This document shows positions 1 through 64,000 of a DNA stretch of 64,000 nucleotides, piece by piece. The position numbers were made by a program, and so were the translations under genes. Every line of letters starts with the position of its first letter. The stretch's first letter is position 1. The stretch is from Azolla caroliniana. Taxonomy: Eukaryota; Plantae; Polypodiophyta. The DNA is taken from NCBI GenBank assembly GCA_043228905.1, contig JBHGNT010000007.1, positions 2,232,001 to 2,296,000 of the forward strand, written 5' to 3'. The notes beneath the pieces were generated by a model that saw nothing but the letters and a program-made list of their open reading frames with translations, did not search any database and was not told the origin of the DNA.

Positions 1-1333
1 TTGAACTGTCAATAAATCATTTTCTGGTTCTACTTCATTTGGTAAGGGAGCAAGAATGTTCAGGTCCAAATCCTGTCTGGTCCTTACCATCCCCTCCACA
101 AAATGTAGCTTCTTCTTAAGGCAGCTAACTACCTGTTCTTGATGAATGTATTGTTCCTTCAACGCAACAGAGAAATTTACCGATTAATTATTCTTGTTGT
201 TGAAAGATACACCAACTTTGCTCAGGAATCGTTAACTTACTTGAAGCTTATCCAAATTGTTATCTGCAACAGTATTTACACCTAGAAGGTCCAGGTTCAT
301 TGAAAGAACCTGGATATCTATTTGCAGTTCTATTTTACGCTGGAGGAACGAGCCATCTGAAATATCATTTCAGAAATCAGAAATAGTGCAAAATCAGAAT
401 ATGTGAGAATCAAAAACCCCAATCAACAACAACAAAAATGGTGCAAAATCTTTAACTTAGCAAATCAGAAACCCTAATCATAATTTGTATTCAGAAATTT
501 GAAATCAGAAACCCTAATCAAAATCTGTAATCAGAAGTTTGAAATCAGAAACCCTAATCAAAATCTGTAATCAGAAGTTTGTAACCAGAAACCTTATTCA
601 GAAATTCTAATCAGAAATTTATAATCAAAAACCCTAATCAGAAATTTCAATCAGAAACCCTAATAAAAAATTTCAATCACAAACCCTAATCAGACATCCT
701 AAGCAGAAATTTATAAACAAAAACCCTATTCAGAAATTCTAATTTGTAATCAAAATTTGTAACCAGAAACCCTATTCAGAAATTCTAATCAGAAATTTAT
801 AATCAAAAACCCTAATCAGAAATTTCAATCACAAACCCTAATCACTAAAGACAGGATTAAACACAAAAAAAGTAATATAAACACACCTGTTGCTACTCCC
901 CGATTTGCGAGACATCCTTGTATGGGACTCCAAGGACTTCACCCTATTCGATTTTGGGGAAATATGAATCGGCACCAAAGTTCAGACAGTAGTCAAAAAG
1001 AAAAAACAAATGTTTGGGGTTTCTGTAACTGAAACATACCTGGACGATGATCGATTTTTTGCTGTTGCGGGAGCTACGTCTGCGTTCGTGCTCTGAGTAC
1101 TCCATCTGCGTTCAAAATCAGACTTAGGCTAAACAGGAAATTGATGACATTGAAGTCGACCTTAGATGATGGTGATATTCCCCAAGTTCCACTACGTCTG
1201 AAACAGAAGTTCAAATATTTGAGTTTTTTCATAAATTAGTTTTTCAAATATTTGATTTTCCCACAAGAAAGACTAGCTAAACAAATAGCTAATTAGCTAT
1301 GGCCATTTTAGTAGCTAATTAGCTATAATAGTG
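1..1333 (-). mobile_element. Possible CACTA/EnSpm-type element end with spliced coding fragments running off the window
   Basis: Minus strand begins CACTATTATAG at 1333. Two copies of the 14-bp palindrome TAGCTAATTAGCTA lie just inside (1286-1299, 1312-1325). GT-AG-bounded open exon-like pieces at about 241-356 (DGSFLQRKIELQ...LDKLQ) and 1-156 (EQYIHQEQ...). The other end is not in the window. Confidence 0.35.
370..845. repeat. Degenerate ~13-bp tandem repeat array (AATCAGAAACCCT / AATCAGAAATTT variants)
   Basis: Dozens of imperfect copies are visible, with higher-order duplication. It lies in the putative intron of the minus-strand fragment. Confidence 0.85.
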
Positions 1334-1403
1334 TTTCCACTCGCATGCTTTTACCCTTATACTATTCTTTAGGTACCATACTATTTACCCTAACTATCCA
1401 ACC

Positions 1404-2132
1404 GTTGAAGGTTATACGCTCGCACTCCTTGCTTAGGCCATACGGCCCACAAGTACTAAAAACCCTATCGGCCTCGGCCGAAACCGGATGACGAGTACCC
1501 GGCTACAAAAGACCCGGTGAGAATCGGATGATGAGTACCCGGCAAGAGCCGGATGGTGAAGACCCGGTGAGAACCAGATGTGGAGCACCCGACAACGGAA
1601 GAACTGGTGAGAACTGAATGACGTGTGCCAGACAAGCACCGGATGATGCAGACCTCGTGACGAGTGCTCACCGGATGAAGGGACATATTCGTAAATATGT
1701 TTCTGAGAGTCCATCGGGGCTACATTTGTAAATAGCCGAAAAGTCATATTAGTATAAATATGACTTAGGGCAAACATTAGTTTGTTGTTATTATTCTTGT
1801 TGGTGCAAGATTAGAGAGCACAACAGTGTACAGAGAGAGAGTGAGAGAGAAAGAGACGAAGAGTTCGTATCTCTGTTGTAACCGCCCCCTGTGGCGAAGA
1901 TAGCAAGCTCGAGGTCGTTGCCTCGGTGCTTCACTATTGTACATTCTGATATAGTGATAGTTTGCAGTCTGTGGGTTGTCGTGGTTTTTTCCCCTAGTTT
2001 GGGGTTTTTCACGTTAACATCCTATGTTCTCTTCTCTTCATTATGTCGTGCGTTCATTACCCGTTTACTGTATTTTGATTCTAGGCTCGGTTGTGGCCGA
2101 GCGCTGTTCGTCGGGAGCGTGTATTCCTATCA
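1404..2132 (+). mobile_element. Copia-type solo or orphan LTR related to the LTRs of copia D
   Basis: Shares CTCTGTTGTAACCGCC..GGCGAAGATA..AGCTCGAGGTCGTTGCCTC and CTCGGTTGTGGCCGAGC with 28553-29099. Has internal ACCGGATG/CCGGTGAGA repeats and ends in TATCA. Left edge is approximate and no TSD was seen. Confidence 0.7.
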
Positions 2133-2339
2133 ATTGTCATGATCCTTTCTATGCATAATGTGAGTGTTATCATGACAGAACCGATCTGGATCCATACTAA
2201 TTGATAGCCGATAGCCAGTAGGCACCATTTTGTAATTCTTACCGGATGCCTATAAAAGGGTCTGGAATCGATGAAATTGATTAACAAAAGTAGTCTCTGT
2301 ACTTTCCGTTCTACGCTTCAATTGTTAATTTTACGGGTG

Positions 2340-3183
2340 TTAACAATTGTTAATTTTACGTGCTTCAAGTGTCAGAGTCTTCGGGACCCATGTGTGGAAC
2401 AATTCCGTAACTTTGTCCGCTGACAACTCGTCCATCGCCACTAACTCCTCGATATCACGACTAGTAGTTATCTCCTCTTCTTCGATCATGCAAGCCTTGA
2501 ATCTGCTTGCTTCTCCTTCTCTAAAGTTTCGGCCACTAGTTATGCACGAAACCATTGGTCCTTTTCCGAACTCGCGATCGTCACCTGTCCGATTCCGAGT
2601 TTATCCTCAATCGGTCTTTCTCCACAACTGGAGAGGGTGACTTGCTCCACACCCTTGCCAATGGTACCGTCGGGTTTTGCCCCCGCTCACCAGTCTTTGT
2701 TCGTGCACCAGGAGCCTATCAAAGCGCTGCTTAAACTCCAGGAAACCCTTCGCCGACACTATCCACTGGTCGAAGTCTTTCAAGAGTGCAGCTTCGAAGG
2801 CCTCCCATGAACTATGAGCTTCATGGAGCTCCATTACTTGCGAGTGCATCCGGATGGCTACCACTCGACAAAAAACTCTAGCCTCAATGTCTCATCTACG
2901 TTTCGCACTGCCATTTCCGTGTTGTAGGCTTCCAAGAAGAATGGGACTTTGTCCCTATTAAAACGGTCAACTCTATCGACCATGCTCTCGACAGCGTGTT
3001 GTGCCGCTTCTCATTTCATTGTCACTCATCTGAACTCTATGACTACTTTTGTCATTATCTCTGTGAAGTCTTCATCTTCCAACTCCATCCTCCCTTGCTG
3101 CCCTTTCACGTCGGGTTCACTAAAGATGTCGTGGAAATCAACGCGTGTACGATCTAGTGCGGGACCACCGGGATCTTGCACCA
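2340..3183 (-). mobile_element. Degenerate gypsy-like gag fragment
   Basis: Broken minus-strand translation RVDRFNRDKVPFFLEAYNTEM...SWEAFEAALLKDF resembles retrotransposon capsid sequence. Confidence 0.45.
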
Positions 3184-3554
3184 GAGAGAGATGGAGGAGG
3201 GAAGACCGAGCTTACTGGTTCCGACGACACCGGCCAATATACCGGCCAATAGGCCGGAACTTCACCCAATACACAACGGAGGCAACTGGATGAGAGAGAG
3301 GAAACACGTGTGCACACTCACATATTCTCACATCTCGTACAAATAAGCCGGAAAGAAGGGAAAATATCTGACACTCAACACAACAAAAATGAAACCCTTA
3401 AAGTGAGAGAGAGAGAAAGAGAGAGAGAGAGGAAAATACCAAAAATGGGGAACCTGATTTCTTGGTGGCGGATGATCGCGATCATCCTATTGAGGACAAT
3501 CGTGGTAGGGCTCAATTTCGCATACTAGAGAGGTGGTTGTGCGATGAGCATATT

Positions 3555-5400
3555 ATATTCACACTACTCTACCGTGTGTGTGCGGGAGTGGTAGATCAGG
3601 CAGTGTGGTCAAAGAGCACACTCCACGGCCAAATAGCCGGAGTTAGAGCATGTCGTGCATTGGATTGCTGGCCGAAATTGGGTTTCTTAATGTGTCGGGA
3701 AGGTACTTTGGAGGAATCCCATAGAGAAAGAGGTATTATGCTAAGCTGTATCCACAACGAGGACGCGGGCGACCACCTGCTCAATTGTTTATTGTGAGAA
3801 GTCGGTTAAGGCTAACATTGTAAGAAGATGCTCGTGTAATCCTGCGAGGAATATAGATGATTGTGTAGGATCTATGTATTGATGGAGTTAAGTCCTCGAT
3901 GTCGTTCGTGGAGTTCGGACCGGCATATACCCTTTTGATGGCAAATCGGGCGGAGATGGTTGTCAGACACCTTTGAACCTCAGACTCACTTAACGATTCA
4001 CTCTCTCAAGCTCGCTCTCATAGACAATAGGGTAATGAATGTAGACAATAAGAATAATGAATATGTTATTAACCCTCTTTGGTAAGAGGTCTAGCACCAA
4101 CAAGGAAGAGAGATTAGTGTTCTCTAACTAAACACTTCACTAATCTCTCTTAAGCTTAAAGGTTACAAGAAGGAGGAGAGGAAGCTCTAGCTCTTAATCA
4201 ATAGGGAGATCTTTACAAATGGAAGAACCCTTACAAAGCCACCAATATGTGGTTCACATAGCATTTACATTTAGGGTGTGGACCTTTCACACTTGGGTGT
4301 CCCTTAGTCCTCTTTCCTCTTGTCGTTCCCTCTTCGTAGGTCCTTTAGCCATACTACGTCCTTGTCGATGCACTCTTCTTCATTACCGGTCGTGGTGTGA
4401 TCCAAGCGCTTAACAATGATTCGTAGACACATCTTGACCTACCTCCCGATAGAGATCCTGGAAGCGGATCGTAAACTATGAAACCATTTCATGCGGTTCT
4501 TGTGCAATGGCATAGAGCTGATTGAGGAGTTTGTGCTTCGATATCTCGTGATGGAAAAGTTTGAGGAATCGATTATGGACGTCCTCAAACACCCTCAAAT
4601 TCATCGAGATCGTGGAGGAAATACCACCGTACGGTGGGTTCATCGAGGGGTAGTGTGAACTCCGCGATTTTCGATGTGTCATCCTTAATAGCGGTGAGAT
4701 GATGCGTCGAATGGTTGGCTTGCCAAGTCGACAAAAAAACATCGAATGTGCGATTCGGCATCAACGCCATCCGTGTAATGTTGATACGGATATGGCATGG
4801 TGTCAAAGTCGGGGTTTTCGGGTAGCGCCGGAAAGGGGTGGTATTCTTCTTGGTTGACTTCAGGAGGGCTACGTGGCAAAACGGGGTCAGAGCGCACGTT
4901 CGATTGAGTGTCTGTTGCCAGGCACCAGCAGTTGAGGGTGGTGTGACTCAGATAGCTCCGACGATGATTGTTGCATGAGCATGAAGTGGGAAGTGCCCTC
5001 GGTTGGTTCGGCGCGGCGAGATTGCAGTCGAGAACGTGTGCTACGGGTGGGCGCCGTAATGGCGACTAGGGTTTCCTCCTACACTGTTCGTTGTGACCTC
5101 ACAACATGAACCAAGCGTGCCAAATTGTGTTGTCTCCTTGGAGATGCAGCTTCGATTACTCCCATGACTAATCAGGTCAAGGAATCGTGGTTGCGTAGGG
5201 GACTTAATATAGGGCCGAGTAGGGCTGAACAGTTATATGATAGACGATCAAGATTGATTTACATTTACGGCTTATAAATAGTAGGATTGAAAGTAAAGAT
5301 TAAGATGCAACATACTCAGAGGTGACCCAAAAGGTAATTGTATTGATCACTGCATATATCGGTTACAAAGACATTACAAGTCAACTAACTATCGATTACT
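3555..5400 (-). mobile_element. Degenerate non-chromovirus gypsy 5' remnant (LTR part, PBS, gag with zinc knuckles), interrupted by a solo LTR
   Basis: Minus-strand PBS-like TGGCACGC at 5115-5122 next to an LTR-like end. Gag-like YPYQHYTDGVDAESHIR..FLKLFHHEISKHKLLNQLYAIAQEPHE, and knuckle-like CTTCSNSGYLAVEC near 3620-3665. Confidence 0.55.
3961..4415. mobile_element. Solo LTR (455 bp)
   Basis: Termini TGTCA...TAACA. Flanks ATGGT / ATGAT form a 5-bp TSD with one mismatch. It interrupts the gag remnant. Confidence 0.75.
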
Positions 5401-5669
5401 TTCTCTCTATACATATATCAATATTCTCCCTCTGTTCTATAGCTTAAAAATATGTATATTCCCTATTTTTTCGTTGTTTGTCAATTTATATAGCCTCTCC
5501 TTTTCTTGGCGTGCTTTAACAACCTACTCCTGATTCTCAGCCTTTATTTACCGTTGTTTGTATTCGTTTTACCTTCCTCGGCTGCCAGTGCTCGGGTTGA
5601 TTCTCCTTTTCATAGTGACCTACTCGTCTCCTTTTTTAAGATTCGTTTCACACCTCATGCCTTTTGTCC

Positions 5670-8600
5670 CACAGATAACAATGTGATTGCTCATTTCTTT
5701 GAATGTTTTCTTTTTGCCAAACCAAAAAACTCTTTGCTTTAGTTATAAAATTTTATAGTCATCCATATTATATACAAACTGTAGAAGGGGCTCGATAATT
5801 CCATCTTATTGTGCATGTTTGTGCCTGCATTTTTATGTGTAAAATAAATAAATAATCCTAACCCTAACCCTAAATGTACATGTTGATGGGTGCGGGGAGA
5901 AGCTCAGTGTTGGTTTGTTGCTCGATGTCTCTTTGTTGCTCTTCCTTGATGCCAAGATGAAGGATCGATATGTGAAAAAGGGAGATTATGCATCCCTTTT
6001 TCCTTATTTTTTAATTTGTTTTTGAAAAACGCATCATTATACGATGCCTTTGTTAAGCACATCACAATGTGGCGCATCGCAATACACATCATTATGCCAC
6101 ATGTTTCTTGTGGATGTCCCTTTCTGCTACCTTCATTGGCTATTATGACCAAATTTTGTTGTTAATTTTCTTTTTTTATGTAGCCAAGATCAGTTTCACC
6201 AATTTCGATTTATCAACCTTTCATTGTAATGGTGCATCAACAATCTGATGTGTCGTTAACGATCCTCCTAAGGCTTTTGCTAGGTCAAGGACTAGGCAGT
6301 GAGGGGAGTTGGGAGACATAGTGCATGAATGTCCAAGTAGTAAGCAAGGGAGTGAACCCATCTCGAGCCTCCCTCGTGGCTTGATCTTCAACGTAAGCCC
6401 ACAAATGATAAGGTCTAACAATTGTGTTGGATCATCGGGGAGTACTTTTACAACTTGAACTTTTGGATGTGGAGAGTATTCTAGTCAAACGTCTAGGAAC
6501 TATGTATAGTCGAAGGTCTTTCCATACACTTTGTATCTCAGAGAGAGGTTAGCACGCCCGCGAATAGGTAACCCCACAATAATCTTCTTCGGTGCCAAAT
6601 ACTCATGGGTTTTTCAAGTGAATGTAACATCCTTCTCGGTTTTTCCGACACTTTCTTATTAATGACAAATATTAAAAGGAATTAAAAGGAAACGAAGAAG
6701 AGTACAGACTCAACGGAGCAAGAATGGGAAGCTTCTCGGTTTCACACTTGGGCGGCCGGACAAATCAAATGAGATAGACCATTGGATAAGGTCAACTGAA
6801 AGATCAATCAATGATCAGAAGAAGGTAAGATAAGATAGCTTCCCCCCAAGTTCTCGCAAATATCTTGAATTTAAGCACAGATTTCTGCTTGTGTTTATGT
6901 GTTTTTCCAGGGTATGTATACACACACAGAGATCCCAATTCGAAAGTGGTGTCTTATACTAATCCAGAGATGGGGCACTAAATCCAAGCGCTAGCGGAAT
7001 GGAATGGCATATGAAGGAAGAGACAAATTGATTTAATCAAGCAGCTGGGGCGACAGAGCAGCAGTAGGGGGGATGAATATTAGAGGTACAGGTGACTTGG
7101 AATCAATGCCTCAGATTCACATATCGTGCAATTATTGATGAAGCCAGAAGTATGACATTGTCATCACGCCAGAAGACGAAAGCCATGATCTGGACTCTGG
7201 AACTACATCTTCTAGGCTTGGACATGAAATGAGACATTAGTATGATATTTATGGGCAATGGATGGATTCAGGACAGAGTACTGTCTATTTCTATGCACAG
7301 AGAATGGAGATCTGCTGTGAGATGCCACCGTCAATTCATATCGTATGAAGTACTCTGAACACAGAATTATCCGTGACTTCCCGGTAGATAGGTAGCCGAC
7401 GTCTAACTGATTGCATTAGCGAGATTTTGGTTACAGTTTTCTGATAAGAATATGTGTATAGTTGGGAATTATATGTTTATATTATACAAGCCCATGTACA
7501 TATATATATAATAGTTCATATAGTATACTTCCAAGCAAGAAAACTTTGGAATAGCCGGCCATTAAAATGAGCTGCACTCGGCCTTTCACAGTAGATGAGT
7601 GAGTAATCATACTAATCATGTAGCTCCTGGTGTGGTTGATCATCTTCTTAGCCAAACTACTAAGCGTACTAGCCAAACTCAACCAAATCTAAACCCCACT
7701 TGCTCCTCAACTTGATAAGCTCTACCTCTAATATGGAAGTTCTATTTTAAGTCCAAGAACAAGCTTAAACCACTTATACACGCAGCATCATCTACAATGA
7801 CAGATTGGAACGAATATAAAGAGTAGTAGTACATCATCAAAAACAACAGAAACAAGTCAGCATTAGCCACTATATAAATTTGAACAAATTTATATAAATG
7901 AAAAAGGGCATACATATACATATATCTATATCTATATATATCTATCTATATAACTTTGTGATTTAAGAATATGTGTATAGTCTGGAATTGACATGTGGGT
8001 ACCCAAAGAAACACAGCTTTTCTATAGACATTAATAGATAGCAAGACAGCTTTTCAAACTCATGCAAGCATACAGAAAAATGCATGTCATAGAGACACAA
8101 GTTATATTATACAAACTCATATATATATATATATAATACAAGTTGTATTCTTGCAATCAAGAACACCTTGGAATGGCCGGTGTAGGGTTTGGGGTTTATA
8201 TAACCCTAAAAACTTCTCATCATTTACAAACCCTCAAAACGTCTCATTCTTTTCAGACTATATCAGCAATTACGTCGGATTGTGGACGGTGATTATAATA
8301 TTGGTTGTCTTGATGGGCCTCAATGATACCACTCAGAATCGTGTTGGAGTTTCTCTCATTGCCAAAGAAATGGAGCCACAAAGTTGTGATGATTAATGGG
8401 ATCAAAACTAATATGGCCGCAACAGCACCAACTAAGAAGCATAAGTAGATAGGGAGGGAGACATATAAGAGCGCTCTGAACCCACGGGATTGGTTCCGCA
8501 AAGCTCTGGAAATGGCGATGTCCACATCTTCTCGACTGTGAGTGCCAAGCTGTATGCCTTTCACAAAGATTACATACAAACAGTAGTATGCGACCTTACA

Positions 8601-8990
8601 GTTGAAGATGAAGGACTGGAAGTCCCATGACAAGGCACAAGATAGCAATATGGTAGAAAGAGTGTCCTGATCTGTGAAAGTTGAGCTGTGCAGGATCAAT
8701 ACGGTGGAGAATGAGCAGACATTGAGAGCCATCATTAGAATGGAGCCCTATCATGATGATCAATAAAGACATCATATCAAAAGATTTAGGATTTATAATT
8801 CCAAATTCAAATATACAATTATATCTTCTATAATGAAACATATGATATGCTTCGTCCGGTAATCTATATACATGCGCATATATGATCATCATGCTTAATC
8901 ACAACATTGAATAGCAATGAGTATTTGCATGAAGTACCAATATCAAGACTATGGCGGAAGAGATGAGGGCCATATTTCTGGGGAGCTTAG
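5670..8990. repeat. Copy 1 of a local segmental duplication unit (DUF599-like gene plus downstream region)
   Basis: 5686-6330 matches 43030-43720 directly. 6290-6815 and 5686-5810 match 39076-39820 inverted. 6630-7560 matches 40840-41830. 7676-7780 matches 44565-44630. Confidence 0.85.
8253..8973 (-). CDS. Divergent DUF599-like multipass membrane protein, copy A (exons 8973-8938 and 8747-8253, about 176 aa)
   Basis: Exon 1 MALISSAIVLIL followed by GTAC donor. TAG acceptor then GSILMMALN...SRGFRALLYVSLPIYLCFLVG, which resembles the DUF599 motifs GSTLMAT and GLRAFYFSFPLFLWIFGP. Same splice sites as paralog B. TATA-like motif at 9034-9040. Confidence 0.7.
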
Positions 8991-9132
8991 TTGAGAGTTA
9001 AATACTTGGGGGATTGTTCCCTGGGTGCAAAGCATATATAGGCTGCAAGTTAATTGCGAATCCATTTATTTTTTCTTTATTTTTCTTTGCGTACATTTTC
9101 TTATTTTATTTTAGACGTCAATATCACCTTTA

Positions 9133-9351
9133 TTTTTCTTTAGCTTTAGGAACGATAGGAACATATGGACCATTTTTCTTTAGCTTTAGGAACGATAGGA
9201 ACATATGTGACCTTGCGGCTTACAAAGTTCTCTTTCTTCTTGGTTCAGATTTTGTGACTTCTCTAATACAGAAGATTCTTCTTGGTTCATATTTCGTGAC
9301 TTCTCTAATACAGAACATTCTTCTTGGTTCAGATTTCGTGACTTCTCTAAT
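9133..9351. repeat. Two short tandem duplications upstream of DUF599-like A (about 40 bp x2 and 42 bp x3)
   Basis: TTTTTCTTTAGCTTTAGGAACGATAGGAACATATG occurs twice. TTCTTCTTGGTTCA(G/T)ATTT(T/C)GTGACTTCTCTAATAC occurs three times. Confidence 0.9.
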
Positions 9352-9652
9352 ACTCTAATATTGTCAATGGCCACAAAACAAGTCCTTTTAACTTTAGAAC
9401 ATATTTTCTCACCCCAAATTGCGATTAAAAATGAAAGCATTCCGCATATTCCAATTGAACCATAGCCCCTAATACCTCAAGAACTCAAAAATAATTTGAA
9501 AATGAGGCATTGATTCATTGTTCTCTATATGTGCAAAAACCCAACTGAAGGAAGATATAGACTTACTCCTGTTACATACATCCACACTAAACTGATACGT
9601 AAATAGAATAAACATTGACGGCCCTAATCGTTGTTAATCTAAGATGCCACTG

Positions 9653-9655
<3 letters not shown>

Positions 9656-9700
<45 letters not shown>
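9656..9700. repeat. (CT)n microsatellite
   Basis: Perfect CT run. Confidence 0.95.
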
Positions 9701-9704
<4 letters not shown>

Positions 9705-10015
9705 TTTCTTTTTTTTTTCTTGTAGGTCCCCAACAATCTAAACTATTGCAAAAGATACACCACCCCAATAATCCCCCTCTTAAATACTTCCACATAATAC
9801 TATATTTTTTTTATGTCACACTTCTATGATTCCCCCTCTTCGTAGAGCCCACCCCCAGTTATCACTTATGCACCTTCAAACTTAGGTATACAAAAGATAC
9901 ACTTAGATTAGGATTTAATGACTTGTTAGAAAACCTGCACACAAATTTACTCACAGATCCCCAACAATCTAAACTATCGTGACCCTTCGTATGTTGGACT
10001 AAGTCCACGTCCATT

Positions 10016-10347
10016 CATTCCCCTATTATCAAAACTAAACATAAATCCATAAATACTCCCACTTAATACTATGTTCTTTTCATATCCCAGCCCTATAATC
10101 CCCCTCTTCTTAAATCCCACCCCCACTCATCACTCATCATAATCCCCCACTTATGACACAGATACATACTTATAAACCCATCATTCCCCTATTATCAAAA
10201 CTAAACATAAATCCATAAATACTCCCACTTAATACTATGTTCTTTTTATATCCCAGCCCTATAATCCCCCTCTTCTTAAATCCCACCCCCACTCATCACT
10301 CATCATAATCCCCCACTTATGACACATATACATACTTATAACCCCAT
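10016..10347. repeat. 166-bp near-perfect tandem duplication
   Basis: Unit CATTCCCCTATTATCAAAAC... starts at 10016 and at 10182. A degenerate third copy lies at about 9720-9870. Confidence 0.9.
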
Positions 10348-10416
10348 CAATCCTTACACTTATCAATCCTTTGACTATCACCATTCCCCTTTTCCCTCTC
10401 TTCCCTCACTGACTCC

Positions 10417-10419
<3 letters not shown>

Positions 10420-10469
<50 letters not shown>

Positions 10470-10488
10470 CCCCCCCCCCCCCCCCCCC
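10420..10488. repeat. (CT)n followed by a poly-C run
   Basis: Seen directly. Confidence 0.95.
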
Positions 10489-10490
10489 TA

Positions 10491-11545
10491 TGATAGAACA
10501 TAAAATTTCCACTATAAGATAAGACGAAATACAATCACAGAATGATAGAACCTGATTTGGTATGGTTGTACTCTAAAACCACAATTTCAACCGAGTGCAC
10601 CAAACCCTAGATCGTAGGTATCTATCTCTTTCAAAGACTTCAAGGCTTCTTGATTTGTCTTTTCTTTTCTTTTTGTTACAATCTCCTTCCTTTGTTTCCT
10701 CTCATGCTCAACTTCTAAGCCATGGCACCCGCACAACCACTACTATGTTTGCTCTCAATCGTTCTCTGTGTCGCTCTTCTCTTGCAACACATTCACATAC
10801 AACTCACGTGCTCCCTTACTCACATAAGTTTTCTTTCACGCTTTTCTCATTGTTCTTACTCTCAATGAGTTATCCCACATTCAAACGCAACTAGTTCGAC
10901 TATCACTATATATACAACTCATCTCATATACAATATATGAATACACGTATACATGTATATGTTTGTTTAGACTTCTAGTCAACTAATTGTCATTCGACCG
11001 AATCCCATTTCGGTTCTTTGACCGAATTCAACCAGCCGACTCTCATTTTGGCTTTCTGACCGATTTCGGCCAGCCGACTCTCGTTTCGGCTTTTCGGCCA
11101 ATTTCGATCAGCCAACTCGTTTTGGTTTTTCAGCTGATTTCGACTAGTCGACTCCCTCACAAGGAGGGACAGTCATAACAAACTCCCCCTTCACTCTTGT
11201 AGGGGGAGAGTCAACTAGACCAGTCTTTTGTCGGCACGCAACAAGTTTTTCCATAAGCAAGATTTTTGTAAGCATGTCTGATCCATTTTCGTTAATATGG
11301 ATCTTTGCTAGGAAAAAATTATTTTCTTCCACTCTTTCTCGCAGCCAATCATACCTTCTTTGAATGTGCTTCGTACAAGAATGATAGGCAACATTCTTAG
11401 CAAGGTGGATAACACTCTGATTATCACAATGAAGTAAGAACTTTTCTTGCTTCATTCCTAGTTCTCTTAAAAAATCTCTCATCCAGATCAATTCTTTTCC
11501 AGCTTCCACTGCAGCCATATGCTCAGCCTCTGTGGTTGACAAAGC
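10491..11545 (-). mobile_element. Ty1/copia 3' fragment: RNase H, PPT and 3' LTR
   Basis: RNase H sequence LSTTEAEHMAAVEAGKELIW..CDNQSVIHLAKN..HIQRRY..SDMLTK. PPT AGGGGGAGTT at 11190-11181, then an LTR starting TGTTATG at 11180. The far LTR end is at 10491 or 10543 (TATCA). Confidence 0.85.
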
Positions 11546-12015
11546 TGTTACCGATTAGGAACACGGTCTATAGTCAGTCCTTCGACCTAGACCTCAAGGT
11601 GACTGCGTGACAACGAATGGTACCGTCGTACCATAATACTTAATGGGATACCTCCTGTATCATAGTAGTGTATAAGGGAGATGGCTACAACCGAACTCCT
11701 TAGACCGTGCACTAGTAACCACACTGTCACTCACGCCTAAGCTCTTACGATTACGCTACGCCACCAAGAATCACATACATACAGTAGATTAACCACATAT
11801 ACGCACAGGGATCAGAGAAGATAGAACTCTATTAAGATACGCTTTCTGCACTCAAAATTTACACGCTACCTTTATCAGAGGATTTCTGCTCTTTATATAC
11901 ACAGGGACTTTTAGCCGTTCACGCTTCCCGCGTGAACCGTTTACATGCGTTACGTTTTTACTATATTCTATATTTGTGCGCTCCTGTCCGTCGGTTACTA
12001 TTCTGGCGGACAACA
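11546..12015 (-). mobile_element. Orphan LTR, same family as 35781-36216
   Basis: Minus strand reads TGTTGTCCGCCAGAAT...GTTCCTAATCGGTAACA, and both termini match 35781-36216. It truncates the copia RNase H. No TSD. Confidence 0.75.
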
Positions 12016-13328
12016 CCTAGCACGCTTGTGGGACAGTGCCATGGTCAAAAAGAAAAAAACACAAGTATGTTTTCATAACATACCCATTTGTTTGCAAACG
12101 TATGAAAACGAATGTTTGAGCAAAAGAATGTGAATATTACGTATGAATGCAAGCAATGTCTTCATTCTAAGGAATATGGACATCTTAAGTGCTTGGAATA
12201 GCCTCAAATTTGACACTATGTCCTTAATGAATGATCTAAGACAAAACTAAGGTACTATGCACCACAATTGGCTTGTATGCCATCACACATGTTTCCAATG
12301 TTGGCACAATTTGGGGTCAAATATTTCATATGCACTGGCCCCGCTCTTCTGGGTATCTAATAGGTTTTTAAGTTGATACTCTACATGAAATGGCAAAATG
12401 GTAATGAAGGTTTTCAAAGATGGCTAGAGGTAAATGAATACTAGCTTGCATAAGTTAAGTAAATTACACATGTAGTTAAGCTGAATGTCAAGGAACTTGC
12501 ATCATGACTCCAAGTCATTGATGTAGACGAATGCTTGGCGGTAAATGTCTAAGATGGAGATGGGAAGGGAGATCTTGATGAAGTGCCACAACATTGATAT
12601 GCTCTGGAATAATTGTACCATGCGCATGTCATGATGATCATGATGCCGACCAAACTCACACACATTTGTTTTCGAAAAGCCAAGCTTTTGTAATACAATG
12701 TGTTGATTACGATTTCCTTAGTTGTGGTACTATGCCCCGGGAAATTGCGAATTCTTATGCATTGACCCTTGGGGTACCCACTGTGAGCTTATTGATAGAG
12801 TTTTTAAGTGGAGGTTTTTGAAGATTAGTCATTTTTCAAATTAAGAGTCATTATCAAAGATGTCCTTGAAGTTTCACAATCACCGAACCATGGGGAAAAC
12901 TTCAAATCTTCGACCATCACCAACATCATTCTAATGGAACGGAAAACCAATATCACTACCCAATAGTAAAAATTGTAAAATGATCATTGATTTGTGAGAA
13001 ATGGTGCCTTGTACCACGAGAAGCCTTAGGGACAAATCAACAATAGGTCAAACAGATGATGCATCCACTAAAATGGCACAAGGTCACTTCAATCTCGGAC
13101 AATCTTGAAGAAGAAAAGAAACACTAGTTGGTCTATCTAAAGGAAAGGAAGAAAAAGATGGTAGAAGAACTAATGGGCTTGCAAGTCAACATGACTTGTT
13201 AATGGGCCTCACAATGGAGGATGAGCCATAACAACATAACATTGTTCTTAATACTCGATGCACTATGTACCTCTGAGTCATCATTGCCCTATTACAAAAC
13301 ACATGTCGAGTACATACATACCACACCT

Positions 13329-13616
13329 CATAGTATGAACCATACGTAACATACGTGCATTCGCATTCGCGAATGATTCAAACATTCGCGAAAGAAAAAC
13401 ACCCTCAAAGAATGATAAATATCATACTTTTGGATTAACTATTTATTATGAGGTAGATAAGCCTAAAAATGAAAAAAAAAAAAACAAAAAAAACATTAAA
13501 AAAATGGGAAAAAAACAAAAAAAAAAACACAAGAATGTTTGGATAACATTCGCATTCGTTTTCCAACGTAGGAAAACGAATGTTATACTAGACGAACACG
13601 AATTTTACGTACTATG
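13329..13616. mobile_element. hAT-type MITE (288 bp)
   Basis: Perfect 8-bp TSD CCACACCT (13321-13328 and 13617-13624). TIR CATAGTATG / CGTACTATG. Subterminal CATTCG/CGAATG repeats. An older partial copy of the right end lies at about 12050-12149. Confidence 0.85.
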
Positions 13617-14063
13617 CCACACCTAGCACACAAGATTTCAATTTCATAAGAAGCAACGGTATTTGACCAATATTCTAAACTAGGTAGAGATCTGAACTAC
13701 TAGGTGATGTTCAAAAGATATCACATTGAAAAACATTAATAAGTTAACTCCAACTTGCAATAGAACACTAATCCCTTGAGTCTTCGCAAGAATCACAGGC
13801 AAGCTATTACAAGTATATTACCAAAGTTATGGTGATTGGGAGAGAAGAAAGATCGATACATTCAAGTCTATTAGAGGCCAAAATTGATCCATGAGACAAA
13901 TTGTGATTGCAAACATGGGTTGATTCCTATTATCAATACCTTAGAAAAAACAAAAGATTTAGTTTCCTAAAGCTCCGGGATCATGATCTTAATGTATGTG
14001 GTGGAATGAGTTTTGGAGATGTTTTACAAGCATGAAGCATATAACTAATATGTTTGGGTTGAT

Positions 14064-14642
14064 TGTTAGATCAATGGGTTTGGCCACAATCAAACTTCAA
14101 GCACGAGAGGGAATAACAGAGGACTAAACGTAGAGACACAAGATTTTAATGTGGAAAACCTTGAATGGGAAAAACCATGGGAGTCCACAAACTCCAAAAT
14201 GTCAATATATGCAGGAGGAATACAAATAAGAAACTCTAAGGCAACTACCTTGAGTTCTTCTTCGTCAGCTCGACGGTTATAGATATACTGCACTCTCACA
14301 CACACTCTCCTATACACTTAATGTTTCTTCTCACACAAAAAAGTTCTGTCCTAGTTGTATTCATACTAATACAAATTTTCGGGTTATTTATAAATCTGGC
14401 CTAAATAGGCGTTACAAAGCCATTTTAGAAAACTAGCCATTTCCGGATGCTTCATCTGGATCCTACTAGACTTGTCTCCAGACCCGATCTGGCTCTGGAT
14501 ATGGTTTCCTTCTACTTCAGATCTATCTGATCTAGCTCGTGCTCCTCCATCCAGTTTTGACTCCTCCTTATCCATGGATGGTTCTCCGGACTCCAATCCG
14601 GTTCGTGCTTACTTCCCATTCGGAGGGACCTGTTTCCTAACA
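14064..14642 (-). repeat. 3' LTR of copia H
   Basis: TG..CA termini, adjacent PPT, and homology to 35691-36320. Confidence 0.85.
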
Positions 14643-15377
14643 AACTCCCCCTTCACTCCGAGACGGGGTAGTTCACTAGTCTAACTCTTTGTCGGCACAC
14701 GCTCAATTTCTCTGCCAACAACACTCATGTCCGATCCATTTCCTTTCGTGTGGATCTTCATCAAACCAAAATCCTTTTCTTCCACCCTCTCATCAAGCCA
14801 GTGGTATCGTCTCTGCATGTGTTTGGTCCTCAACCGGTAGGCGGCATTCTTCGTAAGGGAATGACACTTTGGTTTTCGCAATAGATTCGGAAATCTTCTT
14901 GCTGAATCCCCAACTTTCTGATGAACTCCTTCATCTAGATTATCTCCTTGTAGGCTTCTACCATGGCCATATACTCCGCTTCCGTAGTTGATAGTGCCAC
15001 TACCTTCTGCAACCTCGATTGCCACGAGATGGCTCCCCTTGCATATGTCATTACATATTGGGATGTGGACCAACTGGTATCCACATCAGTCGACATGTCT
15101 GAGTTAGTAAAACCTTCAAGCAAAGGGTTACTTGAGCTGAATCGGAGGCACACACTAGAGGTGCCTCTTAGGTACTAGAGTATCCACTTAACTGCAACCC
15201 TAGAGTATTAGAGGCACACACTCGGCAAACGACTTCGACCGCGTATCCGATGCCCAACTTGGTACATAAGGCTTCTGGCTGAGGCACAGAGGACCTTCAT
15301 CATCAAAACCTTCTCCGTCTTTGTCTTCAGACATTGTCTCTTGGATAGCTTGTTGTTAGTTGGCAATGTTGAGCTGA

Positions 15378-15839
15378 TGTCATGATATGGCAAGACTCGA
15401 ACCCATGACCTTATGGTATATGGATCGAGCTCTTAACCATCACACCATCTATTGTAATTTGTAGGATATTATTTTCATTTATGCTTTATTATAAGAAATT
15501 AATGTATATTCCAGATTTCTCTAGAACATTCTAGAAGCTTCAGGACTACTCCTGAGAGCACTATAAAAGGAGGCACAAGGCATTGTTTTGAACCAAATTG
15601 GTTCAACGCCAGTCTTAAGCCTCTTAGCCACTTTGTACTTATCCTTCACATAATATATTAGTTGTTATCATCATCCCTCTCTCTCTCTCTCATCCTCGCT
15701 ATCTCTCTCATCCTCGCTATCTCTCTCTCCTCTTCTCTCTTTCTCTCTCGGGAATCTTACGCAGTCCCATCCTCTTAGTACTAATAGTATTTCTCTTCTT
15801 TAGTACTAATTCTCTCTCTGCTTAGTACTATTCCTGACA
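15378..15839 (+). repeat. 5' LTR of chromovirus A
   Basis: TGTCATGA..TGACA with TATAAAA at 15562. Differs from the 3' LTR by roughly a dozen substitutions plus about 24 bp of indel, counted by eye. Confidence 0.95.
15388..15447 (-). promoter_or_regulatory. tRNA-like Pol III A-box/B-box cassette in LTR A (antisense)
   Basis: Minus strand TGGTGTGATGG (A box) ... AAGGTCATGGGTTCGAGTC (B box) TTGCCA. A-to-B spacing is 44 nt. Confidence 0.65.
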
Positions 15840-15908
15840 GTTTGAACCAATTTTGGTCCTTAAGCCTACTTGTCGTTTTCCTCATCCTCCTACATTTTTC
15901 CCTATACT

Positions 15909-17066
15909 ATGGCTACTGTTAGCGCCCAAGAATATCAATCCGTTTTCTCCAAGCTACAGTGCCTAAAAGAAAAATTTGTTGCCTTGGAACAAGAAAACCA
16001 ACAACTAATAGGGGATCTGCATCAAATCGCTCTAGAAAAACAACAAACGCAGCAACAACATGGGGAGTTAGCGTTACGGGTACAACAACTTGAAGCAACA
16101 TTGCAACAACAAGGATCAAGTCCCCAAGGGTGTCATAAAGAGCCGAAGATTGGACTTCCTGTGAAATTTGATGGAATGTGATCGCAATTCAGGGGATTCC
16201 TTAATTAGGTACGATTAGTTATCCAAATGCATCCTTCCCGATACCCCACTGATGCATCCCGAGTCGGCCTAATAGGCATGTTGCTTAGCGGCTTAGCCTT
16301 ACCATGGTTCGCTCCGCTTCTAGAAAAACAATCGCCCTTGCTTGATAACTGTGAAGATTTTATTAGTGAGTTTAAAGCCTGCTTTGGAGACACCGACAAC
16401 ATCAGGACGACAATCAACAAGGTCTGATGATTGCGTCAAGGTGATCGTCCAGCCTCTGCCTACGCGGCGGATTTCCGTCTACTCGCCTCCTATATCCCCT
16501 GGGATGATCAGGCACTAATGGAGCAGTTTCGCTACAACCTGCGAAACGATGTAAAAGATTTACTTTTAACCTTCCCCGAAGAACCAAAGTCTCTTACGGA
16601 GGCAATCAGTTGAGCGGTCCGATGTGACAACCGCCTTTTCGAATGACGTTCCAAACGTCAATTACAAATACCATGCTCTAGGCCGGAGCCCACATACGCC
16701 TCAGTCGCGGCTAAATCGTTCGCACGTGACGTACCCCAAGCAAATACTCCGACACTAATGGAGATTGACACCATGCGTCGACGTGGCCCGTTATCGGAAG
16801 AAGAAAAGCAACGACGTCGTGCAAATTGATTATGTCTTTATTGAGGTGGACCAGGGCATACAACAATCAATTGTCCCCATAGGCCAAGAAGACAGGTAAA
16901 TCAAATCGTAGCCTGTAATAAACCCGAGTCAATTCTTCCCTTAGGAGTGTCTGATAGTATTCATAGTACTAATAGAGTGCCTGATAGTATTAATAGTACT
17001 AATAGCCCAAGTATCTCAAACAAATTTGAAATCCTTAGTCAATTAGATGAAGAGTTAAACGATTGA
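15909..17066 (+). pseudogene. gag: gag of chromovirus A (disrupted)
   Basis: Colinear with the intact gag of B (EPKIGLPVKFDG, HPSRYPTDASRVGL). Several in-frame stops. Confidence 0.9.
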
Positions 17067-18496
17067 GTCCAGCCAAAATAGGAGCTGTTTGGTTGGACAT
17101 TCCTAGATCTGTACAGCCCATTAGTGGTTCCATTCCCTCCAAGCAAGTTAGCAATGTGTTCCTAGCCCAAGTCATGGTTAGTACTACAAGTACTCCCCAA
17201 GTACAAGTCCTAACACTTTTAGATTTCGGAGCCAATTCCTGTTTCATGGATCGAAATTTTGCCCAAGCTTCTCAGATATCCTTAAGAAAACTTCCTTGCC
17301 CCGCATCTGTAGTAGTCATTGATGGTCATCCCATTGCTTCCGGGAATATTGTAGAAGAGTCAGAACCCATTCAGGTTGTCCTAGGTAGTTTTGTGTGTGC
17401 AGTATCATTTAATATAATTAGTAGTCCAGAGCATCCCATTATTCTGGGATTACCTTGGTTTGAACTACATAATCCATACATAGATTGGAGAACAAGAGAA
17501 GTCCGATATCGACAACCCTAAGAATCTACTCATCGAGTTTCGACCATTTCACTACATCAACTACGCGAAGAAGGACACAAGGAGGCAATGTTCCTATTTG
17601 CCATATCAGTACATCCTTCCAACAATATTAAGGAGGAATCCTTAGTGCAACTTCCGGCAAAATATCATCCTTATGCCGATGTATTTGACAAGGTAAAAGC
17701 CGGTACTCTTCCTCATCATCGTCCCTACGATTGTCCCATCGATTTACAACCAGGAGCAGAGCCACCATGGGGACCAATCTACAACTTGTTACCCACCGAG
17801 TTAGAAGTCCTTCGAGCCTACATAGAGGAGAACTTGGCAAGTGGGTTTATTCGTCATTCGTAATCTCCGGCCGGAGCACCCATCTTTTTTGTCAAGAAGA
17901 AAGATGGCTCACTTCGTCTTGTCGTTGATTACTGCGGCTTAAATAAGGTCACCATTCGGAATAGGTATGCACTTCATCTTATATCAAGTCTTTTAGAACG
18001 AGTTAATGGTGCCAAGTTTTTTACAAAAATCGATTTATGAGGAGCGTATAACCTCGTGCGGATCCGACCTGGAGATGAATGGAAGACTGCCTTTCACACG
18101 CGGTATGGGCATTTTGAATATACGGTTATGCCGTTTGGTCTAACCAATGCACCTGCAATGTTTCAACACATGGCAAATGATATCTTGGATATCTGTTTGA
18201 TCATCTATCTGGATGATCTATTGATTTATTCGAAGACCCAGGAAGAGCACGATTCTCATGTACTATTAATACTAAACCGACTCCACGAGAATGGTCTTTA
18301 TGCCAAGCTAGAAAAATGTAATTTTGACTGCAAGCAAGTGGAATTTCAAGGCTACGTTATCTCCTCAAAGGGCATCTCCATGGATCTAGCTAAAGTCCAA
18401 ACTATGCTAGCGTGGCAAATTCCACGATCAGTACGAGATGTACAATGTTTTCTAGGTTTTGCTAACTTCTACCACAAGTTTATACAGGATTACTCG
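17058..18496 (+). pseudogene. pol: pol of chromovirus A, 5' part (protease, RT)
   Basis: [38 protein letters not shown]. Stops are present and element B cuts it. Confidence 0.9.
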
Positions 18497-18940
18497 TGTC
18501 ATGAACACATGACCATTATGGCGTCACCCGGACTTGAACCTCGAACCTTGTAATCCATACTTGAAAACCTCAACCATTAAGATAGCTTATTGTTATATAA
18601 AACAATAAAAGCTACTTCTTGTATTACATTGATTATTGTAAAACCTCTAGATTATTCTAGAATGTTCTAGAATGTGCTAGAGCATTCTAGGTCTATAACA
18701 TTCTAGAACATTCTAGAAATCTCTAAGCTATTCTATAGGAACCTATAAATAAGGGCATACATGTATTCTCAAATCAATTCGAATCAACACCAGTCTTTAG
18801 CTCTCATTACATATCTTGTATCCATTCTCTTTCTTTCTGTATCTTATACATCCATTCTTCTCTTAGTATTTCATTCCTTTCTTCTCGTGTTCTCTAATAT
18901 CCTTCTTCCATCACTCTATCTTTTATCCTTGGTTCTGACA
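18497..18940 (+). repeat. 5' LTR of chromovirus B
   Basis: TGTCATGA..TGACA, repeated TTCTAGA motifs in U3, TATAAAT at 18744. Confidence 0.97.
18519..18584 (-). promoter_or_regulatory. tRNA-like Pol III A-box/B-box cassette in LTR B (antisense; also at 23830-23895)
   Basis: Minus strand TATCTTAATGG ... AAGGTTCGAGGTTCAAGTCCGGGTGACGCCA. Spacing is 44 nt and it ends in CCA. Confidence 0.6.
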
Positions 18941-18994
18941 GTTTGATTCGAATTCTCTCTCTCTCTTATCCTCCTTTGTAACCATCTTGAAACC

Positions 18995-20158
18995 ATGGCT
19001 GCCATTAACTCAGAAGAATATCTCACCCTTGTTGCAGAAATGGAGAACCTTAAATCCAAGTTCGCATCTCTTGAAGTAGAGAATCAACGTCTACTTGGGG
19101 ATCTACAAAAGGTTACTATAGAGAAGCAACAACAACAAGAGGAGTTCACGCGACGAGTGCAACAGTTAGAGTCGACAATCGTAGTGTTACAAAACCAAAG
19201 GGTTGAACGTCAGGGACTTATCAAGGAGCCCAAAATTAGCCTCCCAGCTAAATTTGATGGGTCGAGGGCGCATTTTCGAGGTTTCTTGAATCAAGTACGG
19301 TTGGTGATTCAAATGCATCCCGCGCGTTATCCAACAGATGCATCACGAGTCGGGCTAGTGGGCACCTTATTGACTGGCATAGCGTTGTCATGGTTTGCTC
19401 CATTGCTAGAGACCAATTCTCCTCTACTGAATAATTTTGAGGAATTTATCAAGGAATTTAAGGCTTGTTTCAGAGATACTGATGGGGCGAGAACAACTAT
19501 CAACAAGATTCGTACACTTCGTCAAGGTGATCAACCAGCTTCGACATATGCTGCCAATTTCCGTCTCATCGCAAGCGATATTCCTTGGGATGAACAATCC
19601 CTAATGGAGCAATTCCGTTCAGGCCTTCGTAGTGATGTCAAAGACTTACTTCTTACCTTCCCCGAGGATCCAAGGTCACTTACAGAAGCTATTAGTCGAG
19701 CAATACGGTGTGATAATCGCCTTTTTGAGCGTCGATGTGAGCGACAACAACAAATAACAAGATCAAGATTCACACCAACTTATGCATCAGTAACGGCGCA
19801 ATCATCCCCAAGGCAAATGTATAGCCCTGCTCCATCTCCAAGGCAAACACGTAGTCCAGTCCCAATGGATAGTCTTGCACCCATGGAGATCGATATGACT
19901 CAACGACGAGGACTGTTGTCAGACGAAGAGAAGCAACGTCGTCGAGCAAACCATCTATGCTTATATTGCGGAGGTCCAGGACATATAGCCCTTCATTGCT
20001 CCCGTAGGCCGAGACGTCAGGTAAATCAAATTCACTATGACAATAAAAATGAGTCCAACATTTTAGAAGTAGTTAGTGAATCTAATATTATGAATAATCC
20101 ACCCTTGTCCAATAAATTTGAAGTCCTAAGCCAATTAGAAGAGGAGTCAAACGAATAA
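18995..20158 (+). CDS. gag: Intact Gag (387 aa) of chromovirus B
   Basis: Open ORF with an N-terminal coiled coil, PAKFDGSR capsid region, PMEID motif and CCHC knuckle CLYCGGPGHIALHC. Confidence 0.92.
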   Translation: MAAINSEEYLTLVAEMENLKSKFASLEVENQRLLGDLQKVTIEKQQQQEEFTRRVQQLESTIVVLQNQRVERQGLIKEPKISLPAKFDGSRAHFRGFLNQVRLVIQMHPARYPTDASRVGLVGTLLTGIALSWFAPLLETNSPLLNNFEEFIKEFKACFRDTDGARTTINKIRTLRQGDQPASTYAANFRLIASDIPWDEQSLMEQFRSGLRSDVKDLLLTFPEDPRSLTEAISRAIRCDNRLFERRCERQQQITRSRFTPTYASVTAQSSPRQMYSPAPSPRQTRSPVPMDSLAPMEIDMTQRRGLLSDEEKQRRRANHLCLYCGGPGHIALHCSRRPRRQVNQIHYDNKNESNILEVVSESNIMNNPPLSNKFEVLSQLEEESNE

Positions 20159-23100
20159 GTTCAGCCAAAATAGGAGCCATTTGGTTGGACAACCCTAGAT
20201 ATGTATAACCTAGTGTGGGTTCCATTTCTTCCAAGCATGTCAGTAGAGTCTTCTCAGCCCTAGTACAAGTTAGGACACCCAGTTGTCAACTTCAAGTCCA
20301 AGCCCTCTTAGATACTGGAGCCAATTCTTGTTTCATGGATAGAGATTTTGCCCAAAAACACCAAATATCCTTGCATACACTTCCTTGTCCAGTTTCCGTA
20401 GTAGTGATTGATGGACGCCCCATAGCTTCCGGGAAGATATTTGAAGAGTCTGAGCCAATACACATACTCTTGGGTGATTTAGGATGTGTAGTTTCCTTTA
20501 ACATAATCCATAGTCCTGAGCATCCAATTGTCCTCGGTTTGCCATGGTTTGAGCTACATAACCCTAGAATCGATTGGAGGAAGCGAGAAATTAGGTGCCC
20601 TTTAGTGGAAAATATCGTTGTCAAGGATCGAACTCGGGATTATCCTCCTAAAGTATATAGTTCTACCGATGCACCATATCCTTCTCATCACATTTCAGCC
20701 ATCACATTGTAACAATTGTGCCAAGTGGGAGGCAAGGAGGAGCTTTTCTTATTTGCAGTATCAGTGACACCTTCTAGTGTCACTCAAGGGAATTCAGACA
20801 TCCAAATTCCCAAAAAATATCAAGACTATGCTGATGTTTTCGACAAAGTCAAAGCAAGTGTTCTTCCAAAGCATCGACCGTACGACTGTCCTATTGATCT
20901 CCAACCAGGAAAAGAGCCACCGTGGGGTCCGATTTACAATTTATCATCCACTGAGCTTGAGGTTCTTCGAGAATACATCGAGGAAAATCTTGCACATGGG
21001 TTTATTCGACATTCAAAGTCTCCAGCTGGTGCTCCTATCTTTTTTGTGATGAAAAAGGGCGGCTCCCTTCGTTTGGTCGTGGACTATCGAGGCTTAAATA
21101 AAGTCACCATAAGGAATAGGTATGCTTTACCTTTAATCTCCAATCTTTTAGAACGCATTGGTGGGGCAAAGCATTTTACCAAAATTGATCTAAGGGGTGC
21201 ATATAATCTTGTTCGAATTCGGCCGGGAGATGAGTGGAAAACAACATTTCGTACTCGGTATGGTCATTTCGAGTATACAATCATGCCTTTCGGGCTCACA
21301 AATGCACCTGCAGTATTCCAACATATGGCAAATGAAATCTTCCGGGATTTCTTGGATATTTTTCTAATCATCTACCTAGATGATCTATTGATTTACTCTA
21401 AAACATAGGGGGAGCATGATATACATGTGCGGCAAGTACTTGAACGCCTAAGGAAGTATGGTCTTTATGCCAAACTTGAGAAATGCAGTTTTGATTGCAA
21501 ACAAGTCGAATTTTTGGGATACACTATTTCATCGCAGGTTGTTTTCATGGACCCAGCAAAAGTCCAAACAATATTGGAATGGAAACCCCCATGCTCAGTT
21601 CGGGATGTCCGGTGTTTCCTCGGATTTGCGAACTTCTATCGCAAATTCATACATAATTATTCAAGCATTGTGTTGCCCCTTACTCAACTCACCAAGAAAA
21701 ATCAAGCATTTTTTTTGGAGTATCGAAGCGAACAAGGCTTTTACGCAGCTGAAAGAGGCATTCACATCAGCACCCATCCTAGCACATATTGATCCTGAAA
21801 AGCCATTTACTATTGAGGCAGATGCATCGGACTTTGCATTGGGGAGTATCCTATCGCAACCAGGCGATGACGGGCAGACACATCCAGTCACGTTTCACTC
21901 GAGAAAATTTACTGTTTCGGAGATAAACTATGAGGTGCATGACAAGGAGTTACTAGCTATGGTCAACTCATTCGAGCAATGGCGTCATTTTCTAGAAGGA
22001 TCACCTCATCAGATTATCATTTATAGTGATCACAAAAATCTCACATATTTTCAAACAGCTCGAGTATTAAATAGATGCCAAGCTCGGTGGGCCCAATTTC
22101 TAACACGTTTCGATTTCAAGATCATTTTTCGCCCCGGAAAACAACAAGGGAAAGCAGATGCTTTGTCTCGGCGTTCGTATCTAGCACTTTGACCTGGAGA
22201 TCCGGCCTTTGACAATCAAAAGCAAATTCTCCTTGAGCCATCAAAGCTACAGGTAATAACAATTTATGCCACGCCACTTGATTCTACCCTTCTTGACACT
22301 ATTCGGCAACAACCTCATTCAGATGATTTTGCTAAGGATGTCTTAGCCCACTGTGGTTCAAGTCATCCATCTTGCTCCACATTGCCAGGGTCATCTCAAC
22401 ATTATCAAGACTTCAAGTGGCAAGATGGCTTACTCTTCTACAAGAATCTCCTTTACGTCCCCGACGGATCACCCCGACTTCAAGTGTTGGAACATTGTCA
22501 TGATGCCCCCATGGCTGGACATTTTGGTATTTCCAAGACCATTGAGTTGGTGAAACATTCGTTTTGGTGGCCTCACTTGCAAAAATTTGTCGAAGATTAT
22601 GTTCGCACTTGTGACACTTGCTGTCGCGCCAAAATACCTCGGCATCACCCTTATGGCTTACTACAACCATTACCCCCTCCCAACAAGCCATGGCAGTCTA
22701 TTTCTATGGATTTCATTACGGATCTGCCACCTTCCAAAGTCTTTGATACTATTTTAACAGTAGTGGATCGGTTCACCAAGATGGCACATTTTGTACCATG
22801 TGTAAAGACCATCAATAGTGAAGAAACTGCAGATCTCATTATGCGTGAAGTGTTTCGCCATCATGGTCTCCCGAATGATATTATTATCGATCGAGGTCCT
22901 CAATTTATCTCACAATTTTGGAAGCACCTATGGGCAGGCCTCAAAATCTCTTGCAAACTCTCTTCGGCTTATCATCCCCAAACTGACAGACAAACAGAGC
23001 GCACAAATCAAACGCTCGAGCAATATCTTCGATGTTACATTAGTTATCAACAAGATGATTGGAGTAATATTTTACATCTTGCCGAGTTTGCATACAACAA

Positions 23101-23770
23101 CACGGTCCACTCTTCTACCAAAGTTACACCTTTCGTTGCCTACATTGGCAACCACCCTCGATGGTGTATACTGGATCTTCCCGAGGTGTCACGAAACCCT
23201 AGTGCGGTGCATCACCTCCACCGACTACAACAAATCCAGTTCAAGTTATCGTCACATCTTCAGAAAGCGCAAGCACACCATAAGACCAATGCCGCTCGAC
23301 ATCGTCTTAAGTCTCCGTTTAAGGTTGGTGACCGTGTATGGTTGCTTCGTCGTCACATCAAGACTACCCGACCGTGTGCTAAGCTTGACTATCAACGCTT
23401 AGGTCCTTTTGTCATCACGACGCAAATTAATGATGCAACATTTCGTCTTAACCTTCCTACACATATGCAGCTTCACCTTGTCTTTCATAGCTCTCTTTTG
23501 GAACCTTGCCGCACCTCTTTAATTCCTAATCGTGTCGTGCCACCACCGCCTTCTGTACAACTTGTGGACGGCCCCGAATACGAGGTAGTTGCTATTCTTG
23601 ATTCTAAAATTGTGCGCAATAAGCTTTATTATCTAGTTGATTGGCTTGGCTATCCTCCGAGTGATCGCACTTGGGAACCCATTGATAACGTGATAACGTT
23701 TGTAATGTTGAAGCTCTGGTCAACGACTTCCATTGTCACTATCCAAACAAGCCCGGCCCAACAATGTTAA
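20150..23770 (+). pseudogene. pol: pol of chromovirus B (PR, RT, RH, INT, chromodomain), disrupted
   Basis: LLDTGA, YLDD, EADASD, HHCC zinc finger, DDE core, GPF motif and chromodomain. Stops near 20206, 20710, 21406 and 22190. Frameshifts at the poly-T near 21710 and near 23690. Confidence 0.92.
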
Positions 23771-23807
23771 CGCCGACTTCCACTCGGCGTTCTCGAAGGA
23801 GGGATAG

Positions 23808-24251
23808 TGTCATGAACACATGACCATTATGGCGTCACCCGGACTTGAACCTCGAACCTTGTAATCCATACTTGAAAACCTCAACCATTAAGATAGCTTA
23901 TTGTTATATAAAACAATAAAAGCTACTTCTTGTATTACATTGATTATTGTAAAACCTCTAGATTATTCTAGAATGTTCTAGAATGTGCTAGAGCATTCTA
24001 GGTCTATAACATTCTAGAACATTCTAGAAATCTCTAAGCTATTCTATAGGAACCTATAAATAAGGGCATACATGTATTCTCAAATCAATTCGAATCAACA
24101 CCAGTCTTTAGCTCTCATTACATATCTTGTATCCATTCTCTTTCTTTCTGTATCTTATACATCCATTCTTCTCTTAGTATTTCATTCCTTTCTTCTCGTG
24201 TTCTCTAATATCCTTCTTCCATCACTCTATCTTTTATCCTTGGTTCTGACA
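23808..24251 (+). repeat. 3' LTR of chromovirus B
   Basis: Matches 18497-18940. Confidence 0.97.
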
Positions 24252-24256
24252 ACTCG

Positions 24257-26362
24257 AAGATTATTTTACCTCTCACACAACTTACGAAGAAGGGACAAAC
24301 ATTTCTTTGGTCCAATGAAGCGGACATGGCTTTTCGGCATCTTAAGAAAGCCTTTACATCAGCACCTATTCTAGCTCATGTGGATACAAGCAAACCATTC
24401 ATCATGGAGGCCGACGCATTAGATTTCGCCCTCGGTAGCATCCTTTCTCAACAAGGAGATAAAGAAGAGTTACATCATGTGGCTTTCCATTCGCGCAAAT
24501 TTGATGCTGCGGAAATCAACTACGAAATACATGACAAGGAGTTATTAGCCATCATGGATTCATTTGTGCAATGGCAGCATTTTTTGGAGGGCTCTCCACA
24601 TCAGGTCATCGTCTTCAGTGATCACAAGAATCTTTCTTATTTCCAGAACGCTCGTGTGCTAAATCGACGGCAAGCTAGGTGGGCTCAATTCCTCACACGT
24701 TTTGATTTCAAAATCGCATATCGACCGAGGAAGCAGCAAGGAAAGGAAGATGCACTATCATGACGTTCTTATCTTGCACCTCGTCCTGGTGATCCAGCAT
24801 TCGACAATCAAAAGCTAGTAATCTTGAAACCAACACGATTACACACAACGCGGATTTTTCACACCCCAATGGATTCCCAAATTACCGACACCATACGTGC
24901 AAACTTGAAGACGGACAATTTTGCTCAATACATTCTAGCGCACATTGATACCTCTCGGACATCCTGTTCCCAGTCTCAACAACCAGGTATGGACTATCGA
25001 CAGTTCGAATATCGTGATTGTTTGTTGTTCTTTAAAAAGCTTGTATATGTCCTCGATTGCTCCTGTCACCTTCAAATCGTCCAAACTTGTCACAACACCC
25101 ATATGGCGGGACATTTCGGTAGCACTAAGACGTTGGATTTAGTTCAACGATCCTTTTGGTAGCCCCATATGCGACGTTTTGTCAACAACTACGTTCGGAC
25201 CTGTGATGCTTGCTGCCGAGCAAAGATGCCACGACACCATCCATATGGCTTGTGGAACCCTTACCGATTCCAAGTAAGCCGTGGCAGTCTATTTGTCTTG
25301 ACTTTATCATAGATGTGCCGGTCTCGAAGGGGTTCGATGCTATCTTATCCGTCATCAATCGATATACGAAGATGGCACATTTTGTGCCGTGTACTAAGGC
25401 CATCACTAGCGAGGAAACCGCCGCCCTTGTCATGTGTGAGGTGTTTCGGCATCATGACCTCCCAAACAGTATCATTAGTGACCAAGGACCGCAATTCGTC
25501 TCCAAATTTTGGCAGCATCTCTTCAAGATGCTCAAGGTCTCTTGCAACCTCTTCTCCGGCTACCATCCTCAAACCGATGGGCAGGCGGAACAAACAAACC
25601 AAACGCTGGAGCAATATCTCCGGTGTTTCCTGAGTTATCAATAGGACGATTGGGCCGAGATTCTCCACTTTGTGGAGTTTGCGTATAATAATGTTGTTCA
25701 CTCCTCGACTCGAGTCTCCCCATTCTACGTTTATACCGGTTCTCATCCTCGCTGGTCGGTGATCAACACCCCGGAGCTACCTACCAATCCTCGTGCCGAG
25801 GATAATTTGGAGAGACTACACAAGATCCAGATGGATCTCTCTACTCATCTTCGTCATGGTCAACAGACATAGAAGACTTACGCGGATCTTCATAGGCTTC
25901 CCTCCTCTTTGGCCATCAGAGATCGAGTATGGCTTTTACGTTGTCACATCAAGACTACTCGATCGTGCGACAAGTTGGATTATCGACGATGTCACGTTCC
26001 GCCTTGATCTTCCTCCGCATCTTCAGGTACATCCGGTCTTCCATAGTTCTCTTCTTGAACCTTATAAAGCAAACACTATTCCCAATTGTGTTACACCACC
26101 ACCGCCCCTGCTTGAGTTAGACGCCGACCCGGAGTATGAAGTTGCTGCCATCCTCAACTCCAAATTTGTTTGCAACAAACTTTATTATTTGGTCGATTGG
26201 CTCGACTATAGTCTGAGCGAACGTACTTGGGAGCCCGTCGAGCATGTCGGCAATTCTAAAGATCTTCTTGCTGATTTTCACTCACAGTATCCCAACAAAC
26301 CAGGTCCTCAATCAGCATCGACTCGTTCCACTCGTTGTCTTAAAGGGGGGATAGTGTCATGA
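24257..26362 (+). pseudogene. pol: pol of chromovirus A, 3' part (RH, INT, chromodomain)
   Basis: FTSAPILAH, EIHDKELLAI, PWQSICLDFI, YHPQTDGQAE and a chromodomain, with stops and frameshifts. Confidence 0.9.
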
Positions 26363-26792
26363 TATGGCAAAACTCGACCCCATGACCTTATGGTATATGG
26401 GTCGAGCTCTTAACCATCACACCATCTATTGTAATTTGTAGGATATTATTTTCATTTATGCTTTATTATAAGAAATTAATGTATATTCCAAATTTCTCTG
26501 GAACATTCTAGAAGCTTCAGGACTACTCCTGAGAGCACTATAAAAGGAGGCACAAGGCATTGTTTTGAACCAAATTGGTTCAACGCCAATCTTAAGCCTC
26601 TTAGCCACTTTGTACTTACCCTTCACATAATATATTAGATGTTATCATCATTCCTCTCTCTCATCCTCGCTATATCTCTTTCCTCTTCTCTCTTTCTCTC
26701 TCGGGAATCTTATGCAGTCCCGTCCTCTTAGTACTAATAGTACTTCTCTTCTTTAGTACTAATTCTCTCTCTGCTTAGTACTATTCCTGACA
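26355..26792 (+). repeat. 3' LTR of chromovirus A
   Basis: Matches 15378-15839 and is followed by the TSD. Confidence 0.95.
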
Positions 26793-26851
26793 GCTGATAT
26801 TTCTTGATACATTCTAGAGTCTTCTTCGTCTTTGTCTTTGGACATTGTCTC

Positions 26852-27334
26852 CGTCACGGACACACCAACCACAGACTCAGATGGAGTACGAATGAAGGGG
26901 CTAAGAGCATGGAACTTAAGAAGCTGGGAATGACACAAGAGCATGAAGACAGAGATAAACATCAAGGAGACAAGATGGGGCGAAATGAGAATACTAGATT
27001 GATATGTCAATGACTGGTGTTGAATCCCTTAAAAGGGACCAAGGAGGTTACAAGTATTTATACAAGTTCCGAGATTAAATATCTCTAGAATATAAGTCTC
27101 GAGAAATATCTCAAGAATATACTCATCTAGAATATACTGTACAATATCTCTAGAATATACTAACGACTAGAATATTTTGATTCTGAAATGTACTATATGC
27201 TAGACTATAGAATACTACATTGTTATATATAAATGTATGGTCATGTCAAAATGGTTGAGCATGACATTTTGTTGATGTGAGGTTGAAGGTTCAATCCTTA
27301 CCAAATATGTATTTGATGTCACTGTGTCATGACA
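26852..27334 (-). mobile_element. Orphan chromovirus-type LTR C (third family)
   Basis: Minus strand starts TGTCATGA and has TCTAGA repeats, TATAAAT and the TCAACACCAGTC motif shared with LTRs A and B. tRNA-like cassette at 27244-27303. No clean TSD. Confidence 0.75.
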
Positions 27335-28552
27335 ATATCCTTCATTGAGAAAGATCTGTTCAAGGACTTTTTCAACATTCCGATTTTCATTTAGTCCCAT
27401 CCGACAATCGACATGTTGTCCATGTCCAACAAGAGGACGAGAAAGTTTCCTTTGTTGAACTTCTTCACAAACAAGCAATGATCGTCCTGCGTTTTGTGAT
27501 ACCCTTGGTCAGTCATGAAGGATTTGAACTTCCGGTACCATTGTCGAGGAGCTTGATTGAGTCCGTAAAGGCTCTTCCTCAACCGGCATACCAAGTTCTC
27601 CTTCCCCTTCTCGACGAATCCTTGTGGTTGCTGCATATATATCTCCTCTTCAAGATCACCATGCAGAAAAGCCGTATTGACTTCCAACTACTCGACTTCA
27701 AGGTCCATATTGGTTGCTATGCTCAACACCGTCCGAATGGATGTCATCTTCATCACTGCGGAAAAGATCTCGTTGAAATCCACACCTTTCTTTGGTTAGC
27801 AGGCCTTCACCACAATGTGGGCCTTATCCCTTGGTGGATTTCCGCCATCTCCCGGTTTTAGTTTATACACCCACTTATTCCAGAGTGCCCTCTTTCCTTT
27901 CAACAACTCTGTTAGCTCGTATGTGTGGTTCTCATGTAGGGAACCAATCCATTTCGTCTTTCATGACACTTAGCCATTCTCTGCTACGGGTTTCCCTCCT
28001 TGCTTCCTTGAAGCTTTTTGGCTCCCCCTCGTCAGTTAGTAGCATGTACTCTTTATCTGGATATCTTTTGGGGGCCCTTCTTTTCGTCAGAGGGTATCTC
28101 CTTCCTCTATTCTCATAAGTCGTCTCACTAGGTCCTTCCTCTTCTCTTTTGGCTGGAACGTTGTCCGATTTAGAGTCGACTACTTCTTCCTCTTCGGATC
28201 CGACAAGATACCTTCCGATCAATTCGGCTCCATATTCGGATGCCGACTGGTTTTTGTCTGATCCGACTCCCTATCCGGATTTGGTCGGCTCACCTTGTTC
28301 TTCAATCGACATTCGACTTCTGACTGGTTGGGAGGATGTATTCGACTTCTCCATCTCCTAGTCAACAATAGTCTTCTCATGCATGAAGACTATGTCTTGG
28401 TTCAAGATCACTTTCTTCTTGGCTAAGTTCCATAGCCTATCGTATCCCAGGAATATGCACGACCAATTCTTTGGGTCCAAATTTCCCCTCTGGTACTTTG
28501 CTACATGAACATAGGCAAGAAAACCAAACACCCTCAGATGTCGGTACAACAT

Positions 28553-31500
28553 TGTTGGGAAATTGGTCCCTCCGGATGGGATCCGGTGATGAATAAAGAG
28601 GACCCGGTGAGAACCGGAAGAGATCCGGAAACCGGAGGAGACCTAGTGAGAATCGGAAGAGAGCCGATGAGAACTGGAAGAGAGAACATATCTGTAAATA
28701 TGATTTGAGTAAGCCTATTGAGGCTATATTTGTAAATAGCCCTAAACCCTAAACCCTAAATATGACTTAGGGCAATCACTTTGTGTGGTTATATTGTTGT
28801 TGTTGTCATATTGTTGTACAAAGAGAGAGAGAGAGAGAGCGCGATACTCTGTTGTAACCGCCATTTGGCGAAGATACAAAGCTCGAGGTCGTTGCCTCTG
28901 AGGTTCTGACTGTACCTTTCTCCTATAGTGATAGTTGGAGTCCGTGGGCTCCCGTGGTTTTTCCCATGTAGGTTTTTCCACGTAAACATCCTGTGTATTT
29001 CCTTTGTGTACTCTCCACTTCCCATTTCTGTGTTTCATTCTCAGTGAAGCGATTCAAGACTCGGTTGTGGCCGAGCAATATTCCAAGTTCTTCTCTTCAA
29101 TATGGTATTAGAGCGAACGACATAGGAAATGGAAGAATCGTTCGGTGGCATGTTCAAGCTCATCGGCTCCAACTACTCAATGTGCAAGTTGAAGATGAGG
29201 GGCATGCTAGTGGTTAAAGATATTTGGTTTCTGGTTTAGTTCGGGGACCAGAGACTGGGTAAGATCAACGCCACAGTGTGGGAGGTGATGCACATGAAGA
29301 CAACGGCCTACATCCGGTGCTTCATCGACATGAGCATGTACAACAACTTCAATGAAGAGAGCAAGGCTCATGCACTCTGGGAGAAGATCGACAACATGTT
29401 CCAGAACAAGAATGTTGTTAATCGGGTTTTGGCATTCCGGAAGCAAGTGAGGCTTCGGTACCAGGACGACTCCAGTATGGCAGAGCACATGAATGCCTTC
29501 CAGGGACTAATCCACCAGGCAACCTCGTTGGAAGTACCTCTTGCCGATGAGGTACTCGCATTACTCCTGCTCGGTTCCCTCCCAGATAGTTGGGAGATGC
29601 TAGTTGTCACGTTGGGCAACGCCGGACCGGAAGGAAAGTAGTTGTCCCTAGCAAGGGTAAAATAAAGCCCTGTAGATGAAGAAGCTTGCTGGAAGGACCA
29701 GGAGTTCGGAACCAATCCGAAGGCCTTGGTCACAAAAGATGACCACAACCGAGGAAGAGGCCGATATCGGAGTCCCCAAAACCGGGACAAGTCGGGGACG
29801 AGGTCGAAGTCAAGGGGAGGCCTACTTGCTTCTACTGTGGGAAGCCGGGGCATTTCTAGAAGAACTGTCAGCATTTCCGGAAAGAGAAAGAAACCAGCAC
29901 CACCGATTCGAAGAAGAGTTCGGACCGGAACGGCGGCGATCGTGACAAGTGAAGAAGAACTGATGCTCATTACTGAAGCGAATGAGTTAAACCTTGTCGA
30001 TGACGAGACAATGTGAGTTGTCGATTCCGGAGCGTCGTTCCACCTAAAACTGGACCAGAGATGCTTCTCATCCTACACAGCTGGTGATCATGGTTGTGTC
30101 CAAATGGGGAATGAAGGCACATGCCGAATTGTCGGCATAGGAGATGTGTTGTTGACGACATCAACCGTATGCAAGTTGTTGTTGAAGGATGTTCGACACG
30201 TTCCGGAGGTTCAATTGAACTTGATATTAGCTGGTCGGCTAGATGATGAAGGTTACACGGGTAGCATCCAGAACGGAGTCATGAAGTTCTACAAAGGGAG
30301 CCTAATAGTGGTTCAAGCCCGGAAGGTCAACACACTGTACTTGATGAATGCTCGGATATGCTGGGAAGAAGTGAACGTAGCATCCGACACTGCTGGTGAG
30401 CTATGGCACAAAAGACTGTGTCACATGAGTGAGAAGGGGATGAAGAGGCTTGCCAAAGACAATCTTATTCCGGTGAAGGACATGCAACTTGAGAAGTGCA
30501 CCAACTGCTTGGCCGACAAGCAAAACCGAACCTCCTTCCAGTCAAGAACACCGATGAGACGGAATGCACCACTGGAGCTGGTGCATACCGATATGTGTCA
30601 AGTGGACACAAAGTCACATGCCGGATCACAATACTTCGTGACATTCATAGACAACCACAGTCGGAAGCTGTGGGTCTCACCGTTGAAGACGAAGGATCAG
30701 GTGTTATCCATCTTCAAGGAAATCCACGCAAGAGTGGAAAGAGAAACCGGTCGGAAGTTGAAGGCGTTTCGAGTGGACAATGGAGGAGAATACCGGGGGC
30801 AGTTTGAGGAGTACTGCTGGTCGAAGGGAATCTAGCTCGAATTTATCGTGCCAAAGACACCGGAATTGAACGGGCTGGCCAAAAGGATGAACTAGAGCAT
30901 AATGGAGAGAGTCCGGAGCATGCTCACACATGACAAGTTACCCAAGACGTTTTGGGTTGAGGCGCTAACGACGGTGACCTATGTGATAAACAAATCACCC
31001 TCAATACCCTTGGGAGGAGACTCACATCAGAAGGTATGGACCGTTAAAGATGTATCTTATTGGCATCTGAAGGTGTTCGGTGTCTCGCATACACGCATGT
31101 GGCGAAGGACAAGAGAGCAAAGCTAGATCTGAAGTCCCAACCATGCATATTCCTTGGATACGGCAATGATGAGTTCGATTACCAGGTGTGGGATCTAGTC
31201 GACAAGAAGGTGTTCCGGAGTCAGGACATAATCTTCATGGAAGACATGACCATTGCTGACTGAGAGTCGGAGAAGAAGATGATCAACTCCGGATCATCCA
31301 ATGAAAACCGGCTTGAGGACACAAGAACCTACCCGCTTGAAAACCGGATGTTAGTCGGTAACCGGATGACACTCGACGAACCGGCCAGATACGGACAGGA
31401 AATCGAACCGACCGAAGAAGAAGAAGAAGACACCGGAACTAGACAAGATCCCGAATCGGATTCAGATTCGGAACAAACGAAGGAGTCGGTAGTCAGAAAC

Positions 31501-33441
31501 CAAGGACGAAGATATCCTCTTCGGGAGAGAAGAACCCCCCGGAGATTTCCGGATGTAGAGCATGTGTTGCTAACCGATGAGGGGGAGCCGGAAAGCTTCG
31601 AAGAAGCAAAGAGAGACAGCCACAGTCGTAGTGGTTGAGTGCCATGCAAGACGATATGGATTCCCTGCATGAGAACCACACGTATGAACTGACGGAGTTG
31701 CCGAAAGGGAAGAGAGCACTCCGGATCAAGTGGGTGTACAAGCTAAAACCGGGAGATGCCGGAAATCCACCAAGGTACAAAGCCCAGATCGTGGTGAAGG
31801 GCTTCCAACAGAAGAGAGGAGTGGACTTCGATGAGATCTCTGCCCCGGAAGTAAAGATGACATCCATCCGGACGGTATTGGGCATAGCGGCAAGCATGGA
31901 CCTCGAGCTCGAGCAACTGGACGTCAAGACGACATTCCTGCATGGTGACTTCGAAGAAGAGATCTACATGCATCAACCGGAACGATTTGAGAAGAAAGGG
32001 AAGGAGCACCTGGTGTGCCGGCTGAAGAAGAGTTTATATGGACTGAAGCAAGCTCCCCGACAATGGTACCGGAAGTTCGACTCCCTCATGATCGACCAAG
32101 GGTACCACAAAACGCAAGTTGATCACTGTTTGACGGAGGAGATTTCTTGATACTCCTCCTGTATGTGGATGATATGTTGATCGTCAAATGAGACCAAGGC
32201 AAGATTCGGATGCTGAAGAAGGCTCTGAACCAAACCTTCTCAATTAAAGACTTGGGACCAGCAAGACAGATATTGGGAATGCACATCATCCGGGACCGGT
32301 CGAAGAAGTTGTTGTGGTTGTCACAGGATAAGTATGTGACGAAGGTGCTTCAACGGTTCAATATGTCGGAGGCAAAGCCGGTCGGATCGACACTTCCAGC
32401 AAACTGCAAGCCATCCGGAAAACAAATCTCGAGGATAAAGGCGGAGAAGACGGATATGATGAAGATTCCATATGCCTCTGGCGTCGGAAGCTTGATGTAC
32501 GCGATGGTATGTACCCGGCCGGATATCGGATATGTAGTCGGAGTGGTGAGCCGGTTCATGTGCAATCCCGGAAGAGAACATTGGAACGCGGTCAAGTGGA
32601 TACTCCGGTATCTGAAAGGCACCTCGAGTATGTGCCTCCAGTTTGGTTCCGGAAATCGCCAACTTGATGGATTCACGGATTCGGATATGTCGGCTGATGC
32701 GGATACCAACCGGTCTACATCCGGATATGTCATGACTTATGTAAGGGGAGTTGTTTCGTGGCAGTCGAGGGTGCAGAAGACGGTTGCGTTGTCAACCACG
32801 AAGGCAGAGTACATGGCAGTTGTTGAAGCCGGCAAGGAGATAATCTAGAATCTAGATGAAGGACTTCATCGGAGAGCTAGGGATCCAATAGGAGGAATAT
32901 TGGCTCTACTGTGACCATCAAAGTGCCATCCACCTTGCAAAGAATGCGGCCTACCATTCCCGGACGAAACATATCCAACGGAGGTACCATTGGATCCGGG
33001 AGAGAGTAGAAGATCAAGAGGCCGTGTTGGCGAAGATCCACACGAAGGAGAACGGGTCGGACATGTTGACCAAGGTCCTGACAACTGACAAGTTGGACGT
33101 GTGCCAAAAGAGGATCAGGCTGACAAGACATCCCATGACGGAGTGAAGGGGGAGATTATTGGGAAATCGGTCCCTTCAGATGGGATCCGGTGATGAGTAA
33201 AGAGGACCCGGTGAGAATCGGAAGAGAGCCAGTGAGAATCGGAAGAGAGCCAGTGAGAATCGGTAGAGAAGACATATCTATAAATATGTTTTGAGTAAGC
33301 CTATTCAGGCTATATTTGTAAATAGCCCTAAGTTCATATAAGTATAAATATGACTTAGGGCAATCACTTTGTGTGGTTATATTGTTGTTGTTGTCATATT
33401 GTTGTACAGAGAGAGTGATAGAGAGAGCCATAGAGAGAGAG

Positions 33442-33472
<31 letters not shown>

Positions 33473-33737
33473 TACAGAGCGATACTCTGTTGTAATCCCC
33501 AGTTGGCGAAGATATAGAGCTCGAGGTCGTTGCCTCCGAGGCTCTAATTGTACCTTTCCCCTATAGTGATAGTTGGAGTCCGTGGGCTCCTGGGGTTTTT
33601 CCCATTTAATGTTTTCCACGTAAACATCCTGTGTATTTCCTTTGTGTACTCTCCACTTCCTATTTCTGTGTTTATTTCTCAGTGAAGCGATTCAAGACTC
33701 GGTTGTGGCCGAGCAATATTCTGCGTTCTTCTCTTCA
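28553..33737 (+). mobile_element. Ty1/copia element D (Tnt1/Tork-like), full length, pseudogenised, nested in H
   Basis: TSD AACAT/GACAT. LTRs 28553-29099 and 33157-33737. PBS TGGTATTAGAGC (iMet-like) at 29103. PPT at 33145-33156. Order is gag, PR (VDSGAS), INT, RT (YVDD), RH. Removing it restores the host reading MSYRHLRVFG. Confidence 0.93.
29129..33146 (+). pseudogene. gag-pol polyprotein of copia D (disrupted)
   Basis: LLLLGSLPDSWE, LWHKRLCHMSEKG, QLDVKTTFLHGD, SLYGLKQAPRQWY, ALSTTKAEY. Multiple stops and frameshifts. Confidence 0.9.
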
Positions 33738-35263
33738 GACATGTCTTCGTCAGTCCATACCGTTTGTGGAATATCTCCGTCCAAGGGTACTGAGGGTGAT
33801 CTGTTTATCACGTTGACCACTATCATCAGCGCCTCAACCCAAAATGTCTTGGATAGCTTTGCATGTGCAAGCATGCTCTTGAGTCTGTCCATGATGGTCC
33901 AGTTCATTATCTTGACCAGTCCGTTAAGCTTTGGCGTTTTCAGCACAATGTATTTGAGCTGGATACCCTTTGATCGATAGTACTCTTTGAACCACCCTTG
34001 GTATTCTCCTCCGTTATCCACTGGAACAAATTTCAACTTCCGGTTAGTTTCTCTCTTTGCTCTTGCTTGGAACTCCTTGAAGATGGACAACACTTGGCCC
34101 TTCATCTTCAGTACGGAAGCCCACAACTTCTGGATGTAGTCATCAATTACGGTGACAAAGTATTGTGAGCCAGCATGTGACTTTGTATCCACGTAGTATG
34201 TTTGTATGCCTGCGATCTAATGGTGCCTTCTTTCTCATCGGGGGCCTGAGATGGAAAAAGGCCCTATTTTGCTTGCCAGCCAAGCAATCAATGCATTTGT
34301 CAAAATGCACATTCTTTATCTCCGGTATGAGATTATCCTCGGCAAGCTTATGCATCCCCTTCTCACTCATGTGGCATAGCCTCTTGTGCCACAACTCATT
34401 GGCTATGTCAGTTACCACGTTCATTTCGTCCCGGATCAGCCGAGCATGCATTAGGTATAGTGTGTTTGTATTCCGGACTTAGGCCACAATCAAGTTTCCC
34501 TTGCAAAACTTTAGAGTGTGGTTCTGGATGCTACTTGTGTAGCCTTCATCATCTAACCAACCGGTTGATATTAGATTCACTCTGACCTCCGGAACGTGAC
34601 ACACATCTTTCAACACAAGTTTACACCCAGTTGAAGTTAACAAGCACATGTCTCCTATACCAACAATTCAACATGCTCCTTCATTTCCCATCTTCACAAA
34701 ACCATGGTCTTCGGCCTTGTATGATGAGAAACATTTCCGGTTGGGGTTCACGTGGAACGATGTTCCGGAATTGATCACCCACATCATTTTGTCGTTGACA
34801 AGGTTCACTTCGTTTTGCTCGCTAATCAACAACTCCTCCTCACTTATCTCGATCGTTGAGGTGCCTTTTCTGTCTGGAATCTTCTTCAGCTCTACACCAT
34901 CACCTATCCGTTTCTCTTTCCGGAAGTGCCGACAATTCTTTTGGAAGTGCCTTGGCTTTCCACAGTAGAAGCAGGTGGGCCTCCCCCTTGACTTCGACCT
35001 CGTCCCCGACTTCTCCCGATTCTAGGTTTTGTTGACCATACGGTCGTCGACAAGGAGTGTGAATGGTGTGTCATCGGTGCATGGCTTGGAGAAAATGAGG
35101 GAGAGAGAGAGAGATAGATTAAGACTTTATAACTTAAATTACTATATGGATTAAAACTTAAATATACCTAAAAAACCTAAAAACATAATAAGAAAGAGAG
35201 AGAGGGCTAGTCATTAAGTATTAATTAAAAACACTTAAAGCAAACATTACTAACATGTTAAAT

Positions 35264-35302
<39 letters not shown>

Positions 35303-35690
35303 TTAAGTGCAAATCTATATCTAATTATCATTAAGATTGGAAAAAAAGTACATGGGGATATGGTCATGAGCAAACTAGTTTTGTCCCTAAAGGGGCTCAT
35401 CAGTGCTAAATGACCATATAGGGAGTGGGATGGATTATATAGGGTGGGAGAGAGGATTAGACAAAGAGATGGAGAGATAGGGGGCGAAAGAGAGGTTTTG
35501 ATAGGAGTTAGTGGGGTCATGGATAGTGGTGGAGAGTGGCTTCTTAAGGTTAACTATGAAAAGTAGGGGGAATAAAAGCTAGAGGGTGTGAGGTCCCTCA
35601 TCTTCGACTTCCAGATAGAGTAGTTGGAGCCGATTAGCTTGAACATTCCACCAAATGAGTCGTCCAGATTCCTTTGCTTTGATACCAGTT

Positions 35691-36320
35691 TGTTAGATCA
35701 ATGGATTCGGCCACCACTGAACTTCAAGCACAAGAGGGAATAACAGAGGACTAAATGCAGAGACACACGATTCGACGCGCTATTGTCCGCCAGAATTGTA
35801 ACCGCGTGACATAACACATGGGGAATAGAGTATTATATTAGGAGCGTTAAAGTAACACATGTAACGGTTGTATGCAAGGAGCGTAACCGATGAGAGGCCA
35901 TGTATATATAAAGGGCGAGAGACTATTGTAAAAAGCCAGCGTATTCTAAGAGTGTTGTTTTAATATAGTTTATCTTCTTTGATCTTGGTGTCCTGTCCAT
36001 TGGCCTATTGGTGTCTCGTTCTCTGTACAAGACTGTGTTACAGTAAACACAAGGTAAGGACGCGTTGGGTGCTACGCCCTAAGGAGGCTAGGTTGTAGTT
36101 GTCTCCTCCTTACGCCCTACCGATCACGCACTATGCATCTCTATTCCCTTGCACCACGATCACCTTGTAAGCTACCTCGAAGGACTGAGGGTGGCCTGTG
36201 TTCCTAACCGATAACACATGTGCACCTCCATCCAGTTTTGACTCCTTATCCATGGATGGTTCTCCGAACTCCAATCCTGTTTGTGCTTACTTCCCATCCG
36301 GAGGGTCCTATTTCCTAACA
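35691..36320 (-). repeat. 5' LTR of copia H, internally deleted and carrying a solo LTR
   Basis: Both ends match 14064-14642, and the PBS is adjacent. Confidence 0.8.
35781..36216 (+). mobile_element. Solo LTR inserted in the H LTR, same family as 11546-12015
   Basis: TATTGTCCGCCAGAAT...TTCCTAACCGATAACA with TATATAAA near 35905. Flanks CGCGC/CATGT could be a deamination-decayed TSD. Confidence 0.75.
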
Positions 36321-38053
36321 CTGAATAAGGTGATTGGATATCGTATCCAAGGTTCGTTGGTGCAGAAGAACACGCCATGCTAAAGTTCAACAAGTGCATC
36401 TGGGTTGGTGACGTGGAGCAGAAACAGTGACATGGTGTTGGTCTGTATAACCCTTTGTGTAATAGCCATGGAAACAAAGACTCAGATTCAACATCCTATG
36501 GATATTTGCACCTTCTGTTGATCAGCACTAGACACACCTGTTTGCCTTGGGAGATCATTTGGTGAGGGTTTTTGCACGTTATGGGCACTTGTTAGAGGCT
36601 TCTTTAATCTTCTGCAATGTGAAGAAGCCTAGTTGTTTCACGTTGCACAGTGTGCTAGGATAGAGCAAGAATGTGCTTGAGTTGTTTCACCGAACGCAAA
36701 AGGAGAATTTACAGCCCAACAAATTTGTCTACTCATGCATCGCAAAGACATGTATATAAAACTCCAAATATGAGTATTATAGGTTGTAATACGTCGATCT
36801 TTGGCCTTCTTGAGCAAGATCAATGCTTTTCTGCTTTGAATATTTTCAACAGAGTGATTTCCACATAGAATTGATGTATTCATGATAATAACATCTTTCT
36901 CATAAACATTTCTCATACTCATAATAAAAATATTTGCATTCTCCTTAAATACATTCTTCGTCATTAATCAATGCACATGAGTACCTCCCAAAACCATTAC
37001 ATAACACTAGTAACCACGTTCTTGTGTAGCATGAAAGAGGACCTTGAAGACTAGAAAGGTATTGCATCTATGAAGACAATAAAAGATAACATACTACTAT
37101 AATACTATTCTAAAATCCACATGACAAACTTAACTTTGTGCTTAATACCCTAATTTATTTATGTAAAAACACCATATTCAACAGTTATCAAAGAATATAT
37201 ATTACACAACTTTTAGATGCTACCCCTTTATGGAAAACATAATATTCAAGAGCTAGCAAGAATATATATAAAAAAGTAACTTTTAGATACTAACCCTAAA
37301 CCCTAGAGAGAGAGGGAGGGAGGGAGAGAGAGAAACAAATTTCAAATTGCCCCCAAGAAGATTGGAAATTGAGTATGAAAAGATTTAAATTTTGTAAGGT
37401 GTATTGGAACATGATTACACGTGTACACGTGCACATGGAACGTCTAATCATCTAATTATATGAGGCAGCACACACATGATCCCTTTGGAGAATAGTCATA
37501 AAGAAAAAAGAAAAAAATGGAAAGGATGTGTGTTGGGAGATTGAGAGGATGGCCTTTGAAGTTCTATATGTATAATGCATGTATTATATGTAGTCCTATG
37601 AAAGTCAAAAGTTTTAGAACAGAAAAAACTAAAACCTTTTAACAAGCCTTGCTTGTCTTGTTCTCTTTTATCGAAGTCTTATTTTATTTTATTTTTATTT
37701 TCATTTGGTTATAAACCAATTGTGTGATTGACCAGTTTTTGTTCTTAGAAGACGTTTATACATGTTTCGTCCTTTCTGAAAAACTCTTTCAATTTCATGC
37801 TTTTGTTAATACGTCTTCGGATTCGGACTCGATGAAGCGATGAAGTTGACATACTTTTGCTTTCATGCACATTCGTTGTGAAAAATAATGTTGGACATTC
37901 GTTGTGAAAAATAATAATTAAAATCATTTTTTCATAATTTAAGTTGCCCCTCGCCCTTGCCCTTGGGCCCTATTTAAGTTCCTCCCAGTTTCAAAGAAAG
38001 GAGTCGCTTCTAAACAAATGCTCCCCACATCTCAACAAATGCTCCCCACGAAT

Positions 38054-38817
38054 ATGATGGGGCTGATCTCTTCCGCCATAGTCTTGATGCTGGTACGTAA
38101 TTCCTACACAATATCCATTTTTATTATCTAATCCTGTGATTAATTAATCATGATGATCATATGCGTGCATGTATATATACATAATTTACCAGAATCTGTC
38201 AAATCATACATGTTTATATATGTACAGATTGTATAGTGCAAATCTAAATCCTAAATCTTCGATCATGTCTTTATGGATTGTGATAGAGTTCCATTGTAAT
38301 GATGGCTCTCAATGTCTGCTCGTTCTACGCCGTGTTGATCCTGCACAGCGCAACATTCAGAGACCCGGGAACTCCTTCTACCATAATGATTTTGCTATCT
38401 TGTGCCTTGTCATGGAATGTTCAGTCCTTTGTCTTCAATTCTAAGGTCGCATACTATTGTTTGTATGTAATCTTTGTCGTGAACAGCATACGTGGTGGTG
38501 GTTCGGATGCGATCGAGAATTACCGTCAATCCGATGTGAACATTGCCATGTCCAGAGCTTCGCAGAACCAGTCCTGTGGCTTCAGAGCCTACTTTTATGT
38601 CTCATGGCCTATGTATTTGTGGTTCTTAGTTGGTCCTATTGCGGCCATATTGTTTTTGAGCCCATTAATCATCAGGTCTCTGTGGCTCCATTTCATTGGC
38701 ACCCAGAGATACTCAAATACGATGATGATTCCGAGTGGTAGTATCCTAGAGGTCCATCAAGACAACCAATATAATAATTACCCTCCACAATCCGAATTGA
38801 TCACTGATGTAGTCTGA
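38054..38817 (+). CDS. Divergent DUF599-like multipass membrane protein, copy B (exons 38054-38092 and 38287-38817, about 189 aa)
   Basis: MMGLISSAIVLML followed by GTAC donor. TAG acceptor then SSIVMMALNV...CGFRAYFYVSWPMYLWFLVGPIAA. Clear paralog of 8253-8973 with an open frame and the same intron. Confidence 0.72.
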
Positions 38818-38959
38818 TTCACATATTATATATTTGCCATTATTCATGTATATAAATTTGAAATGTTCAAATTGATATACAGAGTGGGTAATGCTGACTT
38901 CTTTTGTGTTTGTCGATGATGTATGTACTCTAAGTTATATTCGTTCCAAGAAAGCATTA

Positions 38960-39950
38960 ATACGAACAGAAAATCTGTGGTTGAGATCCAAAGATACATA
39001 CGTGCGAGAGTGTGCCGGGGATAGAAGAAGAGCAGCTCATCAGAGATACTTGGGGGAATCTTCTATCCCATCTTCTCAGCATTGATTGATCTTTGAGTTC
39101 ACCTTAATCCATTGCTGTACTGTATTGATTTGATTTGTCCGGCCGCCCAAGTGTGAAACGGACATGCCTCCCGCTCTTGCGCTCTCTCTAGTCTCTACTC
39201 TTTGGAATGACACACAATTAGGCTTCCTTTCCTTTCCATTTCTATGCATAATATTTCTCATTAATGAGGAAAGTGTCGGACCAAAACCCGGGCATGAGTA
39301 TTTGGCACCGAACACGGTTATAGTGAGAGGAATTTACCCGATTCATGGGCATTGCAGGCAATCCGTCCGTCCAAGATAAAAGTGTATGGAAAGACCCATT
39401 TCTGATCGGGGACGATACATAGTTGCTAGACATTTGACTAGAAAGAATACTCTCCACGTCCAAAAGGTCAAGTTGTGAAAGTACTCCCAGATGATCCAAC
39501 ACAGTGGTTAGACCTTATCATTTGTAAATTGTACGCTTAAGCCAAAGATCAAGCAATGAGGGAGGCTCGAGATGGGTAGACTCCCTTCCTTCGTACGTGG
39601 AACTTCATGCACGGTGACTACCAACTACCCACATCGCCAAGTCCTTGCACACACATATGCACAACAATTAACATTCAAAGCAATGGGCATGCACATAAGA
39701 TAGAACTATCAAGCCCCTTCTAGGGTTTGTATATAACATTCACAAGTATAAAATTTTATAACTAATAGAAAGAGTTTTTTGTTGTCGAAAAAAAACATTC
39801 AAAGGAAATGAGCACTCACACATCCACAATTATTAGAGCTACGCGTAGGGTTAGTATTAGACTTTAGTGTTAATTGACTATAAAAGTGCACAAACATTAG
39901 GAATCACATACCTATACACACTAGTTAACGGTTCAATGAAAGTAACATTC
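38960..39950 (-). repeat. Copy 2 (inverted) of the duplication unit, downstream part
   Basis: Reverse complement matches 5686-6890 and 42900-43160. Confidence 0.85.
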
Positions 39951-40035
<85 letters not shown>

Positions 40036-40076
40036 TACACATACACATACACACATAGACACACATCCACATGCAC
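39950..40076. repeat. (CATACA)n hexanucleotide microsatellite
   Basis: Long near-perfect run, seen directly. Confidence 0.95.
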
Positions 40077-40829
40077 AATTTTTATTTATTTGTTATTATT
40101 ATTTGAAAGAAGATATCCTGTCATTAGTGTAAACATTTTACAAGATTTTAAAATCTATGTAATTGGTGGGGGGAAACAACCAAATACACAAATTTACAAT
40201 CAAATACACAAATTAACAATCACATCCACATGCACATCTAGCACATACATGATATACATACACCGAGGATAGGCCGATGATACACATACACCATGACACA
40301 GGGATTGGAGATTTTGGATGTAGTTCTTGGGAGGATTGAAATAGAAATCAAATGAAAATGGTATTAGATTCTGGCATCTCGGGCGCCTAGACAAATCAAA
40401 TTATTAGTACAAACATCGAAAGCATTAAGAATGTTGAGAGTATGGCTATGGCAGGGGGAAACCATTCTTCATTCCCTCTTACCTTGTAACATGTCTCTGC
40501 TTCAATTCGTCTCGAATGAGAGACAAGCTTGATTGCTATAGTTTGGAAGTCCTGACTCTACAGTTTGATGATTATTAAATTTACGCGGAGATATGAATTT
40601 AGTTTAAACAAAGTTTCACAACCAAAATATTAACTACACCCTTACTAATACGACATGAAGAGACAGTAGTACACTTCAAGTAAACTTTTGTAACCGATTC
40701 AAAATCACAACATTTGTAGCTTTGCCATTATCGTAATATAATTAGGGAAGTGAACATATGCACGAATACATTGGAACAAATACACAAAAGTTATATAAAA
40801 CATTTGAATATGAGGAGGCACGTTCCAAC

Positions 40830-41960
40830 GAAGGTACCATGTCCTTCTCGGTTTTGTCCAACAAGTTCTCATTAATGACAAATATTATGCGTAGAAATGA
40901 AACGAAAATGAAGCCTGATTGTCAGTCATTTGGAAGAGTAGAGAGAGGACGAGAGACATGTCCCATTTCACACTTGGGCAGCCGGACAAATCAAATCAAT
41001 ACAAAAGAAGAAGAAGGAAGGAAACGGTCAACAAAAGAGGTGGTTACCTTTTGATCAGAAGAAGATATCAAGATGCTTCATACCACTGATTTATTTCTGT
41101 TGCACCTGTTGATGAGAAGATGGGATACTTTCCTTCAATCCTCGACGCTGGCAAGGACCTTGAATCTAAGCATAGATCCCCCATTACAGAAACTGTCTCT
41201 TTGTATGATTTCTGTTTGTAGATGGGATGCTTTTTCTAAGGGTATACGCACACAGTTCCCAAATTTAATGAGCTATTCATATGAATCCTCACCCAAATAT
41301 GGAATATCGAGAGTGCCATTGCAGAGACAATTTGATTCCAAGCAGATGGAGCGACAGACCACTCCATATCTTGTCCTTGCACTAGTCTAGATGATTATTA
41401 TAGGCACACCTGGTGCGTAGTATCCTAAATTCCCCCAAATTATTCTACCCCAATCAATAGTAACCTACGATTCAAAAAGGATCATGCGATCGTTGTTGAT
41501 GAAGACAGAGGTATCTGCATGCATAGCTATCATGGTCTAAACATTACACAGATACTTATGGTCGATGGAATACTCCACAGATTTGGGTTTCATACACGAG
41601 TACCCGTTCATTATTTGTTCCATCGTCGTATCAAGTACTGATCAAAGTGGCAGATTTTTTGTTGTTTTGTGATAAGAATATGTATACATGTCGGTAAGCA
41701 ATGAAAGAAACAGAGCTTTGAGACACTTAAGTTATATATTATGTTTACAAACCCATATGTATATATCACTAGTTCTGTTAGTTTCATAGTTCAATGTAGA
41801 ACATGCAGGCATTGAAAGCGCCCATTATAATTGAGCTCTATCATGATCAATAATAAGAACACCAAAGATTTAGGATTTATATTACCTAAAATCAGTATTT
41901 AGATGATGCATCCGCTCATCATATTAAAAATAATTGAACTTACCCCTATGTTCATCATGA
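40830..41960. repeat. Copy 3 of the duplication unit (degenerate; DUF599-like coding part mostly deleted)
   Basis: Matches 6630-7570. 41832-41890 matches the intron/acceptor region 8742-8805 (AAAGATTTAGGATTTATA). Confidence 0.7.
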
Positions 41961-42899
41961 TTAATGACGCTATTAAAGTATGATTTTGAATATATTAGTG
42001 AAGTGAAACCAAGGGATTACCAACAGCATGAAACCAAGGCAAATCCAAACATAACCACAAGTACAAACACAAGCACGAGCACGAGCTTTTGATGGCCATC
42101 ATGTCTATATGGCCCACAAATGCATAAAAACCATATAGATCTAGCCTTACAATTTAATTTAATTGTAAATACATTGTATATAATGTGTCGAGTGATCAAC
42201 ATACGGTGGTGATGTATCGACCAAGCATATCCTTCCTCCAATTTTGAAGTTGTACTTCCATCAGACATACCATCTAAATAAAGCATGCATACCTGTGAGT
42301 TTTGTATAATGTTGGAATTCTTATAATGTTTCATCTCGGATGATGACATATTAGTGCTCTCCCAAGATCATGCCATGAGCCGCTTACATTAAGATGTTCC
42401 CTCAATTCTATACAAACTTGATAGTTTTTTTCATGTTTGACCTTATACTAAAGTAACAAGCAAAGTTGGTCATGTTTGACCTTATACTCAAGTAACAAGC
42501 TAAGTTGACATACAAGAATTCATAAATTCTTTATTGTTTTGGTAATATAATTTCCAAAGGCAAGTGAGTATAGCGTGTTCATAACCAGTCGATTGTAGCC
42601 CACATGGGGCGATCTCCACAGTCACCATAGTCACACTCGATTCGATTCATACATGTATCACTTGGATAGGATCTCCCTAAGCGACGCAACCACACTACCC
42701 TTCCCTAACCACAAGACCTTGAGTCGGATACATACGTATGAGTATCCGACATCGTGTTTCCTTAAGCCGGCAACAATGGAGGTGTGAAGAAAAGAGAATG
42801 ATTAGAAGAGCGATGAAGTGGCCGCTACTGCCTACACAATGCACTTCCCTTTTGTTCGATAGTAGGTTTTAAAATTGAAACTTACAAAGTTCATAAAAT

Positions 42900-44631
42900 A
42901 GGTATGTGAATTGTTAATTTCATTGAATGTTAACTAGAGTGTATAGGTATGTGAATTCCTAATATTTGTGAGTTTCTATGGTCAATTAGCCTTAATACTA
43001 ATCCTAAACCAATCTCTAATAATTGTGGATATGTGACTGCTAATTTATTTATAACAATGTTTTCTTTCCCAAAACAAAAAACTCCTATTACCTATAAAAT
43101 TTTATAGTTGTGAATGTTCTATACAAACCCCACAAGGGGCTCGATGATTCCATCTAATGTGGAACCTCATTTATTTGAATGTTAATTTTTGTGTGTGCGT
43201 GTGTGTGCATTTTTATGTGTAAAAGGTAAATAACCCTAACCGTTGATGGGTAACGACAAAAGCTCGATGTTGGTGTGTTGCTCTCGATGTCACTTTGTTG
43301 CTCTTCATCAATGCCGAGAGGAATGTTCGATATGTGGAAAGGGGGATTATGCGTCCCCTTTCTCTTATATTTTTAAAATAAATAATAAATTGAAAAAAAA
43401 AACGCATCACTATACGATGCCTTTGTTAGGCATGTCACCATGTTGACGCATCACAATATACATCATTATGCAATGCATTTCTTGTGCATGTCCCTTTCTA
43501 CTACCTTCATTAGCTATTACGACCTAATGTTGTTAATTTTCTTTTTGTACATAGCCAAGATAAGGTTCGAGGTGAATTTTCGCCAATTTCGACCAATCAA
43601 CCTTTCATTTAATGGTGCATCAACAATGTGATGTGTTGTTAATGATCCCTCTCGAAGGCTTCTAGTAGGTGTAAGAACTTGACGGCGAGGAAGCTAGTTG
43701 TCGTAGTGCATGAAGGCCTTGGCAAGAACTATAAAAGTTGACCTCTATCAACCCACCATCTTTACCCAAACACTTGTATCTCGGGTAGAGGGATTGCTTT
43801 TAATGCCCATGAAGCAATCAATGTGTAATTTATTGTGGTGAGCCCTGAGTAATCTTGTAAAAGAGTCTAAATTCCATACACTTGTAATCTAGGAGAAAGG
43901 GATTGCTCACATTGCCCACGAATCTGCCACTTGTACCATGTGTTTCTCCGTTTTGTCCGCCACTTTCTCATTGATGACAAATATTATGGGTAGAAATGAA
44001 TTTAAAGGAGACGAAGGAAGCCTAATTGACAGTCATTCGGAAGAGCAAAGGAAGCGTGAGGCATCTCATCTTGGTTTCAGACATGGGCGGCCGAACAATA
44101 CACCAATGGATAAGGCTAACTCTAACTGTGAGTGACTATGTTGAGTGGCATTATACCTCCGCCATTCATTACATCTAAAGGGTTGTTTCTTCTATCTATG
44201 ATTGTTTATGATTTGTTCCACTAGCAAGGTACTTGATATGCCAATGTCGTATCAAGCACTCTGATATGAACTATCTGCGAGCCAGTAGCCAACGGGTGAG
44301 TGATTGCAACACCTATTCAAATGGCATTTTTTTTTGTAGTGAAAGAAGTGATTCTTGCAACTTGAAATTTGAAGTGATTTCTAAACTTTTTGGCTTTTTA
44401 TCTTGAGACATACATAACATAAATACAATACATACATAAATACAATACATAAACATAACATACTACACATACTAATCATCTTCTTAGGCAACTAGTAGTT
44501 ACTAAGCATATAGCCTTTATACAACTACTGCCACAACAAACTAGTTGATCAAATGTAAAGCCCCAACTCAACCAAATCTAAACCCCTTAAGTTCTATAAA
44601 TGACAAGAACAAGCTTAAACCACTTATACAT
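42900..44631. repeat. Copy 4 of the duplication unit, cut by copia E
   Basis: Direct match to 5686-6330, 6630-6795 and 7676-7780. It ends exactly at the E LTR. Confidence 0.8.
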
Positions 44632-47600
44632 TGTAAAGAGAATAGCGTGCGGAAGCAATAGAAAACCGAACACAGAAACGCAGGTTTAATGGAGAGCTTC
44701 AATATACACAGTACGTGGGAGAGAGAGAGAGAGAGAGAGAATTCACACAAACTCAATTCAAAAAATAATACTCAGTCTATACATAGGATGTGCTCAATGA
44801 GCACTTTTATACAAGTCCATACGGACTGATAGAAGTACTGACACGTACTTCAATGCTCATAAGTGAGCTCTACGCTAACTCCCAAAATATATTCCTACGC
44901 GGAATATCTTTCCAACGGCCTCGCAGTTTACGCACCGCTACGGCTTCTCGTTGCGCACCGGTCTACACACCAATTTACGCACCGGTCCGGCCTAACCAAT
45001 CGATCCCAACCGATCCGATTCTCGGCTTGCACAACCGATCCGGCCAATGTTGAGCTTGTATCTCAACACTCCCCCTCAAGCTCAACTTGAGGTTCCATCC
45101 GCTCTTCCGGATCTACGCTCCGGTTCCTTCTGGCTTCACGCCTTGCTCGCGCTCCTCGACCTGTTCGATTCCGCGCACCTCAACCCTTCCGGTCGGCTTG
45201 CGTGCTCGTGCGGCCCTTCTCAGCTCCATTGTTGTCGCGGTGTTGGCGCTTCTTCTGCTGCCTTCTCTTCCACTTGGCTCTTAGTTGATTCGGCGTATCC
45301 GAATCAAACATCCGAACAGACTCGGCTTCCTCCGATCGGTTTTAGCTTTCGTCCAAGTTGGCTATCTCCAACTCGTCTTCAGTCTTCTCGCCCTTGATGG
45401 CTTCGTCTCCCACATGCTTGGTTGGCTTCGACTCTTTCTTTCAGCTGCTGCCCTCACGTTCGCTTTTGGACTCTTCTGCGGATCCGCCCTCGGTTTCTTC
45501 AACCGATCCAAAGTCGAATTCATCATTCGACTCGGTGTCATGGTCTTTTCCACTCTTTTCATGCTCCCTTCCGTGGTCATCTGGGACGTCTCTCCCCCTC
45601 AAGTTCGGCACGTCGAGGTGACGCAACCCAAGCGCACCCAAGAATTGCAGTAACTTGTCCAGACCAAGAGGCTTGGTGAAGATGTCGGCGGACTGCTGAA
45701 CCGTCGGAACATACTGAAGTTCGACTTCACCGGAGAGGACACGCTCACGAAAGAAATGGTAGTGCACCTCAATGTGCTTAGTCCGGGCATGGAAGACGGG
45801 GTTCTTTGCTAGCTGGATGTTGCGGAGGTTGTCCTAGTAGATTGTCGTTGGATCGGATACCTCCACCTGTAGATCCTTAAGTAGCTACTTCAACCATATG
45901 GCTTCGCATGTCGTGACAGCCGCTCCTCTATACTCGGCTTCGATGCTCGACAACGCAACTGTCGGCAGCTTCTTGCTACTCCACGCAATCGCGGCACTCC
46001 CAAGAGAGAACGCGAAGCCGTACGTGGATCGTCGATCGGCGACGTTGCCGGCCCAATCGGCATCAGTGTAGCCGACCAACTAGATGGTTGTACTGGTTCG
46101 ATATAGTAGTTCCCGGTCCTTAGTGCCGCTTACATACCGCAATACGCGTTGCGCACACTGAAGGTGCTCCTCAATAGGTCGCACCATGAACTGACTAATC
46201 ACCCCGACCGGGTAATTGAGATCTGGTCGGGTGATGGTCAAGTATATAAGGCATCCGACTATCTGTCGGAACCTCATCGGTCACATACCTTTCCAGAATC
46301 GGGGCGAAGCTTGACGGTTCTATTGAGAGTCGAGACGGACTTACACTCAGCCATCCCGAATTTGAAGAGCATACTCAGCACATAATGTCGTTGGCTGATC
46401 AGAATGCCTTCGGGGGTACGGATCACTTCGATCCCGAGGAAGTAATGAAGGTTCCCCAAATCGTTCATGTCAAATGATAGTGCGAGCTGGAGCTTTACGC
46501 AGTTAATTTCACCTAGGTCGGCGTCGGTGATGACCAAGTCATCAACATAAAGTGAAATACTAACCGGCCCGAGTCGACCTTTCCAGATGAATAGTGCGGA
46601 GTCCGATTTTGATGTTGCAAAACCCATCCGACACAATTGTTGTGTGACCTTCTTCAACCGGCACACCGCCGAAGTGTTCGTTCCGGAGTGAAATCCGGGG
46701 GGTTGTACCATGTACACCTGTTCCTCAAGCTCACCTTGCAAGAACGCATTCTTTACATCCATCTGATGTAAGTGCCACCCCTTCGCTGCAACTATTGCGA
46801 GCAAAGCGCAGACGGTCGTCATCTTCGCGACCGGTGCAAACATCTCATCGTCGTCGATGTCGTGTTGTTGTGCGTAGTCTTTCGCTACTAACCGGGCCTT
46901 GTATCAGTTGACCGAATTGTCGGTGTTGTACTTGACCTTGTACACCCACCTACATCCGATCAGCTTCACACCTTTCGGTGCATCAACCAGGTCCCAGGTT
47001 TCATTTTCCGCCAATGCACGCACCTCTTCCTCCATTACGGCACACCAATTCGCGTCCTTCACTGCTTCTGCGTAGCTCTCTGGCCCACGCACTTCTGTTA
47101 CACGGGTCATGTACGCATAGTGATGCGCCATGTACTCATTGTATCTGAACCGCACAACAGGGTTCTTCTAGCAGGTAGATCGGCGTAATTGCTCATTAGC
47201 CGATGTTGAGGCTTTCTTGGCCGACACAAACTTCGCTCTTGAAGACCCGTCATCACTTCCCTTGGAGTCGGACTCACGTCGATCCGACTCGTTCCTATCC
47301 GTGTCGTAATCCGACACCTTCTTCTTCCCTTTTTCCTTGCGCGTAAGCCATCTCCTCGGCTTCCTGCGCGAGGAATGCACGACCGAGTCTCCACTACTCG
47401 CCGGCTCTTCTTTGGATTGGGCAAACCGACTCAGTCGTCCATTTGGTCCACTTAACCGAAACGAGATCGGACTCTCTTCGAGGGTCCCGATTTCACCCTC
47501 ATCTGGAGGCACTTCAGCCTCGTTGACCTCATTGTCAGAACTCGGATTGAAGTTGAGGTTCGGAGTCGGAGGCAAGTACCAGGACGCGGACTCGTCAAAC

Positions 47601-49340
47601 ACAACGTCGCGGCTCACACAAGCTTGTTTGGTTCGGGGGTATAGCACTTCTAACCCTTATGTTCGTCCGAATAGCCGACTAGGATACACTTCTTAGTTTT
47701 CGTGTCCAGCTTCCTTCACTTCTCCTTCGATACATACACATACGCAATGCTACTGAAAACTCTCAAGTGTCGTAGATTCGGCTTCCTTCCAACATACAGC
47801 TCATGCACCGAAACTTTTTCTCCGATCCGATTCCGGATGTACACCACGGTCCGTACCGCCTCGACCCAATAGAACTTGGACAAGCTCTTTTCTTCCAACA
47901 TTACCCGCGCCGCTTCTACAATCGACCGATTCTTCCTTTCAGCCACGCCGTTTTGGTCCGGCGTATATCTACAACTGAATTCGCGTCGAATTCCCCGATG
48001 TTGCAAATACCCGTTGAATTGACCGGAAAAGTACTCTTTTCCGCCATCCGACCATAGGCACTTGATCTTTCTTCCTATTTCCCTTTCGACGAAACTCTTG
48101 AGGTCCCAGAAACAGTCGAAGACTTCACTCTTCTTCTCAATGAGGTAGATCCACGTGTGCCGCGTATAGTCATCGATGAAGGAGACGAAATATCGACTCC
48201 CGCCAATACTAACGTTCTGTGCCGGCCCCCATAAATCGGAATGTATCAAGTCGAGCTTGTTCCGGCTCCGGTTACGCTCGTTAGGGAAAGGAAGTCGGTG
48301 TTGCTTCCCTAGTTGGCAGGCTTCACAAATTTGTGCCTTTCGGCCACTAAATTTGGGCAATCCGAACACCATCTGTTTCGATTGCAGGTCCTAAAGCCGT
48401 TGATAGTTGACGTGGCCTATCCGCTTGTGCCATAAGTCGATATCCAACTCAACTTTTTGTCCTTTCGTGAACATTGCGGTGCCACCATCACTAGAGTCAA
48501 GGATAAACATCCTCCCGTCTCTACGCCCTTGCGCAATAACTCGGCCTTCTTCCTCGATGAAGCACCCGAGATGCGTAAACCGAACCTGCATCCCCTGGTC
48601 AACAATCTATCCGACCGACACCAGGTTATTCGTGATTGTTGGAACGTGTAACACGTTCATGAGTTTCCCTTTCTGCCCGACATGGCTCAGGGGAACTTCA
48701 TATACTTTCGTGATGGGATGCGGAGTGTCGTCTCCGGTTGCGATTACTCCCGATTGCATCAGTTTCTCAAGGTATGAGAACCACTCCTTGTGGCACGTCA
48801 TGTGGTTTGATGCGCCGGAGTCGACGTACCACACCTCGTCTAATTTCGGGGTGGACTTCTTCATTGAGTTCGCTCGTGTTTTGTCACGAAGGCTGACCCT
48901 TTTTCGGCTTTTCCGAATCCTTCAACGTAGTGCGATCGTTGCCGATTACCTTTGTCGGTTTGTCCGGAACCTGATCCGGATCCGGTCCTCTCCGAATCGG
49001 CGCGCTTCTTCCAGCACTCGCTCTCCTTGTGGCCTTTCTTGGCACAGTACCAACATTCCGCGGCGGATTTCCCTTGTCGGTTCTCGTCGCCTCCATTACC
49101 CCTATTTCCGGAGGGTCCGGAATTGCTGTCGGCATCACTTCGGTGCCTTCTTCCTTGATCCCGTCGGCCGCCTCCATTGCGCACCAACTCGCCTCATCCA
49201 CCACGACCACGGGGCCTCTCTCCCTCTGTGTACAACATCTTGTTGTGGGCATGCGTGCTCGTCGACGCACCCGCGTGGTTCTCCTCTATAAGGAGCATCA
49301 ATTGTATGCTAGTTGGAAAGAGGAGGTTGACGACCTCCTA
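44632..49340 (-). mobile_element. Ty1/copia element E, 5'-truncated and pseudogenised
   Basis: 3' LTR at 45068-44632 with PPT TGAGGGGGAG. Knuckle [77 protein letters not shown]. No 5' LTR was found. Confidence 0.92.
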
Positions 49341-51025
49341 AAAGCTTGACACAATCACGTTACATCAAAGAGAGGACTTTCTCATCCTGTAGGTTGTCAT
49401 CTTAGCTAAATCTTAAGCCTTGATTTCGTTAAGTTGTTATGCCTTAATCTTAGTACTATTCACACATGTGGATAATTCAAACTGAGGTTTGGATCCTTTC
49501 TTACTTATTTGTACTTCCTTTTAAGTATTCATTAAAGGAAAAGTAGGGTAAAGTGTGGAACGACCTCAATAGATTACCTTGGTCAAACAATACCTTTAAG
49601 ATGGTTTGTGGTGATTAATTCAATCAAGTTATTTATTAGCAGATAACTCAAACCAAACAACCACTTGTATACGTAGAAGACTTGAGCTCTTTACAATGTA
49701 GAGAGGGTAGTGCTATTATTTTGGTTTTAGTGCATTAAGGTGTATAACCTTCTTGTCATTGAATGTTCTAACTAGGGAATTGATTACATGCCTTTATGTT
49801 GTGTGCATCTAGGCTTTAGGTTTGATCTCTTGGTGACAAAATTATTTGGGTTCTTTGGCATCAATTGACTAATATCAAATGGGAGTTCCATATGAGAGAT
49901 CCAAATGGGAAAGTTGTATTCTTGAACAAGATGGTGGAGTTCTGAAGCATCGCATCATGATTTCACAAGTGTGATGAGGAGTCAATTGGTCTTGCATGGG
50001 AAGTAGTTGGTATTGGAGACAACTATAAATGGCAATAGCTACTTGCTTTAGTCACCCTAAGGGTATGGCTTCAATCCCGCGCATTAAATGTTTTTCCATG
50101 GAGTGGATACACGCCACATGATTATACACACACACATATATTCATACAAGGAGTTATGGAATCTAAGAAACCAATGGCAAGTGGGGTACGATCAATTTAT
50201 CTACATGACAACCAAAATTTAATATTGTGAGCTTGTGGCATGAAGTGAATAGCTTAATGCTTTTTAAGTGACTTTACCTTATTCACCCATTCATATTATA
50301 GGTATGGAAGCAATGAGTTATTCAATTCATGGAAAGCATTTTTATGATACATTGATGAGTATAATGGAATATAGAATCAACATGCACTTAACAACCAATC
50401 GTCTTACCATTACATCATGCCCATTGTACATGTTTTGGTAAGATGTTTCTAATAAAAGTTTTGATTTCGTATACATTTATATTTCTTTTCTTTCTTTCCA
50501 AAAAATAGCTTTATATTTCTTATGTTTTCTGGAATAAGAATGGGAAAATGAATGGGAAATTTTGCACTTAAATTAAAAGGCATTGGAAGTTGAAAAGTTG
50601 TTGAAAAAAATTACAAAGGGCAATTGTGACCAATAAAACCTTGGTTGTGAGTCCTATCCATATATATTTGTGTGCTACCATGACTTATCTATCTATCTAC
50701 TCATGCCAAACGTTGTAAATATAAGGTGTGGACACGAAGACGTTGATAATTAGCAACGTCTTGAATTTACATTGAAATGTAATAATATATTTATTAGTAC
50801 TAAAATTATAACTTAAAATATATTATGATTAAAAAAATGAAGTAGTTCCAATTAGCAACAATTATTTATCGATTTAACTATGCATTTAACTAACCAAACA
50901 TCGAAAAGAGTAATTTATTTTATTAAGTTATGTACTTCTTTATTTATCAAATAAATTGTTTTTTTCCAAAAATCAAATAAAATGTTAGATTTTATGTACT
51001 ATAAATCTTAGATCTTTGATGCAGT

Positions 51026-51385
51026 TGTTAATCATGAGAGGGGTCAGTCAATCATAATGGGTGCCCTCAATGCCATCACCACATTGTTGTTCTACATCAT
51101 TATTGACAATTTAGTGGTCACTATCCTATTTCTCGAAGATGAGAGAATGGGGACCACTTTTATCAAGGTCCTATGTGGGTTGATATGTTTCCAAGCAGCA
51201 TTCATATGCAGTTGCCAATCCATAAGGTATTATTGGTATGCAAGCTTCCTCCTTAAAAACCCATTGGTCCCAACAACACACGACCTTGAAAGTTGATCTT
51301 CCATATCTTAGCAATATCATGTCAAGGGTGAGCAGTATTTTTTGGTTGAGTTAAGGGCATTTTATTTCTCATTTCCTATGTTGCA
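51026..51385 (+). pseudogene. DUF599-family pseudogene fragment (canonical-type sequence)
   Basis: IKVLCGLICFQAAFICSCQSIRYYWYASFLL, then after two stops GEQYFLVELRAFYFSFPML. These match the plant DUF599 motifs QSIRYY and LRAFYFSFP. Confidence 0.75.
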
Positions 51386-52661
51386 ACATCAGGAAATAAT
51401 AGAGATGGCAATGTGTTCACAACATTATATATGTATCTCCATGGGGAACATTACCTAAGCTCATCATGGCCATGGGACATCCTAAAGTTTAATCTACAAC
51501 ATACTCAATTATCACAATGTTTTCTTGGACGTGTCATGTGCTCCATGCTTCACATTTATGTTGTGGCGAACATATGTGAATCTTAATAATCCACCAAAAT
51601 ACAAGTTCATTATAACGTGTATTGGTTGAATGTATTCCAACTTTTTTCTTGGGATTGTATGGGTTCACAAACTGTCTCGTCACACCTTTTCCTCTCTTAT
51701 GTAAGTCATAAGTGTTTTACTTTATGCCATTTGTGGTTTCTCCTCAAAGTCAATATTTATTTCACAAAATCGTTTATCATCCTTCCATAGGGAATTCCCC
51801 TCCAAATTAGTAAGCACATTCTCCGCATACCATTGATTTTCTTTAGCACTGAAAAAAATGCAAACACAAGATCCCAAAGCAAGTAAAAGTAATTCAAAAA
51901 GGATACAAACGCAAGTAAATAACAAGACAGTTAAAAAGTTACTCACTCGAGAAAACAAGTGAAAAAATAGCAATTAGGTCACATCATAGGTGTCTATTCT
52001 GAAATTCTCCATATCATAGTCTTCTTTTCTGAAATTCACGACTTCATAGGCTGCTCTCATGGAGTGCACAACTGGTAGCAACAATGTTCAAGAAGATTAC
52101 TTATCTTATCAACAACATGTATTTTGTGCACTTAGACTGGTGATTAAGGACCAAGGAGAGAAACTAATTGTCAATAATACTTCAAATTACACATTCATTT
52201 CTTATTCATTTGCTCAGAATAAGTAAGGAACAATTATCCATAAGTCGGGATTGCCAACATTGCTAATAAAAGCTTGATCATACCCTCATTATACTTCACT
52301 TTATTTTGCTTGGAATGAAGAAAGAATGCCAATTGGTTTTCTGAATTATGTTATTATTGATTCATTAGTATTTGTCAAGCCTCCCCCCTGAAGGCGGAAA
52401 ACATGAAAGGTCAAGTGAGGGTCTTGAGATAATTAACAATTTTCAAATCCTCTCATTCATGCCATTTGAATAGGTTAGACATCTTTTGCTTAAACTGTAC
52501 ATGTCAATGTCTCTTCTTCTCATTAGTGGTAGCTTACCTAGCCTTGCATGTGCATTTGAAAGTCTTTTGAGTTTAAAGCACATCTTTACATGAATCTAAT
52601 CATTACACTAGGAACTTCCAAGATATGGCTTCTTTGAAACTACACCCAATTGTGCACAATC

Positions 52662-55115
52662 TCAAGCACTGCCTCGACCCCTTATCAAAGGAACATCATG
52701 ATTGTGCTTTCCTTCGTATGTTGTCTTAACCGACCTTGGATCAGATGATGATCTCTCAATATGCTTCCTGACTCCACATCCAGCATTTGTACATTTGTAG
52801 TAGTTTCTGTAGGTCATATCATTTCAATGGATTAAAATAGTTTTTTTCTTCTAGCATCAGAAGTATTATAATCATTTTTAGGGCCAAAAAATGTCAAAAT
52901 GTGACTCTTTGTTCCCAAAATGCCACTCCTGGTTTGAATCATAACTATTTAGTAGAGCTTGATTACTGCATAAGTAAATCCTAATAATATGTAATGATCA
53001 AAAGCAACAAATGGGTTAGATAGCAAACGGAAAGAGGAGGTCACTAGACATGGATTCAATAGTGCATGGAGAATAAAGCCAGTATCTATGAGTTGTGGCA
53101 TTCTGGGAGTGGCATCAACCTGAATAGTATTTTGGGAATTTTCATAACATATGTGGGGCATTTTGAGAATTACAGAAACATTGAAAAAGCTTTCCCTTAA
53201 ACATAACTCAACTATAAACAATGATATGCATAACGGGAAGGCTGTTCTACAACACTGATGGAGATTTGTTGTCATACCTGGGATAGGTATGGCCTTTAAC
53301 CACCTTCTGGCCATATTTGCGCCATCTATATCCATCATCAAGAATATCGACTTGGCTTACTGTTTGTACCACCACTCGTGGCTCACGGATAGTCCTGATC
53401 GGTGGTGGATATGATGGTGGCATCTCCCCACCATTCTCCATTCTCCTGATACATGTATACACATACGTGAACAAATCATGAATGATGAATAGAAACAAGA
53501 GCCCTAACATGTTGGGTATTTATGAGAATACCCAATTTTCCATAGTACAAAAGTTTTACTACTGTAGAGGAGCACTCAGGTAACCTTTGAAAATTTAGGG
53601 TTTTTCTGGCAAGTTTTTGAAAACTTAATGGTATTGTTGTTGCTTCTTGAGCTAGAAGATGGCATACCTTCGTTTTGACTCTTGCTCATCGTCACAGTTA
53701 TCCTCGTCACTAGGGGAACAGAAGGATTGCTCTGGAGTGGCAATCATGCCTGTATGAGAAATAACTACTGATGAGGATGGCATGTCAGCCTGATGCCTAT
53801 CAGACTCCACTTTTTCGAGACCATCTTCATTGGATTGCAAATGTGATCCTCGTTCCGACCGATCCACCATTATCTGAGCAGCATTTCTAGATGCTCTTCT
53901 CGTGGTTTGTGGCTTGAGATGATTGTGCTCCCCTTTGTATGTAATTTCCGTTATTTCTCCTTCATCTGAATATTCGACATGTTTCTTCACAGTACAATTT
54001 GGGTGTGTACACTTGTAGTAACTACGAGGCCGCTCAGTACCTTTTAACTGCTTTTGTCCATACTTCTTCCAGTTGTACCCATCTGAAGATGGCTTCCCAT
54101 TCATAGAAACTCCATGGTGAGATAGAATTGCTTCAGTTTCTGTGTGTTTTTTATTAGGTTCAGCAATCTGTGTCCTCTCTCTCTCATTTGTTTCATGTAG
54201 GTCTTCAGTCTTCACGTACATAAATGATGGCTCTGAGTTCAATATGGGTCTATTTTCAGTTTCAGACTCTGCCTTACTGGAAATTCCTAACGACCCCTAT
54301 CAACAATACAATAGATATTTTTAAGAATACATCATCATCATAGCATATAATAAATTGTTCAAAATAAGATAAAGAGGCTAACACTCGCACCACGCCAGTT
54401 GTAGGAGAGCACCCACTTTGTGCAGGTATTGAGTGTGGTCTGAAGAGGAAATTATCATCATTTTGTGGAGCTTGATTCTCACTATTTTTGCCAGAACCCA
54501 TCACAAGTCTACTTCCAAGATTGTTAAGCGATGCCAAAAATGAAGTTGTGGGAGATGGATCAGCCTGCATTATTCCAGTATATATTCAAAGGGGAAAAAA
54601 AAAACCAGAGAACATGAACAACACATCAATAAGACATCGTAAGGCCCACAATAAATGTAGAAAAAACATACCAAACCAGGGCAAAAGAGAATAGGGGACT
54701 CCAATAGCATTGTTGGGCTAAGTCCAGGAGGGATGGTAAGACACGCTGATGGAATCGGTAGCCTCGATGGCATCATAGACTTGTATCTTGCAATTTTATT
54801 GGATGGAATATGTGGGATAGCATCATTACCGTTCGTTGATAGATTTTCTTCAGAATGTTCATCACGATGGTCTGAGTTAGTAGTACCCTTGTTGCTAGTA
54901 TTACGCATCAAACCTTGCTCGCCACCTAGGAGAGGAAAGGCAGGAGGCCCAAAATTCTTTACATCTGGATAAGGATCATTTTCTGCAAAGAGGCTAGAAA
55001 CAAAAGTTGTCGGACTTGGTGTGACGTCATCGCTAACACCTTGAAGGAAAGCTTCTTTGCTTGTATTCTTTGGAGGAACAACTAGCATAGCAGTCACAAC
55101 ACCACCTTCTCCCAT
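52662..55115 (-). CDS. WRKY: Group I WRKY transcription factor (two domains, about 519 aa). Exons 55115-54672, 54564-54391, 54296-53668, 53445-53278, 52806-52662
   Basis: [21 protein letters not shown] cluster. N-domain [20 protein letters not shown] and C-domain [21 protein letters not shown], with the conserved PR intron. All junctions are GT-AG and phase-consistent. Probable 5' UTR intron about 55137-56178. Confidence 0.93.
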
Positions 55116-58100
55116 TCTGATGCAGGTATGTTCCCTCTGCATTTGCAAATCCGTTATTAACAAAGAAAGAAATCACCTCATTTGCTTGCAAACCAACTTA
55201 AAACAGGGGCTAGTTGATCATTTAAAACGAGGTCATATTTTAAGTTGGAAACACCCAGCTCAATGGATTATTAGCACACATTTTTTAGATTATGAATGAC
55301 GGGCTTAACATCCGCCAATCTATCACATAACCATGTAAGATGTCATTCACATCATCCAACTATTATCCCTCTATTTATGTATGTTTTGTACAAAGATGAT
55401 CTTCTCATGTGTTATACATATGTGATTCACATAATCCACATATCATCTAGCCCTGTGAGATTTTAAACATATAATACAGCTATCATGCAACTAGTTGTAA
55501 TGATCCAAATATTTCTTGCGTGGATACTATTCATATCATCGAATCAGCATCTAACTATGAGTCTTTACATAAACCATCTATAATCCCACATATCACGTCA
55601 TTCCCACAATTGTTATTCACATCATCATCCAACCATCATCTAATTTAATGTGGGATGTCATTGAATTATCATCTAACACCAAATAAAAACATACATACAC
55701 ATGTATATAGACATGCATGTGCATATATATACGTACATAACACATGCAAAACAAATATAGGTACATACTTGCATATATAGATACTTACGTGTATACATAC
55801 ACATATCTATAAACACAGACACACACATATGTTTCTATTTGGCATGAGTCAACAATCAAAAACACAGAATATGTTACCTTTAACTATGGTGTCTCCCTTA
55901 ACTGAAGCTTCTTCTACTATTGACCCTTTTGATATTGATGCTACAGATTCTTTCTGCCAAATCAAAGCCAAAATTGACAAGAAGTCCATGCCAAAAAAAA
56001 AAAAAAGCCATAGCTCCATTAAGAGGTAGCTGAAGTACAAATCCACTGTTAAAAAGCTTCAAAACTGTCTCATTTTCTGGTAACAATATTTCACTTAAAA
56101 ATAAACAGCAGAGAAAGCACAGGAACACAAATCTCCACGAAATGAAGCTAAAACAAGTGATTTCATGAAGTGGGTTACCTTCAAACTGTAGCGAAATCGG
56201 GTGAAATTTGCGGAATTTCTGTGTGTTTTCTGAATACTTAAAACATAAAAGAAAGACAGACAGGGAAGATAAAAGCCTTAGTGTGTTATGGATAGATATC
56301 TAGAAAGAGGAGTCATTTCATTTATTTACATATTTATTCATTCATTCATTTATTCATTTATTCATTTATTTAATGGTGGAAAAGTGCCCCTATTTGAGAA
56401 TTTGAGCTGGGGACCTCACATGGGCCTTTACTAGAAGGATGTCCTGAGGAGTGAGTGTTCCTTACAAGATTTGCTCCTACAAGATCGTCCAAAACCTGGC
56501 GGCACATATCTTTTCATCTTTTCATTACAAGAATTCTTCTCCTACCTAGAACACTCACAAATCTTCTAAGCCAGATAGTGCCCCCCACCCCCCTCGCTGC
56601 AAAGAACACTCGCTAGCTAGTGTCGTCCTTTTGTAGTACAACATTCGCCAATTGTGCCTGATGTAGTCGTACCTAGGGCAACAATCACAATGGTTGATAC
56701 CCCACAACTACAAGCCTAGCTTTGCCTTTCCTTCTTAACAAGGGTGTCCCCAAGCTGGAAGAATGTCGATAGTTTCTCATGATAGTTCCTTACAAGAGCA
56801 AATGCGTAGTATGACAATTAGCCTTTCCAACAAGGGAACCTACAACCTATCATGGACTACCCCGTAAAAGTATCCGCAAAGCTTATGCTAACGTACATGG
56901 CCTTTCTTGCTAGAAAGTCCATTAAATTGTCTCTTTCTACAAATATGTCTTGTGCTTGACAAATTGTCCCTATGGAATCTAATTAATAATTCCCACATTC
57001 TTATTCTCATATAAGGAAGGCATTCCTAAAGTATCACAAAAGGCACTTCTTTTATTCGACTCCATAAGTTTCCTTTATTTTCGAAAAACGAATTTGTTTT
57101 ATTCTGTCGATTTCATTTTATGGTCACTTTTCTTCTAGAATCCCATATTCACATTAGATAATTGATTTGTGTCCAACATTAAATCATTGTTGCTCTTGCC
57201 TTCACCTGTGAACCAGTCAACAATTCTTTTCTAGAAATTGGACTTTTGTTTTCTGCCCTTCTCCACACTGCAAGGCCTTGCTTGTTTCATATTCAAGGAC
57301 TTCCGACCCCCTTTTTCCTCATAACTTTCGAATGCTCAACCGTTAAGCCTCTCCATTTATCTTCCTCATGATCAAAACCCAACTTTTCTATTACTTTGTT
57401 TGTCAATTGGTGTATTTTCTCAAGAATAATAATGATTTGAATGGGAGAGTCAACAAATATGCAAATTTATCAACCCCCAATTCACATTTGTTTTCAAGTA
57501 TCATTTAGATGTCAACGTGGCAAAAATGATTTGTGCTTTCAAATGTCCATCTCAAAGGAAATTCATTCAAGAAAATTTATCCAAGGCACTTCATTTTGTA
57601 TCCAGCTACCAATAAACCTCTCTCCTTATTTCCGCCCTCTCGTGTCAGGCATGTGTACATGCTCATGCTCATAACAATGCACATAAGTAATCAACAATAG
57701 ACTTGTCCATTAGTTTGTAATCTCATGTACGGACAACATTAAGGCCAAGTAAAATATTACAAATAATAAGAACATCTGAAGTTTAGATATCATAGAGAGT
57801 TTACAAAATGAGTCCTTAGTACTTATTCTCATTTCATTGATAAGAAGGGGGGCATACATAGTCTATGTGTGCAATTTCTAGAAATTAGGCTATTGTTTGA
57901 TGTGTTACTAGTTTCCCAAGTGTATCTTGAGTCTTAGGCAATATAAAATGCAATTTATTGATAAATGATATTTCAAGTCATTAAAGTTACATAGCGCATT
58001 ATGTATTTTAAGACTTAGTCTATTAGTGGCCATGAACAATGTGGAGTCCCAACAACATTTTAGCTTAAAATAATAACATATCCAATACAAAATTATTGCA

Positions 58101-60453
58101 ACAATAGAGGTGAATAGGAATAATTACAACATATCAAGTCACGGATCATGATGACAACCAACCTCCAAGTCAAAAAACATTGTAAACAAGCTACTTGTCA
58201 AAGAATGAATGACACCTTGAATTAACTAAACACAAAAAGAAGAGACCAGTCAAATGTGACCATCGATAGCAATGAAGATTGTATTTAGAATTAGGATTTG
58301 AGTAACAAGGAAGACATGTAAATTTGTCATTAGTGTTCACGGGGATAATTTAAACAAAGGCACATGTCTCCACAACTTTTAAGCTCATTCTTATGATTTT
58401 GCTCTTCACTTGAAATTCTTCAAGACAAGTACTAAACAAGCTTTCACATATTATTGAAACAATTGGAAGATGAATATGAAGTGTAGTGGATCGATATTAA
58501 TTGTACATTAACGGCTACTTACTTTATAGGTAGTTGCAATAGTTGAAGAAATAATGTGACTCAAAATTTTGGTCGCCACCAAAACACCAATTTATGAATG
58601 TTCGCTTAAATATTTACTATAATTGAAAACAACCTTCAAGATTCATTCCACAAGCACAAAATATTGGAAACTAGTGTAATGAAATCGTTATCCCAAAGTG
58701 AGAACTTTTTTTTACATTTGTAGTCCTTAAATTATGTAAATTGTTGCTTAGAGATCACGATTAAAAAGTCAATGATATTTAAGACCTATTAATCTACTAT
58801 TTGTCGGATATAAACTCCTTAATACAACTGTGGTAGTCCTAACATGATGATCGTAGATGTGTATGAGAACTTACGATGTAAATGTATAGCCTCTATGCAT
58901 AAAACCTAGGGCATGGTAGGAACAATATCGTAGTAGGTTAACCTCTTTCACATTACGATGATTAAATTGCAAAGTCATCCTATGTGGCTTTAGAGTTGGT
59001 TTTTCTTTTTTGAGAAATGGCCATATTTTATTTTTGTCTTTAATGAGACCTTAACATGGGATGGTCTAACACTCTTCATCACATGAAAGCAAAACAAGTC
59101 TTTCTCTTCTCTTCAGTGAGCATCTAACTTCTATCATTGTCAGATGCTAACCACGCACCAACATTGTTGCTCACCTCGCCACCATTGTCATTTACCTTGC
59201 CTTACCTTAGAGCTAGAGGTGCAATGGATACTATGATTCCTTGAAGGATCGTGGACATATGTATATCACATGGGCTTTACTAGGACACGGAAAAAATGTT
59301 TTAGGCATGGACATTTCCATCATTGTACACATACATTCAAGGTATGACCCAAATAACCATTTATGGAGATGACAAACGTTCTTGATTAACTATTGTAGTA
59401 CCTTGTAGCTTACTACTTGTGACTTACAAAGTGACAAAGATAACACAATATACATTTGGCTCATCCAAGTAGCCATGATCTAATCAACAACGTAGGGAAG
59501 TTTGTTTCATAGCATACCATCAATTGAATCTCTTTGTTCCAACATTTAGTCTTCACTCATACCTCTTTGTTCACATGGCATTTTGGAAGGCAATGCTATT
59601 TCCCCACTCTATGCAAAAATATGCCAATGTCAATGTTATGACAACCTTTAATTACGAGTCAATTGGTAGCGCTCCTAATCTCAAATGAATTTGTCGTAAA
59701 GCACATCTCACTTCATGGAATGTGTAATGCCATGCCATCACGATTCAAAACTAATGGATATATCATTATGGAACCAAGATACATATATTGTCTCAAATTA
59801 TACTCCCAATGACAGCAAATGAAAAAACTTCAAATTTTGGCAAATCAAGAGAATGACAGGTTCAAGAAACCTAAATGTGTGAAGGAGCTACCCTACTGTC
59901 TCACCTACATTCTTCAATAGTTTCAATAAATATAGATCAAAATATTGAAAGAAGAGATCTTGAAGATCACCAAACATTTCAAAGGATCCATGGTTTTTGA
60001 GGTTTAAGGAGTTATATGATATCTCAAATTAAAATACATGTAGTCTCGAACTTACATCAAAACAAAATAAAAAGAATTCAAAAAATATAATGAGCAAGGA
60101 GATCATGGCAAATATTGGAATGGATCCATAGCTTTAGGGTGGTTTAGGGATAAAGGCATATGTAAAGACAAGTCAACCATGTTTAATTTGGATCCATTGG
60201 TAAGATTTGAGAGACGAAGCATAGTGGAGTCGATAAACATTTGATCAATTCCTTCTTGTTTGATGTTTGTCGTTGATCAGAGAAGTTGCTTCAGTACATA
60301 TTTGTTTCAAATTGCATGACAACCAAAAAGAACTTCACAAACTACAATTTTAAAATAATGGAGGGGCAAGACTATGAAGACCAACCCATATGTGAAGGGA
60401 TCAATGGGTTTAGGGTGCAAGGTTAAAGGAGATAAGTGAATTTTGATAGATAA

Positions 60454-61983
60454 TCAACTCTTTTTGGTTGTGTTGACACTCCATGTGTTCGTATATTGCT
60501 TCTTTGCCTCTCTTAACTTTCCAAAGAGGCATAGGATGAAGAAAGAGATCATGTAAACCGCATAGGATTTCCAGCTTGTCCGGGGGGGCTTTATGGCGAT
60601 GGCAGGATGGAACACGGTCACATAGTAATGAAGACCAACGGATAGAGCCACGATCCATTGAGCCACTGCGGCGAGCTTTATGGTCAACAACTTGTCCAAT
60701 GTGAAAGAGTAGAGAACATTAGATCCTTGTAAGAGAAGGTAGACACCATATCCGAGGGCTTGTAGAATTTGAAGGGAGATATAGCTCGACAACGTGTTAT
60801 GGAAGAAGAAGGACATCGGCTCGAGACCTAGGACTAAAGAAGCAATCCACAAGGTCGCGAAATACGAGGTCAAGTAGATGTTGGCAAAAAGGATGACTTT
60901 TTGCAAGGAGAAGAGGGCCTTTATGTGCTCGAAGAGCAAAATGACTACGATCAAAGGGAGAAGAAGGATGGCATAGGAGACCATTGTGGCAACGAAGGGC
61001 GCGTATTGCCTCCCGATGAGGGGCAAGAAGCTCTCCGCAATTTGTTGGTTCGCGATGTCAAAATACTCTTTCGAGGTGCCCGTCCATTTCAAGACGTCGG
61101 GCCGGAGATGATCCGCCACTCGTCCCGCAGTCTCTTGGAACTTGCTAGGGAATTCGGCTAGCTCTTGCAATATGTCGTAGTCCTCATCCTCTCGTGTTTG
61201 CCCCACAGTATCGGTGTCACTACTCCGAAGTTCCCCTAGTCGAGCCTCTATGTCATTCGAAGCCTTTCGAAATTCCCCGAGAACTCCAGTTTCTTGTTCC
61301 TTGTACTTCACATCCCGATGCAGGTCAATCTCTTCGACATTCTCATCATTTGAATCCTTTCTTTCTTCGGCCTCTTCTTCATCATCGTGTTCTTTGGACC
61401 TCTCTTCGGTCACATTATCAAGCTTCTCGTCTTTGGCCCCCCCCTTTCCACCATAATCCTTGTCTTCGTGTTTTTCGCCATATTTTTTGGTTGGATTTCC
61501 AGCACCATAATTGTGTCTTTCCTTAACGAATTCGGCCGGCTTTCGATCGTCCTCGGAATCTCTCGGATCAATAGAAGTATCTCTACGGCTCGGACCATCA
61601 TCGTAGGGCATTTTGATTTCGGCGCCCGGCATGTGGACTTGTCTTATGGCTTCTGCCCCTGGGAATTTTTTGATTTCCATGCCAGAGTCTGGCATTTTGA
61701 TCGCAGTCTCCATGAACTGGAATGTAGAGGCAGTTCCCGGAGCAGGCTCGAGTGATATACCGCCAGTTTTCGGCCCAGCATTTTCCTTTTCCTCGTCCGA
61801 TAAGAGCTTTCGAAGAACCAGAGTTTCCGGAAATGGTTTCGAGACAACCAGAGAATCATCACATGATGCTACTAACATAGATCCCCACACAAAGATAGAT
61901 TGCATACATATAGTCAAGCAAACACAAGCAATTACAAGAACCCATGATGCCTTTGTTCTCAGGCAAGGACCTGGGCAATCCAT
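60454..61983 (-). CDS. Uncharacterised land-plant multipass membrane protein (509 aa, intronless)
   Basis: Long ORF with an N-terminal hydrophobic segment, an acidic low-complexity region and about six C-terminal TM segments (FSLQKVILF, GLEPM, LQALGY, VGLHYY..PPRTSWK). I recall these motifs from a conserved plant family of unknown function. Confidence 0.85.
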   Translation of the reverse strand: MDCPGPCLRTKASWVLVIACVCLTICMQSIFVWGSMLVASCDDSLVVSKPFPETLVLRKLLSDEEKENAGPKTGGISLEPAPGTASTFQFMETAIKMPDSGMEIKKFPGAEAIRQVHMPGAEIKMPYDDGPSRRDTSIDPRDSEDDRKPAEFVKERHNYGAGNPTKKYGEKHEDKDYGGKGGAKDEKLDNVTEERSKEHDDEEEAEERKDSNDENVEEIDLHRDVKYKEQETGVLGEFRKASNDIEARLGELRSSDTDTVGQTREDEDYDILQELAEFPSKFQETAGRVADHLRPDVLKWTGTSKEYFDIANQQIAESFLPLIGRQYAPFVATMVSYAILLLPLIVVILLFEHIKALFSLQKVILFANIYLTSYFATLWIASLVLGLEPMSFFFHNTLSSYISLQILQALGYGVYLLLQGSNVLYSFTLDKLLTIKLAAVAQWIVALSVGLHYYVTVFHPAIAIKPPRTSWKSYAVYMISFFILCLFGKLREAKKQYTNTWSVNTTKKS

Positions 61984-64000
61984 ATATATATATCTTATTC
62001 CTCTGCCTCTCTAGAGTTCCTTCACTTCAATGGATTTGTGGGTGATCAATGCAGACTTGAAAAGATGAGATGAGAATCCATGGAATGCAGGTGTGTTTAA
62101 TAATGGGGGAGGCTTACCTTCAGCAAAAATATCTTCTGATTGATGAATTTCTGAGATCTAGACTTGTGCCACGGACTATTGAAACAGAGGAAGGAAAAGG
62201 AGAAGAAGATGGTGATGGTGATGGTGGTGGCCATGGCCATGGAATTCGCCCACAACCTTGCACGTTCATTCATGTGAACAAGCTGGGACCACATGGACTT
62301 TGCTTAGTTACTAGTGACAATGGACATGAGAATTTGGACACCCATTCATCGCGGCCATCCAACAACACTTGACAAAAAGATTACTTACTCCTGCTACTTT
62401 TAACTGAGACACAGGTGCCCAAATATATATCCACAGAGCCCCCATAATCCATCCCCATTGCACTATACTACTACTGAAAACATTCTTTGAACTCGATCCA
62501 CAACCCAAAGGCGAATGTATTCATTGCAAATGTTGCTTAAGACAAACATACCCCTCCTAATGCATCATGCCCCCTCCATTAGAGAAAGAACAATGGAGTC
62601 ACATGTTGATTATTACTTGAACTACATAGATTGAGGATATGTGGACACATTGTCATACTTAGGCTTGATTCTCATCTGACAATAAACATTCAATGCACGT
62701 CTAAAGACAATGCAATTATCACATTAGGATTGCAAATGCTCCCCTCATTGGAAAGCAACTAATACTTAAAAACATATTTGCACATTGAAAAGTGAGTGAC
62801 ACTAAACAATGTTTTCTTCATGCTATCATGAATTCAATGACATAGCTTGGAATATCACTAAGTTTCTTTGGTTATCATTCTCGGTTAAACAATGGGCAAT
62901 GGGCATATATTGGAAATATACTCCTAGGAAGATTTAGCAAACTTTGAGACTCCTTACTTCTTTAAACAATACCTTTTTCATTGAGTTTGCAGTTTTAGCA
63001 ATATAAAAATAAAAGTTTACAACATGATCCAAGCAAAATTCAATGTTCAAATCCATCATGTTCATTAATGGATTCTTTTTATTTGAAGTTGTTCTTGCAA
63101 TAATATACATGTAAATAATGAGAGTAAAAGGCAAAGGTAAAAGCTACAGTAATATGTATTGATAGTGAATGAAATATGATGGAGACTCACTTCTATAAAT
63201 CCCTTTGTTTGGAGGTACGAGAGTCTTCCCCCCACCCTTTCTGAAAGCTGGGATGGAAAGAGCACTTTAAGACCCTAATCTACTAACATTAAAGTGAGTC
63301 ATCTTGCCTCTAGATAACAATTAGATGGACCTCACTATGGATAATTTGGTTATTTCACCATTATATACCTCTTCTTCATGCGTAGTGTAATGATATCATC
63401 AAACTTTATTGCAAATAAATCTTGGTTTGTCAAGGTCATGATGTATGGCACGTTGCTTAGACTTGCTTAGTAACGGTAGAGAGTTCTCGATGCAACTTGT
63501 CATTCCCATTCTTTGTTTTGAGGGATAGTATTTATTTTGGGGGATCACGTTGGGTGGCTTGCTTGCCATTGGTCAATTCATCAAGCACAGGCTTATGCAA
63601 TGCTTAATTGCAAGAGTGGATTAAATTCCTAACTTGGATTTTGATTAGTGATATGCAATGATCCTATCTGAGGCTAGCTACGAGAGGGAGTGATATTAAG
63701 CCTTGTTCAAGCACATGCTTTTCTAAAATGAACGTAGCCGCTTCAAATAAATCAATTGTTGTAGTCCAAAACATGATCAAACCAATGTTATAATGATCGT
63801 GTCCCGATGGGGGGATCATGTCATGTTGATAATAAATTGCCATTGCGCTTTCATGAGTTGACTTCTTTTTTTCTTTCTTTTTTTGCATATTAGGGAATGT
63901 GATATAATTGGCAACTCTAGATCGCTTCTTATTTCATGGACAAAGTAGAGTGCTCTATCTTGTTCACCAATTTAGCAAATTGAGGCACTCTTTTATGCAC

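Follow-up and report, generated by a model that had tools for sequence, protein, structure and literature searches.

The two nested Ty3/gypsy chromoviruses, A and B, of the window (the whole stretch of 64,000 nucleotides that was analysed), B having inserted into the RT gene of A, in all likelihood prime their own reverse transcription in a Tf1-like manner: transcription would start at a 12-mer that would pair with the PBS, be cut off by RNase H after base 12, act as the primer and eventually be re-copied into the PBS. As self-priming is known from Tf1 and has been predicted for plant Tcn1 elements, the mechanism per se is not new; what is new is the genomic evidence that it operates, i.e., a noisy junction next to the PBS, chimeric insertions joined at the PBS, and the positions at which the LTR parts of these chimeras begin.

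Pfam finds gag, PR, RT, RH, IN, SH3_Tf2-1 and Chromo in A and B, which is the Ty3/gypsy domain order with a C-terminal chromodomain, and the parts of the two elements are laid out as follows.

15378-15839, plus strand: A 5' LTR (TG..CA), TSD GCTGA at 15373-15377 and 26793-26797
15562-15569, plus strand: A TATA box
15588-15594, plus strand: A U3 arm, an inverted copy of part of the primer that could be folded onto it
15595-15606, plus strand: A predicted self-primer (RNA bases 1-12), start between C and A at TATA+33
15607-15614, plus strand: A conserved flank past the predicted cut, taking part in a second, weak duplex with the U5 end
15842-15853, plus strand: A PBS, 2 nt past the LTR, exact complement of 15595-15606
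15854-15859, plus strand: A hypervariable junction directly 3' of the PBS
15860-26354, plus strand: A internal region (broken gag, PR, RT, RH, IN, chromodomain), with B inside
26342-26354, plus strand: A PPT
26355-26792, plus strand: A 3' LTR
18497-18940, plus strand: B 5' LTR, TSD ACTCG at 18492-18496 and 24252-24256
18744-18751, plus strand: B TATA box
18776-18787, plus strand: B predicted self-primer, start between C and A at TATA+32
18788-18795, plus strand: B conserved flank past the predicted cut, pairing with the U5 end
18943-18954, plus strand: B PBS, exact complement of 18776-18787
18995-20158, plus strand: B gag, open, 387 aa
20209-23770, plus strand: B pol (PR, RT, RH, IN, SH3, chromodomain), with stops and a frameshift
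about 23579-23695, plus strand: B chromodomain with Y/W/Y cage residues
23795-23807, plus strand: B PPT
23808-24251, plus strand: B 3' LTR, 100% identical to the 5' LTR

The LTRs of A are 91.8% identical to each other, the spacer between the LTR end and the PBS is 2 nt long (GT) in both elements, and the total length is 5,755 bp for B and about 5,655 bp for A without B, with gag and pol frames that overlap by about 25 nt in open sister copies. When aligned to HP1 family structures, the chromodomain of B turns out to have retained Y, W and Y at positions which we take to be those of the aromatic cage. As B has identical LTRs, yet stops and a frameshift in pol, its parent was probably already defective and the copying done in trans. 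The U3 of B also holds a palindromic repeat hairpin (18656-18717) with a weak MIR4378 match that is far below the gathering score. Elsewhere in the window there are two Ty1/copia remnants (28551-33737 and 46274-48390), minus-strand exons with a WKKY variant motif (53652-55172), presumably of a WRKY transcription factor, and a single-exon membrane protein, also on the minus strand (60454-62010), whose best named relatives come from Adiantum and Ceratopteris, which places the host, with some probability, among the ferns.

The complementarity from which the earlier note had set out is exact in both elements, as 15842-15853 is the reverse complement of 15595-15606 and 18943-18954 that of 18776-18787, both matches ending at these bases without any extension; the 12-mers do start at +33 (A, TATA at 15562) and +32 (B, TATA at 18744), counted from the first T of TATA, and a TGG-type tRNA PBS is indeed missing from A and B alike, the GT spacer being followed by the PBS with no TGG. 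As a control for chance, a false LTR end was shifted through the internal region of each element, and at none of the 407 positions for either did this yield a 12-nt LTR complement, the best complements being 11 nt (A) and 10 nt (B). In the sequence of events proposed here, Pol II would start at the 12-mer (predicted start at TATA+32/33, between C and A), the 5' end of the RNA would fold onto the PBS, helped by a duplex between R and U5, the RNase H of the element would cut the RNA after base 12, the freed 12-nt piece would prime minus-strand DNA, and the primer would later be copied into the daughter PBS, together with untemplated or cap-templated extra bases. The start is predicted from the TATA+32/33 spacing and the C/A step, the cut from where the chimeras begin, and RNase H is the putative cutter by analogy with Tf1. 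The C/A step and the TATA spacing of the predicted start are consistent with the YR rule and the TATA placement given for plant transcription starts in the available part of PMC1832190.

The pairing was followed through 290 loci (the best 30 genome matches of A and of B each, 120 of 150 gag-anchored places, 30 further-family copies and 80 metagenome loci). LTR-pair calling failed or misplaced the ends in many of the 120 loci, so anchors (TATA, the conserved flank, the LTR end and, as a loose PBS anchor, the first PBS letters) were used instead; these placed 218 of the 290 loci and left 72 unplaced, and with four duplicates set aside there were 214 distinct relatives. The covariation across family members that the earlier note had proposed to look for is present: the primer/PBS match is perfect in 162 of the 214, has one mismatch in 41 and more in 11, and the perfect relatives sort into 12 types, each 11 or 12 bases long, which vary at 8 of 11 positions and always keep the pairing. 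The mismatches in the 52 other copies are probably post-insertion decay. Among the best 30 genome matches of each element, the full match is kept in 22 (B) and 21 (A). The perfectly complementary 11-12-mer of the relatives lies about 32-33 nt after TATA, a spacing partly set by the anchors, and C/A is found at the predicted start in 207 of 214, a count which the anchors likewise partly set; TGG occurs near the LTR end in a single one of the 214. In an anchor-free scan of the 55 metagenome loci with enough upstream DNA, 34 had their best complement between TATA+31 and TATA+35, 10 gave scattered matches and 11 gave nothing.

At the T/C site of the A-type relatives (n = 105), 73 are T-A, 26 are C-G and 6 are discordant, i.e., the PBS follows the change in R in 99 cases, and the two types interleave on the gag tree, with four changes needed, some of them one-sided. 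If the PBS is re-copied from the primer in every cycle, covariation requires one mutation and a templated correction instead of two compensating mutations, and what it reveals is the identity of the priming RNA and not selection for paired changes. The compensatory covariation claimed in the earlier note stands as far as the pairing across the 12 primer variants goes, but the apparent compensation is probably re-templating, a mechanical consequence of primer copying, and not paired mutation. In five copies (L047, L057, L113, L140 and L177), an identical one-base slip of the PBS is seen on separate branches, with no matching change in the primer, as if it had been made anew while the primer was being copied.

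The first of the genomic footprints lies directly 3' of the PBS, where six bases form the most variable window (rank 1 of about 1,100) in each of three sets. There are 6 junction haplotypes in 12 copies of one very young subfamily (99.6% gag identity), 16 in 30 copies of another (99.4%) and 21 in 30 copies of A, and the PBS proper is nearly fixed where the adjoining junction varies; in B, a (CT)n run confounds the signal. A tRNA-Met-primed control family, found and aligned in the same way, has 2 haplotypes in 30 copies and a junction that ranks 473 of 1,093, this tRNA-primed control being one family only. For Tf1, the available part of PMC11042837 describes the copying of the PBS onto the cDNA's 3' terminus and the addition of untemplated bases by RT, with which a noisy junction is consistent. 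We infer that every cycle writes the PBS anew from the primer, whose 5' end is marked by the junction; re-copying of the primer with untemplated or cap-templated extra bases would explain the noise of the junction and the apparent compensation at once. In normal copies, the PBS ends at the predicted start site.

The second footprint was met at 77 sites that have GG after an A-type PBS. Of the 60 examined, 31 go on into U3 in reverse complement, 23 turned out to be normal LTRs bearing short extensions, and 6 are unclassified. Long PBS extensions were accordingly discarded as evidence of an upstream start, given the 31 chimeras and 23 normal LTRs with short extensions among the 60 sites, and with short extensions (G or GG), an upstream start and fold-back look the same. 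Four loci (L490, L500, L511 and L514) have unclassified sequence after the PBS and are perhaps chimeras of a further family. Genome-wide, the exact chimera pattern occurs at 29 A-type and 29 B-type sites, the reversed-pattern control at none. In the chimeras, U5-PBS is joined to inverted U3 exactly at the primer/PBS match, so that the opposite strand reads U3, primer and then antisense U5, and the inverted U3 reaches base 1 of the element in 10 of the 10 longer loci for A and in 3 of the 4 for B, running on into the PPT and internal sequence in L531. Integrated U5-spacer-PBS-inverted U3 chimeras with scrambled internal pieces were seen at L461-L534 and L147. A whole chimera of about 1.7 kb, L528, is the only one with both ends in view and has a perfect 5-bp TSD, which indicates that it integrated as a unit. 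Such molecules may have come from a strand extended from the last base of the primer at the PBS, or from a plus-strand PBS tail landing on the R primer, and on both routes the two 12-mers must pair with each other while reverse transcription is under way; DNA-level switching across the 12-nt inverted match could be the source of some.

The chimeras also bear on where the template ended. Among 30 distinct A-type chimeras, 3 carry the LTR back through the primer into U3, and of the remaining 27, 8 have an LTR part that begins at +11 to +18, none has one that begins at +1 to +10, and 19 have one that begins further into R/U5, a pile-up with p of about 2e-4 against a uniform spread, after correction for the choice of window and with begin positions that microhomology blurs by a few bases. 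The four B chimeras begin at +17 (one), later (two) and at -10 (one, which runs into the PPT). As a template cut after base 12 predicts a pile-up at +11 to +18 and an uncut one a pile-up at +1, the chimeras point, if indirectly, to a template 5' end near +13 and a putative cut after base 12.

It is highly unlikely that in the normal route it is the 3' R copy of the 12-mer, and not the RNA 5' end, that is cleaved and primes. Priming by the 3' copy would give just the U3-primer-antisense U5 order of the chimeras, and the running on of L531 into the PPT and internal sequence fits it too, but the chimeras amount to tens of sites as against thousands of initial candidates for normal copies, the PBS of which ends at the predicted start site; a template end near +13 speaks against that route as well, and in several families the 3' copy can be masked by the U3 arm. 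This inverted primer copy in U3, located between TATA and the primer (15588-15606 in A, primer included), is strong in all 8 C/D-type representatives with an eleven-base primer, at -17 to -21 kcal/mol (L096, L123, L292, L293, L296, L301, L306 and L308), follows a one-base primer change in L293, is moderate in A and is absent in B and L291; it could serve to hide the 3' primer copy. A local palindrome of U3 arm and primer was rejected as the origin of the primer/PBS match, as it is absent in B and several relatives and is left uncompensated in the T/C variant.

Among 27 representatives, the predicted mean pair probability of the primer-PBS helix is 0.86-0.97, and a second duplex, between R just 3' of the primer and the U5 end, exceeds shuffled controls in most; this R-U5 duplex has 8-9 pairs in the 11-base families and is weak in A of the window (p 0.23). 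A crude duplex test did not detect the third (post-PBS) duplex of the "pretzel" described for Tf1, with p<=0.05 in 3 of the 27. That last result lends something to the notion that the pairing is structural only, serving packaging or dimerisation, with some unknown host RNA as the primer, which is nevertheless hard to credit: the chimera joints fall exactly at the primer 3' end and the PBS 5' end, and for the 12 variants there would have to be 12 host RNAs, each identical to the R of the element itself.

As for tRNAs, the earlier note had pointed to a tRNA-like cassette in the LTRs, and antisense A-box/B-box-like motifs, presumably of the Pol III type, do lie at the 5' end of both (15378-15452 and 18497-18585, minus strand), but ARAGORN called no tRNA on these cassettes and neither did Rfam to E=5; with no tRNA call and no match to the PBS, the cassette was rejected as a primer. 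A tRNA search of the genome gave 58,716 initial candidates, perhaps these very LTRs. The comparison of the PBS with host tRNAs that had been suggested gave a longest match of 7 nt among 22 tRNA genes (an incomplete set of 9 anticodon types with no Met). Least likely of all is priming by a tRNA fragment whose end lies in the T loop, for which the T-loop-like 7-mer at the end of the A primer, the 7-nt match of A-type primers to a host tRNA and the incompleteness of the tRNA set could be cited, since the other variants, B included, match tRNAs by 0-6 nt, the PBS follows one-base R changes in 99 of 105, and such a fragment would not yield a template end at +13. A T-arm-like hairpin of the A primer and its flank was discarded too, its pairing being broken by the C variant and the hairpin being absent in B. 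Self-priming as in Tf1, which the earlier note had inferred for A and B, is supported by the 12 paired variants, the lack of a tRNA-type PBS, the grouping on the tree (see below), and the junction and chimera footprints.

Experiments have shown self-priming in fission yeast; for plant elements, the portions of the sources available give it as a prediction only, from a 10-12-base match. Independent evidence from the genome that it runs in a plant, and of where the RNA would be cut, comes from the noisy PBS junction and the inverted-U3 chimeras, both of which can be scored in any assembled genome. A literature search outside the primary Tf1 and sushi papers and preprint supplements found no report of junction or chimera evidence, and one outside the per-element table of PMC6317226 found none of fern members. 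A further reading, which we put forward tentatively and as somewhat less probable than not, is that the chimeras record a failure mode: because the primer sequence also sits in the U3-R of the other LTR copy, wrong-copy priming or second-strand transfer would leave U3-primer-antisense-U5 fossils that map start and cut in any Tf1/sushi-group host, the covarying U3 arm of several families would have evolved to hide the second primer copy, and a fern host would widen the plant range beyond mosses and lycophytes. A fern host would also be relevant to the proposal that the group was passed from fungi to plants.

On an RT-RH tree (quick IQ-TREE, 55 rows, midpoint root, hosts by database labels, none of the rows being a named Tf1, sushi or Tcn1), A and B, together with the sister families, fall among sequences of fungi and vertebrates and separate from those of seed plants and of Closterium, an alga (SH-aLRT 100), which is the position of the Tf1/sushi group; A and B are likely candidates for the Tcn1 clade of REXdb. 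The earlier note had the self-priming proposal extend to the Tf1/sushi group, and while the mechanism is supported, the same has already been in print for plant Tcn1 elements: self-priming was predicted, by the same test, for 83% of 1,500 of these (Neumann 2019, PMC6317226, available part). The plant Tcn1 clade is reported only in mosses and club-mosses in the available parts of PMC6317226 and PMC2864245, and, in that of the latter (Novikova et al. 2010), no priming signal was found in SM-Tcn1 and the clade is not reported from the 26 ferns and horsetails surveyed by PCR.

Compared with the plant Tcn1 elements, as described in the available part of PMC6317226, A and B share the predicted self-priming, the 5-bp TSD, the aromatic-cage chromodomain and the overlapping gag/pol frames, and their size (5.6-5.8 kb) is within the Tcn1 reference range of 5.5-9.4 kb, whereas the host here is probably a fern and there is evidence from covariation, junction and chimeras. 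With Tf1/Tf2 (Schizosaccharomyces pombe), Tj1, Tosmo1-3 and Tcry1, the shared feature is an R 5' end complementary to a PBS just past the LTR (PMC7175516, PMC4600332 and PMC5341516, available parts), and the flanking R-U5 duplex is Tf1-like as well (bioRxiv 10.1101/2022.12.06.519325, available part). The primer is 12 nt long in A and B, 11 nt in the sister families and, in the sources available, 11 in Tf1. The third pretzel duplex, described for Tf1 and several members (available part of the same preprint), was not detected here, whereas some families here have the extra U3 arm, and the present elements are known from sequence alone. Plant elements with a self-complementary PBS and predicted self-priming likewise make up the Ty1/copia TAR lineage (PMC6317226, available part), which is of another superfamily and of unrelated origin.
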